NCBI GenBank assembly: GCA_965195345.1
Contig: OZ239628.1
Location: 32,001-96,000 of the forward strand
DNA: 64,000 nucleotides
Direction of reading: 5' to 3'
DNA from: an uncultured Thiomicrospira sp.
GTDB taxonomy: Bacteria > Pseudomonadota > Gammaproteobacteria > CAKMZV01
Shown here: positions 1 to 64,000 of the stretch, piece after piece
How positions within the stretch are numbered: the stretch's first letter is position 1
Layout: every line of letters starts with the position of its first letter
Translations under genes and position numbers: made by a program
The notes under the pieces: model-generated
What the model saw: only the letters and a program-made list of their open reading frames with translations
Told to the model about the DNA's origin: nothing
The model's database searches: none

Positions 1-1
1 C

Positions 2-511
2 ATGGGCGGTGGTATGGCACCCAGTGTTGCTCAAGCTGCTTTCGGAGTGATTCCTCCTGACCTAACCCTATCTGCCAAAGTTCGAGGCACTGATTGGATC
101 TACACCTATCTTCTCGCATACTATCAACGCCCTGAAGGCACGATAGATAACTATGTTTTTCCAGGTTCTGCAATGCCAAATCCTTTTGCTGGAGAACAAG
201 GGACCTACAAAGCAATGCTTTCAGGTGACCAAACACATATTATTGGTTCAGAACCTGCTTTCCCTGCCTATGGAGGCGAAGCGAAACTGAAGCAAATTGA
301 AAAAGAAGCAAACTTTCAAACCGCTGTACGTGATGTGACAAACTTCATGGAATTTATCAGCGAACCTAAAAAAGTGGAACGCCATAATTTAGGAAAATGG
401 GTTATGGCCTTTTTAATCTTACTTTTAATTTCTGCCTACCTTATGAAAAAAGAATTTTGGAGAGACTTAAAAGAAAATCCTGAAAAAGACACCGAAGCAG
501 ATATTAAATAG
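2..511 (+). CDS. petC: cytochrome c1, C-terminal part (5'-truncated by window)
   Basis: PPDLTL..RGTDWIYTYL, AMPNP (axial Met), FMEFISEP..ER, C-terminal TM helix ending MKKEFWRD. Confidence 0.9.
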   Translation: MGGGMAPSVAQAAFGVIPPDLTLSAKVRGTDWIYTYLLAYYQRPEGTIDNYVFPGSAMPNPFAGEQGTYKAMLSGDQTHIIGSEPAFPAYGGEAKLKQIEKEANFQTAVRDVTNFMEFISEPKKVERHNLGKWVMAFLILLLISAYLMKKEFWRDLKENPEKDTEADIK

Positions 512-518
512 CTTCCTG

Positions 519-555
519 ACTGCGGCGCGCTTTTCGGAAAGCGCCACAGTTTTTC
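519..555 (+). terminator. rho-independent terminator after petC
   Basis: Bulged GC stem (GGCGC..TTT-TCGG-AAAGCGCC) followed by a T-run. Confidence 0.6.
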
Positions 556-598
556 ACAAAAATGGATAGTTCAATACGTTACGCTCTACCATTCTTTG

Positions 599-1939
599 TC
601 ACGCTATTCCTTGCACTACTTCATCCATACCTACACCCCTCGATCCTTTTACTAAAATAGTTTGAGGGGTGGCATAGATATTTTTTTTGATTGCTGCGAT
701 CAAAGCGGCTTTATTGTCAAAAAAATTCTTCTCCCCCATAAACGAATCCACCGCATGACGTGAATGCTCTCCAACCGCATAGAATAAAGATATGTTTTTC
801 TCGCTTGCATAGGCACCTATGCCTTTATGAAGCTCTATCGATTGCTCACCCAATTCGAGCATATCCCCCATTACGACTACTGCAGGCAGTCCAAGCTTCA
901 ATGCTTTCTCAACGAGAACATCAATAGCGGCTTTAAATGCTTCTGGGCTTGCGTTATATGTATCATCAATAATTAAACTTTCACCTTTCCAAAGCACATC
1001 TTGACGAGAACCTGGAAGAGTGAAATTTGCTAAACAACTTACACACTCTTGCAAAGTAATTCCCAAATGCAATGCAGCACCTACAGCCATCGCCGCATTA
1101 AAGGCGTTATGCTTTCCAGCCATAGGTAAACGAATAGAAATCGACTCACCTAAATGATCTAAAGTTGTTATACCATCTTCATATTGCCAAGTAACATCAG
1201 CTGAGACCTTACAGTTACTAACCGTTTGAACATGCGCACTTGTTACCTCTTTAAAATGTTGAGCCCATGCGGAGTCAGAATCAATTACTGCGCAACCATG
1301 AGTAGGCAACACTTGCAATAATTCACTCTTTGCTTGAACGGTATTTTCAATACTTCCAAATACGCCTAAATGTGCTGATTGAATATTAGTTAAAATGCCT
1401 ACTTCAGGTTTAAACAAATGCGTTAGCCATTTAATATCGCCTATTTTACGTGCACCCATTTCAAGCAAAGCACACTGCTCATTATTAAATTTTAAAAGCG
1501 TAGAAGGCAGTCCAATCTCATTATTGAAGTTTCCTTCGTTGGTAAGCACTCTTTGCGAATTTGAAAGAATAGCGTACAACATATTTTTCACAGTAGTTTT
1601 ACCACTGCTGCCAGTAACACCAATCCGCCTCCCAGAAAAATGCTTATCAAAATAAGCTGCAGCAATTAACCCAAATGCAGCCACGCTGTTTGTGACTTGC
1701 CAATAAGGTGTGAGGAGGTTGATGGTTCTTTCTCCTACTACTCCAATCGCACCTTTTGACACAGCATCCTCTATAAAGTCATGCCCATCAAAACGCGTGC
1801 CCTTTATAGCAATAAAAATATCGCCCTGTTTGACCAATCGAGCGTCATGTTGGATGTTATTTACATTTAATGAAATTGCAGAGCCAGATACTAAATGATT
1901 GCCAAGAATATTTTTCAAATAGATGCGATTTAATGTCAT
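599..1939 (-). CDS. murF: UDP-N-acetylmuramoyl-tripeptide--D-Ala-D-Ala ligase
   Basis: GVTGSSGKTT P-loop, NFNNEIGLP, EMGA, DDTYNASP, GDMLELG, LVKGSRG. Confidence 0.95.
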   Translation of the reverse strand: MTLNRIYLKNILGNHLVSGSAISLNVNNIQHDARLVKQGDIFIAIKGTRFDGHDFIEDAVSKGAIGVVGERTINLLTPYWQVTNSVAAFGLIAAAYFDKHFSGRRIGVTGSSGKTTVKNMLYAILSNSQRVLTNEGNFNNEIGLPSTLLKFNNEQCALLEMGARKIGDIKWLTHLFKPEVGILTNIQSAHLGVFGSIENTVQAKSELLQVLPTHGCAVIDSDSAWAQHFKEVTSAHVQTVSNCKVSADVTWQYEDGITTLDHLGESISIRLPMAGKHNAFNAAMAVGAALHLGITLQECVSCLANFTLPGSRQDVLWKGESLIIDDTYNASPEAFKAAIDVLVEKALKLGLPAVVVMGDMLELGEQSIELHKGIGAYASEKNISLFYAVGEHSRHAVDSFMGEKNFFDNKAALIAAIKKNIYATPQTILVKGSRGVGMDEVVQGIA

Positions 1940-4071
1940 ACAACCGTCTCAGCAAGATAGGATAAGCATTTATCTACCTCATGAGATGACCCAAGAATAA
2001 CAGGTACTCTTTGATGAATTTCTTTAGGTTGAATATCGAGGATTGAGATTTTACCATTGCTTGATTGCCCGCCTGCTTGCTCAATTAAAAAGCTCATCGG
2101 ATTCGCTTCGTACAATAATCGAAGTTTCCCTTCTTGATCAGGTTTCCTCGTATCCCAAGGATAAAGAAAGATACCACCTCGCACCAAAATTCGATGCACA
2201 TCGGCGACCATTGAAGCGACCCAGCGCATGTTATATCGTTTTGCCAGCGCTCCCTCCTCTCCTCTTAAACAATCATCAATATACGCTCGTATGCCCTTTT
2301 GCCAAAATCGGTGATTTGACATATTGATAGCAAACTCTTGTGTTGATTTTTTCGCTCTAACAGATTCATTAATTAACAAAAATTCGCCGCTGCATTGATC
2401 AAAATTATAAAAGTGTACACCCTTGCCTACACTGAGAACTAATAATACTGAAGAGCCGTACAAAACATATCCTGCAGCCACTTGCCGTCTTCCTGGTTGT
2501 AAAAAACCTGATTCTAAAGATGTGTCTTTAGTGTGAGGGAGAATGGAGAAAATGGTTCCCACTGAGATAGCTACATTGATATTTGAAGAACCATCCAATG
2601 GGTCAAAAGCAACCAAGTAACTCCCTTGTGCATCTCCCTGTGCCACCTCCTCCTCTTCTTCAGAAGCAACGCCTGCCACTTTATTACTCCCCAGCAAAGA
2701 TTGTTTTAATATCACATTTGAGATAACGTCCAATTTCTGCTGAACTTCTCCTTGCACATTTTCTTCAGAGCCCGCCTCGCCAATGACATCTGCAAGTGCC
2801 CCCTGTTTGACACGCCATGCAATATCTTTGCAAGCGCTGGTGACAACGCGAATAACTTCCACTAAGTCTTCTTGGCAATTCTGTTCTTGTAAATGGTCAA
2901 ATAAATTCAAATGCATCGGGTTTTTCTCTTTAGGTTGGTTTTCAAATGCTTTTTTTGGATTGGAGAACAACGCCCAGCTATTGTGCGGTGCTTGCTGAAT
3001 TTTAGCATACGCACGCAACTCTCGTCCAACCAGCCAATATCTCCAACCGATGAATAACGGACATTTTTCAGCGTTACGCATGAATGCCAAAAGCGTTTTA
3101 TTTCCTGCAACATCCTTTACTTGGATATTTAATTCCTGTGCATAGGGCTTAATAAATTTTTTAACTGCATTGATGGTCGCTTTCTCTCTACTTGTCATCG
3201 TATAGGGGATTACTTTCTCCAGCAACTCATCTATCCTTCCATGCTTTCCTCTAAACCAAGCTTCATAACAGGTTTTCGCATACTCAGGATGCTTTACTAA
3301 TCTAGTCAGTGTGGCGATGTCGAAATCGTTCATAGCAATATTGATTAGCATTTCATCTCTTATGAAATGCTGGCGTGCTTTATTAGACTGCTGTGCACAT
3401 TGCTCCCTCCAGATAGCAAGCTCTTGTAGAATCCTTTGATTTTTTTTCGGCACACTTTGAGCCGCTTTAAGTAGCCACCATAACGTTTTCTCTTCTCTAT
3501 TCTTTAATATTCTTTGAGCGTTAACCAAGCTTTCTTCAATCACAGCAGATTGCATTGAAGCATCCATCCTTTGAACACAAAAATCATAAAGATCTGCTAA
3601 GTTTGTAGCGTCTTTCTCAGCATAATCTAATTGCTTTTGACTTAGAGGTCGACACCGCCAATCGGTTTTTTGTTGGCTTTTATCCAATCGAATACCTAAA
3701 CAACTTTCCACAGCTTTAGAAAAACCCACTTGCAAACCAAAGCCGAGCATCGTCATAGCCACTTGCACATCAAAAACATTATTTGGTGTCGAACCTGTCC
3801 ATAGTTTCCATATTTCTAAATCCTGATCTGGAGAATAGAAAACCAATAAAGGATGTTCAGCCAATGCACGAAGGAAGTCATTGAGCGTTTTTTTATCGCA
3901 TGCTAAAACATCAATCATTTCAACAAAGTTAGGACTTGCAATTTGAATCAAACACAATTGAGGGTAGTAAGTGGTGCGCCTGTAAAATTCCATATCGATA
4001 GACACCCACTTGCATTCCATGCAAGTTTTCAACAAAGAAGGAAAGGTTGAGTCTGTTGTTATAGGTTTCAT
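1936..4071 (-). CDS. rnd-fbp: in-frame fusion: ribonuclease D (N-terminal) + class 1 fructose-1,6-bisphosphatase (from Met at 2916)
   Basis: RNase D: IDMEF..TYYPQLCLIQ, QD, DKSQQKTDW..RPLS..QLDYA..D, HRDC WRE, GWR. FBPase: ENVQGEVQQKLDV, FDPLDGSSN, RWVASMVADVHR, GKLRLLYEANP. Start placed at ATG 4071 (ORF track extends to 4107). Confidence 0.85.
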   Translation of the reverse strand: MKPITTDSTFPSLLKTCMECKWVSIDMEFYRRTTYYPQLCLIQIASPNFVEMIDVLACDKKTLNDFLRALAEHPLLVFYSPDQDLEIWKLWTGSTPNNVFDVQVAMTMLGFGLQVGFSKAVESCLGIRLDKSQQKTDWRCRPLSQKQLDYAEKDATNLADLYDFCVQRMDASMQSAVIEESLVNAQRILKNREEKTLWWLLKAAQSVPKKNQRILQELAIWREQCAQQSNKARQHFIRDEMLINIAMNDFDIATLTRLVKHPEYAKTCYEAWFRGKHGRIDELLEKVIPYTMTSREKATINAVKKFIKPYAQELNIQVKDVAGNKTLLAFMRNAEKCPLFIGWRYWLVGRELRAYAKIQQAPHNSWALFSNPKKAFENQPKEKNPMHLNLFDHLQEQNCQEDLVEVIRVVTSACKDIAWRVKQGALADVIGEAGSEENVQGEVQQKLDVISNVILKQSLLGSNKVAGVASEEEEEVAQGDAQGSYLVAFDPLDGSSNINVAISVGTIFSILPHTKDTSLESGFLQPGRRQVAAGYVLYGSSVLLVLSVGKGVHFYNFDQCSGEFLLINESVRAKKSTQEFAINMSNHRFWQKGIRAYIDDCLRGEEGALAKRYNMRWVASMVADVHRILVRGGIFLYPWDTRKPDQEGKLRLLYEANPMSFLIEQAGGQSSNGKISILDIQPKEIHQRVPVILGSSHEVDKCLSYLAETVV

Positions 4072-4220
4072 CTGTTTATCATACCTGAAATTCCCCTGAA
4101 AGGACATTATTCAATTGCACAATACCCTTGAATCAAAAAATGACACGTGCGAATGCACGCAACTATTCCTTTTCCATTGAGAATAAATCAGAAACAGATT
4201 CCCTAGCATCAAATATCGCA

Positions 4221-4234
4221 TATAATGCGCCATC
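4221..4234 (+). promoter_or_regulatory. -10 box with GC-rich discriminator upstream of rpoZ
   Basis: TATAAT at 4221-4226 followed by GCGCCATC. Confidence 0.5.
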
Positions 4235-4267
4235 CGCTTAATTCATAACCCCAACAAAGACGTAACA

Positions 4268-4546
4268 ATGGCAAGAGTAACAGTAGACGACTGCATGAGC
4301 AAGATTGAAAATCCTTTTGATCTAACCCTAATAACCGCTAAACGCGCTTATCAAATCGCAAGAGGAAGTCGCTGCAAGGTTTCTTTAGATCAAGATAAGC
4401 CTGTTGTTCTAGCTTTACGCGAAATTTCCGAAGGATTAAGTGATGAAGCGTCGATCCAAGAAGAAGAGCAAAGAATTCTTGAAAAACTTCGAGAAATGCC
4501 TGACTTTAGAGCCGAAAGAAACAAAGATTTTGGCACACATTCATAA
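4268..4546 (+). CDS. rpoZ: RNA polymerase omega subunit
   Basis: MARVTVDDC..FDLTLITAKRAYQI..DKPVVLALREI; upstream of spoT. Confidence 0.95.
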   Translation: MARVTVDDCMSKIENPFDLTLITAKRAYQIARGSRCKVSLDQDKPVVLALREISEGLSDEASIQEEEQRILEKLREMPDFRAERNKDFGTHS

Positions 4547-4739
4547 CGATTATTTTGGAACAGTTTTTTCCAATCAACAAAAAATAATCTAATATCTCCT
4601 CCTAAGTAAGAGGATTCTTTAAATATCTTCCTATTACGAAAAGAAAATAGGGTAATTTCGTTATAACTTATAAAGCTGGATTGAACCAGCATCTTTGAAA
4701 AACTTCTATATTGTCAAATCAAGGTTATAATCGTTTTCT

Positions 4740-6911
4740 ATGGCTCAATTTTTACAAAATTTAAGTCGCATACCAAAGGTATTTCAATTCAAAGATGAAG
4801 GATTAGCCCTTTTTCAGCCTCTCAAACCATACATAAACTATTTACCAAGAAGTCAACGCAAACGGATTGTACAAGCGTTTCTATTTGCAAGAGATGCCCA
4901 TCATGGACAAATTCGCATGGATGGCAGCCCATATATAACGCATCCTGTTGGAGTTACCGGTATTCTTGCCGACCTAAAACTTGATCCTGACACGCTTATC
5001 GCTGCACTATTGCATGATGTCATTGAAGATACTAATGTTAGTAAAAAAGAAATATCGACCCGTTTTGGCGAACAAGTTGGTGAATTGGTGGATGGTGTAA
5101 GTAAATTAGAGCGCATAGAAAGTCAAACCAGTTCAGAAGCTCAAAGCGCCACCTTACAGAAAATGATCCTTGCCACAGCATCCGATTTACGCATTTTATT
5201 GGTGAAGTTAGCAGATAGAACGCATAATGCTCAAAGTTTAGACGTTTTTAATCCTAAGAAACGTCAACGGATTGGTCAAGAAACACTTGAAATATATGCA
5301 CCATTGGCTGCTCGAATTGGCATAAATTCATGGAGACTTCTTCTTGAAGACTGTGGATTTAAAGCAATATATCCATGGCGCCATAAATCCATCAATAAGG
5401 CAATCAAGATTGCCAAAGGAGAGCGAAGAAAAAAGATTGACGAAGTTTCTGAATTTGTAAAGAAAAGATTAAAAGGCGTTGGTATCAATTCTGATGTTTT
5501 TGGTCGTGAAAAAAATGCATATTCAGTATTTAGAAAAATGAATGAGAAAAAACTCAAATTCGATCAAATACTTGACCTTTTTGCTTACAGAGTTATTGTG
5601 AAAACAGTTGACGATTGTTACAGGGCATTGGGAATTATTCACGGTTTGTACAATCCAGTACCCGGAAAAATAAAAGATTACATCGCATTACCAAAACCCA
5701 ATGGATATCAATCTCTACACACTATATTATTTGGTCCATCTGGTGCGCATATAGAAGTGCAGATACGTACAGAAACTATGCATAAAAACGCGGAGTATGG
5801 CATTGCTGCTCACTGGAGCTACAAGCAATCTGAAGATCAACAACCTAATATAAAAAACCAAAAGCTATCCTTTGAGTGGATTAGTAATCTAATAGAAGTT
5901 AGTAATAGTGCAGGCACATCAAGTGAATTCATTGAGGCTGTTAAAACAGACTTATTCCCCCATGAAGTCTATGTGTTTACCCCTGAGGGAAGCATACTAT
6001 CCTTACCTCGAGGAGCAACAGCCGTAGACTTTGCATACGCGATCCATACAGATGTTGGAAATGAATGTCTTGGCTGCGAAATTGATCGAGAGCGTTCCGA
6101 TATTAGTACTCCTTTACAAAATGGGCAAACTGTTTATATTATTCGATCGAAATTTGCTCGCCCTAATCCAGATTGGTTAGATTTTGTCATTACAGCCAAA
6201 GCACGTTCTCAGATACGAAATTTTCTTAAAAATCAAACCAACGAAGACACAATCCCTATCGGCAAACAACTTTTAGAACAATCCCTAGAGACTTGGAATA
6301 TTAAACTGGACGAAGTTACTCCTAATGTCCTCAACGAATTACTGGCGGATTTGAAAATTGACAGCGATATTGAACTTTACCAACAGATTGGCTTAGGAAA
6401 TCGCCCGACTCAACTGGTTGCAAAGCAGATACAAAACCTAATAGATCCAACGATAAAATCCCCTTCTTCTACGGCTGCACCTATCATAATCCAAGGAACT
6501 GAAGGTATGGCTGTTGCTTTTGGTCATTGTTGCAACCCCATTCATGGAGACCGCATTATAGGTCACTTAAGTACAGGAAAAGGTATAGTGGTGCATCGGT
6601 TAAACTGCCATAATGTTCGAAAGTTCCATAAAACTCCTGAAAAATGTGTTCCAGTTGATTGGCACGAAATTCATAATCAAGCCCTTCCCGTAAGAGTAAA
6701 CATAGAGTCTGAAAACCAAGCAGGTGTTTTAGCAAATATTACGCATATCTTAGATAAAATGAATGTTAACATTGACGAAGCGCACGTCATCAAAGGCGCT
6801 GAAGTCGCAAAAATAGAGATGCTAATACTTGTATCTGCTCGCAAAGAGCTCGCTTCCGTACTGCGTGAATTGAGGAAAATACCAACCGTCATAAAGGCAA
6901 ACAGAGCATGA
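4740..6911 (+). CDS. spoT: bifunctional (p)ppGpp synthetase/hydrolase SpoT
   Basis: PYITHP, LLHDVIED (HD), KLADRTHN, KDYIALPKPNGYQSLHT, EVQIRT, TGS and ACT domains. Confidence 0.95.
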   Translation: MAQFLQNLSRIPKVFQFKDEGLALFQPLKPYINYLPRSQRKRIVQAFLFARDAHHGQIRMDGSPYITHPVGVTGILADLKLDPDTLIAALLHDVIEDTNVSKKEISTRFGEQVGELVDGVSKLERIESQTSSEAQSATLQKMILATASDLRILLVKLADRTHNAQSLDVFNPKKRQRIGQETLEIYAPLAARIGINSWRLLLEDCGFKAIYPWRHKSINKAIKIAKGERRKKIDEVSEFVKKRLKGVGINSDVFGREKNAYSVFRKMNEKKLKFDQILDLFAYRVIVKTVDDCYRALGIIHGLYNPVPGKIKDYIALPKPNGYQSLHTILFGPSGAHIEVQIRTETMHKNAEYGIAAHWSYKQSEDQQPNIKNQKLSFEWISNLIEVSNSAGTSSEFIEAVKTDLFPHEVYVFTPEGSILSLPRGATAVDFAYAIHTDVGNECLGCEIDRERSDISTPLQNGQTVYIIRSKFARPNPDWLDFVITAKARSQIRNFLKNQTNEDTIPIGKQLLEQSLETWNIKLDEVTPNVLNELLADLKIDSDIELYQQIGLGNRPTQLVAKQIQNLIDPTIKSPSSTAAPIIIQGTEGMAVAFGHCCNPIHGDRIIGHLSTGKGIVVHRLNCHNVRKFHKTPEKCVPVDWHEIHNQALPVRVNIESENQAGVLANITHILDKMNVNIDEAHVIKGAEVAKIEMLILVSARKELASVLRELRKIPTVIKANRA

Positions 6912-7696
6912 AAGTACTGCTCTACTTACCGTTTTTTTTGCTACTGGCCTCTTGTGCTTCGTCCACTCAAAAAGGAGCAGTTGGAGTTGAACGCCAACAA
7001 CTACTCATCATGTCTTCTACCGAAGTGCACAAAAGTGCAGATACAGCCTACACCGAAATTTTGGCTGAAGCTAAGAAAAACAAAACGCTGAATACTGATA
7101 AAAAAATGCTTGAGCGTATCCAAAGTATTGCTGATCGCCTTATCCCTCAGACCGCAGTATTTCGCAAAGATGCCCCTCAATGGCACTGGATGGTAAATCT
7201 CATTAAATCTGATCAACTGAACGCGTGGTGTATGCCTGGAGGAAAAATTGCTTTCTACACAGGCATCATAGAGAAATTACAATTGACCGATGCTGAAATA
7301 GCCGCCATAATGGGTCATGAAATGGCTCATGCGTTGCGTGAGCATGGACGTGAACGAATTTCTGAGCAAATGTTAACAACATCAGGACTGAATGTATTAA
7401 GTTCTCTTTTTGGAGTCAGTGCTCCAGCTGCCAAATTAGTAACTGATGTAACCTTAACATTGCCGAACTCTCGTACTCACGAAACCGAAGCAGATCGCAT
7501 AGGCATAGAGCTCATTGCCCGAGCCAACTTTAATCCCTACGCTGCGGTTAAAGTATGGGAAAAAATGGAAAAAGTATCTTCAGGATCTCAGCCTGAAATA
7601 TTAAGCACCCACCCATCGAATAAAACTCGAATTCAAGACCTCAAAAAATATGCAAAGCTCGTTGAGCCATTATATGAAAAGAATAAATCAAATTAA
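6908..7696 (+). CDS. M48 family Zn metallopeptidase lipoprotein (LoiP/Oma1-like)
   Basis: Lipobox LASC; NAWCMPGGKI, HEMAH, ETEAD, STHP. Confidence 0.9.
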   Translation: MKVLLYLPFFLLLASCASSTQKGAVGVERQQLLIMSSTEVHKSADTAYTEILAEAKKNKTLNTDKKMLERIQSIADRLIPQTAVFRKDAPQWHWMVNLIKSDQLNAWCMPGGKIAFYTGIIEKLQLTDAEIAAIMGHEMAHALREHGRERISEQMLTTSGLNVLSSLFGVSAPAAKLVTDVTLTLPNSRTHETEADRIGIELIARANFNPYAAVKVWEKMEKVSSGSQPEILSTHPSNKTRIQDLKKYAKLVEPLYEKNKSN

Positions 7697-8711
7697 AAAA
7701 ATAGGGGTTTTCCTTTTTCTTCTTACATTATTTGGATGCTCTACTCCAAAAATTCAAACCCGTGTTGAACTTCCGGCAAAAATCCCCGAAGTTAGCAAAG
7801 TCAAGAAAATCGGCATTTATGATTTAAAAAACGATATGATTCTCATAGGTGCAAAATTAGAAGAATTATTTCGATCAGTTCAAGCAAATAATACTCCTTT
7901 TTTTGAAGTATTCAATAGAGAAGACCTCGAAAGAATTATCCAAGAACAAAACAATGCCAGTAGCATACTATTCAATGAAGCACAAGTTATTAATATTGGG
8001 AAACTTGCCAAAGTAGAGGCCATTCTTACTGGAGCAGTACAAACTGCAATACTCAAACAAACGCCCTATACTAAAACTAAGTTTCGTCTTCAATGTCTTA
8101 TATGGAAAAATCTTGCATGCCAACAATGGGTTCCAATCAGTTATCCCGTACACTGTACAAAGTCTCAAAGTAGCATTGCATTTCAAATTCGCATTAGTGA
8201 TGTTGAAAATGGACAGGCAATACTGGCAAAAACGTACACCGGTGCAAACAGTAATGACACTTGCTCAACACCTCCTTCCCTCGCTCAGATGCAACAGCAA
8301 TCCATTCGACAAGCGTTGGCAAATGTGCGCCAAGATATTGCACCGTACTACATATCTGTTACCATCGAACTCATGGAAAAAGATAATAGCAACTTATCCG
8401 ATCAAAAAGAAGCCCAAGAATACTTTGATTTGGGGCTTGAATTTATAAACGCCGACACTCCGAGCATACAGAAAGGGTGTGGTTACTTCCATCAAGCAGC
8501 AAGCCGCTACGGTGAGTCTGCTGCAATATACTACAATCTCGGAGTTTGTACAGAAATAGAAGGAGACATTAACAAAGCACAAAGTTATTATCTTCAAGCA
8601 GAACAAAAACTCAAAAAACCAAATAACCTCGTATCGAAAGCTTTACAGAATATTAAAAAAAGGAAAGCAGACGAAGCAGCCCTCGAAAAACAAAAGAGCA
8701 TTAGGGAATAA
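7674..8711 (+). CDS. lipoprotein with CsgG/HfaB-like domain and C-terminal TPR
   Basis: Lipobox LFGC; FNREDLERIIQEQ..IGKLAKVEAILTG resembles CsgG-like fold; YYNLGVCTE..A..YY TPR-like. Start moved to ATG 7674. Confidence 0.65.
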   Translation: MKRINQIKKIGVFLFLLTLFGCSTPKIQTRVELPAKIPEVSKVKKIGIYDLKNDMILIGAKLEELFRSVQANNTPFFEVFNREDLERIIQEQNNASSILFNEAQVINIGKLAKVEAILTGAVQTAILKQTPYTKTKFRLQCLIWKNLACQQWVPISYPVHCTKSQSSIAFQIRISDVENGQAILAKTYTGANSNDTCSTPPSLAQMQQQSIRQALANVRQDIAPYYISVTIELMEKDNSNLSDQKEAQEYFDLGLEFINADTPSIQKGCGYFHQAASRYGESAAIYYNLGVCTEIEGDINKAQSYYLQAEQKLKKPNNLVSKALQNIKKRKADEAALEKQKSIRE

Positions 8712-8714
8712 CTG

Positions 8715-9572
8715 ATGCTTCGACTTACATTCTTTCTGTCAATGATGCTGCTGATTACAGCATGCAGTTCAACTAAGATAAAAAATGATTGCTCTTGTGC
8801 CACATATCAACCAAAGTCCCCACGCCCCAGCTGGATCGATAACGAGAACGTTAGTTCAAAGGCACTACTGAGCAGCGGAGGCAGTCAGTGCACAGGAATA
8901 CAAACTTTAGATTTTAAAGAATCTGACCAGAATGCGCGCCTTAATCTTGGATTATTGATTCGAGCGAATGTTCGTGGAGAGATCAATATCATAAAAAGAC
9001 AAGATTCTTCCGTTGGCGGACTTAGCCAAGCCTCTGTACAAAGCGCCGTTTCCTCAGAATCCTTACTTGAAAATGCTTTTGTCTATGATCGTTGGGTCGA
9101 TCCTATAAATTGCTCAATTCACAGTGCCATCAGGTTGAATAAAGAGGACTACCAGCGCACTAAAAATCGTTTGCAAGAGATAGAAGCACGCAAACCCAAA
9201 AATCAATTGATGTTACTGCGATTGAAAAATAATGTACCCTCTGAATTGTTGCTTGCAACACTGAGTAATCTTGGTGCGCAAAAACTAACTTTAGATCAAA
9301 CCATTTCCAGCCAAGTCTATACTATTGAGTGGGAAAGCCAACAACCGCAAGAGCACGTGGAAGGCAGCATACACGCCATTATTATCAAATCAATTTTGTT
9401 GGTGAAAAATCGTAAAGATCAAGTCGTACTTAGTCTGGTAAAAAACGGCAAATCATTTCACCGAGGTAACGTGAATGATCCATCATTTTTATACGAAAAG
9501 GCGCGTCGCCATGCACTTTTACAAATGCATGAACCATTGAAGAAATTCCTAACCACCCCTATAACACAATAG
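8715..9572 (+). CDS. lipoprotein, LPP20-like
   Basis: Lipobox ITAC; RPSWI then A..NAR..L, D.WVDP pattern typical of LPP20-like domains. Confidence 0.55.
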   Translation: MLRLTFFLSMMLLITACSSTKIKNDCSCATYQPKSPRPSWIDNENVSSKALLSSGGSQCTGIQTLDFKESDQNARLNLGLLIRANVRGEINIIKRQDSSVGGLSQASVQSAVSSESLLENAFVYDRWVDPINCSIHSAIRLNKEDYQRTKNRLQEIEARKPKNQLMLLRLKNNVPSELLLATLSNLGAQKLTLDQTISSQVYTIEWESQQPQEHVEGSIHAIIIKSILLVKNRKDQVVLSLVKNGKSFHRGNVNDPSFLYEKARRHALLQMHEPLKKFLTTPITQ

Positions 9573-9724
9573 TCAAACAAGCATCTTTGCCAATTATTAG
9601 CTGTTTGGTCTGTGCAACAACGTCATTAGCATTTACATTCTCTAAAAAGATTTTGGGTAATGCAACTTTTCTTTTCCTAATATATTTTCAATGACTCCCT
9701 GTGTGTGTATCTCTATCATCTGCC

Positions 9725-11086
9725 TTATAGTATCCAAATCGTTGCTAATCCTAAAAAGGCGATAAACCCAACCACATCCGTCACCGTAAATAAAATAACC
9801 CCACCTGCAATTGCTGGATCAACTCCAAGTCTATTGAGGAATAGTGGAATAAAAACCCCTGATGCTGCCGCTACAATCAAGTTAACAACAACAGCTGAGC
9901 CTATTGTAATACTAAGTAGTATGTTATCAAACCAGAACCAAACAATGACACTAATAAGCAATGACCAAAGTAAACCGTTAAGAATCGCTATTAAAATTTC
10001 TTTGCGTAAGACCCAATGCGTTGACTTTCCTTGCAACTCACCAAGCGATAAACTTCTAATTACAAGAGCAAGTGTCTGCGACCCTGCTATACCACCCATA
10101 CTCACGACGATAGGCATCAGTACTGCTAATGCGGTTAGCTTTTCTATAGTCGGCTCAAAAACACCTATAATCCAAGCGGCAAGAAACGCAGTCAAAAGAT
10201 TCACGCCTAACCAAACGGCGCGCCTGCGTGTGCTTTGAATAATTGGGGCGAATGTATCTTCACGTACAGTCCCATGTAAACTCATCAATTGTCGCTGCCC
10301 TGCTTCACGAATATAGTCGACAATATCATCGACTGTTATGCGTCCAATCAATTTGTTTTTTTCATCAACTACAGCAATGGAAAGTAAATCCAACTTTATG
10401 AATACATCCGCTACTTCACTGACTGGTTTTTCAGCAGTTACTGTAGGGACTTCCTTTTTCATAACATCTTTAATGGCCACTTCCCCTTCATTGACGAGCA
10501 ATGATGATAACGTCACGTGTCCAAGAAAATGAGCCCCTCGATCGATTACAAATAATTTATCTGTTCCTGAAGGCAATACTTTAAGTTGACGCAAATAACG
10601 CCGCACAACTGAAACAGTAACGTCTGATCTAACAGTTATGACTTCCAAATCCATAACGCCACCAGCAACATCCTCTGGAAAGGATAGTACTGCTTGCAAC
10701 CTTTTTCTACGATCTTCATCTAACGCAAGCAGTATTTCGTCAACACGCCCTGGAATATCCTGCAAAACATCCGCAAAATCATCCGTATCCAGTCCTTTTG
10801 TTAGCTCAACAACTTCTTTAACCTCTAAAGGTTCAAGTAGTTGCGTTCGGATTTCATCATCCAATTCCTGTAATATTGCCCCACCAATTTCAGTCGGAAC
10901 CAGTGACCAAATAGCTTCGCGTTGATTCGGCGGCACTGCTTTTAACACATACGCCATATCCACTGGGTGCGCTTCAAGAATTAAAGCACTAAGAATGTTA
11001 TCTTGCCCACTTTCAAGCGCGCTTAAAAATCGATTAAGCAACGTTACTTGCAGCTGTGTTTGCGCGCTATACGTCATGCCGTTCAT
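9725..11086 (-). CDS. mgtE: magnesium transporter MgtE
   Basis: N-domain, CBS pair, GRITVDD, MGGIAGSQT, GVDPA..TVTDVVG. Confidence 0.95.
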   Translation of the reverse strand: MNGMTYSAQTQLQVTLLNRFLSALESGQDNILSALILEAHPVDMAYVLKAVPPNQREAIWSLVPTEIGGAILQELDDEIRTQLLEPLEVKEVVELTKGLDTDDFADVLQDIPGRVDEILLALDEDRRKRLQAVLSFPEDVAGGVMDLEVITVRSDVTVSVVRRYLRQLKVLPSGTDKLFVIDRGAHFLGHVTLSSLLVNEGEVAIKDVMKKEVPTVTAEKPVSEVADVFIKLDLLSIAVVDEKNKLIGRITVDDIVDYIREAGQRQLMSLHGTVREDTFAPIIQSTRRRAVWLGVNLLTAFLAAWIIGVFEPTIEKLTALAVLMPIVVSMGGIAGSQTLALVIRSLSLGELQGKSTHWVLRKEILIAILNGLLWSLLISVIVWFWFDNILLSITIGSAVVVNLIVAAASGVFIPLFLNRLGVDPAIAGGVILFTVTDVVGFIAFLGLATIWIL

Positions 11087-11127
11087 TCAAATAGCCAAAA
11101 ATATTTTAAATCCACAGGGTTTGTAGA

Positions 11128-12558
11128 TTAAGTGCCTACCAAATATAAATGGGTAATAATACTTGCGCCATATCCTAAAGCAATAACTGGCGACCATTTT
11201 AAGTGACTACCAAAGGTATACATTCCCTTCGCTTGCCCCATTAGAGCAACACCAGCTGCTGACCCAATCGACAACATGCTGCCACCAACCCCTGCTGTTA
11301 ATGTCACTAAGAGCCATTGGTTTAAGGACATCTCTGGGTTCATTGATAAGACAGCAAACATCACTGGAATATTATCAACAATAGCAGATAAAAAGCCGAC
11401 TAAAATATTTGCCGTCGTGGGTCCCCAATCAAGATACATGGTTTCAGAAATCAATGTTAAGTATCCTATGAATCCAAGCCCACCTACAGACAAAATCACT
11501 CCGAAGAAAAACAACAATGTATCCCACTCAATAGTAGCCACTACTTTGAGAATATCAAAGCTCCCTTTAGTTTGATTGAATGACAAACCAGATATTTCTG
11601 CCTGAGTCATTTTATTTTCCTCACCCTGAAGATATCGCTCCTCGGTAATACGCAAATAGTACCCATACATACCTAAATAGCCAAAGCCTAACATCATGCC
11701 CAGCATGGGAGGTAAGTGCAAAATATTATGCGCAGAGACAGCTGTAGCAATAGTGCATAAGAAGAGCAGGACTACTACCCAACCGCCTCTCAACACTTCT
11801 ACCTTTTCATTATCAGCGGCAGGCTGCTCATCAGGGACTGCAAAATGCATAATCGCTGCTGGCACAAGAAAATTAACAACTGAGGGAACAAAAATTGCAA
11901 AAAACTCATGAAATTGAACGATTCCTTTCTGCCAAACCATCAATGTCGTTATATCACCGAAAGGACTGAATGCACCACCTGCATTTGCTGCGACAACTAC
12001 GTTAACACAGCCTATAGAGATGAATTTGCGATTTCCTTTGCCTACCGCCAAGAGCACCGCACACATTACCAAGGATGTCGTTAAATTGTCGGCTATGGGA
12101 GAGATAAAGAAAGCCAAAATGCCCGTGATCCAAAACAATTTTCGAAATCCAAGTTGTCGCGCAATTAACCATGAACGCAACCAATCAAAAATGCGCCGCT
12201 CCATCATAACGTTGATGTATGTCATTGCCACCAATAAAAAGAACGCAAGCTCAGTAAATTCAAGTAGATTATGTCGTACGGCATCATGAGGAAGGGCAGG
12301 CAAACCCTCCAACCGATATATCCACGCAATCATAGCCCAGATTATTATTGCTGAAATAATGACTGGTTTTGATTTGCGCATATGTGTTACTTCTTCAAGC
12401 ATCACCAATGCATACGCTAAAACGAACGTTGCTATAGCCAAATAACCCACTAAATGCGTGGTTAAATCCAAGTTTTGTCCGACCACACCTCCTGCAGCCA
12501 AAGCCACACCTGTAAAAGCAAAAATGAAAATCAAGGATAAGCTGATATATGCTCGCAT
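11128..12558 (-). CDS. nhaD: Na+/H+ antiporter NhaD
   Basis: RKSKP, SPIADNLTT, ANAGGAFSPFGDITTLMVWQ, SAIVDNIP, SIGSAAGV. Confidence 0.92.
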   Translation of the reverse strand: MRAYISLSLIFIFAFTGVALAAGGVVGQNLDLTTHLVGYLAIATFVLAYALVMLEEVTHMRKSKPVIISAIIIWAMIAWIYRLEGLPALPHDAVRHNLLEFTELAFFLLVAMTYINVMMERRIFDWLRSWLIARQLGFRKLFWITGILAFFISPIADNLTTSLVMCAVLLAVGKGNRKFISIGCVNVVVAANAGGAFSPFGDITTLMVWQKGIVQFHEFFAIFVPSVVNFLVPAAIMHFAVPDEQPAADNEKVEVLRGGWVVVLLFLCTIATAVSAHNILHLPPMLGMMLGFGYLGMYGYYLRITEERYLQGEENKMTQAEISGLSFNQTKGSFDILKVVATIEWDTLLFFFGVILSVGGLGFIGYLTLISETMYLDWGPTTANILVGFLSAIVDNIPVMFAVLSMNPEMSLNQWLLVTLTAGVGGSMLSIGSAAGVALMGQAKGMYTFGSHLKWSPVIALGYGASIITHLYLVGT

Positions 12559-12979
12559 GTAAACCTCTATTTTAATGGTTAATATTTAATTTGCGAATGC
12601 CAGAACTCTCAAAAGAAATGGATGCTCCTATGAGACTGATTTGCAAAGTATTTGTAATATGTGCATTCTACCAAATTAACCACTACGCACGGGTGAATAC
12701 CTCAACTTCAGAAACTGAAACACCCCTTTATTAACCATTGTTATCTTGTCTCAGACAATTCAAAAAATATTTGCTTTTGATTTTCTAAATCTGTATTATC
12801 CGACCTTAAAAAAACCAAAAACGAAATAGGATGTCAAACGCTTTCAAAAAACAATCTTATTTTGTTAAGTAATCATGAAGTATTGTAGAAAAATGCCTTT
12901 CCTATAGCGAATGCAGGTGATGTGGGATTAATACATATTCTATCTAAATTAGCGAGCATCACTTCGGTAGAATAGACCA

Positions 12980-13894
12980 ATGCAAAGCATCGCTATTTCA
13001 AGCAATACAAAAGGTCTTTTACTTACACAATTGTCAGCGGTGGCGGCGGCGGCTTTTTTCCTATTGTTTCAAGATGCTTCGAGCGGCACAACCCCGCTCA
13101 TCTCTGTCTATGCACTGTTTGTATTTGCTTTTTTATTCAGCTTACCAACAAATGCCTACTACCTAAAGCGCCTTAAAAACGTTCAATGGCGAGGCATGCA
13201 CTTTATCTTACTTGCTTTAATTGCCCTATGTACCTTCGTTGGCAACGTCGGTATCGTCAAAACACTTGAATTTTTACCGCCAAGTGAAGCACACCTGATA
13301 CAGCGTTCTGAAACAATTTTCTCCATACTTATTGGCATTCTAATATTGCGTGAAGGTGGCGGATGGATATTGTTTTTTTCTTCGCTTCTTTTCAGCCTTG
13401 GGGTCTACAATTTATATTTGAGCACAACTAGTGGAGCCATGACTATCGACTCAATCTTTCCCTTTTTGACCGCATTATTGTCTGCACTTTCTTTTGCTGT
13501 AATGCAAACAGCATCTAAACTCCTAATGTCAACGATCAACGCCCATCTCATCAACATCATTCGCTTATCCGTAGCAATAATGTCTATGAGCATTCTTCAT
13601 CCGCTCGTTATCGAAGGATTTATATCTTTACCATACCACGCCTTGCAAAACTTTGCCATTGCGGCTTTTGTTGGTCCTTTTATGGCTCGTATTGCATACA
13701 TGTATGCAGGTTACCTCATAGGCATTTCTCGTACAGCACTGTTTACATCCACCTCTCCAGTTTATACTTTATTCCTACAAATAGCCATTCTTGGCTACGC
13801 CTTAAATACACAACAAATTATAGGCTCGATATTGCTTCTTCTTGCTGTATCTCTGCCCGCTGCCTATGCCTTTATACTCAAACGCTTTCCGTAA
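12980..13894 (+). CDS. DMT/EamA family transporter
   Basis: About 10 hydrophobic helices in a duplicated EamA pattern (LILRE; SPVYTL..ILG). Confidence 0.8.
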   Translation: MQSIAISSNTKGLLLTQLSAVAAAAFFLLFQDASSGTTPLISVYALFVFAFLFSLPTNAYYLKRLKNVQWRGMHFILLALIALCTFVGNVGIVKTLEFLPPSEAHLIQRSETIFSILIGILILREGGGWILFFSSLLFSLGVYNLYLSTTSGAMTIDSIFPFLTALLSALSFAVMQTASKLLMSTINAHLINIIRLSVAIMSMSILHPLVIEGFISLPYHALQNFAIAAFVGPFMARIAYMYAGYLIGISRTALFTSTSPVYTLFLQIAILGYALNTQQIIGSILLLLAVSLPAAYAFILKRFP

Positions 13895-14021
13895 CCATCG
13901 ATATCGTATCTTCATCACAATTGTTCCTAAGAAAAATCAAATAACTCATAAGAAATGTCCCTGTGCTCGTGGGATAATATCCCGCTTACGCTCAACTTCA
14001 ACAATGCTTTCAAATGCCACA

Positions 14022-15308
14022 ATGATTTTTAAAAACCTATTAGCCATAGCCATAGCTATAGTCGCTTTCCATGCAAGCGCAAAGCCCGTTTTGATTGAAG
14101 GAATCCTTGCTTCAGTAAATGATGACATCATCCTATTAAGCGAATTTAGAAATCGCCAATTGCAAGCATTACGCAGCCTGAAACAGCAGAAAATTTCTCC
14201 TGAAAGCGTGCCAAACTTGAAAAGTCGATTGTTAGAATCCATGATAAATGAGCGCTTGGAGCTTGAAGTTGCAAGAAGTCAAAACATTCAAGTAACTGAT
14301 TTAGTCCTAAACCGAGAGATAAGTAAAATTGGTCAAAACAACAATATGACTGTAATTGAATTAAAATCCGCAATTGAACAGCAGGGAGAGGACTGGAAAA
14401 AATATATAGAAACATTGCGTCATCAAATTTTATTAGGCCAATTAAAAAACCAAGTGCTTGCAGGTAAGGTCAATGTTACTGACCAAGAAATAGAACAATT
14501 TCTTGGCAGAGAACGCTCTCGCAATGATCCCTTTGAATACGAAGTTTCTCAAATATTGATTGAAAATAACGACACGCAAAGAACGCAAGAACAATCCGTC
14601 CTAAAAGCGCAAGATATCTACGAAAAACTCTCAGAAGGCATGACATTTGCATCGGCATCGGCACAGTATTCCGATGCGTCAAACGCACTCGACGGCGGTG
14701 ACCTTGGTTGGTTGGATGCCTCAAACTTACCGTATAGTTTCCTACAAGCACTGCAACAATTGGAACCCAATGAATTCAGTTTACCTATTCAATCGGGCTT
14801 AGGATATCACATTCTCTTACTTAAAAAATCACGCCACAAAAAAACTGTCATCCTAAATCGTTATAAACTGCAACAAATATTCTTGTCCTCCTTGAACCAC
14901 AATGATGAGGACGCTTTCAATACACTGGATAAACTTTCTCAGCAGATCGAAAACAATCCTGAAAACTTCTCATCCCTTGCGGAAAGGTATTCCGAAGATG
15001 GAATCTCTGCTAGTAATGATGGTCTAACATCTTGGCTTATATCGAAGCGCTTTGACCCAGAGCTTGAGAAAAGCATTCAATCATTAAAAATTCAACAATT
15101 AAGCAAACCAATCCGCACTCAAAATGGCTGGTATCTCGTAAAAGTTCTTAACCGTGAAGAATTTGATGCGACAAAAGTTATCAGTAGAGAAAGGGTGCGC
15201 AATTTTTTAATAAACCAACAAGCAGAAGTTGAGTATGCAAACTTCCTAAGAAACTTACGTAATAGCGCTGCAGTCAATATTCAACAGGCCGCACTCAATC
15301 AATTATAG
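14022..15308 (+). CDS. surA: periplasmic chaperone/PPIase SurA
   Basis: Signal peptide, ASVNDDIILLSE, GGDLGW parvulin domains; precedes pdxA-rsmA. Start moved to ATG 14022. Confidence 0.88.
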   Translation: MIFKNLLAIAIAIVAFHASAKPVLIEGILASVNDDIILLSEFRNRQLQALRSLKQQKISPESVPNLKSRLLESMINERLELEVARSQNIQVTDLVLNREISKIGQNNNMTVIELKSAIEQQGEDWKKYIETLRHQILLGQLKNQVLAGKVNVTDQEIEQFLGRERSRNDPFEYEVSQILIENNDTQRTQEQSVLKAQDIYEKLSEGMTFASASAQYSDASNALDGGDLGWLDASNLPYSFLQALQQLEPNEFSLPIQSGLGYHILLLKKSRHKKTVILNRYKLQQIFLSSLNHNDEDAFNTLDKLSQQIENNPENFSSLAERYSEDGISASNDGLTSWLISKRFDPELEKSIQSLKIQQLSKPIRTQNGWYLVKVLNREEFDATKVISRERVRNFLINQQAEVEYANFLRNLRNSAAVNIQQAALNQL

Positions 15309-16270
15309 TGATTTCAATAATCACCGCCGGAGAACCAGCCGGCATTGGTCCAGATATTATAGTCTCTCTTAACGTTCAGCTTGAAGACGCCCTAATCATT
15401 GCCGATGCCGACCTCTTAAAGGCGCGCGCCAAACAGCTAAATGTTAATTGCCCCATCAATCACTGGCAACGTGGGCCGTTGAAAAAAAACGTCTTAAACG
15501 TTTTGCACACTCCTTGTGCTGTCGTGCCTGTCCCTGGAATCTTAAATCCGTCAAATGGGCAATACGTTATTCAAACACTAAAAATTGCATACGATTTAGT
15601 ACTTACTGAGGGTTTTGGATCAATTGTTACTGCTCCAGTACATAAGGGACTTATTAATGATGCGGGTATTCCTTTTACTGGGCACACCGAATTTTTTCAA
15701 GACTTGTGCAAAGTTGATAAAGTTGTCATGATGCTAAGCTGTAAACAAATGCAAGTAGCGCTGCTCACTGCTCATGTACCTATTCGCAAAGTACCTGAAC
15801 TAATAACTCCCGAAAATTTGGAAAAAACCATTCGAATCGTTCATCAGGATTTACAACAAAAATTCGGCATTCAAACTCCAAGAATAGCTGTGCTTGGGTT
15901 GAATCCTCACGCTGGGGAAAGCGGTTATTTAGGTGGCGAAGAAATTCAAATCATTGAACCGTGTATTCGCAAACTGAGAGAGCAGGGCATTATGCTTTCT
16001 GACGTTCTTTCAGCGGATACGGCATTTCGCCCTGAAGTCGCTAAAAAACATGACGTTTACCTTGCTATGTATCATGATCAAGGCTTAATTCCTATCAAAC
16101 AAATTGGGTTTGGGTGCTCTACCAACATTACTCTTGGATTACCTATAATTCGCACATCGGTTGATCATGGTAGCGCATTATCAATTGCAGGAAGCGGCAA
16201 AGCCAATCCATCTTCCCTCCTCTATTCATTACATTGTGCGCGGCAGTTGATGAAAAACTTCAGTTGCTAA
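15308..16270 (+). CDS. pdxA: 4-hydroxythreonine-4-phosphate dehydrogenase
   Basis: GEPAGIGPD, GHTE, GLNPHAGE, MYHDQGL, RTSVDHG. Confidence 0.95.
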   Translation: MISIITAGEPAGIGPDIIVSLNVQLEDALIIADADLLKARAKQLNVNCPINHWQRGPLKKNVLNVLHTPCAVVPVPGILNPSNGQYVIQTLKIAYDLVLTEGFGSIVTAPVHKGLINDAGIPFTGHTEFFQDLCKVDKVVMMLSCKQMQVALLTAHVPIRKVPELITPENLEKTIRIVHQDLQQKFGIQTPRIAVLGLNPHAGESGYLGGEEIQIIEPCIRKLREQGIMLSDVLSADTAFRPEVAKKHDVYLAMYHDQGLIPIKQIGFGCSTNITLGLPIIRTSVDHGSALSIAGSGKANPSSLLYSLHCARQLMKNFSC

Positions 16271-16277
16271 AACAGCC

Positions 16278-17057
16278 ATGTCGCTCTCCTCTCCGAAAAA
16301 AAAATATTCGCAAAACTTTTTAACTGACTCCGCCGTAATTCATTCGATTAGCCAGTTCATTGCCCCTAAGTCCAATGATGCGTTTGTTGAAGTTGGTCCT
16401 GGCGAAGGTGCATTGACTGATCAAATTCTTCCTTACTGCGCACACTATACTGGCTTAGAAATTGATAGCCAATTGATACCTATTCTAAACAACCGTTTCA
16501 GCGCCTACGACCACTTTAACATGCTTCTTATAGATGCCCTAAAATATGAATACGGTGCACATGAGCCTCAGCCATACCGCTTAATTGGCAACCTTCCCTA
16601 TCACATTTCTTCACCGCTTATCATTCGCTTCATTCGCAATAGCCTACCTATGCAAGACATGCATTTAATGTTTCAAAAAGAAGTTGCCGAACGCATTTGT
16701 GCAACCAAAGGCAGAAGCCGCGGGCGACTGAGTCTCATGGTGCAATTTTATTGTGATGTTGAATATTTACTAACTATAGGCGCACAATCTTTTTCTCCTG
16801 CGCCCGATGTTGAGTCTGCATTTATACGCTTAACACCAAAAGAAAATTCACGCTTTGGCAAGGATTTTTTAGATGCGTATGAAAATATCGTAAAACTTGC
16901 TTTTTCTAAAAAGCGTAAAACGCTATACAACAACCTTAAATCAATCATTTCAACTGCAGAGCTTCAACAACTTGATATTGATCCACAAAGACGGGCAGAG
17001 ACCCTTAGCGTAGAAGAAATGACTAGTATTTGCCAACTTGTAGAAAATAACAAATGA
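16278..17057 (+). CDS. rsmA: 16S rRNA m6,2A dimethyltransferase
   Basis: QNFL, EVGPGEGALT, GNLPY, FQKEVAER, RRAETLS. Confidence 0.95.
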   Translation: MSLSSPKKKYSQNFLTDSAVIHSISQFIAPKSNDAFVEVGPGEGALTDQILPYCAHYTGLEIDSQLIPILNNRFSAYDHFNMLLIDALKYEYGAHEPQPYRLIGNLPYHISSPLIIRFIRNSLPMQDMHLMFQKEVAERICATKGRSRGRLSLMVQFYCDVEYLLTIGAQSFSPAPDVESAFIRLTPKENSRFGKDFLDAYENIVKLAFSKKRKTLYNNLKSIISTAELQQLDIDPQRRAETLSVEEMTSICQLVENNK

Positions 17058-17890
17058 ATACTTGGGCGATTGGAGATGTACATGGATGTTACCATTCATT
17101 AATGGACTTACTTGATGCCATTCAGTTCTCTGATAGCGACGAATTATGGTTTACTGGAGATTTGGTTAATCGTGGGAAACACTCTAAAAAAGTACTGCAA
17201 TTTGCTCAAAAATTAGGCTCCCGTTGCAAAACAGTACTTGGCAATCATGATCTATATCTAATAGCTGTACATCATGGTCATAAACGTTATGAAAAAGGAG
17301 ATAATTTTTCGGATTTGTTAGAAGACGATGAAGGAGCTGCACTCATTAATTGGCTTGCAACCCAACCATTTTTGCAATACGACGAGCAACAAAAAATGTT
17401 AATGATACATGCTGGTTTACCTAATTGGCAGCTGTCTACCTTATTCAAAAGACATCAATGGTTACTACAGAAAATGACCAATGCAACATGGCTGGCCCCT
17501 TTCATGAAACATTCGATAATGGGTAATGAACCTAAAGATTGGAGTGATGACCACACAACAGATGACCGTGCACGGTATATGATTAATTATTTTACGCGCA
17601 TACGCTACTGTACACCTTCAGGACGAATACGGTTTGACTTCAAAGGCAGTCCAAAAGATACAACTACTGAGTACGTCCCGTGGTACGAAAAAATCAGCGA
17701 GGTGGATAATGATTGGACTGTTATTTTTGGACATTGGTCTACTCTTGAACAATCAATGATTACATCACCCAGAGCCGTTCACCTTGACACTGGCTGCGCT
17801 TGGAATGGCAGTCTAACCGCTTGGAACATGATTGACAAAAGGCGTGTCAAAATCCCTGCAAACCCATTGGATATAGATAGAGCTCTCTAA
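17054..17890 (+). CDS. apaH: symmetrical Ap4A hydrolase
   Basis: GDVHGC, GDLVNRG, LGNHD, HAG, FGHWS, LDTGC. Confidence 0.93.
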   Translation: MNTWAIGDVHGCYHSLMDLLDAIQFSDSDELWFTGDLVNRGKHSKKVLQFAQKLGSRCKTVLGNHDLYLIAVHHGHKRYEKGDNFSDLLEDDEGAALINWLATQPFLQYDEQQKMLMIHAGLPNWQLSTLFKRHQWLLQKMTNATWLAPFMKHSIMGNEPKDWSDDHTTDDRARYMINYFTRIRYCTPSGRIRFDFKGSPKDTTTEYVPWYEKISEVDNDWTVIFGHWSTLEQSMITSPRAVHLDTGCAWNGSLTAWNMIDKRRVKIPANPLDIDRAL

Positions 17891-17905
17891 CCTTACTCAA
17901 CGCAA

Positions 17906-18865
17906 CTATTCTGATATTTTCCTTATGATCAGAAGAAATGAAAATTGCGTGGCGAAAATAAATGTTGCCATCAATAAGTGGAGCGGTTGAACCAACATTG
18001 GAAATCCCAAATGATTAAGCAGTGCGCCCGTCACTATACTAACAACGACGCCACATAGCCCTCCAAGAGCAATAATCGTCAATAAGTTTTTCATGCCGAA
18101 ATTCTGCACCAACTTCCAGACAAACCAAACATTAGTAAGCAAAACTACTATAGAAAAACTACGATGAACATAAAAAAACCACGGCAGTGCATCAATCCAA
18201 TTGGATCGCGTTAAATTTTGAGAATGGCTAACAAAATCTATAATTTCACGCACTTGAATACCAAGTAACACTTGAATTACCGTTAAACCTAAAACAATCC
18301 ACACCCATTTTTTTAGATTAAACTCGGTATTGTATTTTTTAAAACTTCTACTATCGATTTGCAAGACTATCAATAATGCCATTATGAATAATGCCATAAG
18401 CATATGTACAGTGATTACACCCGGCGACAACCCACTGGAAATAACACGTGCACCTAGCCATCCCTGCAGAGAAACTGCAACAAAAACCAGCCATGAAACA
18501 TAGAAAAGTCGAGGATGTGAGCGTTTTATTGGAATCGAGAAAAGAGCAGTAAGAACAATTAAAAACCCAACACTCACTCCGAACAATCGGTTTACGTACT
18601 CAATCCAAGTTTTAATTGGATTAAAACGGGTTTCTGCATAGCCTCTATCGGCATATATTTGTTGATAATTATCAGGAAGCTCACTTTCATCCAGTGGTGG
18701 AATCCACTGTCCAAAACAAGTGGGCCAATCGGGACAGCCTAATCCTGAACCCGTTGCACGTACGGATGATCCGACCCATATTAAAATAAAAACAGCAATT
18801 AATGCAATAAGCGCAATTATTCTAAACCGTTTAAGCGCCGCTGAATCGTATGTATCGTATTGCAT
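17906..18865 (-). CDS. ctaA: heme A synthase (COX15/CtaA)
   Basis: VRATGSGLGCPDWPTC, WIEYVNR, HM, VHR, LH in TM helices. Confidence 0.85.
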   Translation of the reverse strand: MQYDTYDSAALKRFRIIALIALIAVFILIWVGSSVRATGSGLGCPDWPTCFGQWIPPLDESELPDNYQQIYADRGYAETRFNPIKTWIEYVNRLFGVSVGFLIVLTALFSIPIKRSHPRLFYVSWLVFVAVSLQGWLGARVISSGLSPGVITVHMLMALFIMALLIVLQIDSRSFKKYNTEFNLKKWVWIVLGLTVIQVLLGIQVREIIDFVSHSQNLTRSNWIDALPWFFYVHRSFSIVVLLTNVWFVWKLVQNFGMKNLLTIIALGGLCGVVVSIVTGALLNHLGFPMLVQPLHLLMATFIFATQFSFLLIIRKISE

Positions 18866-18937
18866 GTTTTTCCGTACTCTTTACAAGACTACCTTAACAT
18901 AGCCAATAGTAAAAGCCTTCAAAAATGGACAAACAAA

Positions 18938-20200
18938 TTATTTGATACGTTTCATCGTTTCAAAAAATTCAGTATTGGTTTTGGTCGTCTTCATTCTATC
19001 TAGTAAGAATTCGACTGCTTCGATTTCTTCCATGCTTGAAAGAAGTCTTCGAATGATCCACATTTTTTGCAACTCTTCTGGAGAGGCTAATAATTCTTCT
19101 CGCCTTGTTCCAGAACGAATTGGGTTGATTGCTGGAAAAATTCGTCGCTCTGCAAGACGTCTATCAAGGTGAATTTCAAGGTTACCAGTTCCTTTAAATT
19201 CCTCATAAATAACTTCGTCCATCTTTGAGCCAGTATCAATAAGCGCGGTTGCCAAAATAGTAAGACTTCCCCCCTCTTCTACATTACGAGCTGGTCCAAA
19301 AAATCGCTTAGGACGATGCAAGGCTTTTGCATCTACACCGCCTGTGAGTACCTTGCCAGATGAAGGCGTTTCCGTGTTGTATGCACGAGCAAGACGTGTT
19401 ATTGAATCCATTAATATAACCACATCTTTTTTATACTCAACCAATGATTTGGCTTTTTCGATAACCATCTCCGCAACTTGGATATGTCTGCTCGCAGGCT
19501 CATCAAATGTTGAAGAAACAACCTCACCTTTCACAGATCGCAGCATTTCTGTCACTTCTTCTGGGCGTTCATCAATTAAGAGTACTATCAATTCACATTC
19601 TGGATTATTATGCGTGATCGAATGGGCTATTTGTTGCAAAAGTATAGTTTTACCTGCCTTAGGTGGCGCTACTATTAAGCCACGTTGCCCTTTGCCTATA
19701 GGAGCCACTAAGTCAATAACCCTACCGGTTAAATCTTCGCTTGAACCATTGCCTACACCCATGTACATGCGCTCGTCGGCATGTAAAGGCGTTAAGTTTT
19801 CAAACAATATCCGTCTTCGGGAATTCTCTGGTTTACTGTTATTTATTTTTTCCAGAGCATTTAATGCAAAATACCGCTCCCCATCACGTGGAGGGCGAAT
19901 TCGTCCTTCCAGCGTGTCCCCTGTTCTGAGCCCAAATCGTCGAATTTGACTTGGAGAAACATATAAATCATCCTGTCCCGCTAAATAAGACGATTCTGCC
20001 GAGCGCAGAAATCCGAATCCATCGGGAAGTATTTCAAGTACTCCTTTGCCATGTACATCATCTCCTTGACCAATTTTTGCCTTCAAAATAGCAAAAATAA
20101 TATCCTGTTTACGAATACGATGAAGGTTTTCAATATCCAAATCTGAAGCTATTTTATGAATAGCCTTTGCAGACATATTTTTTAATTCTGAAAGATGCAT
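18938..20200 (-). CDS. rho: transcription termination factor Rho
   Basis: [34 protein letters not shown]. Confidence 0.98.
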
Positions 20201-20303
20201 GGTGTTTTTAATTTAAAGGGATTTTGAGGATCTTAAAGAAAAGAAACGGCTTGATAGCCTTGTTCTCACGTCTTGAAAACGGAGAAGAAAGATGATCGAA
20301 AAG

Positions 20304-20627
20304 TTATAAGTTCTCGTTTAAGAATTGAGTTAATTGTGATTTAGTAAGTGCTCCAACTTTCGTTGCAACGACTTCTCCATTGTTAAATAAAATAAGAGTT
20401 GGTATACCACGCACTTGATATTTTGCAGGTGTCTCTGGATTTTCATCAATATTGACTTTGGCTACCGTCAGTTTTCCGTCAAACTCTCCAGCTATTTCTT
20501 CAAGGATAGGAGTAATCATTTTGCACGGTCCACACCATTGCGCCCAAAAATCGACTAACATCGGTGCGCTTGACTTAACTACTTCAGCTTCAAAGCTATC
20601 ATCGGATACATTTATTATTTCTGACAT
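20304..20627 (-). CDS. trxA: thioredoxin
   Basis: WCGPC, RGIPTL; upstream of rho. Confidence 0.97.
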
Positions 20628-20713
20628 TACTAATCTCTTGTAGTGCTGGTAAAACTGTATGTTTTTTTCTGGAGTTATAAACCCCTCAGAAGTGTGAGGT
20701 CTCTTTTCGCTGT

Positions 20714-20742
20714 ATTCTAATACCTTATTTTAAAAAAAGCAA
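20714..20742 (-). promoter_or_regulatory. sigma70 promoter for trxA-rho
   Basis: TTGCTT-N17-TAGAAT on the minus strand. Confidence 0.55.
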
Positions 20743-20920
20743 ACCTTTTGTATTCACTCATTGCTATTCTTCCGTTTGCATGCAAGCTATCATGACCTAT
20801 TCTCATAGCATACGTAGCACTTGTAAGAGCCAAACCAGTGCATTTGTTGCTGATTTTTATGATGATAATCGAAATTTATGCATCTTTGTTCGCATAAAAA
20901 CATTTTTCACTACTTTTTTA

Positions 20921-22681
20921 TTAATTGGCATCATAGATGCGAATGCTTTTTTCATCTAATTTTAAATCAAGAGTTTCACGCATTTTCTGAAAACCCACAT
21001 CTTCTTCAATCATCTTTAAAGCCTTACCTTCCAATGTGTCGTTCAAGGTATTCTCGACTTCAACAAGAGCAATAAATTCAAGCTTGATTGCTTTTTCAAA
21101 TTGTGTGTTCAACTGTTCAACGATCTGCTTTTTTTGGATATCATTACACATATCAACATACATTTGCTTCAATCCTAATTTGAGCAACCCATCTTCTGAT
21201 AATTCTTTAAACTGACTATTGCGCAAATATTGCCAAACAATGTTTGAAAAAGCCTTTCGATTACTTTGCAACCAATCACCCCAGTTGTTTCCATTTAAAT
21301 CTGGAAGAGAGTGTTTCTTTGCCTGTGAATTAAGGTCTGAATTTTCCTCAACTGATTTGACTTTTAAATCGTTTTCACCTGCATTGTTGGATTTTTGAGT
21401 TGTCTCTGATTGAGAAGGCTCTGTTGCATTGGTCTTTAATGACTGAGAGGCAGTGCCTTTTTGATCTGGTGAATTTGTACTTTCTTGCTTAAAGCTAAAG
21501 CGTGCAACGTTTTCAGTTTCTTTTTTACTGTCTTGATTAGAATCCGTCCCGTGCTTGTTATCCGTTATTAGCTTAGATTTTTTTTCTTCATCAGGTCTAA
21601 AAGCAATCAGTCTAAGTACCAACATTTCAAACGACACTTTAGGATTTATTGCCGATGCAAGGTCAGACTGTCCCTTTTGCAATAGATCATAAAATAATTG
21701 AATCTCCTCAGCCTTTACTTCTTGACTCTGAGATACGAGGGTTTCCGCCACACCAAATCGCATAAGTTGCATTGCTGGCTTTCCCAGATGCTTAACCAAT
21801 GCTAACTGATGAACCCACTCTATCAAGCACTTCAACAAATTGACGCAATCGCCACTTTGGTGAAACATGTTTTGGGTTATCTCAATAGCTAATTGTCCAT
21901 TTCTATCGATCACTGCTTGAATTAACGCGCTAACATAACTCTCTGCAACTAATCCCAACATGCCGTGCACTTCCTCACTCTTAATCGTTCCTGCCCCAAG
22001 AGCAATGCTTTGATCGAGTAAACTAAGCCCGTCACGAATACTACCGTCAGCGGCTTGAGCAATCCACTCTAATGCCTTTTTGTCATCGCATTCAATTTTT
22101 TCTTCGCTTAATATTTTTTCAAACAATCCCACTATGGCACTTTTTTCTACTCGCTGTAAACGTAACTGCATGCACCGAGATAAAATAGTCACTGGCAATT
22201 TTTCAGCGTTTGTAGTGGCTAACAAGAATTTCACGTGCTCTGGAGGTTCTTCCAAAGTCTTTAACATTGCATTAAAACTTGATTTAGAGAACATATGAAC
22301 TTCGTCAATCAAATACACCTTGTATTTTCCTGAAGTAGGAGCATATTGCACATTCTCAAGAATTTCACGTGTATCGTCGACTCCTGTTTTTGAAGCGGCG
22401 TCTATTTCAATCAGGTCAGGGAACGAACCTGCATTAATAGACTTGCATGCCATACATTCGCCACAGGGAGTGCTACTAACACCTTTCTCACAATTCAACG
22501 CTTTAGCAAGTAGTCTTGCAAGCGTTGTTTTACCAACTCCTCGAGTGCCTACGAACAAATAGGCATGATGCAATCTCCCACTATTGAGCGCATTGCTTAA
22601 TGCCTTTACAACAGAATCTTGCCCTACCACTTCATCAAAGGAAGTAGGTCTCCATTTTCTTGCTAATACTTGGTAACTCAT
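20921..22681 (-). CDS. dnaX: DNA polymerase III subunits tau/gamma
   Basis: MSYQVLARKWRP, GTRGVGKTT, CxxC Zn module, IDEVH, TILSRC. Start placed at ATG 22681. Confidence 0.95.
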   Translation of the reverse strand: MSYQVLARKWRPTSFDEVVGQDSVVKALSNALNSGRLHHAYLFVGTRGVGKTTLARLLAKALNCEKGVSSTPCGECMACKSINAGSFPDLIEIDAASKTGVDDTREILENVQYAPTSGKYKVYLIDEVHMFSKSSFNAMLKTLEEPPEHVKFLLATTNAEKLPVTILSRCMQLRLQRVEKSAIVGLFEKILSEEKIECDDKKALEWIAQAADGSIRDGLSLLDQSIALGAGTIKSEEVHGMLGLVAESYVSALIQAVIDRNGQLAIEITQNMFHQSGDCVNLLKCLIEWVHQLALVKHLGKPAMQLMRFGVAETLVSQSQEVKAEEIQLFYDLLQKGQSDLASAINPKVSFEMLVLRLIAFRPDEEKKSKLITDNKHGTDSNQDSKKETENVARFSFKQESTNSPDQKGTASQSLKTNATEPSQSETTQKSNNAGENDLKVKSVEENSDLNSQAKKHSLPDLNGNNWGDWLQSNRKAFSNIVWQYLRNSQFKELSEDGLLKLGLKQMYVDMCNDIQKKQIVEQLNTQFEKAIKLEFIALVEVENTLNDTLEGKALKMIEEDVGFQKMRETLDLKLDEKSIRIYDAN

Positions 22682-22714
22682 TTTTAATACTCTATTGATT
22701 TTGCCTTCCAAACA

Positions 22715-23257
22715 TCACTCTTTTATTATTTGAATCGCTTCTTGAAGGTTGCAAATGTGGTGTTCGACAATGTCACTGGTTGGTGCCTTGTTGTTGAACA
22801 AAATATTTTTTTTAATTCCAGCTGCCAAAGCCGCCTCAATATCGTGCACGCGGTCACCAATAATCCAAGATTGACCTATATCAATATTATGCTCTCGAAT
22901 CGCTTGTAAGAACATCCCTGATTTTGGCTTGCGGCAATTGCAATCTATTTTATATTTATCATTTCCAAAACTGGGATGGTGAGGACAAAAATACACATCT
23001 AAAAAGGAAGCTCCGTTGTTTCGAAATTCTTGCATCATCCAGTCAGTCAACTTCCAAAATTGAGTCTCATCGTATAGCCCACGAGCAATTCCAGATTGGT
23101 TTGTAACCATGATCAATTCATACTGACACTTTTTGAGGTGCGCACACAAAGAAAAAATACCATCAATAAATTGGCATTGATCCACCTCATGCAGATAGCC
23201 CGTATCCACATTTATAACACCATCCCTGTCAAAAAAAACCACTTTTTTATCTGCCAT
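22715..23257 (-). CDS. gmhB: D-glycero-D-manno-heptose-1,7-bisphosphate phosphatase
   Basis: FFDRDGVIN, TNQSGIARG, CPHHP..CNCRKP, IGDR. Confidence 0.9.
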   Translation of the reverse strand: MADKKVVFFDRDGVINVDTGYLHEVDQCQFIDGIFSLCAHLKKCQYELIMVTNQSGIARGLYDETQFWKLTDWMMQEFRNNGASFLDVYFCPHHPSFGNDKYKIDCNCRKPKSGMFLQAIREHNIDIGQSWIIGDRVHDIEAALAAGIKKNILFNNKAPTSDIVEHHICNLQEAIQIIKE

Positions 23258-23274
23258 ATACTACGATAATGTGT

Positions 23275-23310
23275 TTGCTATATAAATTTTATAGAGTACA
23301 ATACGCCCGC
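23275..23310 (+). promoter_or_regulatory. sigma70 promoter of tRNA-Lys
   Basis: TTGCTA-N16-TACAAT followed by a GC-rich discriminator. Confidence 0.55.
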
Positions 23311-23339
23311 TTTCGAAGAACAAATTTCTTTGATTCTAT

Positions 23340-23415
23340 GGGCCGTTAGCTCAGTTGGTAGAGCACCGGACTTTTAATCCGTTGGTCCCGCGTTCGAGCC
23401 GCGGACGGCCCACCA
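23340..23415 (+). tRNA. tRNA-Lys (UUU)
   Basis: GGGCCGT/ACGGCCC acceptor stem, AGCTCAGTTGGTAGAGC D arm, CTTTTAA anticodon loop, GTTCGAG T loop, encoded CCA; 76 nt. Confidence 0.97.
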
Positions 23416-23425
23416 CCCCTCTGAC

Positions 23426-24508
23426 TTATCTTCTCAGCTTCGATTTTGCTTGCGTTTTAATTCTATAACCAAAACGCACCAAACGCGCATAAACTAGTAA
23501 ATAAAGCGTAATAAAGCCTAACAATCCTACTAGCAATAATCCTGTACTATCCCAAAAAACAAGCGCCCAAATTGAAGGGATTATAGAAAAAATCCATAAT
23601 AACGGTGAAGTTAATGAGTTCTGCATGACTTGCGTAATTAGGGATTTTCTAAATTTAGCGCGAACAATTCTTTGATAGACCAACATATGTAAATGCACTC
23701 TATCGGGCAAACTGGGAGACATATTCCGCACTATTTTTTTACGATAGATAGCAAATAGTGTTTCGATAATTGGATAAGCCATCACCATAAAACCGAACCA
23801 AGGAGACACTTCCTCGTGTCTGTTTACGGTTAATACCGCAATTTCAGCCAACCAAAAACCCAGAAAATATGCTCCCCCATCACCACAAAATATTTTCCCA
23901 AAGGGATAGTTCCATAACATCAAGCCGATGGTGGATGCTACTCCCAACAAGCAAACATTAACCAAAAATCCATCTCCTAACATGTAATTTAATAAAGCGA
24001 AAGTCACAAATGCTAACAGGCAAAATCCAAGCATCAAGCCATTGTATCCATCAATTATATTAACCGAATGGGCAACCCCACCAACTGCAAAAGCTGTAAA
24101 GATCAGTGAAGCAATCGTGAAATAGGCGAATAGTTCATTAAAACCAACCACGCCAACGCGTCTTAATTCAGCATCGACAAGCCAAAAAGCCATGCCTGCT
24201 GAAAAAAAAGTGCAGATCAGCCTCCAAAATGGTGACACCTTATGAGTAAAATCTTCTGCAATTCCACCAATGAACGCAATGGAGCCTGCCATCCATAAAA
24301 GCACCACAGCATCATTTGACGTAAGCAACGCACCCACGCCTACGCTTACAAAAACAGCCACCCCACCTATGCGAGGAGTGGGCGCCGTATGAAATTTTTG
24401 TGCCCCTTTCAGCTCTTTATCTATTCCTATATCTATTCTATTTGCTAAATAGATAACAGCCATATTAACCAAAAAACATACTACAAGGACTGTCGCCAAA
24501 ATCAACAT
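23426..24508 (-). CDS. WecA/MraY-family undecaprenyl-phosphate sugar-1-phosphate transferase
   Basis: PTPRIGG, NIIDGYNG, IFCGDGG, PDRVHLH; multi-TM. Confidence 0.88.
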   Translation of the reverse strand: MLILATVLVVCFLVNMAVIYLANRIDIGIDKELKGAQKFHTAPTPRIGGVAVFVSVGVGALLTSNDAVVLLWMAGSIAFIGGIAEDFTHKVSPFWRLICTFFSAGMAFWLVDAELRRVGVVGFNELFAYFTIASLIFTAFAVGGVAHSVNIIDGYNGLMLGFCLLAFVTFALLNYMLGDGFLVNVCLLGVASTIGLMLWNYPFGKIFCGDGGAYFLGFWLAEIAVLTVNRHEEVSPWFGFMVMAYPIIETLFAIYRKKIVRNMSPSLPDRVHLHMLVYQRIVRAKFRKSLITQVMQNSLTSPLLWIFSIIPSIWALVFWDSTGLLLVGLLGFITLYLLVYARLVRFGYRIKTQAKSKLRR

Positions 24509-25626
24509 TGTTCAATGACCTCATCGATTTTTTTAAACACACAAGAATTAAGGAAATTCGCTTGTACACGCAACAAAGCAGATTTTCCATAGCTTTCCGT
24601 CAAATCAGAGTGAACATGCAACTTTTTCATTGCCTCAGCAAAATCTTCTTTACTGCCAGGAGGAACGGTAAGCCCTGTTTCTTCATGAATTGATACCCAA
24701 GGAACTCCAGATTGTAGGTTTGTATTAATAATGGGCTTTGCAAAAGCCATCGCCTCTATTTGCGTAATTCCAAAAGCTTCACTGTTTCGTGTAGATGGAA
24801 ATAAAAAACAATAACAAGTACTCTGTAGCCATTTTTTTTCCAACTCTGAAACAAACGCACTTACAAAATAAAGATTCGGATATTGTTCAACACAATCAAT
24901 AACTTGTTGACTACACTCGCCACTGCCTGCAATTATTACTGGTCTATCACAATCCTTAAAATAAATATCTAACGCGCCCAACAATACTTCAATCCCTTTA
25001 TAGTAAGACAATCTTCCCAAAAAAAGCATTCCATCAGATGGAACAGCTCTTCCTTTTATATCAAAAATATCACAACATTCAACATTTTCAGTGTAATCAT
25101 CCGCTATAGAAAGAGGAATAACTTCTTTTGATATATTGGGGACACCTTTAAAGTCAAACATTTGTTTAAGCTGAGGCGACGTAAAGATAATTCGGCTCCT
25201 TTTGAGCATATTCTTAGTGAATGGCGCAACTAAAATTTTTAAATATTTTTGACGGACAATATTACTGTGCCAGTGCACTAAAATCGTTTTTGCTGACACG
25301 AGCCACTGCATTGCATCAAATAGCGGGAATGGATAGTGAAAATAGATAACATCGTTTTTCTTCTCCAACGCAATCAATCGCCAACAAAACGAAACAGAAA
25401 TCGGCATTGCTCCCATTTTCAACGCCCCTGCTCTTATGATATTGACACCATCAGCTTTTTCAAAAGTTGTCTTCCAACCTTTGGATTGACAACACAACAC
25501 CGTAACTTTATGCCCCTGAGCACTAAAATAATTAGCATACTGTTGCGCTACTACCTCAACTCCACCAATCCACGGCGGATAAAACTTAACAACAATCAAT
25601 ATTCGCTTTGGCTTTATTGTCGCCAC
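24502..25626 (-). CDS. GT4 family glycosyltransferase
   Basis: KFYPP..GGVE, GRLSYYKG, EAFGITQIEAM. Confidence 0.9.
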   Translation of the reverse strand: MATIKPKRILIVVKFYPPWIGGVEVVAQQYANYFSAQGHKVTVLCCQSKGWKTTFEKADGVNIIRAGALKMGAMPISVSFCWRLIALEKKNDVIYFHYPFPLFDAMQWLVSAKTILVHWHSNIVRQKYLKILVAPFTKNMLKRSRIIFTSPQLKQMFDFKGVPNISKEVIPLSIADDYTENVECCDIFDIKGRAVPSDGMLFLGRLSYYKGIEVLLGALDIYFKDCDRPVIIAGSGECSQQVIDCVEQYPNLYFVSAFVSELEKKWLQSTCYCFLFPSTRNSEAFGITQIEAMAFAKPIINTNLQSGVPWVSIHEETGLTVPPGSKEDFAEAMKKLHVHSDLTESYGKSALLRVQANFLNSCVFKKIDEVIEQC

Positions 25627-25958
25627 CGCTCAACCTCAATGGTTGCTGACTTAGGATTCCCCGCGACGATAACCGACTTGTGAATGCGCACGCAAACCTT
25701 CTCCAAACAGTCTTTTTGTAGAAGCCAAGTGGCAATATCTTCAACCAACTCCTCAATCAGTCCAAAAGCACTATGTTTGTAACGGCTTTGCAACTCTTCG
25801 GCCAAGTTGGCATAATCAACTACAGGATTATTATTCAACAGTAATGCACTCAAATGCATCTCAATATCAATATCAACTTTTTGCAGATTTTTTCGTTCCC
25901 AATCATAAACGCCAATATATAAAATCAGTTCAATACTGTTAAGAAACAATTTATTCAC
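25614..25958 (-). CDS. folB: dihydroneopterin aldolase
   Basis: IGVYDWER..Q, VDY, LIEELVE, VRIHK; GTG start at 25958 inferred. Confidence 0.8.
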   Translation of the reverse strand: MNKLFLNSIELILYIGVYDWERKNLQKVDIDIEMHLSALLLNNNPVVDYANLAEELQSRYKHSAFGLIEELVEDIATWLLQKDCLEKVCVRIHKSVIVAGNPKSATIEVERWRQ

Positions 25959-25959
25959 T

Positions 25960-26424
25960 TTAATCAACGCCTTCGGATGAGTGCCAGCGCAATGCTGCTT
26001 GAATATCTTTCTCCCGCTCTCCAACCCATCGCTCACCATGCTCAGTAATTTCTTTTTTCCAAAAAGGCGATTGTGTTTTTAGATAATCCATAATGAATGC
26101 ACAAGCTTGTAATGAGTCTTCTCTGTGTTCAGCGCACGCAGCAACTAATACAATCTTATCTCCAGGGTTAAAATGACCAATTCGGTGAATAATGAGCGTT
26201 TTTTTGAGCGACCAGCGCTTACAAGCTTGCACTTCTATTTTTTCCAAAGATTTTTCTGTCATCCCTGGATAGTGTTCAAGCCATAGTTCACTTACGCTGT
26301 CACCCAAATTAAAATCGCGCATTAAGCCAATAAAAATACCTACCGCCCCGATAGCGAGGTCCCCATCACACAAACTTGCTAATTCCGCACCCGTATCAAT
26401 ATCACCACTTTGCACTTTAACCAT
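25960..26424 (-). CDS. moaE: molybdopterin synthase catalytic subunit
   Basis: [29 protein letters not shown]. Confidence 0.93.
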
Positions 26425-27475
26425 TATCGCCTTTGTTCGAAAATTCATGAATAGCATTTAACATAACCGTCACTTTCTCTGGCTTTACTCGTGGTGTGAT
26501 TCCGTGCCCCAAATTAAAGATGTGTCCTGGCTCCCCTGAATACGCTTGTAAAATTCGTTGAACTTCACTTATTATCGATTCATCGCTGCCTAACAGTACG
26601 GACGGATCCATATTCCCTTGCAAAGCAACTTTGTCGCCCACACGTCTTTTGGCATCCTTCAAATCAACAGTCCAATCCAGTCCAATTGCGTCTGCACCGC
26701 TATCGGCCATTGATTCAAGCCACAACCCACCACCTTTGGTAAATAAAATAATCGGAATTGAAGCATCAGTGATGTTTTGAATAATTTTTGCCATAGGTGC
26801 TAATGAAAAATCCTCATATGCAGCATGACTTAGCAAACCACCCCACGTATCAAAAATTTGTACTACCTGTGCACCAGCTTCAATCTGTGCATTCAGATAC
26901 GCAATAACACTTTCGGTCAAGATCTGCAATAAATCATTCAGCGCCTGTCTATCGGAATAAATCATTGACTTGATCGTGGCAAAATCTTTGCTGCTACTTC
27001 CTTCCACCATATAACAAGCCAATGTCCATGGACTACCACTGAACCCAATGAGTGGTAACGTTGTTGACAACCCTTGCAGCGACGATGAAATCGTCCTAAC
27101 AGCCTCCATAACATAGCCCAAATCAGTCTTCATATTAGGAACTTTAAGCGCATTTATGCTCGATCGATCTCGTACAGGGTATGAAAATTTTGGTCCCTCA
27201 TTCTCTACAAATTGCAAACCTAATCCCATCGCATCAGGAATAGTCAATATATCAGAGAATAATATAGCTGCATCCAAATGCGGAAATCGTTTCAATGGCT
27301 GTAAAGTCACTTCGTTTGCAAGCTGAGGGTTACGACAAAGAGACATGAAGTCGCCTGCTTGACCTCGAGTCATACGATATTCTGGCAAGTATCGACCTGC
27401 TTGACGCATGATCCAAACAGGAGTGCGATCGACAGCCTGCCTGTTTAACGCTTTTAAAAACCGTGTATTATTCAT
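26417..27475 (-). CDS. hemE: uroporphyrinogen decarboxylase
   Basis: [33 protein letters not shown]. Confidence 0.97.
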
Positions 27476-27492
27476 TTATATATTTATTCATA

Positions 27493-28287
27493 TTAGTTCA
27501 CATTCTCTACTACATCGAACATAGCAGGATGAAGCAGATCTAAAACTGCACGCCCCTTATACCAATGATAGTATCCATTTGCGCTCACCCATTTCATATT
27601 CAAGTTATGCGGCTTTGTCTCGTCAAACCATTTCCAATTATCTCGTTTAATACGCAAACTAATCAATCCTCGCAAGTTAATCCAAACCGATTTTTTGGTT
27701 CGCCGTACATCTACAACTTCCCCTAAAATGCGAATAAACCCACTGCCTTTGTGCCGTCGCACACCGATATTTTTTGCAAGCACCTCGACGTTCTTCGTAT
27801 TTTCCCACATCCCAGCACGCTGTAATCTTGCATTATTACGTGATTTCTTGTAACACTCTACTTTTTCAACATTAGGAGGCACAATTAATAATTGTGCTAA
27901 GCCTTTTCGCAGCAACTGTGCATTAAGGTTTACCCCTTTCTCATTGAATACATGAGCCAATAATCGACCATATCGATCAACGCTTGCTGTGGATGTTTCA
28001 AGCACAATGACTTTCTTTTCCCCTATCATCTCCTCAAGCATTCTCTTTGCCTCAATCGCAAAAGGTTGATGCTTCTTTAGGTGGTTTTTTTTATTTGCAA
28101 GCTCTCGAGCATTTATGCCCAACAGACGAACAGACCGCCCATCACGAAGATGGACAGTATCACCATCAATAACTGATTTAATACGTACCGTTTCGCCCAC
28201 CTTCAGCGGCATACATTCAGCGCTCTCAAAAGCAAAAACAGCTTGACAAAAGAAAACCGCCCCAATTAGAAGAATTTTCCTAATCAC
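27493..28287 (-). CDS. secreted thermonuclease (SNase) family protein with extra C-terminal domain
   Basis: Signal peptide; VIDGDT, VRLLGINARE, DRYGRLLA, GMW. Confidence 0.85.
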   Translation of the reverse strand: MIRKILLIGAVFFCQAVFAFESAECMPLKVGETVRIKSVIDGDTVHLRDGRSVRLLGINARELANKKNHLKKHQPFAIEAKRMLEEMIGEKKVIVLETSTASVDRYGRLLAHVFNEKGVNLNAQLLRKGLAQLLIVPPNVEKVECYKKSRNNARLQRAGMWENTKNVEVLAKNIGVRRHKGSGFIRILGEVVDVRRTKKSVWINLRGLISLRIKRDNWKWFDETKPHNLNMKWVSANGYYHWYKGRAVLDLLHPAMFDVVENVN

Positions 28288-28296
28288 GAGGCGGTT

Positions 28297-28317
28297 AAAA
28301 AAACCGGATAACTCGGT
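28297..28317 (-). terminator. weak terminator after rpmE2
   Basis: ACCG-N7-CGGT followed by a T-run on the minus strand. Confidence 0.4.
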
Positions 28318-28319
28318 AT

Positions 28320-28562
28320 TTATTCCATCCCATATTTTTCAAGGAACTTCTCTACACGACCTTGTGTCTTACCAAGGTTTTGCTTACCTGTATAGAAGGG
28401 ATGTGATGCTGAACTAACCTCTACGCGAACTAAAGGATACGTTTTCCCATCGAGCTCAATCGTTTGATCGGATGATAGTGTTGAACGAGTTACAAAGGTA
28501 TCTCCAGTAGAGATATCTTGAAAAACAACTTCTGCATAATTTGGATGAATTTCTGAGTTCAT
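28320..28562 (-). CDS. rpmE2: 50S ribosomal protein L31 type B (no Zn-binding Cys)
   Basis: [31 protein letters not shown]; SD AAGGAG. Confidence 0.92.
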
Positions 28563-28591
28563 AAGGCTACTCCTTTAAATTTGGCGGTGCA

Positions 28592-29950
28592 TTATACAAC
28601 ATTACAATGCATCTCATCAACCAACTCGCCTCTGAGTGAATTAGAAAAAGCTTCTGTGATTGTTACATCAACAAAAGTACCTATAAGCTCTACTGAACCT
28701 GGGAAATTAACGACTAAATTATTTTCTGTTCTGCCTGCTACTTCATCAACACTTTGTTTGGACAATCGCTCAACTAATACTGTGTACGTGCAACCAATCA
28801 TATTTTTAGCCACTTGCATTGCTTGGGCACTTAACAACTCTTGAAGTTGGTACAAACGTTTCTTCTTAACTTCCAAAGAAGTGGTTTCTAATAAATCAGC
28901 TGCAGGCGTGCCTGGGCGTGCGCTGTATAAAAAGCTAAATGATCTATCATAATGCACTGCCTCAACCAAAGCGATGGTCTTTTCGAAGTCTTCCTCTGTT
29001 TCTCCAGGGAAACCAACAATGAAGTCGGACGATAGGGTAATATTAGGCCGCACTTGGCGCAGTTTTTTAATAATTTGCTTGTATTCAAGCACTGTATGAT
29101 TGCGCTTCATTTTTTGCAGTATCGCGTCAGAGCCCGATTGAACAGGCAAATGCAAATGACTCACCAGTTGCGGCACATCACGAAAACAATCAATTAGGGA
29201 TTGGGTCATCTCTATAGGATGCGAAGTAGTAAAGCGAATCCGATCAATGCCCTCTATGTAGGAGGCATGCTGAATAAGTGTCGCTAGATCAACCTCTTCT
29301 TGCAACCCGTATTGTCCCCTGTATGCATTAACGTTTTGCCCTAAAAAAGTGATTTCTCTAACGCCTTGATTCGCCAACGCTTGCACTTCATTCATCACCT
29401 GCTCATAAGGTCTGCTTACTTCTTCTCCGCGCGTGTAGGGAACAACACAAAAAGAACAATACTTTGAGCACCCCTCCATGATTGACACAAATGCACAAAC
29501 CCCACTAACCTCATGTACAGGTAAATGATCAAATTTTTCAATCTCAGGGAATGAAATATCTACAAGCGCAACCTTTCTATTTTCATTGCGTGCTTCAAGC
29601 ACATCATCAATCATCGCAGGTAAACGATGTAATGTTTGAGGACCAAAAACCACATCGACCCAAGGAGCACGTTTACGTATAGCGCTGCCCTCTTGTGAGG
29701 CAACGCATCCACCAACACCTATTACCCTTCCTTCGCCTTGATTTTTCCAGTTCTTCCAAACGCCTAACTGATCAAAAACTTTTTCCTGTGCCTTTTCTCG
29801 AATTGAACAGGTATTCATCACAATAACATCTGCGTCATTTGCATCTTCAACCAACGCCAATCCATGTGTTTTCTTGAGCAATCCAGCAATACGCTCAGAA
29901 TCGTATACATTCATTTGACAACCGTACGTCTTAATGTAAAGGCTTTTCAT
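28592..29950 (-). CDS. miaB: tRNA-i6A37 methylthiotransferase
   Basis: [22 protein letters not shown] radical-SAM motif, TRAM domain. Confidence 0.97.
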
Positions 29951-30132
29951 TTGTCTTTTATGGGTGTAATCACGTTTGGAAAGTGTTGTTTAAGTTGGGA
30001 AATATCCCTATTCAGGTGATGCTCAGGTAGCGCCATTATACCTAATGAATAAAATTTATATCACCGCGTAGCTGCGTTCGTTCAGTCCACTAGCAAAAAC
30101 AAATATCTCAGTGCGTCTCTTAGTCAACTTCA

Positions 30133-31182
30133 TCACTTCAAGCGAATACTCTCATAATCACAGTTAGAAATATATTTTTCATCAACGGTGGAAATAAACA
30201 CCTGATTTTTGTTCTTTGAAAGACAAGATAATACTTTCAATCGAAACTGTTCATCTAATTCCGAAGAAAAGTCATCAATCAATACAATTGGAGACACGCC
30301 ACACTTCATACTCATTGCAAGCTGTGCAAAATATAAAGCAAACACCACCATTTTCAATTGACCTCTTGAGAATTTATTGGTTATTTTGCTGTCGTTATAT
30401 AAAACCTCAACGTCCCCTCTATGCGCCCCGCTGAAAGTATATAGCTGTTTCGTATCGAGCAACCTTTGACGTTCAAGCACTGATGCATAAAGTTCTTTAC
30501 GGCTATAACCTGGATAATATTCAAGCCTTGTTCGCGTATCATCATTGTCATCGAAAAACATCCCCAAAAACTCTCCAAAAAAACCTTGAAGCTCTTGCAA
30601 GTAATCCTCGCGCTTCTTCCTAAGAAAGCCTTCTTTCTCAACCAATATTTTTTCCCACGCAATAATCTCGCTTAAATCACTCTTTTGCCGCAAACTTAAA
30701 TTGCGTTGTTTAAGTGCTCGGCGGTAATCTTTCCATACTCCCCAATACTCCTCATCATTCAAAAAAAGTGCACGATCAATAAATCGTCTCCTCAATTCAG
30801 GCTCTTCCAGCAAAAACCGTAATCCATCGGGTCCAATAAAAACCAAAGGCACCAATCGACTCATTCGTTGCGCTGAATCAATCGACACATCGTTATGAAT
30901 GAATCGATTTTTCTCCCAGTTTCTGCGAAATCCAATATGATGAGCAAGCCCATCTTTTTGCATTATGAAGTGCGTCTGAACGATATCTGCACCTTCACGA
31001 ATTATGTCGTTCACGTGCTTCGTTCGAAAAGAACGCCCATTTGCACTACACCAAATCGCTTCAAGAATAGAGGTTTTTCCACATGCATTTGCACCAGAAA
31101 TAACATTAATTGATGAAACAAAATTCATCTTCTTTTCTGTAAAGCAACGAAGCTGGTAAAGTTCAAGGTCGGTTATGTGCAT
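30133..31182 (-). CDS. recF: DNA repair protein RecF
   Basis: GANACGKTSILEAI, GRSFRT, RRRFID, QRN, GAHRGD, SRGQLK, DDFSSELD. Confidence 0.9.
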   Translation of the reverse strand: MHITDLELYQLRCFTEKKMNFVSSINVISGANACGKTSILEAIWCSANGRSFRTKHVNDIIREGADIVQTHFIMQKDGLAHHIGFRRNWEKNRFIHNDVSIDSAQRMSRLVPLVFIGPDGLRFLLEEPELRRRFIDRALFLNDEEYWGVWKDYRRALKQRNLSLRQKSDLSEIIAWEKILVEKEGFLRKKREDYLQELQGFFGEFLGMFFDDNDDTRTRLEYYPGYSRKELYASVLERQRLLDTKQLYTFSGAHRGDVEVLYNDSKITNKFSRGQLKMVVFALYFAQLAMSMKCGVSPIVLIDDFSSELDEQFRLKVLSCLSKNKNQVFISTVDEKYISNCDYESIRLK

Positions 31183-31268
31183 AACATTATTTTATCCACT
31201 CCACGCTCGAACCTAGAAGTATTCTTTATCTGATCAAGTTCTTTATGTCTATGTTTCAAATATCACGC

Positions 31269-31298
31269 AAAAAAAAGCCACAGTCTTGCGACTGTGGC
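31269..31298 (-). terminator. strong rho-independent terminator
   Basis: Perfect 9-bp stem GCCACAGTC/GACTGTGGC, GCAA loop, U8 on the minus strand. Confidence 0.85.
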
Positions 31299-31343
31299 CA
31301 ACTAAAAGAGGAGAAACTACGAAAACAAATCATTAAAATCTGT
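31269..31343 (-). ncRNA. candidate ~75-nt small regulatory RNA with anti-SD seed
   Basis: TAGAAT -10 (31350-31355), UUUCUCCUCU motif (31307-31316), then the terminator; about 330 nt from the nearest upstream CDS. Confidence 0.4.
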
Positions 31344-31627
31344 CATCAAATTCTAATACGCACATTAAAAGATAATCACGCGATAAATCTGAATATATTC
31401 TCTTATAAATTACTATCAAAAATCCATCCATAAAATCAGAGTCAACCTTTGTTGCACACTATTCGCCGACCATTAGCTTTGAATAACAATGGCGAGACGA
31501 TCGCTGACATTGATCTAAATGTGAAAATTTGACGACAATACACCACAAAACAAAGGCGATAATCTTTCAACTATTGTGTTTGTGTAGCCTTCATTCTTTT
31601 GAAGACTAATCCATCAATGACAAACCA

Positions 31628-31870
31628 TTAACTGCAATCTTTGCAGATTTGACTGTCATTCTTTTGAATCATTTGACTTGACGGGTAGTGAACTCCACAG
31701 TTATCGCATACAATTAATGACTGCTGGGACACCTTATTCTGGTTATTCTGGTCATTTGAGGAATCACGCTCTGTATGGACGGAGTTTCCTATTTTTTTGA
31801 GAACACCATTAAACACTTTGTATAAAACATACAAGAAAGCCGCCATCATTAAAAATTTTACAATACCCAT
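31628..31870 (-). CDS. small membrane-anchored Zn-ribbon protein (PP0621-like)
   Basis: N-terminal TM helix, CDNCGVHYP..CKDC; divergent from nadE. Confidence 0.7.
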   Translation of the reverse strand: MGIVKFLMMAAFLYVLYKVFNGVLKKIGNSVHTERDSSNDQNNQNKVSQQSLIVCDNCGVHYPSSQMIQKNDSQICKDCS

Positions 31871-31903
31871 AAAGCAATTATAATACTTGTCATTGATAGT
31901 TAT

Positions 31904-33484
31904 ATGTTAAAAATTTCAATCGCACAAATCAGTCCTTTCGTGGGAGATATTGAAGGCAATCAAAAGCTAATCTTGAATGCCATCAATGTCGCGAAAAACC
32001 AAAAGGCCGACATTGTCGTTTTCCCAGAATTAGCGTTGTGTGGATACCCGCCAGAAGACCTTCTTCTGCGCGATGATTTCAAAAAAAGCATCGAACAAGC
32101 AATTGCACAACTAACACAGTCAATCGCAGGGATTACTGCACTCATCGGAACCCCTACATGGTGCGACGGCTGCTGTTACAACAGCGCCGTGATTATTGCT
32201 GATGGACAAATCAAAAATGTCTATGAAAAAATAGCCTTGCCGAATTATGGCGTCTTTGATGAATGCCGTTACTTTGAGCCAGGAAAATCACCTCTTTTAT
32301 TCACCCTCAATCACACAAAAATTGCAGTAGCCATTTGTGAAGACCTTTGGCAGCCAAAAACCGCTGAAGTAGTGAGCGCAGGGTGTGACATATTGCTTTG
32401 CTTAAATGCTTCTCCATATCATCAGGGAAAATACCTCCAACGCATTCAAAGCATTCAAACAATCGCAAAAAACCAGTCTTGTGCCGTCGTGTACTGCCAT
32501 TTAGCTGGGGCGCAAGATGGGTTAGTATTTGATGGAGGCTCGTTTGCTATAAATAATAGTGGTGATTTAGTCTTTCAAATGCCTTTTTTTGAATCCAGTC
32601 AAAAATGCTTCAATACTTCAAGTACGCAAATTTTGCCTCTTTTTGAAGAAGACGATGGGCATTTGTACAAAGCGTTGGTTTGCGGTCTGCGCGATTATGT
32701 TTTAAAAAATGGATTTTCCAAAGTATTACTTGGCTTATCAGGCGGCATTGATTCTGCCTTATGTCTTAGTCTATGCGTTGAGGCATTGGGGGCGAGTAAC
32801 GTACAGGCTGTCATGTTAGAACACATCTACACATCGAAACTAAGCAAAGATTTAGCTACAGAACAATGCCAATTGCAAAACGTCCAATTGTTGGAATTAT
32901 CTATCAGCAACACCGTTGCTGCACTTGAGCAAGCATTATCGATTGAACCTGACAGAAATCTTTCAGAAATTACTCGTCAGAACATTCAAGCCCGAAGCCG
33001 AGGTGTGTTGCTGATGGCACTGTCCAATGAAAACGGACAATTACTGATTAATACTGGCAATAAAAGCGAAATGTCCGTAGGATATTCCACACTTTATGGC
33101 GACATGTGTGGTGCATTCGCACCCATCAAAGATGTCTCAAAAACAACCACATATCGCTTGGCAAACTACGTTAATAGCATTGAGTATCGAATTCCAAAAG
33201 GCGTTATTGAGCGCCCACCAAGTGCCGAGCTTGCCCAAGAACAAAAAGACAGCGACTCTCTGCCCGAATACAGCGAATTAGATGCAATAATCCACGACTT
33301 TGTCGAATGCGACTCTCAACCTAAAGAGATAAATGCTGTCACCAATAAAGTAATAAATATGATTGTCTCTGCCGAATATAAACGCAATCAATCACCTCTT
33401 GGGGTTAAGGTGACGGAAAAATCTTTTGATCGAGAGCGTCGTTACCCTATCACTCAAGGCTATTTCAAGCAAAAACCGTCTTAA
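31904..33484 (+). CDS. nadE: glutamine-dependent NAD+ synthetase
   Basis: Nitrilase triad (FPEL, K.LPNYGVFDE, ICEDLW), LSGGIDS, GNKSE, PPSAEL. Confidence 0.95.
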   Translation: MLKISIAQISPFVGDIEGNQKLILNAINVAKNQKADIVVFPELALCGYPPEDLLLRDDFKKSIEQAIAQLTQSIAGITALIGTPTWCDGCCYNSAVIIADGQIKNVYEKIALPNYGVFDECRYFEPGKSPLLFTLNHTKIAVAICEDLWQPKTAEVVSAGCDILLCLNASPYHQGKYLQRIQSIQTIAKNQSCAVVYCHLAGAQDGLVFDGGSFAINNSGDLVFQMPFFESSQKCFNTSSTQILPLFEEDDGHLYKALVCGLRDYVLKNGFSKVLLGLSGGIDSALCLSLCVEALGASNVQAVMLEHIYTSKLSKDLATEQCQLQNVQLLELSISNTVAALEQALSIEPDRNLSEITRQNIQARSRGVLLMALSNENGQLLINTGNKSEMSVGYSTLYGDMCGAFAPIKDVSKTTTYRLANYVNSIEYRIPKGVIERPPSAELAQEQKDSDSLPEYSELDAIIHDFVECDSQPKEINAVTNKVINMIVSAEYKRNQSPLGVKVTEKSFDRERRYPITQGYFKQKPS

Positions 33485-33511
33485 ATTGAACCAAACTCCG
33501 AGTAAATTTTC

Positions 33512-33832
33512 ATGCATTTCTTAGAAACACTACAAACAACTATTGAAGCACGCAAGCATTCTAATGAAAACGATTCTTATGTATCAAGTCTACTAACAAA
33601 GGGTCACCCAGCCATTGCGGAAAAGATACAAGAAGAAGCTCAAGAATGCGTAGATGCATCCAATAATGATGACTCTGATCATTTAGTGCGCGAAGTTGCT
33701 GATTTATTGTTTCACAGCATGATCATGCTTTCGCATCATAATAAATCGATCACCGATGTCGTAGCGGAGTTACATCGTCGACAAGGCATCTCTGGTCATA
33801 AAGAAAAAGCAATGCGTTCAACCAAACCCTAA
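33512..33832 (+). CDS. hisE: phosphoribosyl-ATP pyrophosphatase
   Basis: SYVSSLL, KIQEEAQE, EVADLLFH, RRQGISG. Confidence 0.92.
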   Translation: MHFLETLQTTIEARKHSNENDSYVSSLLTKGHPAIAEKIQEEAQECVDASNNDDSDHLVREVADLLFHSMIMLSHHNKSITDVVAELHRRQGISGHKEKAMRSTKP

Positions 33833-33884
33833 AATAGAGCGCATCCAAACATATAACACACCCTCCTTAAGGCAACAGTAAACA

Positions 33885-35063
33885 ATGGACAAAGCACACG
33901 AAATATTATTGCGCGGTATCGATGAAATCGTCCCCATGCAGGAATTTGAAGAAAAAATAAAATCTGGGAAAAAACTCCGAATAAAAGCAGGTTTTGATCC
34001 AACAGCACCCGATTTACACTTAGGGCATACTGTGCTTATCAATAAGTTGCGTCAATTTCAAGATTTAGGTCACGAAGTGATTTTTCTCATCGGCGACTTT
34101 ACTGCAATGATTGGTGACCCTACGGGCAAAAATGCAACACGAAAGCCACTGTCAAGGGAAGCAATCAATAAAAATGCCTCAACATACAAACAACAAGTTT
34201 TTAAAATTCTTGACGAGAAGAAAACAATCATTGCTCACAACTCTGAATGGAGTGCAAAACTTACTTCAATTGATATGATTCGACTTGCAAGCCAAAAAAC
34301 CGTTGCTCGTATGCTTGAACGAAACGATTTTTCCGAAAGGTATAAAAATAATCAAGATATTGCTATTCATGAGTTCCTTTACCCTTTGATGCAAGGGCAC
34401 GATTCAGTAGTACTTGAGGCAGATATTGAACTGGGGGGAACTGATCAGAAATTTAATCTTTTAGTTGGTCGTGATTTGCAGCGCAACGCAGGACAAAACA
34501 CACAAGTCATCATGACATTGCCTCTTTTAGAGGGATTAGATGGCGTGAATAAAATGTCAAAATCGCTGGGTAACTACATTGGAATTGATGAACCAGCAAA
34601 TATCATGTTTGCAAAAATCATGTCTGTCTCCGATGAGTTAATGTGGCGATATTTTGAGCTGCTTAGCTTTATTGGAAATGATGAGATTGACGCATTGAAA
34701 AAACGTGTAGCCGATGGAGAAAACCCTCGCAATGTCAAAGTACTTCTGGGTCGAGAAATTGTCGCAAGACTATACGATGAACAAACGGCGCAACTTGCTG
34801 AAATTGCGTTTAGCGATCAGTTTAGCAAAAATTTAATTCCTGAGGACATTCCCGACTTCAAACTTGCGCCACAGCCGTTACCTAATTTATTGGTTGAAGC
34901 ACGCCTGTGTTCTTCCACTTCGGAAGCAAGACGAATGATTGAGCAAGGAGCCGTCAAGGTAGATGGTGAAAAGGTATCGTCGATCAGCGCACCAACCAGC
35001 ACAGAAAACAGTGTTTATCAAGTTGGTAAAAGAAAATTTGCACGCATAACGATTTGCACTTAA
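33885..35063 (+). CDS. tyrS: tyrosine--tRNA ligase
   Basis: [24 protein letters not shown]4 domain. Confidence 0.97.
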
Positions 35064-35176
35064 ACAACTTACTTGAATCAACGCACCGCCACCGAGCCAT
35101 ACATTTGAAATGATTAGGTATCGCTTGGTATTCTTGCTACAATTAATATCTTCCTTTGACACTGTATAACCCTCTC

Positions 35177-36061
35177 ATGCCTTTGACTCAAAAACGTAAA
35201 GAATTCATTGATTCCGTTCTGCTTGAAATGCCTGAACGCATTCAAAGTTTGCGTGGGAAAACCATTGTGATTAAATACGGTGGCAATGCCATGGTAGATG
35301 AACATTTAAAGCATTCTTTTGCATACGATGTTGTTCAACTTAAACGCATAGGAATGAATCCTATTGTGGTGCATGGTGGCGGTCCACAAATCAACGACAT
35401 GCTAAACCGTTTGGATATAAAGTCAAATTTTATTCAGGGCATGCGTGTGACTGACCAACAAACCATGCAAGTTGTTGAAATGGTGTTGGGTGGGCACGTA
35501 AACAAAGACATCGTCAATTTAATCCTGAACCAAGGAGGGCAAGCGGTAGGTCTAACTGGTAAAGATGGGAACATGATTGAGGCGAAAAAAATGCGCATGC
35601 GCGATGAAAAATCCAACAATTCTCAATTCATTGATCTTGGCTTTGTTGGAGAAGTATTAAAAATCAATCAATCACTGCTCAACGTCCTTTGTGAAAATAA
35701 CTTCATTCCTGTTATTGCTCCTATTGGTCGTAACAGCGACGGCGAAACTTTCAATATTAATGCTGACTTGGTTGCTGGTGAAGTCGCTAAATCAATTTTG
35801 GCTGAAAAGTTACTACTGCTAACAAACACGCCTGGTGTGCTTGATGAGAATGGAAAACTGCTCAGAGAATTGGATGCTCACAAAGTAGAATGTTTAATCA
35901 AATCAGGTGTAATTTTTGGCGGAATGTTGCCTAAAATACATGGTGCTTTAGACGCTATTAAGAACGGAGTACAGAGTGTGCATATTATTGACGGTCGCCT
36001 CGAAAATGCGCTACTCCTTGAAGTACTAACTCCTTCGAAAACAGGAACTCAAATTTACTAA
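35177..36061 (+). CDS. argB: acetylglutamate kinase
   Basis: [32 protein letters not shown]; start moved to ATG 35177. Confidence 0.95.
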
Positions 36062-36070
36062 AAAATATAA

Positions 36071-38830
36071 ATGGAAAAAAATTACGATCCAAAAAAAATA
36101 GAATCACCCTTATATCATTTTTGGGAAGAAGGTGGTTTTTTTGAAGCAACCACTGATCCCAGCAAGGAAAATTATTCGATAATGATTCCTCCCCCCAACG
36201 TAACGGGCACATTACACATGGGACACGCCTTTCAAGATACGTTGATGGATGCACTGATTCGCTATCATCGCATGCAAGGAAAAAATACATTGTGGCAACC
36301 GGGTATGGATCACGCAGGCATCGCCACACAAATGGTTGTTGAAAGACAACTTTCTGCCAAAGGCATCAATCGAAAAGAAATAGGACGAGAAGCTTTTGTC
36401 GAAGCCGTTTGGAAATGGAAAGAAGAATCTGGAGGGTCAATTGCACAACAATTACGCCGAATGGGTGCATCTCTTGATTGGTCAAAAGAGTGTTTCACGT
36501 TAGATGATGGATTGTCAGATGCAGTCAAAGAAGTGTTTATTCGACTGTACGAAGAAGGACTAATCTATCGCGGGAAACGTCTCGTAAACTGGGATCCCGT
36601 TCTGCAAACAGCCGTATCTGACCTCGAAGTAGTCAACACAGAGTCCGAAGGCTACATGTACTACGTCCGCTATCCTTTCGTTGACGATGAAAGTGATGGC
36701 ATCGTTATTGCAACCACCCGCCCAGAAACCATTCTCGCTGATGGTGCCATTGCGGTTCATCCTGACGATGAACGATTTAGTGCACTCGTAGGGCAATTCG
36801 TTTGGGTACCGATGGTCGATCGAAAGATTGAAATCATCACCGACTCCCACGTTGATCCTTCTTTTGGATCAGGCTGTGTAAAAATTACAGGAGCGCATGA
36901 TTTCAACGACTTTGAAATGACACAACGACACGCAGATAAAAACATCCCTCTCATTAACTTATTTACCAAGTCAGCACACTTGAATGAGAACGCGCCCAAA
37001 GACTATCAGGGTCTTGATCGTTTCGCTGCTCGAGATAAGATTATCGAAGACCTCAACACAAACAACTATCTAATACAACGCAAAAAACATAAATACGTGT
37101 TGCCCATCGGAGATCGGTCGCAGTCAATTATTGAGCCTTTCCTGACAGATCAGTGGTTTGTAGATGCCAAAGTATTAGCAAAACGTGCCATTGAAGTCGT
37201 CGAGAATGGTGATATTCGTTTCATCCCCAAAAACTGGGAAAACACTTACTTTGATTGGATGCGCAACATACAAGACTGGTGTATTTCAAGACAATTATGG
37301 TGGGGGCACCAAATTCCTGCTTGGTATGGCGAAAATGGTGAATTATTCGTGGCATGTAATGCCGAACAAGCACAAAAAAAAGCGATTGCTGCAGGATACA
37401 CGGGTGCACTCGTACAAGATGAAGATGTGATGGACACTTGGTTTTCATCGGCACTTTGGCCTTTTACGACGCTTGGCTGGCCAAATAAAACAGTTGAACT
37501 TGAACACTTCTATCCAACATCGGTATTAGTGACTGGTTTTGATATTATCTTTTTCTGGGTAGCGCGCATGATCATGTGTGGCGTGAAATTTACCGATGAA
37601 ATGCCATTCAAAGAGGTTTATGTACATGGCTTGGTGCGCGATGCGCTTGGACAAAAAATGTCAAAATCGAAAGGCAACGTACTTGACCCCATAGATATCA
37701 TTGACGGCATAGACCTTGAATCTTTAGTTCAAAAACGCACTGCTGGTTTAATGCAACCACAAAAGGCAAGACAAATAGAAGAGGATACGCGCAAACTTTA
37801 TGCTAACGGCATTCCTCCTTATGGTTGCGATGCATTGCGCTTCACATTCGCCGCAATGGCATCAACGGGTCGAGACATTCGTTTTGAGTTATCGCGCTGT
37901 GAAGGATATAGAAATTTCTGCAATAAACTATGGAACGGTGCTCGTTTTGTTCTAATGCGTGTGGAAGACCAAAGCATCGACACCGCACCATCGGAACATA
38001 TTTTTGATAGATGGATTGAATCTCGATTACAAAAAACCATCGCCATTGTAGATACTAATTTTAATAATTACCGACTTGATTTGGTTGCTGCTGCCTTATA
38101 TGATTTTGTATGGCATGACTTTTGTGATTGGTATTTAGAATTATCAAAGGTAATATTGAAGGACGAGAATCACGCAGGAAAGACAAGATATCATATGATA
38201 AAAATGATCGACACGATATGTCGTCTGTCTCATCCAATAATTCCTTTCCTCACAGAAGAAATCTGGCAATCCGTTAAAAAGCCTTTAGGTAATAAAGGTC
38301 AAACTTTGATGCTTCAAAGCTACCCTAAAAAAGAGCAATTCTCTATTGATGAGCAGGCGGAAGAACAATTGCATTGGATAAAATCGATTGTAAATGCAGT
38401 ACGCAACATTCGATCACAAATGAATGTTCCTCCCTCAACTCAGCTGACGGTATTCCTACAAACACAAGATGATGATGAACAACAGTGGTTAGCAACCCAC
38501 CATTCATCGCTCAACGCGCTTGCACGACTTCAGGAAATAACAATATCCGAAGAAGACATTCCTAAAGCTGCATCGGCAATATGTGGCAATGGCAAACTAT
38601 ACATTCCCTTGCAAGACGTCATAAATACTGATGACGAAAAACAAAGGCTTGAACGTGAAATAGAGCGTTGCAAAAAAATGCTTACACAATTAACGGGCAA
38701 ACTAAACAACGAGGCGTTTATTGCAAAAGCTCCATCTGAAATCGTTGATGACGTAAAGCAGAAAAAAGAGCGACAACAAAGCGTCTTAAATCATCTTGAA
38801 AACCAATATGCGCTTCTATCTGATATGTAA
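36071..38830 (+). CDS. valS: valine--tRNA ligase
   Basis: PPPNVTGTLHMGH, DWCISRQLWWGH, KMSKS, C-terminal coiled coil. Confidence 0.98.
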   Translation: MEKNYDPKKIESPLYHFWEEGGFFEATTDPSKENYSIMIPPPNVTGTLHMGHAFQDTLMDALIRYHRMQGKNTLWQPGMDHAGIATQMVVERQLSAKGINRKEIGREAFVEAVWKWKEESGGSIAQQLRRMGASLDWSKECFTLDDGLSDAVKEVFIRLYEEGLIYRGKRLVNWDPVLQTAVSDLEVVNTESEGYMYYVRYPFVDDESDGIVIATTRPETILADGAIAVHPDDERFSALVGQFVWVPMVDRKIEIITDSHVDPSFGSGCVKITGAHDFNDFEMTQRHADKNIPLINLFTKSAHLNENAPKDYQGLDRFAARDKIIEDLNTNNYLIQRKKHKYVLPIGDRSQSIIEPFLTDQWFVDAKVLAKRAIEVVENGDIRFIPKNWENTYFDWMRNIQDWCISRQLWWGHQIPAWYGENGELFVACNAEQAQKKAIAAGYTGALVQDEDVMDTWFSSALWPFTTLGWPNKTVELEHFYPTSVLVTGFDIIFFWVARMIMCGVKFTDEMPFKEVYVHGLVRDALGQKMSKSKGNVLDPIDIIDGIDLESLVQKRTAGLMQPQKARQIEEDTRKLYANGIPPYGCDALRFTFAAMASTGRDIRFELSRCEGYRNFCNKLWNGARFVLMRVEDQSIDTAPSEHIFDRWIESRLQKTIAIVDTNFNNYRLDLVAAALYDFVWHDFCDWYLELSKVILKDENHAGKTRYHMIKMIDTICRLSHPIIPFLTEEIWQSVKKPLGNKGQTLMLQSYPKKEQFSIDEQAEEQLHWIKSIVNAVRNIRSQMNVPPSTQLTVFLQTQDDDEQQWLATHHSSLNALARLQEITISEEDIPKAASAICGNGKLYIPLQDVINTDDEKQRLEREIERCKKMLTQLTGKLNNEAFIAKAPSEIVDDVKQKKERQQSVLNHLENQYALLSDM

Positions 38831-39482
38831 TCTACTATGTAGTCTATTGCTCATGGCGTCCTCTAACGCGCAAGCAGAGAGCAGTCTTTATATTTCTAAT
38901 GCGTTAACTGTCCCCATGCTAAAAGAAAGAGTCGCTGACTCGCCGGTTATTTTTGAACTGCCTTTAACAGCGAAAATACAGGTCATTAGCCAAACAAATG
39001 AGGGCTGGAGTGAAATCCGATATAAAAACAAAAAAGGTTGGATAGAAAGTCGTTATCTATCTGTACAACCAAACAATGCGGTTACTTTGGAAAATTTAAA
39101 AAATGAATTTAAACTTTTCAAACGCGATACTTTGACGCTTGAGAGTGAGCTTGAATACCATCGCAAACAACAGGAAAAATCAGTTAAAGAGCTGAAAGAA
39201 TTGCAAAGAGAAAGTTACATACTACTACACAAGGCAAACCACTTCAAGCAACTAGCAGAAAAACCGCTCTCAGTAGAAAAGAAAAACAAGGCAATACGTC
39301 AACAAGTGGAAGTCTTAAAAATCGAAAACGACTTGTTACGCCATACTGAAGAATTGAAGCAAAAAGGCAAAGAGCGAAATTGGATCGCTCTACTGGTTTT
39401 TTTCAGCATTTTATGTGCTATCATTGGGATATTCATTGGTAGTTATATTTCCACACGTCCTAAACCGTTCAATCAAAAATGA
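38808..39482 (+). CDS. SH3b-domain, coiled-coil, C-terminally anchored protein (YgiM-like)
   Basis: Signal peptide, GWSEIRY..GWIESRYL, coiled coil, C-terminal TM helix. Confidence 0.75.
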   Translation: MRFYLICNLLCSLLLMASSNAQAESSLYISNALTVPMLKERVADSPVIFELPLTAKIQVISQTNEGWSEIRYKNKKGWIESRYLSVQPNNAVTLENLKNEFKLFKRDTLTLESELEYHRKQQEKSVKELKELQRESYILLHKANHFKQLAEKPLSVEKKNKAIRQQVEVLKIENDLLRHTEELKQKGKERNWIALLVFFSILCAIIGIFIGSYISTRPKPFNQK

Positions 39483-39979
39483 AGCTTCAATACTTCCCTC
39501 ACAATGAGTCTATTTTGCGCCAAAAAAGCGCTTCTATCAAAAATGTAGATGGCGACCTTAATAAAAAAATAAAAAGCATGCTAAAACTCATGTATGAGAA
39601 AAAAGGTGTCGGACTTGCTGCCATTCAAGTCGGTATCAAACAACGATTTTTTGTTATGGACATAAGCGCTGAAAACAATCAACCTCTTGTTTTCATCAAT
39701 CCAGTTATTGTCGCTCAAGAAGGTGAGATCGAGTGGGAAGAAGGGTGTTTATCTATCCCTGACATCACCTATCCAACCAAACGCGCTGCACATGTGATTG
39801 TGGAAGGAATTGATGAGAAAGGTAACGCATTCAAGCGTGAGTTAACGGAGCTTGCTTCCGTTTGCGCCCAACATGAAATTGACCACCTGAATGGGAAACT
39901 TTTTATAGATCAACTCTCACGCCTTAAATACAATCGTCTCAAAGCTAAACTACTGAAAGAAGGGAAAATTGACTCCTAA
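39479..39979 (+). CDS. def: peptide deformylase
   Basis: GVGLAAIQ, EGCLS, QHEIDHLNG. Confidence 0.96.
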   Translation: MKLQYFPHNESILRQKSASIKNVDGDLNKKIKSMLKLMYEKKGVGLAAIQVGIKQRFFVMDISAENNQPLVFINPVIVAQEGEIEWEEGCLSIPDITYPTKRAAHVIVEGIDEKGNAFKRELTELASVCAQHEIDHLNGKLFIDQLSRLKYNRLKAKLLKEGKIDS

Positions 39980-40090
39980 ACATCAGCCGCGACATCGCAG
40001 TTGTTTTAATTATTCCAATTGATCATTCTTTATATTTTTGCCAATTCAATAGATGGCCTTATAAGGTATAATTTCCACGTTTTCATGATA

Positions 40091-40167
40091 GCGCCCGTAG
40101 TTCAACTGGATAGAATACCTGGCTACGAACCAGGCGGTTGGGAGTTCGAGTCTTCCCGGGCGCGCCA
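40091..40167 (+). tRNA. tRNA-Arg (ACG)
   Basis: GCGCCCG/CGGGCGC acceptor stem, CCTGG-CTACGAA-CCAGG anticodon arm, TTCGAG T loop, CCA; 77 nt. Confidence 0.97.
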
Positions 40168-40184
40168 CACACAGGATTGGTTAT

Positions 40185-41297
40185 ATGAATCTACCAGAGA
40201 TCAACCCTACTTATTATTATTCAATTGGGTTACTCCTTACTCTATTCGCATGTATCTGGTTTATAAACTGGCTATTCAAACGCCCTTGGTTACCAGAATG
40301 GTTTGATAGTGATCTTCGAAAACGCTTAAAAACACCCCTTTTAATTGGAATAATGCTAGGTGCTGTCAGCACCTTATTCGAAGCGCAAGTATTCAAAATC
40401 GACGGATGGGCACCCCCAATGTGGCTTTTAAATGCCATGAATGTTGTCATGGTTGCCATACTTTTTTGGGCGTCAAGCGTTATTTTGCGTGTTCTAGCCC
40501 AACTTCTGAAGCATAAAAAGAAAGCCGATAATCAATGGCAAACAAACATATCTGGATTAGAAAAATTTGGTATGGTCGTTATCGCCACCATAGGTTCCAT
40601 CTTCATTCTGAAAACTTTGGATTACGATATTTCAAGTATTCTTGCTCTTGGAGGAATTTCTGGCATCGCTATCGGATTAGCTGCTCGAGATATGCTTGCA
40701 AATATTTTTGGTGGTCTATTTCTTTACTTCGATAAACCTTTCTCCGTTAACGACTGGATAAGATCTCCTGACCGCTCAATCGAAGGAACGGTTCAAAAAA
40801 TCGGACTCCGCCAAACAACTGTGCGCACTTTCAATTCACGCCCAATTTATATCCCCAACGCTTTATTCAACAACATCGTCATAGAGAACCCAACGCGTAT
40901 GCTGAACCGACGCATCTATGAAAAGTTTGGCTTGCGTTACGAAGATTCGCATGTGCTTAGTGCGATCCTTCTTGAAATAGAAAAATCGTTAAAAAACAAC
41001 CCTGAAATTGACAGCACTAAAACCTTAATGGTTAATTTTGATTGCTTTGGAGAAAGTGCGCTTGAATGCTTTATTTATACATTCACCAAAACCACAAACT
41101 GGCAGGAATATCACGCCATAAAACAAAAAGTTATGCTGGATGTTTTAGTAATTATTGCCAAAAACGGTGCTTCCTGTGCATTCCCTACACAAACGTTAGA
41201 TATAAAAGACTCTACACTTTCAGGCTTAAGTACGGCTGACGACGAAAATGCTGCGGCATTGCAGACTTTAATCAAGAAATCCCCTGCCCAAAAATAA
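40185..41297 (+). CDS. MscS-family mechanosensitive channel (YnaI-like)
   Basis: LGGISGIAIGLAARD..ANIFGG, DKPF..DWI, GTV..IG.R.T, IPN, AFPTQT. Confidence 0.9.
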   Translation: MNLPEINPTYYYSIGLLLTLFACIWFINWLFKRPWLPEWFDSDLRKRLKTPLLIGIMLGAVSTLFEAQVFKIDGWAPPMWLLNAMNVVMVAILFWASSVILRVLAQLLKHKKKADNQWQTNISGLEKFGMVVIATIGSIFILKTLDYDISSILALGGISGIAIGLAARDMLANIFGGLFLYFDKPFSVNDWIRSPDRSIEGTVQKIGLRQTTVRTFNSRPIYIPNALFNNIVIENPTRMLNRRIYEKFGLRYEDSHVLSAILLEIEKSLKNNPEIDSTKTLMVNFDCFGESALECFIYTFTKTTNWQEYHAIKQKVMLDVLVIIAKNGASCAFPTQTLDIKDSTLSGLSTADDENAAALQTLIKKSPAQK

Positions 41298-41335
41298 ACT
41301 TACCGCTCGATTACAGTTTTTCTCTCAACTTCAAT

Positions 41336-42220
41336 TCAACCCAAAAGCATCTCAAGCAAGGCCTTTTGGGCATGCAATCGATTTTCAGCTTGTTGCCAAA
41401 CTTTTGATTGATTGCCATCAATCACTTCCTTATAAACCTCTTCTCCTCGATATGCAGGTAAACAATGCAGAAAAATGGCCTCCGGACGTGCGCAATGCAT
41501 CACTTCGCCAGTAACTGCAAAGTTTTGAAATCTTTTCTTCCGTTCTTTAGCCTCCTCTTCATGCCCCATGCTTGCCCACACGTCAGTTGTTACCACCTGA
41601 GCCCCGCTAACAGCTTCACGAGCATCACTCAGATATGTCACATTGTTGTTGTTTTTTTCCTCAGCAATCATGCTCGCTGGAGCACCTATGCGCAAATTAA
41701 AATTAAACAACTGTGCCGCTTGAATATAGCTGTTAGTCATGTTGTTAATATCGCCTAACCAAGCAACGTTCAACCCTTCTAACGAATCAAAACATTCAAG
41801 CATCGTTTGCATATCGGCCAATAATTGGCATGGATGATACGCATCAGTTAGGCCGTTAATCACTGCAACCGATGAGTGCTGAGCTAAATCAATTACTTTT
41901 TGATGAGAAGCACAACGAATCATAATGCCATCCGTCATAGAAGAGATAACCCGCGCTGTATCCGCGATGTGTTCACCCCTTCCCAATTGAGAATCGTTGC
42001 TTCGCAAATAAACAGCATCTCCTCCTAATTGAATCATTCCTGCTTCAAAAGACAATCGAGTTCGCGTCGATGGCTTTTCGAAAATCATTGTTAAAATCTT
42101 TCCTTGAAGCGGAAGATGCGTCTTTTTTTCGTTTCTAAAAGACTTCAACTCAATAGCGCGTTGTAAAAGGTTCAACCCTTGCTGTTTAGATACGTCCTCC
42201 AATGATAAAAAATGCTGCAT
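41336..42220 (-). CDS. argF: ornithine carbamoyltransferase
   Basis: KPSTRTR, HPCQ, DVWASMG, FLHCLP; start moved to ATG 42220. Confidence 0.95.
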   Translation of the reverse strand: MQHFLSLEDVSKQQGLNLLQRAIELKSFRNEKKTHLPLQGKILTMIFEKPSTRTRLSFEAGMIQLGGDAVYLRSNDSQLGRGEHIADTARVISSMTDGIMIRCASHQKVIDLAQHSSVAVINGLTDAYHPCQLLADMQTMLECFDSLEGLNVAWLGDINNMTNSYIQAAQLFNFNLRIGAPASMIAEEKNNNNVTYLSDAREAVSGAQVVTTDVWASMGHEEEAKERKKRFQNFAVTGEVMHCARPEAIFLHCLPAYRGEEVYKEVIDGNQSKVWQQAENRLHAQKALLEMLLG

Positions 42221-42227
42221 AAAAATT

Positions 42228-43412
42228 CTAGCTTTGCTCTGATTCAAGTTTGATAATCTCATTTGATAACAACTGTGCTACCGTATCCAACTCCTCTTCA
42301 GAAATAGTCAACGGAGGTAATAAACGGATAACATGTCCTTGTGTTACATTAATAAGCAGTCCTTTGCTTAAGCACCTCCCGACCAACTGGGTACATTCGA
42401 CTTCAAGCACAACACCCATCATCAACCCTTTGTGTCTGATGCATTTTAAAATAGACTTATCGCCGAGCATTTGCAGCAGTTTGTTACAAAGATAATCGCC
42501 TTTCTGTTCACTTTTTGTTACCAAGTCCTCCTTAAAAAGTACATCAACAACAACTTGAGCTACAGAGCAAGCAAATGGATTCCCTCCAAAAGTGGAACCA
42601 TGATTCCCTGGGTGATACAACTCCAACGCTGCTTGAGAAACCAAACAAGAACCTATCGGTATACCGTTACCAAGCCCTTTGGCAAGTGTTAAAACATCTG
42701 GTAAAATATTTTCATGCTGATATGCACAGAATTTGCCAGTACGACCATTTCCAGTTTGGATTTCATCAAGTATCATCAATGCGTCGTGATCTTTTGTTAA
42801 CTGTCTAATTTGAGCCAAATAACCTTCATCAGGTATAACAATGCCACCTTCACCTAATATCGGTTCAATCATCACTGCCACAACATTCTTATTTGCTGAT
42901 AAAACGCGCTCTATAGCCTCGATATCATTGTATGGAACACGCACAAAACCTGTAACAAGTGGCTCAAATCCTGCCTGAATCACTCTATTCCCAGAAGCGC
43001 TCAATGTCGCTAACGAACGGCCATGAAACGCATGCTCAGCGACGATAATCGCAGGTGCGTCCACTCCTTTTTTTTGGGCAAACAAACGAGCCGTTTTAAT
43101 AGCCATTTCATTGGCTTCCAACCCTGAATTGCAAAAAAAGGCTTGCTCCATCCCTGTAGCACTGCAAAGTGTATCTGCCAGTTTTCGCTGGCTTTCAATT
43201 TGATACATATTTGTGGTATGCAATAATCTTGCACTTTGATCTTGAATAACTTCAACAACAGCTGGATGCGAATGACCCAGACCTGTCACGGCAATGCCTG
43301 CCAGTGCATCAAGATAACGCTTTCCCTCATCATCCCACAACCAGCACCCTTTACCATGCGTAAAGCCAACAGGTTGACGTGTATAAACAGGCACTAAATG
43401 TTTCATAACCAC
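42228..43412 (-). CDS. argD: acetylornithine aminotransferase
   Basis: FHGRS, DEIQTG, LAKGLG (PLP Lys), HGSTFGGNP; adjacent to argF. Confidence 0.93.
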   Translation of the reverse strand: MVMKHLVPVYTRQPVGFTHGKGCWLWDDEGKRYLDALAGIAVTGLGHSHPAVVEVIQDQSARLLHTTNMYQIESQRKLADTLCSATGMEQAFFCNSGLEANEMAIKTARLFAQKKGVDAPAIIVAEHAFHGRSLATLSASGNRVIQAGFEPLVTGFVRVPYNDIEAIERVLSANKNVVAVMIEPILGEGGIVIPDEGYLAQIRQLTKDHDALMILDEIQTGNGRTGKFCAYQHENILPDVLTLAKGLGNGIPIGSCLVSQAALELYHPGNHGSTFGGNPFACSVAQVVVDVLFKEDLVTKSEQKGDYLCNKLLQMLGDKSILKCIRHKGLMMGVVLEVECTQLVGRCLSKGLLINVTQGHVIRLLPPLTISEEELDTVAQLLSNEIIKLESEQS

Positions 43413-43726
43413 TCACCAGTATTAGAAAAAAGGTAAGGATTATACAGGTAATCGCTTATTTTCTATCTACTAAAGAGCCATATTAGCACTCTGCTTGTGC
43501 CGTCCCAAAATGCCTCTTAATAATTGATCTGATGTGCTACTCAATTATTCAACACACGCACAAAGCCATTTAAACAGCAAAGCATTCAGATGACATGTGT
43601 ATTTTAAAAATAGAATTATTTGCTATTATTTTCTTGTGTTACAATGGGTTAATTGATTTTACTAAAGTTTTATATTAGATTGATGTTTCCAAACTCTAAT
43701 CCTAAATTTTTACTTCTCATTAAAAT

Positions 43727-46240
43727 ATGAACTTACCCGCATCCACATCGTTCAGAGCAATAGGATATTTAAGCTCTCTATTCTTAGCTATATACATTTT
43801 CCTTGCCATAATCGGTTCAAAATCCAATGGTTCATTTGGAGAGTGGATCGGACATGTAGCTTGGATGTGGCTCGGCAGCTCAGCTTACGTACTCCCCGTA
43901 CTTATTACCCTCAACTTATGCGATCGTATCTGGCGCTGGAGCAAGACCAACAATACCTTGGACATTCCATTGTGGGCGCGTATGACAGGCACTGCGCTGT
44001 TAATATTTTCCATCTCCGGCTTAATTGCACTCCGTTCAGACGCAGACCTCTTATCAGGTGGGATCATTGGTCATTGGATGAACCTGTATTTGCAACACGT
44101 ATTTGGATTAATAGGCACCTTCTTTTTGTTTAGTTTGACATTTTTTGTCAGCATAGCCTTGACTACAGCTTATGATTGGATGAAGCTATTTGAGTCGACA
44201 GGACTGCAAATATTAGCTTTTTTCAAAAAAACGATTAAGAAAAAGGCCGATCCCCTACAAGAGAAAAAAACAACGCCCACGCCCTATCAACTGCGTAAGC
44301 TATCCGAAAAACCCACTCAACATGCTCAGCTGAACCAACTCACTCAATTAAACCAGCCTACTTCGCCCACTCAAAATTCAACCAAAAAGAAATCCTTATT
44401 TAAAGGGCTCCTTACATGGATGCAATTTCCAAAGAAGTCAACAGAGACTTCAAACGATCAGCCCTCTGCAACACACTCCAACACAGCCGTTGAACCTCCT
44501 TTAAGCATTAAGCCTTTAAATAGTTTATCAACAAACACCCAGCCAATGATTGACCCTGTGATCGTAACAGAACCTCAACTTGGACAATCTCTAAACACAA
44601 ATATTTCCCTCAACGATACACCCTCTTTTATTGATTCCCAAGATATTTTTGCTCAACCTATAGATTCCGATCAAGAGCACGAGGAGGAACAAACACCCAT
44701 TGATGTTAACCGAGCAGCAATGGCTGTTTCAGCACCCAAAGTCCTAGAAAATATTTTGCCAAACACTGATTTACTCGATGCTATTCCAGTAAAAGAGCAA
44801 GGATTTTCTGATGAAGAATTGCAAAAAATGGGAACGCTATTACAAGAAAGTTTACGAAACTTCAACATTCAAATAACCGTCGAAGCCGTTCAACCTGGAC
44901 CCGTCGTTACGCTATTTGAGGTACAACCTGCCCCTGGAGTAAAAGTAAATCAAATCAGTCTTCTCGCTAAAGATTTAGCACGTGCCATGTCGGTGCAAAG
45001 CGTTCGAGTGGTTGAAGTTATTCCAGGAAAATCGTGCATTGGTATCGAAATACCGAATGCAGTACGTGAAACAGTCAGTTTCCGTGAAGTCCTAGAATCC
45101 TCAACGTTCCAAGGTTCAAAACACCCAATGGAAATGGTACTTGGCAAAGACATTGCAGGTAATCCTATAGTAGTTAACCTTGCTAAAATGCCTCATCTTT
45201 TGGTCGCTGGAACAACGGGATCAGGAAAGTCTGTGGGCATTAACTCAATGATTCTAAGCTTGATATTTAAAGCAGACCCCAAAGAAGTTAAGATGATTAT
45301 GATTGATCCAAAAATGTTGGAACTTTCAATTTATGAAGGCATTCCCCATTTACTAACCCCTGTCGTTACAGACATGAGTAATGCCGCCAGTGCTTTGAAA
45401 TGGAGCGTCGCTGAAATGGAACGCCGTTATCGACTTATGTCGTTGCTCGGTGTGCGCAACATAGCAGGACTTAATGAAAAAATAGTCGCTGCTCAAAAAG
45501 AAGGAAAACCAATAAAAGATCCTCTGCATAAGCCTACGGCGGCGTATGGACATGAACTTGCTGAAGATGCCCCGCTTTTGGAAAAAATGAGTTTTATCGT
45601 AATCATCATTGATGAATTTGCAGATTTAATGATGGTGGTTGGTAAACAAATTGAAGAACTCATTGCTCGACTGGCACAAAAAGCGCGTGCAGCAGGCATT
45701 CACTTAGTACTTGCAACTCAAAGACCATCGGTTAACGTAATAACAGGACTAATCAAAGCAAACATACCAACACGCCTATCTTTTCAAGTTTCTACCAAAA
45801 TTGATTCACGCACCATACTGGATCAAGGCGGAGCTGATCAATTACTTGGGATGGGCGACATGCTGTATTTGCCACCCGGTTCAGGTATGCCAATACGTGC
45901 GCATGGCGCTTTTGTTTCCGACAATGAAGTCCATCGTGTTGTTGAATTTGTCAAAGAAAACCAAACTCCCCCTGAGTATATAAATGATTTATCCGAAGAA
46001 ATTAAAACGTTAGGTGGTGTTTCTGGCTTGAGTGGTGATAACACAAAATATGATGATGAAAATGATGATTTATATCAACAAGCGGTGCTCGTTGTTCTCG
46101 AATCAGGAAAAGCATCCATATCAAGAGTACAACGTGAACTGCGTATTGGTTATAATCGTGCTGCAAGAATCATTGAAGATATGGAAAGAAATGGTCTAGT
46201 TAGTTCAATGAATGCACAAGGACAGCGCGAAATACTTTAA
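43727..46240 (+). CDS. ftsK: DNA translocase FtsK
   Basis: N-terminal TMs, low-complexity linker, [26 protein letters not shown] gamma domain. Confidence 0.96.
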
Positions 46241-46364
46241 TTTTAAAATAAATTTTCATGCCTGCCCTCGTGGTTGTTATCTATTCTCGCGTTAGTCATT
46301 AGAAAGTAGATGAACTATTTGGACTTTATACCACCGTGATACCCTCTAATTGGTTGGTTTTAAA

Positions 46365-47747
46365 ATGAAAATTATCATAATCGGGGCTGGTAGAGTAGGG
46401 CGTGGATTGGTGCGCCATCTTGATGCAGAAGACGATAACATCACCGTTATTGACTCCAACCCCACACGACTTGATCTTTTACGCTCATCTTTTGATGTGC
46501 AACTTATCCAAGGCATTGGATCAGATCCCAAAACACTAAGAACTGCAGGCGTTGAAGAAACAGATCTGGTTATTGCCGTCACTCGAGAAGACGAGGTAAA
46601 CATTCTTGCCTGTCATGTTGCTCATCGCCTGTCAAAACACGCCCAAAAACTCTGCCGAGTCCGACTACCTGGCTATTGGACTTATCGAGGAATCATTGCT
46701 ACCGATGTGAACGATGAGACTGTTATCGATCACTTCATTAGCCCTCAAAGAGTGGTTACTCGGCATATCCGACGCTTGCTTGAAACACCTGGCTCTCTTC
46801 AGGTCATTGACTTTGCCGATGGTGCTGTACGATTAGTTGCCATAAAGGCTTACTTTGGAGGTCTATTAGTAAACAAGCGTATTAACGTGTTGAAAGATCA
46901 CCTCCCTGCTAATATTGACACACGCATCGTTGCCATATACCGCGACGGCAAAGCGCTTATTCCCAGTGGGAATACCGTGTTACAAGTCAACGATGAAGTT
47001 TTCTTCATAGCAAAAACCGAACATATTCGCCTAATTTCAAGCGAACTACGCCGCACAGAAAAACCATATAGCTCAATCATAATTGCGGGAGGTGGACACG
47101 TTGGTCATCGCCTTGCACAGACGATGGAAGACCAAATTCGACTTGTTAAAATCATTGAATCAAGCAAAGAACGTTGCCGATACATTGCTGAACGATTAGA
47201 CCACTCTGTTGTTCTACAAGGAGACTGCACTGACCGCACGTTACTCAGCCAAGAAGAAATAGGAAATACTAATGTGTTTATGGCTCTCACCAACAATGAC
47301 GAAGCCAATATTATTTCTTCGATGATGGCAAAAGAAATGGGCGCGAGTAAAGTAATGACATTGATCAACAACGCCGACTATGCGCCCTTGCTTGAAAATT
47401 CACAAATTGATGTCACAATTGCCCCTGATTTAATAACCATATCAAGCATGTTGGCTTTTGCTCGCCAAGGTGACACTACTTCTGCCCATACCTTAAGACG
47501 TGGTGCTGCTGAAGCATTAGAAATCGTTGTCCATGGAGACAGTGCATCTTCTAAAGTCATTGGGCGGCGCATAGACGAAATAAGTTTGCCTATGGGCGTA
47601 TCCCTCGGTGCAATTGTGCGCGATGAGGAAGTCATCATAGCACATGGCGACACGTTTATTTTTGACATGGATCACATCATTGTATTCATTACTGATCGCA
47701 GATTAATACCAGTAATAGAAAGTTTATTCGGATCGACTATCCTATAA
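46365..47747 (+). CDS. trkA: Trk K+ uptake regulatory subunit
   Basis: Two RCK domains (GAGRVG; GGGHVG), LRRGAAEA. Confidence 0.95.
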   Translation: MKIIIIGAGRVGRGLVRHLDAEDDNITVIDSNPTRLDLLRSSFDVQLIQGIGSDPKTLRTAGVEETDLVIAVTREDEVNILACHVAHRLSKHAQKLCRVRLPGYWTYRGIIATDVNDETVIDHFISPQRVVTRHIRRLLETPGSLQVIDFADGAVRLVAIKAYFGGLLVNKRINVLKDHLPANIDTRIVAIYRDGKALIPSGNTVLQVNDEVFFIAKTEHIRLISSELRRTEKPYSSIIIAGGGHVGHRLAQTMEDQIRLVKIIESSKERCRYIAERLDHSVVLQGDCTDRTLLSQEEIGNTNVFMALTNNDEANIISSMMAKEMGASKVMTLINNADYAPLLENSQIDVTIAPDLITISSMLAFARQGDTTSAHTLRRGAAEALEIVVHGDSASSKVIGRRIDEISLPMGVSLGAIVRDEEVIIAHGDTFIFDMDHIIVFITDRRLIPVIESLFGSTIL

Positions 47748-47754
47748 AGATGTC

Positions 47755-49218
47755 ATGAATTTTCAATCTATCTCTCGTGTTTTAGGCAAATTGCTCGCCC
47801 TTTACAGCATGACCTTTTTAGTTCCGCTCGCTGTTGCTTTTATTTACCAAGAAGACGAACTACTTCCCTATCTGGTCGCATCGCTGGTTACCTTCGCTAC
47901 TGCATTGATACTGTACTTGCCATCAGCAAACAATCGTGAGATCCAACCCCGTATAAAAGATGGCTACATCATAGTTGTTCTGTATTGGGTTGTTCTTGGG
48001 GTATTTGGCACGATCCCTTTTCTGCTGCTTCAAGAAACATCCCATGAATCATTTACAAATGTACTGTTTGAATCCTTCTCTGGATTAACTACAACGGGCG
48101 CAACTATATTCCCCAACCTTGATTCTCTCCCGCGCTCCATACTTTTTTATCGCCAACAATTGCAATGGTTGGGGGGGATGGGGCTCATCATTCTCGCTAT
48201 GGCAGTCTTACCCACCCTTGGTGTTGGCGGACAAATATTATTTAAAGCAGAAATCGCCAGCCCATTGAAGGACGAAAAATTATCTCCAAGAATCTCCAGT
48301 ACAGCAAAGGCTCTTTGGAGCATTTATCTCACATTGACCATTGTCTGCGCAATTGCGTATCGGATCGCTGGCATGGATTGGTTTGATGCTATCGCTCACA
48401 GTTTCTCAACCGTCTCAATTGGCGGATTTTCAACACACGACGCTAATATCGGCTACTTTAATAGCCCACTAATCGAAAGCATAGCGATGATTTTCATGCT
48501 CATTTCTGCCGTTAATTTTGCTTTGCACTTCAACACTTGGCACAGGCGCGACCTTGGCAGCTTAAAAAGCTATTGGCTGGATACAGAAACGCGCGCCTTT
48601 TTCTATATCATCGCAAGCATGTGTTTACTTGCCGTTCTTTTACTCACTTTTTACGATGTTTTTACGTTCGATAAAGCGCTTCGATACGGTCTTTTTCAGA
48701 CGGTCTCCATCATCACCACTACAGGTTTTACAAATGCTGAGTGGTATAACTGGCCTGGAGGTATTCCTTGGATGCTCCTATATTTTAGCTTTGTTGGTGC
48801 TTGTGCAGGTTCCACTGGTGGCGGCATGAAAGTCATTCGATTTTTATTATTAGTAAAACAAGGTTTACGAGAAATCACCATGCTGGTACACCCTAGAGCA
48901 ATCCATCCATTGCGTTTAAACCATCAAGTTATTCCTGAACGCATAATCAATACAATTTGGGGATTCTTTGCGCTCTATGTATCCGTTTTTCTTATACTAC
49001 TGATGCTGATGCTGATCGTGGGAGAGTCGCCTATTACCGCATTTTCTGCCTTATCTTCATGTATCAATAATCTCGGTCCTGCTATGGGTGATGCCCACAA
49101 TAACTATGCCAGTCTATCAACCGCAGCTAAAAGCATACTAACCTTCGCAATGCTCGTTGGACGTTTGGAGTTTTACTCATTAGTTATAATATTAACTCCC
49201 ATCTTCTGGCGTACGTGA
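47755..49218 (+). CDS. trkH: Trk K+ uptake membrane protein
   Basis: FESFSGLTTTGAT, WLGGMG, SIGGFS, GSTGGGMK, GRLE. Confidence 0.95.
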   Translation: MNFQSISRVLGKLLALYSMTFLVPLAVAFIYQEDELLPYLVASLVTFATALILYLPSANNREIQPRIKDGYIIVVLYWVVLGVFGTIPFLLLQETSHESFTNVLFESFSGLTTTGATIFPNLDSLPRSILFYRQQLQWLGGMGLIILAMAVLPTLGVGGQILFKAEIASPLKDEKLSPRISSTAKALWSIYLTLTIVCAIAYRIAGMDWFDAIAHSFSTVSIGGFSTHDANIGYFNSPLIESIAMIFMLISAVNFALHFNTWHRRDLGSLKSYWLDTETRAFFYIIASMCLLAVLLLTFYDVFTFDKALRYGLFQTVSIITTTGFTNAEWYNWPGGIPWMLLYFSFVGACAGSTGGGMKVIRFLLLVKQGLREITMLVHPRAIHPLRLNHQVIPERIINTIWGFFALYVSVFLILLMLMLIVGESPITAFSALSSCINNLGPAMGDAHNNYASLSTAAKSILTFAMLVGRLEFYSLVIILTPIFWRT

Positions 49219-50246
49219 ATACTTCTGATTTTTACTTCGACCTCCCCCAAAACTTAATAGCCACACACCCCTCAAAAGAACGTGGAATGAGTCGATTGCT
49301 ATACGCTGGACAAGAACTATCTGACAAATGCTTCACCAATCTGCCTGAATTTCTTAATTCTGGTGATGTGCTTGTTTTTAATAACACTAAAACCATACCA
49401 GCAAGACTGTATGGTGAAAAAACAACAGGCGGCAAAGTAGAAGTTACTATAGAACGAATACTGCCTAAAAATAAAGCCAGAGCATTAGTAAAATCAAACC
49501 GTGGTCTGCAAACTGGCAGCGAAATAATTTTAGCAAAAGGAAATATTAAAGCAGTCGTAATCAGCAAAGAGAAACAGCTTTACTTGTTGCAATTTGAATC
49601 ATCCATGAACTTGCTACAAGCGTTGGAAAAATGGGGTGAAATTCCGTTGCCCCCCTACTTACACCGTCCAGCCGAAACCATTGATAGTACACGCTATCAA
49701 ACCGTCTTTGCCCGTCATGCTGGCTCCGTTGCCGCACCTACTGCAGGGCTGCATTTCAATGAAAAATTATTAGAAAAAATTCGCCAAAAAAACATCATCT
49801 GTGCAGAACTCACCTTACATATTGGCGCAGGGACTTTCCTGCCGGTACAAACTGAGAAAATCGAAGACCATAACATGCACTATGAATATTTTGAATTACC
49901 TCAAAAAACCGTAGATGTCATCTTAGAAGCAAAAAAGCGTGGCAATCGCGTTATAGCTGTTGGTACAACCTCTGTCCGCACACTGGAGAGTGCTTGGCGT
50001 TTGCTTGACGGGCAACTAAAACAAACATCCGCTGAGACCAATCTTTTCATTAGCCCTGGATTCTCATTCAAATTAGTTGACGCTCTACTAACAAACTTCC
50101 ACCTACCCTCATCAACCCTGATTATGCTTGTATCGGCATTTTATGGACTTGATAACACGATGAAAGCCTATCAATATGCTATTGAAAAAGAATATCGCTT
50201 TTTTAGCTATGGCGATGCTATGTATATTCCTTCTCACGCTCGATAG
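49215..50246 (+). CDS. queA: SAM:tRNA ribosyltransferase-isomerase
   Basis: PLPPY, RYQTVFA, SVAAPTAGLHF, VGTTSVR, TNFHLP, RFFSYGDA. Confidence 0.97.
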   Translation: MNTSDFYFDLPQNLIATHPSKERGMSRLLYAGQELSDKCFTNLPEFLNSGDVLVFNNTKTIPARLYGEKTTGGKVEVTIERILPKNKARALVKSNRGLQTGSEIILAKGNIKAVVISKEKQLYLLQFESSMNLLQALEKWGEIPLPPYLHRPAETIDSTRYQTVFARHAGSVAAPTAGLHFNEKLLEKIRQKNIICAELTLHIGAGTFLPVQTEKIEDHNMHYEYFELPQKTVDVILEAKKRGNRVIAVGTTSVRTLESAWRLLDGQLKQTSAETNLFISPGFSFKLVDALLTNFHLPSSTLIMLVSAFYGLDNTMKAYQYAIEKEYRFFSYGDAMYIPSHAR

Positions 50247-50360
50247 AAAATAGTTTACAATAAATTTATGAATAAAAAGGGCTTTCACTCTTATATTCAA
50301 TTAAATTCCAAATTGATAAACAGGTTTGCACAGCAAGTCTATACTTAGAAGGATTCTCAT

Positions 50361-51701
50361 ATGAATAAAAAAGTAGCCATCATTGGCGCGGGTCCGAGCG
50401 GACTGGCTCAGTTGCGTGCTTTTCAATCGGCACAGACTCAAGGCGTGGATGTTCCAGAAGTTGTTTGTTTTGAAAAACAGGAAAATTGGGGCGGATTGTG
50501 GAATTATAGCTGGCGCACAGGGCTCGACGGGCATGGTGAACCAGTGCACAACAGCATGTACCGTTACCTATGGTCCAACGGTCCCAAAGAGTGTTTAGAG
50601 TTCGCTGACTACACCTTTGAAGAGCATTTTGGCAAGCCTATCGCTTCCTACCCTCCACGCGCAGTGCTTTGGGACTATATCAAAGGACGGGTTGAAAAAG
50701 CGGGCGTGCGCGATAAAATCCGATTTAACACAATCGTTCGTAATGTGCAGTTCAACGAAAAAACCAACCAATTTACACTCACTGCTCAAGACATGAAAAA
50801 AGACTCCATGAGCGATGAAGTTTTTGATTATGTCATCGTCGCCAATGGGCATTTCTCTACCCCAGCCGTCCCCTTTTATCCTGGATTTGAGTCATTCAAT
50901 GGTCGCATCATGCACGCGCACGACTTCCGCGATGCTCTGGAATTTAAAGATCAAGACATCCTCATTGTCGGCAGTAGCTACTCAGCAGAAGACATCGGTT
51001 CACAATGCTTTAAATACGGTTGCCGCTCTATTACCAGTAGCCATCGTTCTGGACCCATCGGCTACCATTGGCCAGATAACTGGACTGAAAAACCTGCTAT
51101 CAGCCATGTAGATAATCGCACCGTGCATTTTGTTGATGGAACAACAACGGATGTCCATGCGATTGTTCTGTGTACAGGATACCTGCACCACTTCCCATTT
51201 CTTCCCGATGAACTGCGCTTAAAAACCGCCAATATCCTCTATCCTGAAAACTTATATAAAGGCGTCGTTTGGGAGGGTAACACCAAGCTTTTTTATCTTG
51301 GAATGCAAGATCAATGGTACACATTCAACATGTTTGATGCACAAGCTTGGTATGCGCGTGATGTCATTTTAGGACGCATTAACCTACCATCACAAAGCGA
51401 AATGCAAGCGCACACCAAAGCATGGATGGAACGCGAAGGCACATTGGTTGAAAACAAAGACATGATCTATTTTCAAGGCGATTACGTGCAGATGCTCATT
51501 GATGAGACCGATTACCCAAGTTTCGATGTCAAAGGCGTTAATGAAACCTTCCTTGAATGGAAACACGATAAACACGATGACATTATGGGATATCGAAATA
51601 AATCCTATAAGTCATTGATGACAGGCAATCAATCCCCCCCGCACCACACAGAATGGCTTAAAGAATTGGATGATTCGATGGAGTCTTATCTGCGTATCTG
51701 A
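50361..51701 (+). CDS. tmm: bacterial flavin-containing monooxygenase, trimethylamine monooxygenase type
   Basis: [46 protein letters not shown] (FMO motif), GSSYSAED. Confidence 0.9.
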
Positions 51702-51713
51702 GTAACCACGCAT

Positions 51714-51752
51714 AGCCAATAACTTATAGCACCGACGATTAAGTTATTGGCT
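51714..51752. terminator. 13-bp inverted repeat after tmm
   Basis: AGCCAATAACTTA-N13-TAAGTTATTGGCT; no clear U tract. Confidence 0.5.
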
Positions 51753-51763
51753 TAAGCTGTGAG

Positions 51764-51802
51764 CGATTACTTTAATCGATTGCTTTGAATGATTACTTTG
51801 AG
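51764..51802. repeat. 3 x 13-bp tandem repeat with GATT(A/G)CTTT core
   Basis: Cores start at 51765, 51778 and 51791. Confidence 0.7.
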
Positions 51803-51862
51803 AAAGTATGATTTGCGAATTATATTTCTCAGCTCGATCCGTCCTTTGCCGAAAGCCACAAA

Positions 51863-52588
51863 ATGTCGCAGCAAACATTAAACCTTTTAGAATCTATAGG
51901 ACTTTCCATAGAAATCATTCGCACAGATCGAAAGCGATCCGTCTCTATGCAATTAGAGGGGGAAAAGCTAAGAATACGCGTGCCAAAAACGCTGGAAGAT
52001 AAGGTCATACAAGACCTCATCATCAAAAAATCCACATGGATTAAAAAAAAACTTGCCCAAAACAAAAACAAGCCTCTGATTGTCCCGCCAAAATATGCGG
52101 ATGGGGAATATTTTAAGTACCTTGGTGAGGATTACATACTAACAATCAATACCAATGAAGGTATACCTTATTTGATATTACAAGATAACAGTTTCCAAGC
52201 ATTCATACCAGAAAAAACGGAAAAAATAGAATCCACCATTAACGACTTATTCATAAAATGGTATCAACAAAATGCGTCCTTAATACTCGAGGAAAAAACC
52301 AACCACTTTGCCAAAGTGATTGGCGTGTACCCTAAATCAATCACAATAAAGAACTACAAATCCAGATGGGGTGCTTGTTCAATCGAAGGCAACATATTTT
52401 ATAACTGGCGTCTCATCCTCACACCGATCGCTATTATTGACTATGTGGTCGTTCACGAACTTTGTCATATGCTGGAACACAACCACTCAAAACGTTATTG
52501 GCAACACGTCATGCGCTACCTCCCCGACCACAAAGAACGCCGCAAGTGGTTACGAGAAAATGCCATCCACATCAGCCATTACGAATAA
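51863..52588 (+). CDS. YgjP/DUF45-like zincin metallo-hydrolase
   Basis: KSRWGACS, NWRLI, DYVVVHELCHMLEHNHS..W. Confidence 0.88.
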   Translation: MSQQTLNLLESIGLSIEIIRTDRKRSVSMQLEGEKLRIRVPKTLEDKVIQDLIIKKSTWIKKKLAQNKNKPLIVPPKYADGEYFKYLGEDYILTINTNEGIPYLILQDNSFQAFIPEKTEKIESTINDLFIKWYQQNASLILEEKTNHFAKVIGVYPKSITIKNYKSRWGACSIEGNIFYNWRLILTPIAIIDYVVVHELCHMLEHNHSKRYWQHVMRYLPDHKERRKWLRENAIHISHYE

Positions 52589-52740
52589 TCGGTAATACGC
52601 CTTAATAAACTTAGATGATTAACTGAGAAATCCCTACTTTTGAGTGTGCCATATCGGAGACAACTTACATAAAGACGGTGGGTGCTTTAGGGATTTTTGC
52701 GGAAATAACGCTTATGCTCGCTGGATTTATTTAAGAATAG

Positions 52741-54057
52741 CTAACTTTCAGTTGTAAATGAACTCATGAGAACTGCATATTCTGAGATTACATCATCTCT
52801 ATTTCCTCGAAAATAATGCCGTATGAGTGATAAAGCGTTAGAAATAAAATCGTCTATAGGGCTAAGCTCATTATCACTCATTAAAATGCATTTCAGGAGG
52901 GCGTGCAAGCGATGACGATCAAAGTTAACAATCGCTAATTTTTCAATTAATTCACTAAATGAAATATCTTTATGCTTCAGTCTGTTAAACAAAGGAGGAT
53001 CACAGACTTTAACCATTGCAAGAAAAACCACAATCTCTGTCAAGTAATCCTTATTAGAAAGTCCTAAACCCACAATCACAATATTTGTATATACCTTCTC
53101 CAATTGTCTTAATGATAGATCATAGTGTTTAGATAAAATTACTATATTTTCATAAAACACAGAATGTTCTTGCTTTGGTTCAGTAAAGCCATGTAATTCA
53201 AATAACCTTTGAGAGTATTTTTTAATATCATAAACATGAGATTCTTTCTTGTTTTGGGGCAATGATGACTCTATAGTTATAAACTTTTGTAAATAAGTAT
53301 GAGCATCAATATCTTGTCCATAAACTTTTTTTACAGCCACCTCCAACTGTTTTTTATTCATAACTAAGACAAATACAACGTTTTTAACTGAAAATAAATG
53401 TTTGATTTTTTCAATGACTTGAACGGCAAAGGGTGGTCTGCATCGATCGAGCTCATCAATGATGATTACTAAAGGAGTGTCTTTATTTTCGTTTAACTTA
53501 GATGGGAGTTTTGAGAGATCTTCTCTAAAGGATTGAACGAAATTTACTTCCTCTTCATGCGATTTCACTCGATCTTTAACATACTGATCAACGAGCTCTG
53601 CCGCACCATTTGACCATAAGTTTTTGAAACTTTCACTTTCTGTATCTCCAAACGTATTTAAAGTCACCGCCTTGATGCCCATTTTCGTCAACACTGGCAT
53701 TACCGTACGAGCAACGTTTGTTGCTTTTTTTATAAATTCATCAGTGTTTACATTAGAATTTTTACTAACATAATTGTTAATAGCACTTACTATTGGAATA
53801 AAGGCATCATCTGCATAATCAATTGAAAAAGCGTCAATGTAAATGTTTGAAATGTTGTTTTTTGTCAGCATTCCTTGCCACATCTTTACAAAGGTTGTCT
53901 TTCCCTCTCCCCAATCAGCATCAATTGAAATGACTAATTCGTGCTCAACATCGCGAACTATATTTCGAAGAAACTCTCCATACGCCTTCCTATTAAGAAT
54001 ATCTTTCTCAAACCCCTCTTGCTCATCAATATCCAGTGGTGGAATAACCAGTTTCAT
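52741..54057 (-). CDS. KAP-family P-loop NTPase (no TM segments)
   Basis: D.LNR, WGEGKTT Walker A, IIIDELDRC Walker B, IKHLF, YLQKFI; AT-rich; SD GGAG. Confidence 0.9.
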   Translation of the reverse strand: MKLVIPPLDIDEQEGFEKDILNRKAYGEFLRNIVRDVEHELVISIDADWGEGKTTFVKMWQGMLTKNNISNIYIDAFSIDYADDAFIPIVSAINNYVSKNSNVNTDEFIKKATNVARTVMPVLTKMGIKAVTLNTFGDTESESFKNLWSNGAAELVDQYVKDRVKSHEEEVNFVQSFREDLSKLPSKLNENKDTPLVIIIDELDRCRPPFAVQVIEKIKHLFSVKNVVFVLVMNKKQLEVAVKKVYGQDIDAHTYLQKFITIESSLPQNKKESHVYDIKKYSQRLFELHGFTEPKQEHSVFYENIVILSKHYDLSLRQLEKVYTNIVIVGLGLSNKDYLTEIVVFLAMVKVCDPPLFNRLKHKDISFSELIEKLAIVNFDRHRLHALLKCILMSDNELSPIDDFISNALSLIRHYFRGNRDDVISEYAVLMSSFTTES

Positions 54058-54280
54058 ATCGCTCCATATTAAAAACTACTAAGAATTAAACGTCCTTTTC
54101 GTCCAGTATAACAATTAACTGCAGCAAGTGCTGTTTCTTGGGCTAATGCCCGCTTTAACTTAGATTTGCTAACCCCTTATAAAATAAGGTTTTGCAAGAG
54201 ATTAAAAGAGATAAATTGATCGAATGCTTAATACACCTAAACCATAAATAGTTGTTATGCTAAAACTGTTGCAAAAAAAA

Positions 54281-54319
54281 TCACTCCACAGTAACTGAAT
54301 AAACTGGAACGGCAATTAT
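54281..54319 (-). repeat. left junction: recoded copy of glmS 3' end plus element end arm
   Basis: Minus strand TCA GTT ACT GTG GAG TGA vs glmS TCG GTT ACA GTT GAG TAA (14/18, all differences silent); adjoining arm is an inverted repeat of 55760-55787. Confidence 0.8.
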
Positions 54320-54480
54320 AATTAGACCGTTCTTCTTCCCCCTATTTTAAGACTTTTTTAACTCTACCCTTCTGTAAATCTACAGCTTAAGTAGTGGGTT
54401 TACTTACCAAATCTTTGACAGAGTATCCCTCATCCTTATCGTTCTTATCGTTGTAGACCAACTTGTCCCGAAAAGAAGTT
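54281..54480 (-). pseudogene. decayed 3' fragment of an ORF ending YSVTVE (possibly the element's recombinase)
   Basis: Frame-broken peptides DKLVYNDKNDKDEGYSVKD, VDLQKGRVKK, NRGKKNGLIIIAVPVYSVTVE*; recombinase identity is inference. Confidence 0.4.
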
Positions 54481-54518
54481 CTTAGATATCCTCACTTTCT
54501 AAATCTCTGATACTTGCT

Positions 54519-54733
54519 TGCAGTAAAATGTGGTTGAGGACATTTCTGGGTCAGACTCTGTAATGGGAGAAGTTAGGCAGGGTGAAAGAAAAGGTTCTCA
54601 GTTTCTTGTATGCAGCCGTTACCCGAGATGTCGCTTCACAAAGGATATAAAACAAGAAAGCGGTAGCACTTGGCGTTTCACAATCATTGTTATTTTGATT
54701 ATAATCGGAATCATTTGGTGGGTTTTATACTGA
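54519..54733 (+). pseudogene. topoisomerase-type C4 Zn ribbon + TM helix, N-terminus broken
   Basis: GSQFLVCSRYPRCRFT motif; first Cys pair recoverable as TGC AGT AAA (A) TGT GGT = CSKCG at 54519-54534, followed by TGA. Confidence 0.55.
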
Positions 54734-54734
54734 T

Positions 54735-54881
54735 ATGGAGTTCTTACTGTTATGTTTCGTGGTTGGTGTAATCATCCTCTATCCTAAACCCATAATGAAA
54801 GGTATTTGGGCGACGATAGTGGGGGGAGCAGTAATCTTTGGTGTATCCATTCTTCTGATAATTATAGTCGGTTCTGGTTAA
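54735..54881 (+). CDS. 48-aa two-helix membrane protein (not in ORF track)
   Basis: MEFLLLCFVVGVIILYPKPIMKGIWATIVGGAVIFGVSILLIIIVGSG*; starts 1 nt after the previous stop. Confidence 0.55.
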   Translation: MEFLLLCFVVGVIILYPKPIMKGIWATIVGGAVIFGVSILLIIIVGSG

Positions 54882-54977
54882 TGAGAGTTTGAACGGTGAG
54901 GTGGTGCAAGTGGTGTGATATCGGATAAGCAGAAGTATTAGATAATTAGTATCCAATTGAAATAACGAGGTTTTTAC

Positions 54978-55592
54978 ATGGCGATTGTTTATATTTTAAC
55001 TAATGAAAGTATGTCGGACATTATCAAGATTGGTATCACCGACAACTTGTATAGAAGACTTAAAGACTTAGACAACACATCAACTCCGCTTCCTTTTGAG
55101 TGTTTCTATGCCGTTGAGGTTAATGATGCGAAAGCAATTGAAAATCTTCTCCATGAGGCATTTGACGATAAAAGAATTCGTCAAAATAGGGAGTTCTTCG
55201 ACTGCGCACCAGAACAAGCAAAATCCGCACTAAAAATTGCAGAGAAAATGGGAGGCAGAGATGTAACTCCTAAAGAAATGGTTTTTGAAAATCAGCAAGA
55301 CAAACAAGCATTAGATAATGCAAAGAAACGCAAAGGGAGAGTGGACTACTTTGGAATTCTTGGAATCAATGTAGGGGAGATTCTTACTTTCTCAAAAGAC
55401 AGTTCTATCACTTGTACGGTTAGAGGCAATAAACAAGTTCTTTTCAGAGATGAACTGACAACACTGTCTGGTTCTGCATTAATCATCGTTACTGAGATGG
55501 GTTACAACTGGGCACAAGCCAGAGGTGCGGCATATTGGTGTTATAAGGGCACCACTCTTTTGGATTTATCTCAACAAGCACAAGATGGGTAG
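54978..55592 (+). CDS. GIY-YIG (T5orf172-type) nuclease with RAMA-like C-terminal domain
   Basis: IVYILTN..IKIG.T..L.RR..PLPF..E..LH..NREFF; C-terminal G..L.F..V.F....LS..A..G..YW.Y.G..L..L; SD GAGG. Confidence 0.8.
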   Translation: MAIVYILTNESMSDIIKIGITDNLYRRLKDLDNTSTPLPFECFYAVEVNDAKAIENLLHEAFDDKRIRQNREFFDCAPEQAKSALKIAEKMGGRDVTPKEMVFENQQDKQALDNAKKRKGRVDYFGILGINVGEILTFSKDSSITCTVRGNKQVLFRDELTTLSGSALIIVTEMGYNWAQARGAAYWCYKGTTLLDLSQQAQDG

Positions 55593-55725
55593 AAGCAGAA
55601 GAATATTATTATGCGATACCTAATCTAACAAAGTAATTAATCAAGTCGCGATTGCGTTGCTGCACTTCAGTCCAGTTCCTTGTTGATTAACCTGTGAGTG
55701 GGGTTAAACGAGGAAAAAGTTACTC

Positions 55726-55760
55726 AAAAACAGAGAAACTATTGCCAGTTCTCTGAAAAA
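55726..55760. terminator. bidirectional terminator-like hairpin after glmS (inside the element)
   Basis: CAGAGAAACT/AGTTCTCTG stem with a T5 tract on the minus strand. Confidence 0.6.
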
Positions 55761-55776
55761 TAATCACCGTTCCGAC

Positions 55777-57651
55777 TTACTCAACTGTAACCGATTTTGC
55801 AAGATTACGCGGTTGATCGATGTCCGTTCCTCTAATCAAGGCGACATGATAGGCTAACAATTGCAACGGTATGGCAAAAATAATCGGTGCGGTAATACGC
55901 CCAACACCAGACGTTATTGGAATAACGTTGCTCCATCCGTCTGTCGAAATGTTCGACTTCTCATCTTCAAACACAATGAGATTGCCCCCTCGAGCATGCA
56001 CTTCCTGCAAATTTGACCGCAACTTTGCTAATAACTCATCATGCGGCGCAACCACTATCACCGGTGTGTTTTCATCAACCAACGCAAGTGGTCCGTGCTT
56101 GAGCTCTCCTGCAGGATATGCTTCAGCGTGGATATAGGCTACTTCTTTAATTTTTAATGCGCCTTCCAACGCAACAGGGTACATGCTCCCTCTGCCTAAA
56201 ATAAGCGCGTTGTCAAACTCAGCTATGATAGTCGCTACTTTAGCAATTTCTTTTTCACAATTAAGCACACGTTTTATCAAGCTTGGGAGGTGCCTCAGCC
56301 CTTGTGCTATACGCATTTCTTGATCTTCTTGGATGCGTTTTTGTACTTTCCCTATAACAACAAGTAACAAAGCCAGCGCAACCAATTGTGTTGTGAATGC
56401 CTTGGTTGAGGCAACACCAACCTCAACCCCTGCATGCGTCAAAAAAACCATGTCTGCACTACGTGTGATGGTGGAATCTGGCGTGTTACAAATCGTTAAG
56501 ACGGGAATGTTTTTAATTTTACGTTGCTCATCTATCAGTTCAAGGGCAGCTCTTGTATCTGCCGTTTCTCCAGATTGTGAAACGACTACGTACAAAGTGT
56601 TATTTAAAATAACAGGGTTGCGATAACGAAATTCACTGGCAATTTCAACATTAACAGGAATATCCAAAATATCTTCAAACCAGTATTTGGAAACCATCCC
56701 AGCATAATAACTTGTGCCGCAAGCAAGTACCGTCACTTGTGATATGCTTTTGAGCGTTTCAGGCGCTTGTGCTCCAAAAGCATCCGTAAGAATCGAATCA
56801 CCCACTAAAGCGTTTTGCAAAGTTTGAGTTACTGCATCGGGTTGCTCATATATTTCCTTGAGCATATAGTGCCTGTAATCACCCTTTCCTTCGATATTAC
56901 TAAATACTCTAATCGTTGATATAGTACGTTTTTCATTGATCTCATTTTTGGAGTCAAAAACGTTTTCACCATTCAAATCAAAAATTTGTAAATGTTGTTT
57001 TTCGATGTAAACAATGTCGCCATCTTCGAGGGGTATGTAGCTCTGAGTTACTGGCGTTAAAGCATGCGGATCCGAGGCAATAAAATATTCCCCAATCCCA
57101 ACACCCACCACCAACGGGCTACCGCAACGCACAGCCACTAAGCTATCAGGATGATGCACATCGATAATGCCTAAGGCATACGCGCCCTCAAACATCTTCA
57201 ACGATTCTTGAACACAAGATATGAGACTATTCCCGTTCGCTTCTAAATTGCGATTTAAAACATGTGCGATTACTTCGGTGTCCGTCTCACTGGTAAATAC
57301 TTGCCCCTCCTTCTTCAGCGACTCTCTTAATTCATGGAAATTTTCAAGTATGCCGTTATGTACTACTGCTAATCGACTTCCACTGATGTGAGGGTGCGCA
57401 TTATCTTCAGAAGGCGCGCCATGCGTTGCCCAACGAGTATGGGCTATTCCTGTAGTGGAGGAAGGTTTTTCCTGTTCAATTTTATTAACCAGTGCTTGTA
57501 CTTTTCCTAATGCACGTATCCTTTCCAAAGTGCCATCAGCGATTATAGCAACCCCAGAAGAATCGTAACCTCTGTACTCAAGACGACGTAATCCTTCTAA
57601 TAAAATAGGAACAACATTGCGTTCTGCAACCGCACCAATAATTCCGCACAT
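55777..57651 (-). CDS. glmS: glutamine--fructose-6-phosphate transaminase
   Basis: MCGI, RGYDS, HTRWATHG, SQSGET, ELKHGP, PRNLAKSVTVE. Confidence 0.98.
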   Translation of the reverse strand: MCGIIGAVAERNVVPILLEGLRRLEYRGYDSSGVAIIADGTLERIRALGKVQALVNKIEQEKPSSTTGIAHTRWATHGAPSEDNAHPHISGSRLAVVHNGILENFHELRESLKKEGQVFTSETDTEVIAHVLNRNLEANGNSLISCVQESLKMFEGAYALGIIDVHHPDSLVAVRCGSPLVVGVGIGEYFIASDPHALTPVTQSYIPLEDGDIVYIEKQHLQIFDLNGENVFDSKNEINEKRTISTIRVFSNIEGKGDYRHYMLKEIYEQPDAVTQTLQNALVGDSILTDAFGAQAPETLKSISQVTVLACGTSYYAGMVSKYWFEDILDIPVNVEIASEFRYRNPVILNNTLYVVVSQSGETADTRAALELIDEQRKIKNIPVLTICNTPDSTITRSADMVFLTHAGVEVGVASTKAFTTQLVALALLLVVIGKVQKRIQEDQEMRIAQGLRHLPSLIKRVLNCEKEIAKVATIIAEFDNALILGRGSMYPVALEGALKIKEVAYIHAEAYPAGELKHGPLALVDENTPVIVVAPHDELLAKLRSNLQEVHARGGNLIVFEDEKSNISTDGWSNVIPITSGVGRITAPIIFAIPLQLLAYHVALIRGTDIDQPRNLAKSVTVE

Positions 57652-57718
57652 TTTCAGCTTCTCACCTGTTATTATATTCAGCTACAAATTTTAGCACGAT
57701 GTAAGCATATTTATCCCT

Positions 57719-58720
57719 ATGCAGACCTTTCTTGGCATTGAATCATCTTGTGATGAATCCAGTATCGCCCTTTACTCTAAAGCAAAGGGCTTGCTTGATT
57801 TAAAAGTCTATTCTCAACAAGTACATAGTAAATACGGCGGTGTCGTTCCTGAACTTGCAGCACGAGAACATTCAGTTAAGCTATTGCCTTTGCTCCAATC
57901 CTCTTTGAATGATACTGGGCTGGGACTCACTGATATCGATGGAATTGCCTATACTCAGGGGCCAGGTTTACCAGGTGCATTGCTTTGTGGAGCGGCTTTT
58001 GCTCAATCCTTGGCTTGGTCATTGAACATTCCAGCCATCGGCGTCCACCATATGGAAGGGCATTTATTGTCTCCGCTGATTGATCAAAACATTACTTTGC
58101 AATTTCCATTCTTGTGTTTACTGGTTTCTGGAGGACACACTTTAATAGCTAAAGTGCACGCTATTGGTAATTATGAAATCTTGGGTCAAAGTATTGATGA
58201 TGCGATCGGAGAAGCTTTTGATAAAACAGCGAAACTCTTAGGACTCGGCTACCCCGGAGGAGCTGCACTCGAAACGCTGGCAAAGCAAGGCAACCCAATG
58301 CGCTTTGAACTGCCAAGGCCCATGACGAAAAAACGAACGCTTGACATGAGCTTTAGTGGATTAAAAACGCACGTCCGTAATCTCTGGTTCACGCAAGAAA
58401 AAACAGAGAAAAATAAAGCCGACCTTGCTGCGAGTTTCCAATTAGCAATTACTGATACCCTACAAATTAAAATTCGCCTGTTACTTGAACAACACGCAAG
58501 CAAACAATTGATTTGTGCTGGAGGTGTTGCTGCAAATAAGAGTATTGCTAAAGCCATTAGCGACACGTGTAACAACTTTGGATGTCAAGCGATTTTCCCC
58601 CCTCAACATCTTTGCGGCGATAATGCTGCCATGATTGCTTATGCTGGCTCCATCCGTATTAGTAACGGGCAGACTACGCCCAATCATTTCGATGTTAAAC
58701 CACGCTGGTCATTAGCGTAA
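57719..58720 (+). CDS. tsaD: tRNA t6A37 threonylcarbamoyltransferase
   Basis: GIESSCDE, GGVVPE, HHMEGH, VSGGHT, GGVAAN, DNAAMI. Confidence 0.96.
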   Translation: MQTFLGIESSCDESSIALYSKAKGLLDLKVYSQQVHSKYGGVVPELAAREHSVKLLPLLQSSLNDTGLGLTDIDGIAYTQGPGLPGALLCGAAFAQSLAWSLNIPAIGVHHMEGHLLSPLIDQNITLQFPFLCLLVSGGHTLIAKVHAIGNYEILGQSIDDAIGEAFDKTAKLLGLGYPGGAALETLAKQGNPMRFELPRPMTKKRTLDMSFSGLKTHVRNLWFTQEKTEKNKADLAASFQLAITDTLQIKIRLLLEQHASKQLICAGGVAANKSIAKAISDTCNNFGCQAIFPPQHLCGDNAAMIAYAGSIRISNGQTTPNHFDVKPRWSLA

Positions 58721-58748
58721 TGCACAGGCTCTAATAATAAATCAAAAT

Positions 58749-59270
58749 ATGTCAATAAAAATGTGCGGAAAAATCGCTCTCATTGGTCCGATGGGAGCAG
58801 GGAAATCGTCTATTGCCTCTCCTTTAGCTGCTGCGCTTGGTTGGCAACATATTGATATAGACAGCCTTGTGGTCAAAAATCAGGGAAAAAGCATTTCGCA
58901 AATATTTCAAGAGAACGGAGAAGCGCAGTTTAGATTATATGAATCGGATGCTCTAAAAAATGTTATAGAGTCAAATAACAATATCATCATCGCAACTGGG
59001 GGAGGAATTGTCACGCAAAAGATCAATCTCACGATGCTTGCTAAAATATGGGTCGTGTATTTAAGATGTAATCTCGATACGCTTTATAATCGCGTAAAAT
59101 TCGATGATAGCCGCCCATTACTACAAACAGAAAACCTTTATGAAACGCTCAAAGAAATTGTGGAAGAAAGAGAATCACTCTATAACCAATGCGCCAACCA
59201 AATCATTCACACCGATCAAATGAGCATTCCTCAAATCGTTCACCATATCCAAACATCTATTCATGAATAA
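58749..59270 (+). CDS. aroK: shikimate kinase
   Basis: GPMGAGKS, GE..FR, ATGGG, RPLL. Confidence 0.93.
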   Translation: MSIKMCGKIALIGPMGAGKSSIASPLAAALGWQHIDIDSLVVKNQGKSISQIFQENGEAQFRLYESDALKNVIESNNNIIIATGGGIVTQKINLTMLAKIWVVYLRCNLDTLYNRVKFDDSRPLLQTENLYETLKEIVEERESLYNQCANQIIHTDQMSIPQIVHHIQTSIHE

Positions 59271-60363
59271 CCGCAATGTTACCGTCAATTTAGGCGATCG
59301 TTCCTACCCCATAATAATTGAACAGTCTCTATTAGGTGGTATTGACTGTTCGCCTTATGTTCGGGGACATCAAGTGTGCATCGTCAGTAATTCCCATATT
59401 GCAGAGCTCTATTTACCTGCGGTAGAACAATTATTTTCCAACTACGAAGTGTGCTGCTGTTTCATTGGTGATGGTGAATCATTTAAGTCTCTCGAAAGTG
59501 CTCAAAAAGTGTTTGATGTCCTGATACAAAAACAATTCTCCCGTCAATGCACCATCGTTGCGCTTGGGGGTGGTGTCGTTGGTGACTTGGCAGGGTTTGT
59601 TGCTGCCACGTGGATGCGTGGCGTGTCATTCATTCAAATACCCACTACTTTGCTTGCTCAAGTTGATTCATCCGTTGGTGGTAAAACTGCCGTCAACCAT
59701 GCTCGTGGCAAGAACATGATTGGGGCTTTTCATCAACCAACAGCCGTTTTAGCCGACATTTCGACTTTAGCAACTTTATCCGACCGTCAACTTCGTGCTG
59801 GGTTGGCTGAAGTCATTAAATATGGCTTAATTACTGATTGCAAGTTTTTTGATTGGATTGAAAATAATATCGAAGCGCTTCTCAATAGGGATGCAGGGAC
59901 ACTTGGCTTTGCAATTCAGCGCAGTTGTGAAATTAAAGCATCAATCGTTGCCCAAGATGAGCGCGAGCAGAATGTACGTGCTCTGCTTAATTTAGGGCAC
60001 ACCTTTGGACATGCCATAGAGGCGCATACTGGCTATAGCAGCTGGTTACACGGTGAAGCTATTTCCGCAGGCATGGTCATGGCATGCGATTTATCACGCC
60101 TCTTAGGACACATATCAGCAAGCGATCTGCAACGAATCACCAATCTATTCGTGCACGCGGGACTGCCCGTAAAAGGCCCCAAATCAATGGGAGTTTCACA
60201 CTACTTAGAAAAAATGTCCAACGATAAAAAAGTAATCAATAACTGTATTCGACTCATATTGTTGCAATCAATAGGGCAAGCATTTGTCAGTAATGATTAC
60301 CCTGATGAATTACTTAGGAAGACGATTGAAGATAATACCGGCACACAAGGAAATACACTATGA
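59263..60363 (+). CDS. aroB: 3-dehydroquinate synthase
   Basis: GGGVVGD, PTTLLAQVDSSVGGKT, LNLGHTFGHAIE, HGEA. Confidence 0.97.
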   Translation: MNNRNVTVNLGDRSYPIIIEQSLLGGIDCSPYVRGHQVCIVSNSHIAELYLPAVEQLFSNYEVCCCFIGDGESFKSLESAQKVFDVLIQKQFSRQCTIVALGGGVVGDLAGFVAATWMRGVSFIQIPTTLLAQVDSSVGGKTAVNHARGKNMIGAFHQPTAVLADISTLATLSDRQLRAGLAEVIKYGLITDCKFFDWIENNIEALLNRDAGTLGFAIQRSCEIKASIVAQDEREQNVRALLNLGHTFGHAIEAHTGYSSWLHGEAISAGMVMACDLSRLLGHISASDLQRITNLFVHAGLPVKGPKSMGVSHYLEKMSNDKKVINNCIRLILLQSIGQAFVSNDYPDELLRKTIEDNTGTQGNTL

Positions 60364-61316
60364 CAAAAAATAATTACGAGACAGGACGTTTGAATTTACC
60401 GTTTGTTGGTCATTGTACTTTTGGTAAATACCCAGTTTGTGATATTGAAAATGTTAACGCCGACATTGCCATACTCGGCGCGCCTTTTGATTGCGGAGCG
60501 CAATACAGAGCAGGCGCACGATTTGGGCCAAGAAGTGTTCGTGAAGCCTCCACCTTATTCTCATTTGGACATGCTGGAGCATATGATATGGACGATGATG
60601 TTTTATATCTTGCCGACTCAACACGAATCGTTGACGCTGGCGATGCCGACATCATTCACACTAATACAGATATGAGTCATGAAAATATCAAATATGGTAT
60701 AGAAAAAATTCTTGAAGCAGGCGCTTTACCTATCTTAATAGGCGGAGATCACTCGGTGAACATACCGTCTGTACGCGCATTCGCTAACCACTGTAACGGT
60801 GAGAAAATACACATTGTACAAATTGATGCGCACTTGGATTTTGTTGACGAGCGTCATGGGGTACGTTATGGGCATGGGAATCCTATGAGAAGAGCCATGG
60901 AGCTAGATTATGTCGGTGGCATGACACAAATTGGTATCCGCAATGTCTCCTCTTCAAATCGCAGCGATTACGACGATGCACGCAAGGCAGGATCGCGTAT
61001 TATTTCTTTGCGCGAAGCGCGACGAATAGGCGCACAAGGCGTTATTGATGAAATCCCAAGTAATGTCCCTGTTTATATCACAATTGACATTGATGCTTTT
61101 GATCCTTCTATTGCTCCAGGCACGGGTACTCCTTCACATGGAGGCTTCTATTATTGGGAAGTGTTGGACATTCTTGCACTGCTTTGTAAAAAAAATCGCA
61201 TCATTGGAGCGGATTTGGTTGAGGTTGCGCCTGCCTATGACCCAAGTGATGTTACCTCAACGCTGGCTGCTCAACTGTTGTTAAATTTGATCGCTCGAAT
61301 AATACACAATAAATAA
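60360..61316 (+). CDS. agmatinase-like ureohydrolase (substrate uncertain)
   Basis: GARFGP, GGDHS, DAHLD, DIDAFDP, PGTGTP, DLVEV. Confidence 0.85.
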   Translation: MTKNNYETGRLNLPFVGHCTFGKYPVCDIENVNADIAILGAPFDCGAQYRAGARFGPRSVREASTLFSFGHAGAYDMDDDVLYLADSTRIVDAGDADIIHTNTDMSHENIKYGIEKILEAGALPILIGGDHSVNIPSVRAFANHCNGEKIHIVQIDAHLDFVDERHGVRYGHGNPMRRAMELDYVGGMTQIGIRNVSSSNRSDYDDARKAGSRIISLREARRIGAQGVIDEIPSNVPVYITIDIDAFDPSIAPGTGTPSHGGFYYWEVLDILALLCKKNRIIGADLVEVAPAYDPSDVTSTLAAQLLLNLIARIIHNK

Positions 61317-61374
61317 TAAAGAGCGCGAAAGATGGACAATAGATAGAAGCCAGAAAGTCAAACTTCCACACTAA

Positions 61375-62253
61375 TCAATCACGCTTTGTCTTATAAGAGT
61401 TGATGATTTGGATAGCATTAAAAAGCAGCAATGTTGAAACGATAATTGTGCCTCCAATCAATGCGTGAACAGTTGGTTCTTCTTCCAATACCAACCACAC
61501 CCAAAAAGGGCCAAGCACCGTTTCAACCAGAAGCATCAATCCAACTTCTGGGGTTGGAATGTATTTAGGACCAATAAAAATCATAATATAGCTAATAGGA
61601 ACAACAACGCAAGCCATCAAAATCATCGGCAACCATCCAGATGATTGCAGAACAAGCGTCGGTGCAAAAAATACCGATATAAATGCTAATAAAAGACCCG
61701 CAATTCCTATGGTAGGAATTGCATCGTAATCAGGGTCTGCACGCGCAATATTCAAATTTGCAGCAAAACAAATCGCACCAACCAATGCGCTAAGGTCTCC
61801 TAAAAAAGAAGATTCTTGACCTTCACCAAGGCTCCCCATTCCCACAATACCTACCCCGATAAACGTAAGGAAAAGAACCAATAGTGTTGCAAGACTTAAT
61901 TTGTCTTTGAAAAAAAACCATGAAAACAACGCCGAAAACTTTGGAATAGTCGCCAGTATCACCAAAGCATGTGAGACTAATGTGTTATTAATCGCATAAA
62001 CAAATCCAATCGTTCCTATTACATAAAATACAATGGCAAGGAAGCCTAATTTTCCTGTTGATCGACAGTATTTAATAAAATTACCACGATGTACGATGAC
62101 TAAATACCCAAATAGTAAAATGCCACTGCACAAACCCCTCCAAAATGCGACAGTCCAATGGTGGGCATCCATCATTCGCACAAGCAAGCTATCAGGTGTT
62201 AAGATTAACACACCAATAAAAGTGATTAGTATGCCTTTAAGATAATTGTTCAA
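61375..62253 (-). CDS. DMT/EamA family transporter
   Basis: About 10 TM helices; E..LGP.WVWL..E.P motif. Confidence 0.82.
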   Translation of the reverse strand: MNNYLKGILITFIGVLILTPDSLLVRMMDAHHWTVAFWRGLCSGILLFGYLVIVHRGNFIKYCRSTGKLGFLAIVFYVIGTIGFVYAINNTLVSHALVILATIPKFSALFSWFFFKDKLSLATLLVLFLTFIGVGIVGMGSLGEGQESSFLGDLSALVGAICFAANLNIARADPDYDAIPTIGIAGLLLAFISVFFAPTLVLQSSGWLPMILMACVVVPISYIMIFIGPKYIPTPEVGLMLLVETVLGPFWVWLVLEEEPTVHALIGGTIIVSTLLLFNAIQIINSYKTKRD

Positions 62254-62423
62254 AACGTTTTACTGAAAGTACTATTAAGAGGGTTGATACGTTTGATCGA
62301 TGCTTGTCGCACCATTTTTTGTCGACTATTATACGTGCTATTTAGTAGCATAAATATATTTGCACGTTAAAATAGCCTGTTCTAAAATTAAACATCTTCA
62401 TACCGTTCACAATATATAAAACA

Positions 62424-63425
62424 ATGACTACTTCAACACACAATCTTAATGAAATCTTTCAAATAACTTACGACACATTGGTTGCTAACGGGTGCAATGA
62501 TATTAACGCCAAAGCGGTTGCGAACAATATCACACATGCTGAACGAGACGGCAGTCATTCTCATGGGCTGTTTCGATTACCTGGCTATGTAGCCTCTTTG
62601 CGTAGTGGGAAAATGAATGGAAACGCACAACCGAGTGTTGAGAAAGTTGCACCTTCCATGCTCCGAATAGATGGCGACAATGGCATGGCCCCCGTTGCAT
62701 TAGAATATGCGTCCAGCCATGCTATTCAATGCGCTAAAAAACAAGGAATTGTTGCAGTCGCAATCGTTAATACTTATCATTTTTCTGCCTTGCGCAATGA
62801 AATAAGCATGTATACAGATAACGACTTATGTGCTATTGCGTGCACTGCTTTCATGTCTTCGGTCGCTCCTGCTGGAGGGAAAAAACCTTTTTATGGCACT
62901 AACCCACTTGCTTTTGGCTGGCCTAGAAAAGACAAACCAGCAATGATCTTTGACATGGCAACCGCCACCATGGCAAAAGGCGATGTGCAAATTGCGGCGC
63001 GTGACGGTAATAAAGTCCCAATTGGCGTAGGTGTTGACGCTGATGGAAAAGACACCACCGACCCTCATGCCATTCTAAATGGCGGCTGCCTACTGCCCTT
63101 TGGCGGCTATAAAGGAGCCAGCATTGCCTTAATGATTGAACTCTTAATTGGACCTCTCATAGGTGAGCGTTGCAGCTTTGAAGCTACTCAGCTTGATAAT
63201 AAAGATGGTGGTCCTGCTCGTGGTGGTGAATTACTACTTATTATTGACCCTATGAAGTTTAGCGCTGATCCTTTTGACCATGCGGAACGCCTTTTTCAAG
63301 CGTTGCTCGGTATTGAGGGGACACGACTACCAGGTAGTGTTCGAGCTAACTATCGCGAACAAAAAGGCGATGATTTAGTTGAAGTTCCCACAACACTTAT
63401 TGAAAAAATAACAAGCCTAAGCTAA
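62424..63425 (+). CDS. Ldh_2 family oxidoreductase (DpkA/ComC/AllD-like)
   Basis: SHGL.RLP.Y, HF.AL, GTNP.AF, FDMAT, LLPFGGYKG, RLPG. Confidence 0.88.
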   Translation: MTTSTHNLNEIFQITYDTLVANGCNDINAKAVANNITHAERDGSHSHGLFRLPGYVASLRSGKMNGNAQPSVEKVAPSMLRIDGDNGMAPVALEYASSHAIQCAKKQGIVAVAIVNTYHFSALRNEISMYTDNDLCAIACTAFMSSVAPAGGKKPFYGTNPLAFGWPRKDKPAMIFDMATATMAKGDVQIAARDGNKVPIGVGVDADGKDTTDPHAILNGGCLLPFGGYKGASIALMIELLIGPLIGERCSFEATQLDNKDGGPARGGELLLIIDPMKFSADPFDHAERLFQALLGIEGTRLPGSVRANYREQKGDDLVEVPTTLIEKITSLS

Positions 63426-63467
63426 AACTTAATATAAAGCATTTCATGAACAATAAAAATAGTTCAG

Positions 63468-63497
63468 AAAAAAGGCGCGAAATTCGCGCCTTTTTTT
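63468..63497. terminator. bidirectional rho-independent terminator
   Basis: A6-GGCGCGA-loop-TCGCGCC-T7 between convergent genes. Confidence 0.88.
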
Positions 63498-63519
63498 GAG
63501 ATTTCAAAACGACATCTAA

Positions 63520-63690
63520 TTACCTATAGGTGTCGTATCGTTTTTTCTCGCTAGTATTTCCGTACCAAAGCGCCGCAATACAAATAGCAGCACCTATTAA
63601 AGTGTACAACCCAGGAGCACTTCCTCCCGCACCAATATACATTGCATCGGTCAGTACGTTCCAAGTTGCTTGATCAAATGGATATCCCAT
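63520..63690 (-). CDS. 56-aa single-TM protein downstream of amt (not in ORF track)
   Basis: AAGGAG 8 nt before ATG; MGYPFDQATWNVLTDAMYIGAGGSAPGLYTLIGAAICIAALWYGNTSEKKRYDTYR*. Confidence 0.75.
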   Translation of the reverse strand: MGYPFDQATWNVLTDAMYIGAGGSAPGLYTLIGAAICIAALWYGNTSEKKRYDTYR

Positions 63691-63707
63691 AATGTTTACT
63701 CCTTATC

Positions 63708-64000
63708 TTAATTATTTGCTCTGGGTGATTCTGGAATGCCTTCAGGGTAAGCCATCGCAGGTACTTTAACTGGATCAAGTCCTTCAATTTGAGCTTTTTC
63801 AGGCACGCGCAACATATCAAACTTATCGAGAATGAATGCTGTTATATAGCCTGGTACAAAGCCTAAGAGGAAGAACACTGCCGCACCAATTATTTGTCCA
63901 ATCAAACTGATTGTTGGAACGCCTACGTCGCCTTGTAAAGCTGGGTACCCTGAAGCGAACACACCCAACATGATAACGCCGTACAGACCAATTGTCCCAT
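63708..64000 (-). CDS. amt: ammonium/methylammonium transporter (Amt), C-terminal part
   Basis: (H)GTIGLYGVIMLGVFA, GQIIG, LRVPEKAQIEGLD (Amt LRV....GLD motif); truncated by window. Confidence 0.85.
   Translation of the reverse strand, partial: GTIGLYGVIMLGVFASGYPALQGDVGVPTISLIGQIIGAAVFFLLGFVPGYITAFILDKFDMLRVPEKAQIEGLDPVKVPAMAYPEGIPESPRANN

What the first reader, a model, noticed from the sequence alone, without database searches (positions are those of the whole stretch)
54281..55800. Integrative element inserted within the last codons of glmS, with a reconstructable serine-integrase-type attP
Seen: glmS ends (minus strand) TCG GTT ACA GTT GAG TAA at 55794-55777. A second copy, TCA GTT ACT GTG GAG TGA, lies at 54298-54281, same orientation, differing only at silent positions. 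Joining the two inner ends at the shared GTTAC gives ATAAT-TG-CCGTTCC-AGT-TTATTCA-GTT-A|C-AGT-TGAGTAA-GTC-GGAACGG-TG-ATTAT. This 56-bp palindrome is centred exactly on the AC of the Thr codon; 19/28 arm positions match and all 9 mismatches are transitions. Known: large serine integrases use an imperfectly palindromic attP around a 2-bp crossover, and the glmS 3' end is the TnsD-bound part of attTn7, with Tn7 inserting downstream of the stop. Inference: a non-Tn7 element cuts inside the coding sequence, supplies a recoded tail so GlmS is unchanged, and displaces the former tail 1.5 kb away.
Basis: partly seen in the sequence, partly recalled or inferred. Interest (0 to 1): 0.88.

Follow-up and report, generated by a model that had tools for sequence, protein, structure and literature searches.

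The report
Fossil serine-integrase element inside glmS
A 1.5-kb insert in the last codons of the essential gene glmS is the decayed remnant of a mobile element that cuts inside the gene, replaces its tail so the enzyme is unchanged, and belongs to a widespread family that the literature searches run here did not turn up.

Summary
glmS (55777-57651, minus) ends SVTVE-TAA. A silently recoded SVTVE-TGA copy lies 1,496 bp downstream. These are the only two such 18-mers in the 1.92-Mb genome. The inner flanks form a 19/28 inverted repeat, and all 9 mismatches are transitions (P about 1e-5).

The insert is a fossil of a large-serine-recombinase (LSR) element.
- Its right end (54282-54470) is a stop-containing remnant of an LSR C-terminus (69% identity, E=5e-20).
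- Its left end (55612-55780) is a remnant of the same protein's C-terminal extension.
- The middle holds a T5orf172 gene and two small ORFs.

Relatives with LSR genes sit at the same glmS position in marine alphaproteobacterial MAGs. Pieces occur in 41 of 192 genomes of one order, often in tandem arrays. The 145 aligned nt after the glmS stop are 82% identical to an alphaproteobacterium whose GlmS is only 41% identical.

In long-form members the LSR ORF runs across attP, so integration splits it. This genome has no cognate LSR, so the copy is immobile. No published description was found.

The parts
55777..57651 (-). glmS (glutamine-fructose-6-phosphate aminotransferase), 624 aa, ends ...NLAKSVTVE-TAA
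   Evidence: ORF. Pfam SIS 5.6e-52 and GATase_6 5.3e-19.
55777..55794 (-). Proximal tail (attL core), TCGGTTACAGTTGAGTAA. The codons after the AC are inferred to be supplied by the element.
55787..55788 (-). Inferred crossover dinucleotide AC in attL (Thr codon)
   Evidence: It is the symmetry centre. It is also the overlap of the attL/attR identity blocks of the window and G403.
55760..55787 (-). P' arm (element left end). TAAGTCGGAACGGTGATTAT is conserved in G403, G989 and G069.
55612..55780 (-). Pseudogene remnant of the LSR C-terminal extension (second Recombinase-like HTH), with in-frame stops and one frameshift
   Evidence: tblastn with P0001: residues 578-620 give 70.8% identity at 55822-55679, and residues 621-643 give 60.9% at 55680-55612. 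The same region was found with stops by the genome search.
54978..55592 (+). Cargo gene, 204-aa T5orf172/MUG113 (GIY-YIG-like) protein
   Evidence: Pfam T5orf172 3.3e-19. No homolog was found in the fetched stretches of the other family members examined (G403, G404, G809, G860).
54735..54881 (+). Cargo ORF, 48 aa, hydrophobic, no family
54530..54733 (+). Cargo ORF, 67 aa, weak Zn_ribbon_Top1 match (29.2 bits, below the cut-off of 32) plus a hydrophobic tail
54282..54470 (-). Pseudogene remnant of the LSR C-terminus (P0001 residues 525-588), with 2 in-frame stops and 1 gap. It runs through the P arm and the crossover.
   Evidence: tblastn gives 68.75% identity over 64 aa, E=5.5e-20. The DNA matches the G404 LSR 3' end at 144/177 positions.
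54292..54319 (-). P arm (element right end). TAATTATAAT..CCGTTCC...TTATTCAGT is conserved in G403 and G404.
54291..54292 (-). Inferred crossover dinucleotide AC in attR
54281..54298 (-). Distal, displaced tail (attR core), TCAGTTACTGTGGAGTGA. The part after AC is inferred to be the original glmS end, followed by the native T-run.

Best explanation
Window 54292-55787 (1,496 bp) is the decayed remnant of an integrative element that was mobilised by a large serine recombinase (LSR).

How the element works (inferred): it recombines its attP with an attB made of the last glmS codons (...N-L-A-K-S-V-T | V-E-stop). The 2-bp crossover is at the AC of the Thr codon. Because the P' arm carries its own NGT-GAR-stop, GlmS keeps its SVTVE end. 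The original tail is pushed to the far end of the element.

In intact relatives the LSR gene lies at the right end and reads towards attR. In long-form members its ORF continues across attP into a C-terminal extension that holds a second Recombinase-like HTH. Integration therefore detaches that extension and leaves it directly behind glmS.

In this genome the LSR body (about 520 codons) has been lost and replaced by cargo: a T5orf172 gene and two small ORFs. Both remaining LSR fragments carry stops, the arms have drifted to 19/28, and no cognate LSR remains anywhere in the genome. The copy is a fixed, immobile scar.

Shown: the duplication, the arms, the LSR fragments, and homologous elements with LSR genes at the same site in other genomes. 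Inferred: the AC crossover, recognition of the coding half-site, and any function of the split.
For: Uniqueness and symmetry of the repeats
- The two tails are the only SVTVE-stop 18-mers in the genome.
- The inverted repeat is 19/28 with 9/9 transitions, P about 1e-5.

LSR fragments in the window
- The ends match LSR P0001 at 68.75% over 64 aa (E=5.5e-20) and at 70.8% and 60.9% over the extension, with stops.

The same ends in other genomes
- A degenerate half-site pattern scanned over genome contigs gave 3 hits. Two of them (a SAR116 MAG and an alphaproteobacterial MAG) have the motif directly followed by a VTVE-stop remnant. The third is a chance hit with no glmS, LSR or extension nearby.
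- In G403, glmS ends ...GAGTAA followed by GTCGGAACTGTGATTATTTTTC. The element is 1.5 kb and its arms match 20/28.
- In G404 a 601-aa ORF (Resolvase 3.4e-15, Recombinase 8.5e-11) abuts and reads through attR.

Protein family
- 49 protein clusters have E<=1e-10. Of 15 fetched, 6 are long forms (676-715 aa) that run through P arm, core and P' arm into a GxGYR(K/R)I HTH, and 12 of 15 show the core motif 21-33 residues after a conserved RGKKK anchor.
- 4 of 5 long forms have two Recombinase stretches.

Distribution and architecture
- In the order of G404, 41 of 192 genomes have a match.
- In the 11 fetched loci, all 7 glmS genes are followed within 60 nt by the extension, and 5 of 7 LSR cores are followed within about 110 nt by a VTVE-stop tail.
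- Elements with both ends and an uninterrupted LSR core ORF: G860 (8.4 kb) and G809 (9.6 kb). Joining the ends of G809 in silico gives one open frame of 586+120 codons.

Horizontal mobility
- The window's 145 aligned nt after the stop are 82% identical (119/145) to G989, whose GlmS is 40.6% identical.
- Gammaproteobacterial remnants directly behind glmS occur in G013 and G069.

This genome
- PF07508 gives 0 hits.
Against: - No empty site or circle junction was seen for this species. All four runs hold the occupied form, and the closest genomes held share only about 70% nucleotide identity in the glmS 3' end and no synteny downstream.
- One X1 contig (1,262 nt, depth 5.1 against 21.6) matches 55778-55816 with one mismatch and then diverges right after the stop. 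A close relative therefore keeps the supposedly element-derived ACAGTTGAG codons with a different downstream sequence. Its 30-nt continuation is not in this genome or in any fetched locus.
- The reconstructed attB shows no clear two-fold symmetry about AC by my reading.
- LSR att sites are normally not reused after integration, yet tandem arrays are common here. That calls for relaxed right-half-site recognition, which is untested.
- In one subfamily (G831, G860) the LSR stops about 40 nt before the P arm, so an ORF that spans attP is not universal.
- No recombination activity has been measured.
Confidence: 0.9

Rival explanations
1. It is the remnant of a tyrosine-recombinase genomic island of the kind that integrates into the 3' end of a gene and leaves roughly 18-bp imperfect direct repeats (SGI1 at trmE and phage 21 at icd, both recalled).
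For: An 18-nt imperfect direct repeat at a gene's 3' end, with the gene restored, is the classic signature of such islands (recalled). The repeat is confirmed.
Against: No Phage_integrase match lies in or near the element: the 4 hits in the genome are at 475 kb, 861 kb, 1,021 kb and 1,131 kb. The element's ends are fragments of a serine recombinase. Every relative at this site that carries a recombinase carries an LSR. The exact identity between the repeats is only 5 bp.
Confidence: 0.02
2. It is a decayed Tn7-like transposon at attTn7, with GTTAC as its 5-bp target duplication.
For: glmS is the Tn7 target, and Tn7 makes 5-bp duplications (recalled). GTTAC is the only exactly shared block.
Against: The insertion lies inside the coding sequence, not downstream of the stop. 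The inverted repeat is centred on A|C, not on the middle of GTTAC. No TniQ match exists in the genome. A TnsA search also found nothing, but its control rang nowhere, so it is uninformative. The ends encode LSR fragments.
Confidence: 0.02
3. The second tail and the inverted repeat are chance similarities in AT-rich intergenic DNA.
For: the repeat finder lists 333 inverted pairs in 8 kb, and this one ranks 11th. A 15/18 match to the proximal tail exists elsewhere in the genome.
Against: Only two SVTVE-stop 18-mers exist in the genome, 1.5 kb apart on the same strand. The Monte Carlo P is about 1e-5. The same architecture recurs in many genomes.
Confidence: 0.005
4. The element is of LSR type, but it did not integrate in this lineage. 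It arrived already integrated, carried in by homologous recombination of a foreign glmS 3' segment, or the T5orf172 nuclease-like gene spread it by homing.
For: The X1 variant contig keeps the proximal tail codons with a different downstream sequence. T5orf172 homologs lie within 10 kb downstream of glmS in 3 of 8 other genomes that have one.
Against: Those three loci have no tail duplication and no LSR or extension remnants, so the T5orf172 association does not run through this element. The window's glmS 3' coding sequence shows no block of foreign identity: only the sequence after the stop is close to G989. Nothing tested here excludes transfer by homologous recombination.
Confidence: 0.08

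Closest known systems
SCCmec / SCC elements with Ccr large serine recombinases at the 3' end of rlmH (orfX) (recalled, not checked in a paper here)
   Same: Both are LSR-driven elements that integrate inside the last codons of a conserved housekeeping gene and keep the ORF intact. Both leave short imperfect direct repeats, accumulate in tandem arrays and leave recombinase-less remnants.
   Different: The target is glmS rather than rlmH. The hosts are marine Alpha- and Gammaproteobacteria rather than staphylococci. There is a single LSR (plus a small resolvase in one subfamily) rather than CcrAB or CcrC. The LSR ORF can span attP. No homolog at E<=1e-20 was found in PLSDB plasmids or INPHARED phages.
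Tn7 and Tn7-like transposons with TnsD/TniQ at attTn7 (recalled; PMC10293859 and PMC11014353 seen as a search listing, the latter also in one passage)
   Same: Both exploit the conserved 3' coding end of glmS as a safe, near-universal landing site. Recognition lies in the coding sequence.
   Different: The chemistry differs: conservative serine recombination against DDE transposition. Here the cut is inside the coding sequence and the tail is replaced, whereas Tn7 inserts downstream of the stop. There is no 5-bp target duplication in register with the ends, and no Tns genes.
SSV-type 'suicidal' tyrosine integrases of archaea (PMC8371274, passages read)
   Same: attP lies inside the integrase's own gene, so integration partitions the gene. 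The module is compact.
   Different: Those are tyrosine recombinases, and the review states that they occur only in archaea. Here the enzyme is a bacterial serine recombinase, and only a C-terminal HTH extension is detached, so the catalytic body stays whole.
Myxophage Mx8 intP/intX (recalled, no paper seen)
   Same: It is a bacterial case in which attP lies within the 3' end of int, and integration changes the integrase C-terminus.
   Different: Mx8 uses a tyrosine integrase and a tRNA target.
Phage 21 / e14 integration in icd (recalled, no paper seen)
   Same: The element carries a substitute 3' end of an essential protein-coding gene, which differs mostly at silent sites.
   Different: It uses a tyrosine integrase and a much longer substitute segment.
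Phage LSRs such as phiC31, Bxb1 and A118 (recalled)
   Same: Domain set of Resolvase, Recombinase, zinc ribbon and coiled coil. The att sites are imperfectly palindromic around a non-palindromic central dinucleotide.
   Different: This family has an extra C-terminal Recombinase-like HTH in its long forms. Its conserved arm block lies 15-28 bp from the centre. Already-occupied sites are reused, and there is no phage context.

Membership tests
LSR-mobilised integrative element | Encodes a large serine recombinase (Resolvase catalytic domain plus Recombinase domain) | tested here: not met
   The window copy has no LSR gene, and PF07508 gives 0 hits in the whole genome. Only C-terminal fragments remain. 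The feature is met in relatives at the same site: G404, G831, and G809, G860, G853 and G814.
LSR-mobilised integrative element | The element's sequence is derived from such an element (homology of its ends to an LSR gene and its att arms) | tested here: met
   tblastn E=5.5e-20 for the right end and 70.8% / 60.9% identity for the left end. DNA identity is 119/145 to the G989 left end and 144/177 to the G404 right end.
LSR-mobilised integrative element | attP is an imperfect inverted repeat of about 50 bp around a central non-palindromic dinucleotide | tested here: met
   19/28 in the window and 20/28 in G403, centred on A|C. Cognate P/P' arm pairs co-vary in three subfamilies.
LSR-mobilised integrative element | 2-bp crossover, with no target duplication beyond it | tested here: inconclusive
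   The identity blocks GTTAC (window) and ACCGTGGAGTA (G403) overlap only at AC. Mutation after integration cannot be excluded, and the cleavage was not measured.
LSR-mobilised integrative element | Recombination of attP with attB by the encoded enzyme | not testable with these tools
   This needs an in vivo or in vitro assay. No empty site or circle junction was seen in reads.
Tn7-like transposon | TnsA/TnsB/TnsC plus TnsD/TniQ genes or remnants | tested here: not met
   TniQ gives 0 hits. TnsA-like_N gives 0 hits, but its control rang nowhere. The ORFs of the insert are T5orf172 and small ORFs.
Tn7-like transposon | Insertion downstream of the glmS stop with a 5-bp duplication in register with the ends | tested here: not met
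   The insertion is five codons before the stop. The symmetry axis lies at A|C, not at the centre of GTTAC.
Tyrosine-recombinase genomic island | A Phage_integrase-family gene at one end | tested here: not met
   The four PF00589 hits in the genome are all hundreds of kb away. None was found in relatives' elements.
SSV-type suicidal integrase | A tyrosine recombinase whose gene contains attP | tested here: not met
   attP inside the ORF is seen, but the enzyme is a serine recombinase. It works like this family in one respect and is not a member.

The most novel reading that the evidence does not exclude
The window preserves a scar of an undescribed, widespread family of compact bacterial LSR elements. 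Their attB is the near-universal last seven codons of glmS, and in most subfamilies attP lies inside the recombinase's own ORF.

Integration then detaches a C-terminal, Recombinase-like HTH module and parks it directly behind glmS. In one search most extension-only matches carry no stop inside the match, including some that lie in stretches where no LSR gene was found.

The split would act as a built-in directionality or immunity switch. The full-length enzyme would be made only from the free circle or across element-element junctions, and the detached module could act in trans as a site blocker, an excision factor or a repressor. In G404, inverted copies of the outer arm motif also bracket the LSR promoter.

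Because recognition rests on the coding half-site, elements of different subfamilies stack into arrays.
Probability: 0.45. Interest if true: 0.85.

Novelty: new variant of a known kind. Interest (0 to 1): 0.78.

Why it matters
Large serine recombinases are among the most used tools for one-step, unidirectional DNA integration, but each needs its own landing pad. This family's natural attB is the conserved 3' end of glmS, the site that made Tn7 a near-universal bacterial integration tool. It could therefore give a recombinase-based counterpart that works in many bacteria without pre-installed sites and without harming the target gene.

Biologically it would add four things:
- a second, mechanistically unrelated class of elements that has converged on glmS;
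- a bacterial, serine-recombinase case of an integrase gene that is split by its own integration, which a 2021 review describes as found only in archaea;
- an explanation for the small open reading frames and variable islets behind glmS in marine SAR116-type genomes;
- for annotation, the point that a second SVTVE-stop copy downstream of glmS is a reliable marker of such elements.

Tried and rejected
- Empty site in relatives. The 40 relatives searched are too distant: same-genus genomes show about 70% nucleotide identity in the glmS 3' end and their GlmS ends AVTVG. There is no synteny downstream of glmS in G001, G002, G004 and G008, and no LSR or extension remnant in the 8-13 kb fetched around their glmS 3' ends.
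- Sequencing runs. Four runs (one study, two samples) hold the stretch, all as Logan contigs. No contig joins across the insert, and the holes in cover prove nothing.
- Metagenome scan with a 26-nt glmS stretch. It gave one unrelated contig, 68-72% identical elsewhere.
- Copies of the arms or tails elsewhere in the own genome. None within 3 mismatches, apart from one chance 15/18 hit.
- T5orf172 as the mobility gene. Homologs occur in 9 of 400 genomes of the class, counting the window's own genome. 3 of the 8 other genomes have one within 10 kb of glmS, but without tail duplication or LSR remnants. The closest homolog (77%, G301) is not at glmS. It was rejected as the driver and kept as cargo.
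- Viral contig scans. Three pattern scans gave 0 hits, 1 chance hit in a tape-measure gene, and 0 hits. A protein scan with P0010 gave none.
- tblastn of P0010 against plasmids and phages found no match at E<=1e-20.
- A class-wide sample of Alphaproteobacteria gave only 2 of 401 genomes. The order-level search was the productive one.
- The Spirochaetaceae hit is a chance match.
- The loose end of the X1 variant contig is not in the genome or in any locus, so it stays unexplained.
Published LSR catalogues (recalled, not seen) may list glmS-targeting enzymes in supplements I could not read.
- Literature. Searches were read as search listings with the starts of the abstracts; passages were read only in PMC8371274 and PMC11014353. 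They gave no description of a natural LSR element at glmS.

Full report
**What is in the window**

glmS occupies 55777-57651 on the minus strand (624 aa; SIS and amidotransferase domains). It ends TCG GTT ACA GTT GAG TAA. A second copy, TCA GTT ACT GTG GAG TGA, lies at 54298-54281 in the same orientation. The copies share 14 of 18 bases, and every difference is silent or stop-to-stop.

A scan of the whole 1.92-Mb genome on both strands finds only these two 18-mers that encode SVTVE-stop. Similarity to glmS stops at the Ser codon. Random 28-mer pairs from this genome reach that score with frequency about 1.5e-5.

Between the copies lie three ORFs:
- a 204-aa T5orf172/MUG113 gene (54978-55592, plus strand);
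- a 48-aa hydrophobic ORF;
- a 67-aa ORF with a weak topoisomerase-type zinc ribbon.

None of them is a recombinase. In the whole genome the Recombinase domain of large serine recombinases has no hit. The Resolvase and Phage_integrase hits are all far away.

**Dead ends on the direct test**

The nearest genomes held are too distant to show an empty site. Four public runs from one study hold only the occupied form. A metagenome scan returned an unrelated organism.

One contig in run X1 (1,262 nt, depth 5.1 against 21.6 for the main contig) matches 55778-55816 with one mismatch and diverges immediately after the stop. Its continuation is not in this genome. This remains unexplained and is the main observation that does not fit neatly.

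**The breakthrough**

I made a degenerate pattern that matches both arms and scanned one genome per species. It gave three hits, against about 0.3 expected by my arithmetic.

- One hit is a chance match.
- The other two are a SAR116 MAG (G403) and an alphaproteobacterial MAG (G404). In both, the motif TAATTATAATCACCGTTCCAACTTATTCA is directly followed by GTAAC-GT-GAGTAG, that is V-T-V-E-stop. This is the same right-end architecture as window 54281-54325.

In G403, glmS ends GTTACCGTGGAGTAA followed by GTCGGAACTGTGATTATTTTTC, which is the window's left end. The insert there is also 1.5 kb, and its arms match 20/28.

In G404 the DNA abutting the right end is a 601-aa ORF with Resolvase (3.4e-15) and Recombinase (8.5e-11) domains. 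It lies on the glmS strand and reads through the P arm and the crossover.

**The window copy is a fossil of such an element**

A protein search with the G404 enzyme found 49 clusters at E<=1e-10, all from metagenomes or MAGs. tblastn of these proteins on the window gave two results:
- P0001 residues 525-588 match 54470-54282 (minus) at 68.75% identity, E=5.5e-20, with two in-frame stops and a gap.
- Residues 578-643 match 55822-55612 at 61-71%, with stops and a frameshift.

So both ends of the recombinase gene survive as pseudogene fragments. About 520 codons in the middle have been replaced by the present cargo.

At the DNA level, the 145 aligned nt after the glmS stop are 82% identical to G989 (an alphaproteobacterium). 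The right end is 81% identical (144/177) to the 3' end of the G404 LSR gene. The GlmS proteins of these hosts are only 41-42% identical to the window's. Sequence that conserved behind a gene that diverged must have moved horizontally.

**The family**

In the order that contains G403 and G404, 41 of 192 genomes have a match. In a sample of the window's own class, remnants lie directly behind glmS in G013 and G069 as well as here. In a class-wide alphaproteobacterial sample only 2 of 401 genomes matched.

In the 11 loci fetched:
- all 7 glmS genes present are followed within 60 nt by the extension-like ORF;
- 5 of 7 LSR cores are followed within about 110 nt by a VTVE-stop tail.

G860 (8.4 kb) and G809 (9.6 kb) have both ends and an LSR core ORF without stops.

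At least three subfamilies exist. Each has its own P and P' arms, which are inverted repeats of one another, so the arms co-vary. A more distant LSR (25-35% identity) sits at the same glmS end in G622, with perfect 32-nt inverted repeats.

Arrays are common. The displaced tail of one element is often followed by the left end of another, sometimes of a different subfamily; for example, the G403 attR is followed by a subfamily-C P' arm. This implies that the enzymes depend mainly on the coding half-site plus the TVE-stop codons. That is inference.

**Where the exchange happens**

attL and attR share GTTAC in the window and ACCGTGGAGTA in G403. The only common part is AC, which is also the symmetry axis. 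AC is not palindromic, as polarity in serine integrase sites requires (recalled).

**An ORF that spans attP**

Of 15 family proteins fetched, 6 are long forms of 676-715 aa. They continue past the P arm, through a core that encodes TVE-stop in the glmS frame, through the P' arm, and into an HTH with the motif GxGYR(K/R)I. Four of five long forms have two Recombinase stretches in Pfam. The small ORFs behind glmS in G403 and G404 match the first half of that Pfam model above its cut-off.

Joining the ends of the G809 element in silico gives one open frame of 586+120 codons. Integration therefore cuts the gene and leaves the extension just behind glmS.

In subfamily B (G831, G860) the LSR stops about 40 nt before the P arm, after a run of A residues, and a small resolvase gene lies directly upstream. 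The feature is therefore not universal.

A 2021 review states that recombinases which disrupt their own gene are known only from archaea (tyrosine 'suicidal' integrases; passages read). Mx8 is a recalled bacterial tyrosine case in which integration changes the integrase C-terminus.

**Comparison with the known, and novelty**

The mechanism is that of a large serine recombinase element. The closest working analogue is SCC/SCCmec at the end of rlmH (recalled). The closest ecological analogue is Tn7 at attTn7.

The window copy fails the membership test 'encodes an LSR' because it has lost the gene, but it passes 'derived from one'. Tn7-like, tyrosine-island and chance explanations were each tested and rejected.

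Six literature searches found no description of a natural LSR element that targets glmS (read as listings with abstract starts). Supplements, where LSR catalogues may list target genes, were closed. No homolog at E<=1e-20 exists in the plasmid or phage collections, and none was found in IMG/VR.

**Verdict**

The local feature is an immobile scar. It does, however, expose a widespread family, apparently undescribed, with an unusual gene-across-attP design and an attractive, conserved target. I rate it a new variant of a known kind, with interest 0.78.

Noticed in passing
window 52741-54057 (minus): A 438-aa KAP-family P-loop NTPase (9.4e-42) lies in the lowest-GC stretch of the region (0.29-0.36), directly beyond the displaced tail. 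It may be a separate, older island at the glmS hotspot.
   Followed up: no
L045 (G208), L046 (G364), L047 (G065): T5orf172 homologs (39-41% identity) lie 1.7-8.8 kb downstream of glmS in 3 of the 8 other genomes that have one. They have no tail duplication and no LSR remnants, so this gene type recurs in other islands at the glmS hotspot.
   Followed up: partly
window 55778-55816, run X1 record 3: A 1,262-nt contig at about a quarter of the main depth shares the last glmS codons (one mismatch in 39 nt) and diverges right after the stop. Its continuation is absent from this genome and from all fetched loci.
   Followed up: partly
L063 (G404) 50-120; L108 (G809) about 12230-12310: The LSR promoter region (TTGACT-17-TATAAT in G404) is bracketed by inverted copies of the same motif as the outer att arms (ATCACCGTT / AACGGTGAT). 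G809 has an analogous pair resembling its own arm motif. This suggests autoregulation by the arm-binding domain.
   Followed up: partly
L080 (G831) 1-513; L110 (G860) upstream of 2544: Subfamily B elements carry a small resolvase gene (Resolvase 6.5e-25 plus an HTH) that ends just at the LSR start. Their LSR stops after a run of nine A residues about 40 nt before the P arm, while the frame that crosses the junction is open from just after that run. Frameshifting or slippage is possible, and so is a homopolymer assembly error.
   Followed up: partly
L069 (G622) 564-9000: A 6.6-kb element sits at the glmS end of a complete 3.9-Mb genome. It has a 17-nt exact repeat of ...CTGGCAAAGTCCGTTAC, perfect 32-nt inverted repeats, and a distantly related LSR pseudogene (25-35% identity, with stops). 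It is a second LSR clade on the same target.
   Followed up: partly
L059 (G403) 8869-9230; L063 (G404) 1871-2240: The displaced tail is followed by the degenerate left end and extension ORF of another element. In G403 that element belongs to a different subfamily, so elements stack at glmS.
   Followed up: yes
own genome C1:1,020,647-1,021,671: A 201-aa small resolvase (3.0e-38) lies next to a weak Phage_integrase match. Two further Resolvase matches lie near 1.73-1.74 Mb: a fragment with a stop at 1,731,224-1,731,394 and a weak sub-cutoff match at 1,741,409-1,741,624. These belong to other mobile elements elsewhere in the genome.
   Followed up: no

What the first reader, a model, noticed from the sequence alone, without database searches (positions are those of the whole stretch)
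54281..54480. Decayed ORF running through the att site and ending in the same SVTVE as host GlmS
Seen: the frame leading into the displaced tail reads NRGKKNGLIIIAVPVYSVTVE*. Upstream, with stops and a frameshift, are DKLVYNDKNDKDEGYSVKD and VDLQKGRVKK. Because the two tails are synonymous, this ORF would end YSVTVE both integrated and excised. Inference, from recalled resemblance only: this is the C-terminal remnant of the element's recombinase. attP would then lie inside the integrase gene, which swaps 3' ends with glmS without changing either protein. The rest of the gene is missing, so the element is probably immobile. A separate palindrome (GAACGG-CAATTATAATTAGA-CCGTTC, 54307-54332) overlaps the arm.
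Basis: partly seen in the sequence, partly recalled or inferred. Interest (0 to 1): 0.7.

Follow-up and report, generated by a model that had tools for sequence, protein, structure and literature searches.

The report
Relic of a glmS-targeting serine recombinase
The flagged stretch is the broken tail end of a serine recombinase gene that once inserted a small mobile element into the last codons of the essential gene glmS, and its intact relatives carry their own attachment site inside the recombinase gene, so that integration cuts that gene in two.

Summary
The sequence is as described, but the reading frame is not. Window 54282-54470 (-) is one frame with two in-frame stops and no frameshift. 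It is 69-72% identical to residues 525-588 of intact large serine recombinases (LSRs) found in marine bacteria. This frame crosses the displaced glmS tail out of register. The 21-codon frame ending YSVTVE* is not the gene.

A second relic of the same gene (LSR residues 584-643) lies 1.5 kb away, directly after the true glmS stop (55612-55792). The two relics bracket a 1,496-bp element. Its ends are an imperfect 18-nt direct repeat, both copies coding SVTVE*, and 24-nt inverted arms.

In relatives, attP lies inside the LSR reading frame. An integrated 9.6-kb element has a 588-codon LSR; rejoining its ends gives 706 codons. The element's end supplies the last glmS codons, so GlmS is unchanged.

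The window's copy has lost residues 1-524, and the genome holds no other LSR of this family, so it cannot move itself. The claim that neither protein changes fails for this lineage, but four more distant relatives do end in SVTVE or SITVE. Recombinases that split their own gene are described in a review as exclusive to archaea.

The parts
54282..54470 (-). Relic of the N-part of a large serine recombinase gene (residues ~525-588 of ~600/676-717). It has two in-frame stops (one TAG, one TAA) and one missing codon. This is the flagged feature.
   Evidence: tblastn with P0001, P0007 and P0024 gives 63-72% identity, local E 7e-20 to 7e-17. BLASTP gives 22/27, E 8e-13. The DNA is 79-80% identical to the LSR 3' ends of L086 and L087. 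The own-genome search finds it with 1 TAG and 1 TAA.
54288..54319 (-). attR. The core is GTTACTGT (54295->54288), with the predicted crossover AC at 54292-54291. The element-side inverted arm is at 54296-54319.
   Evidence: The arm matches the reverse complement of the attL arm at 18 of 24 positions; 2 of 200,000 random 24-mer pairs from the window reach that. The same arm abuts VTVE* tails in L084, L086 and L087.
54281..54292 (-). Displaced original end of glmS (AC TGT GGA GTG A, i.e. ..T V E stop), followed by the T8 run of the old downstream flank.
   Evidence: The SVTVE* pattern is found here. It matches the present glmS tail at 14 of 18 nt, and all four differences are synonymous or stop-for-stop.
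54530..54733 (+). Fragment of a cargo gene: the C-terminal 60 or so residues of a NERD + zinc-ribbon + transmembrane protein. It is inverted relative to the recombinase relic.
   Evidence: Partial Pfam Zn_ribbon_Top1 match. Window 54547-54875 is 80% identical in DNA to L087:1687-2015. The protein match is 75% to residues 192-244 of the 252-aa NERD protein of L087.
54735..54881 (+). 48-codon hydrophobic ORF. It lies inside the block that is homologous to L087. Its status as a gene is unknown.
   Evidence: ORF list. No family found. DNA homology block.
54978..55592 (+). Intact 204-aa T5orf172/MUG113-domain gene. It matches the candidate single-gene defence family PDC-S57.
   Evidence: Pfam PF10544 3.3e-19 and PF13455 2.7e-18. 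PADLOC PDC-S57 2.9e-64 over residues 2-201. Full-length relatives are in 9 of 400 same-class genomes, and only one of them lies near glmS.
55612..55792 (-). Relic of the C-part of the same recombinase gene (residues ~584-643). It begins at the att core inside the glmS stop region. It has three in-frame stops and one frameshift, and it is cut off by the cargo.
   Evidence: tblastn with P0007 and P0024 matches 55822/55792->55679 (71-82% identity by the different runs) and 55680->55612 (50-61%), local E about 2e-16. It closely matches the intact C-part beside glmS in L130, compared by eye.
55760..55791 (-). attL. The core is GTTACAGT (55791->55784), with the predicted crossover AC at 55788-55787. 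The element-side arm at 55760-55783 supplies the last base of the Thr codon plus GTT GAG TAA to glmS.
   Evidence: The homologous left end follows glmS in L084.
55777..57651 (-). glmS, an intact 624-codon ORF ending KSVTVE. Its last 10 bases (55777-55786) come from the element.
   Evidence: ORF and Pfam SIS/GATase domains. The junction is inferred from the att architecture.

Best explanation
Window 54291-55788 is a decayed, rearranged integrative element of 1,496 bp measured core to core. It was inserted by a large serine recombinase (LSR) into the Thr codon of the GlmS C-terminus ...S-V-T-V-E.

In intact members of the family, attP is about 56 bp long. Two 17-24-bp inverted arms flank a centre that reads like the end of glmS. 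This attP lies inside the LSR reading frame, in a linker between the catalytic and DNA-binding core (about 585 residues) and a C-terminal helical module of about 120 residues.

Recombination with the glmS tail, predicted at the AC dinucleotide, has three consequences:
1. The element's right att half is placed after glmS and re-creates ..V-E-stop, so GlmS is unchanged.
2. The C-terminal module of the LSR is left directly behind glmS at attL.
3. The truncated LSR is left at attR, reading into the displaced glmS tail out of frame.

The flagged stretch is that attR-side LSR end. Here it is reduced to its last ~64 codons and carries two stop codons. The attL-side piece is also a relic. The interior now holds an intact T5orf172/PDC-S57 gene and a fragment of a NERD-domain gene. 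With no LSR of this family left in the genome, the element cannot move by itself.

Shown: the homologies, the repeat architecture, the ORF lengths in integrated and rejoined form, and the adjacency to glmS. Inferred: the exact crossover, that the LSR catalysed the insertion, and what the detached module does.
For: Homology of the flagged stretch to intact LSRs:
- P0001 from L086 carries PF00239 and PF07508.
- The window fragment is 22/27 identical to it, E 8e-13.
- Both relics were mapped by tblastn, and the DNA alignment runs through the tail.

Repeat architecture:
- The 18-nt direct repeat matches at 14 of 18 positions, and both copies read SVTVE*.
- The inverted arms match at 18 of 24 positions; 2 of 200,000 random pairs reach that.
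- The same arm-plus-tail junctions occur in L084, L086, L087, L094, L097, L099, L101, L103 and L104.
- The dyad centre falls between A and C of GTNACNGT in 5 of 6 attP-like junctions.

attP inside the ORF:
- L101, L093, L092, L090 and L099 have 715-721-aa ORFs through the site.
- 8 of 57 family clusters cover at least 93% of the 715-aa query. Most of the others stop at about 77-86% coverage, near or a little before the att site; five are shorter partial sequences.
- In L149, an element of 9,622 nt sits next to glmS. Its LSR is 588 codons when integrated and 706 codons when the ends are rejoined.

glmS targeting:
- In the order of G784, 50 of 192 genomes match the LSR.
- Of 21 loci holding the C-part, 13 abut the glmS stop and 16 have glmS within 1.3 kb.

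Immobility: the own genome holds only the relic. Its 4 PF00589 and 2 PF00239 hits lie elsewhere.
Against: - No empty site was found for the window's host. Same-genus genomes are too distant: GlmS is 61% identical and the downstream neighbours differ.
- The four runs laid on the region showed no joint across the element.
- A search for empty sites in the order of G784 found only other occupied sites with decayed tails.
- No recombination has been shown. The crossover at AC rests on symmetry alone.
- The continuous 715-aa ORFs come from metagenome contigs that may be tandem arrays rather than excised circles. L101 has two related 111-aa genes about 9 kb apart.
- In one branch (L150, L122, L123) the LSR has its own stop just after a lysine run, before the att site. 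The fused form is therefore not universal.
Confidence: 0.88

Rival explanations
1. The decayed recombinase ORF reaches the tail by a frameshift and ends YSVTVE* both integrated and excised, so neither GlmS nor the recombinase changes.
For: The 21-codon frame ending YSVTVE* exists and would end the same way after rejoining the ends. Four more distant LSR relatives end in PSVTVE or PSITVE.
Against: The closest intact relatives (P0001, P0007, P0024) align to the other frame right through the tail, as ...NYNHRSNLFS... against ...NYNCRSSLFS..., with no frameshift. Upstream of the stop that opens the YSVTVE frame there is no homology in that frame. The 21 codons match no family.
Confidence: 0.04
2. 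This is not a dead relic but a non-autonomous mini-element. A cargo cassette bounded by still-usable att sites could be excised or moved by an LSR supplied in trans by an incoming relative.
For: Both arms and cores are largely intact, with 18/24 between the two arms and 16/17 for the attL arm against the L086 arm, counted by eye. LSR-less units of about 1.5 kb stand in tandem behind glmS in L084. Most matches among the genomes of the order of G784 cover the C-part only, without an N-part.
Against: The cores differ at one base (A/T). The attR arm carries 2-3 changes relative to relatives. The interior shows an inversion and truncated genes, which looks like decay. The genome has no LSR of the family. 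The laid runs show no joint.
Confidence: 0.15
3. A DDE-type transposon with 24-bp terminal inverted repeats and an 8-bp target duplication (GTTACAGT/GTTACTGT) that landed in glmS by chance.
For: Inverted arms abutting an 8-bp direct repeat are also the signature of a cut-and-paste transposon.
Against: No transposase is present. Homologous ends elsewhere are tied to an LSR gene whose codons run through them. All copies seen next to a known gene sit at the same glmS position. The element end re-creates V-E-stop, which a random insertion would rarely do.
Confidence: 0.02
4. A remnant of a Tn7-like transposon at attTn7.
For: Tn7-like elements use the conserved glmS end as a target, and decayed copies are common downstream of glmS (PMC11014353, passages read).
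Against: The junction is inside the glmS coding sequence, not downstream of the stop. No Tns-type family was hit in the window's neighbouring ORFs. The end relics are LSR codons.
Confidence: 0.01

Closest known systems
SSV-type 'suicidal' tyrosine integrases of archaeal viruses and plasmids (SSV1, pTN3, pT26-2)
   Same: The attachment site lies inside the recombinase's own reading frame, so integration partitions the gene into two pieces at opposite ends of the integrated element. Split relics accumulate in genomes. (PMC8371274, passages read; PMC7253208, start of abstract seen in the listing.)
   Different: Those are tyrosine recombinases of archaea that target tRNA genes, and the split separates the catalytic part. 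Here the enzyme is a bacterial large serine recombinase and the target is the end of a protein gene. The Resolvase and Recombinase domains stay on the N-part, and only a ~120-residue C-terminal module is detached. The review states that self-disrupting recombinases are found exclusively in archaea.
SCC elements (Ccr large serine recombinases) at the 3' end of rlmH/orfX in staphylococci
   Same: (Recalled, not from a call.) LSR-driven insertion into the last codons of a conserved housekeeping gene without destroying it; imperfect direct repeats with inverted repeats at the ends; tandem arrays; recombinase-less remnants.
   Different: The ccr genes sit inside the element, and the att site is not within their reading frame. 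The target gene and the hosts also differ.
Genomic islands in tRNA/tmRNA genes (tyrosine integrases)
   Same: [quoted passage not shown] (PMC4383910, start of abstract seen in the listing.)
   Different: The target there is an RNA gene, the integrase is a tyrosine recombinase, and the integrase gene stays whole.
Integration-dependent immunity of mycobacteriophages and Gordonia phages
   Same: attP inside an element's coding gene means the protein's C-terminus differs between the free and the integrated state. (This mechanism is recalled; the search listing, including PMC3694055, was the only thing seen.)
   Different: There the split gene is the repressor and the integrase is a tyrosine recombinase. 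No such regulatory consequence has been shown here.
Tn7 and Tn7-like transposons at attTn7
   Same: They exploit the very conserved end of glmS as a safe landing site across many hosts. (PMC11014353, passages read.)
   Different: Those use TnsABCD transposition and insert downstream of the stop codon. No glmS codons are replaced and no recombinase is involved.

Membership tests
Large serine recombinase (as a gene relic) | Sequence homology to a bona fide LSR | tested here: met
   The window has 64 + ~60 codons matching residues 525-588 and 584-643 of P0007, P0001 and P0024. P0001 carries PF00239 and PF07508.
Large serine recombinase (as a gene relic) | N-terminal resolvase catalytic domain with the serine nucleophile | tested here: not met
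   No match to LSR residues 1-524 anywhere in the window or the genome. The window holds a fragment, not a functional member.
Large serine recombinase (as a gene relic) | Recombinase domain and zinc-ribbon/coiled-coil domain | tested here: not met
   Absent from the window. Present in relatives: PF07508 in all relatives and PF13408 in some.
Site-specific integrative element | Direct repeat of the target's end at both boundaries, with the target gene restored | tested here: met
   SVTVE* is coded at 55777-55794 and at 54281-54298, and glmS is an intact ORF.
Site-specific integrative element | Recombinase-binding inverted arms next to the crossover | tested here: met
   18/24 between the two arms. 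Relatives have arms with 17 perfectly matched bases.
Site-specific integrative element | Empty site in a related genome, or an excised circle | tested here: inconclusive
   Relatives are too distant. No joint appears in the laid runs. No empty site was recovered in the order of G784.
Self-splitting ('suicidal') recombinase architecture | attP within the recombinase ORF; the ORF is shortened on integration and restored on rejoining | tested here: met
   L149 has 588 codons integrated and 706 rejoined. ORFs of 715-721 aa run through att in 5 loci. The window has relics of both parts at opposite ends.
Self-splitting ('suicidal') recombinase architecture | SSV-family tyrosine integrase (Phage_integr_3, PF16795), archaeal host | tested here: not met
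   The enzyme is a serine recombinase (PF00239). One host record is titled as a SAR116-cluster alphaproteobacterium and another as Alphaproteobacteria.
Tn7-like transposon at attTn7 | tnsABC(D) genes and insertion downstream of the glmS stop | tested here: not met
   No Tns family appears among the neighbouring ORFs. The junction is inside the Thr codon of glmS.
PDC-S57 candidate defence gene (cargo) | Full-length match to the PADLOC model; T5orf172 domain | tested here: met
   PDLC05041 2.9e-64 over residues 2-201 of 204. PF10544. A defence function was not tested.

The most novel reading that the evidence does not exclude
This family is the first bacterial, serine-recombinase counterpart of the archaeal 'suicidal' integrases, and the split acts as a switch. 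The full-length enzyme of about 710 residues would exist only while the element is excised or stands in a tandem array. Integration would detach a conserved three-helix module and park it directly behind glmS, in an open frame that overlaps the glmS stop. The detached module, or its loss from the enzyme, would then set the direction of recombination, acting as a built-in directionality factor or as an integration-only domain. This could help explain how recombinase-less cassettes pile up behind glmS, as seen in about a quarter of the sampled genomes of one order that includes a SAR116-cluster member.
Probability: 0.25. Interest if true: 0.85.

Novelty: new variant of a known kind. Interest (0 to 1): 0.7.

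Why it matters
The window's copy is a dead remnant. It nevertheless leads to an undescribed family of large serine recombinases with two unusual properties.

First, the family targets the almost universal last codons of glmS. The SVTVE-stop pattern was found in 33 of 41 genomes. That fits the family's presence in very different hosts: element ends are 80% identical in DNA between hosts whose GlmS proteins are about 40% identical.

Second, the attachment site sits inside the recombinase's own reading frame, so the gene is cut on integration. A 2021 review says that architecture is known only from archaeal tyrosine integrases.

The family would interest people who study how integration direction is controlled. 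It would also interest people who mine serine integrases as genome-engineering tools, because it offers a compact attP of about 56 bp paired with a natural landing site that many bacteria carry.

The finding also explains a recurrent pattern of small accessory-gene cassettes behind glmS in marine bacteria. In the window one of these carries a candidate defence gene.

Tried and rejected
- **Chance ORF.** Rejected by homology.
- **Family scans of the open pieces.** Pfam, NCBIfam and PHROGs found nothing at E <= 10, apart from one PHROG of unknown function at E 0.12. The homology came only from related loci.
- **RNA elements.** No Rfam family and no tRNA near the site.
- **Terminator reading of the palindrome.** It was not picked up by the scan and is not conserved in relatives.
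- **Longer duplication of glmS.** Only the 18 nt are shared.
- **Other copies.** None in the genome, in plasmids or in phages.
- **Phage origin.** No relative of the 715-aa LSR in IMG/VR.
- **Cargo tied to the element.** T5orf172 relatives are mostly not near glmS.
- **Even sample of the phylum.** Only distant LSRs of 31% identity or less in 7 of 401 genomes.
- **Empty-site search.** The host flank of L150 hit 29 of 192 genomes. In the three examined whose match reached the flank's start, the homology began at a decayed tail behind other inserts, and none of the six examined had glmS nearby.
- **Reads.** Four runs were laid; there were no joints, and coverage by short contigs was patchy in three runs.
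- **Fold of the C-part.** The AlphaFold model had pLDDT 81.7. Foldseek against the PDB gave no match at E <= 0.001. The weak top rows are three-helix DNA-binding domains, and a Bxb1 chain is at rank 18. The PDB sequence profile search found nothing significant.
- **Earlier scan notes.** Nothing relevant.
- **Literature.** Searches for glmS with integrases or LSRs, and for attP inside a serine integrase gene, found no description. The main text of Durrant et al. 2022 does not mention glmS, and its supplements were not looked at.

Full report
**1. What is at the coordinates**

glmS is the 624-codon ORF at 55777-57651 (-). It ends KSVTVE-TAA. A second SVTVE-stop is coded 1.5 kb downstream on the same strand, at 54281-54298. 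No other exists in the 64-kb window.

The two 18-mers match at 14 of 18 positions. All four differences are synonymous or exchange one stop codon for another.

Between the two tails lie three ORFs on the + strand:
- a 67-codon ORF with a partial topoisomerase-type zinc ribbon;
- a 48-codon hydrophobic ORF;
- an intact 204-codon T5orf172/MUG113 gene, which matches the PADLOC candidate defence family PDC-S57 over its whole length.

Beyond the displaced tail lie a KAP NTPase (PDC-S20) and a YgjP-type peptidase, and then core genes.

**2. The repeat architecture**

Directly inside the two tails are 24-nt inverted arms, at 54296-54319 and 55760-55783. They match at 18 of 24 positions. Only 2 of 200,000 random 24-mer pairs from the window do as well.

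Read along the glmS strand, the two junctions are:
- ...AAA TCG GTTACAGT TGAGTAA-arm at the glmS side;
- arm-TTATTCA GTTACTGT GGAGTGA-T8 at the far side.

**3. The decisive comparison**

I scanned one genome per species for the consensus of the two arms. This found two marine alphaproteobacterial records with the same arm abutting a VTVE-stop tail.

In L086 the arm and tail lie inside the 3' end of an intact 601-codon gene, P0001. It has a resolvase catalytic domain and a recombinase domain, so it is a large serine recombinase. Its residues 525-551 are 22 of 27 identical to the window's frame at 54390-54491. The DNA alignment runs from 54470 to the tail.

With P0001, P0007 and P0024 as queries, tblastn maps two relics in the window:
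- Residues 525-588 map to 54470->54282, at 63-72% identity, with two in-frame stops and one missing codon.
- Residues 584-643 map to 55792->55612, directly behind the glmS stop, with three in-frame stops and one frameshift.

It is one frame, and that frame crosses the tail out of register (...NYNCRSSLFSYCGV). The 21 codons ending YSVTVE* belong to another frame and have no homologue.

**4. attP lies inside the recombinase gene**

A metagenome scan with P0001 gave 20 loci at 50-99% identity.

In five of them (L101, L093, L092, L090, L099) the ORF is 715-721 codons. It runs straight through an att site with 17-nt arms that match perfectly or with one mismatch, and into a further ~120 residues. 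L091 has a 678-codon form.

In others (L087, L097, L103) the arm and tail are followed by unrelated DNA that lacks the left-end arm, and the LSR match stops near the site. In L087 the ORF ends 600 codons in.

In the protein collection, 57 clusters match at E <= 1e-30. Eight cover at least 93% of the 715-residue query. Most of the others are 560-626 residues long and cover about 77-86% of the query, so they end near or a little before the att position; five are shorter, probably partial, sequences.

The extra part is the same as a small ORF that lies immediately behind glmS in L084.

**5. Integrated elements next to glmS**

In the order of G784, the genome of L084 (whose record is titled a SAR116-cluster alphaproteobacterium), 50 of 192 species genomes match the LSR. 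Nine have a near-complete N-part, and most have the C-part only.

Of 21 C-part loci, 13 abut the glmS stop and 16 have glmS within 1.3 kb upstream on the same strand. Five show no glmS in the stretch held.

L149 (G788) shows the whole arrangement. In order it has glmS, attL, the C-part, cargo, a small resolvase, the 588-codon LSR, attR, and then further short units. The element is 9,622 nt long. Rejoining its own two ends gives an open frame of 706 codons.

L150 (G839) is an 8,441-nt element of a branch whose LSR has its own stop after a lysine run. There the C-part frame is open for 26 codons upstream of the junction.

**6. The crossover**

In 5 of 6 attP-like junctions, the centre of dyad symmetry falls between the A and the C of GTNACNGT. 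That is in the Thr codon of S-V-T-V-E.

An asymmetric central dinucleotide is what large serine recombinases use (established knowledge, not tested here).

On that reading, the host's original glmS end was ...TCG GTT AC|T GTG GAG TGA followed by T8. The element supplies A GTT GAG TAA to the present gene.

**7. State of the window's copy**

The copy lacks LSR residues 1-524 and 644 onward.

The zinc-ribbon ORF is the last ~60 residues of a 252-residue NERD + zinc-ribbon + membrane protein that is cargo in L087. Window 54547-54875 is 80% identical in DNA to L087. In the window this block is inverted relative to the recombinase relic.

The genome holds no other LSR of this family. Its tyrosine and small serine recombinases lie elsewhere. 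The copy cannot move by itself. Whether its att sites could still be used in trans is open.

**8. What the detached part may be**

The C-part is conserved across 23 sequences, with 47% mean column identity and 15 invariant columns. It gives partial hits to the Pfam Recombinase domain.

It folds with pLDDT 81.7 as a strand, three helices and a strand. No solved structure matches at E <= 0.001. The weak top rows are three-helix DNA-binding domains.

In every intact attL examined, its frame is open back through the att site into the end of glmS. No Met codon precedes its conserved start in that frame, except in L151, where one Met lies 35 residues into the open frame at the start of the conserved part.

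Its role is inferred, not shown. It could be a directionality factor, an integration-only domain, or nothing after the split.

**9. Comparison with what is known**

The closest architecture is that of the SSV-type 'suicidal' tyrosine integrases. A 2021 review states that self-disrupting recombinases are found exclusively in archaea (PMC8371274, passages read).

My searches found no paper on a serine recombinase with attP in its own gene, or on an LSR targeting glmS. The library is incomplete, and the supplements of the large LSR survey were not looked at.

Restoration of a target gene's 3' end is ordinary for islands in tRNA genes. By recall, it is also ordinary for SCC elements at rlmH.

**10. 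Against, or still open**

- No empty site or excised circle was seen for any member.
- The long ORFs may come from tandem arrays rather than circles. That still gives the same junction.
- One branch keeps the two parts as separate frames.
- The DNA context of the four relatives that end in SVTVE or SITVE was not seen.

**Verdict**

The family behind the relic is a new variant of site-specific integration.

Noticed in passing
window 52741-54057 (-) and 51863-52588 (+): Just beyond the displaced tail lie a KAP-family P-loop NTPase that matches the candidate defence family PDC-S20 (4.5e-100) and a YgjP-like metallopeptidase. They may be an older accessory block at the same site, between glmS and core genes.
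   Followed up: partly
L051 (G038:C31) 4395-4595 and 6302-8134: In a high-GC genome of another family, glmS is followed by a Fic-domain gene and then by a 66-codon duplicate of the glmS end with an identical SVTVE-stop 18-mer. A SIR2-like gene comes next. This is a different way of displacing the glmS tail.
   Followed up: no
L077 (G208:C1) 4337-10500: A 41%-identical T5orf172/PDC-S57 relative lies 1.7 kb behind glmS in an AT-rich island. The island also holds what looks, by eye, like an IS1595-type transposase fragment and a large Fic-like protein; no family scan was run on them. No glmS tail duplicate was looked for in detail.
   Followed up: partly
L150 (G839:C7) about 830-900 (-); also L122, L123: In one branch the LSR stops right after a run of lysine codons (an A-run), while the C-part frame is open from about there through the att site. 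A ribosomal slip on the A-run could join the two. Many relatives end just after the same RG-KKK motif.
   Followed up: no
L084 1532-4600; L149 14055-16900: Behind glmS stand tandem runs of short recombinase-less units of about 1.5 kb, each opening with a C-part ORF and closing with an arm and a VTVE-stop tail. The pattern resembles a cassette array.
   Followed up: partly
L149 10744-11295; L087 3048-3638; L101 4796-5335; L093 1805-2344: A small (179-196 aa) resolvase/invertase-type serine recombinase gene sits just upstream of the LSR in several elements. It could account for inversions such as the one seen in the window's relic.
   Followed up: no
window 55778-55816, run X1 record 3: A second, lower-depth contig in one run shares the last 39 bases of glmS, including the element-type GTT GAG TAA, with one difference. 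It then continues with unrelated sequence right after the stop. It may be another strain or organism with a different insert.
   Followed up: no
L055 (G001) 8790-8826; L052/L054 (G009): The same-genus genome G001 has a GlmS that ends AKAVTVG instead of KSVTVE. G009 has two full glmS genes plus one chance SVTVE-stop site.
   Followed up: no
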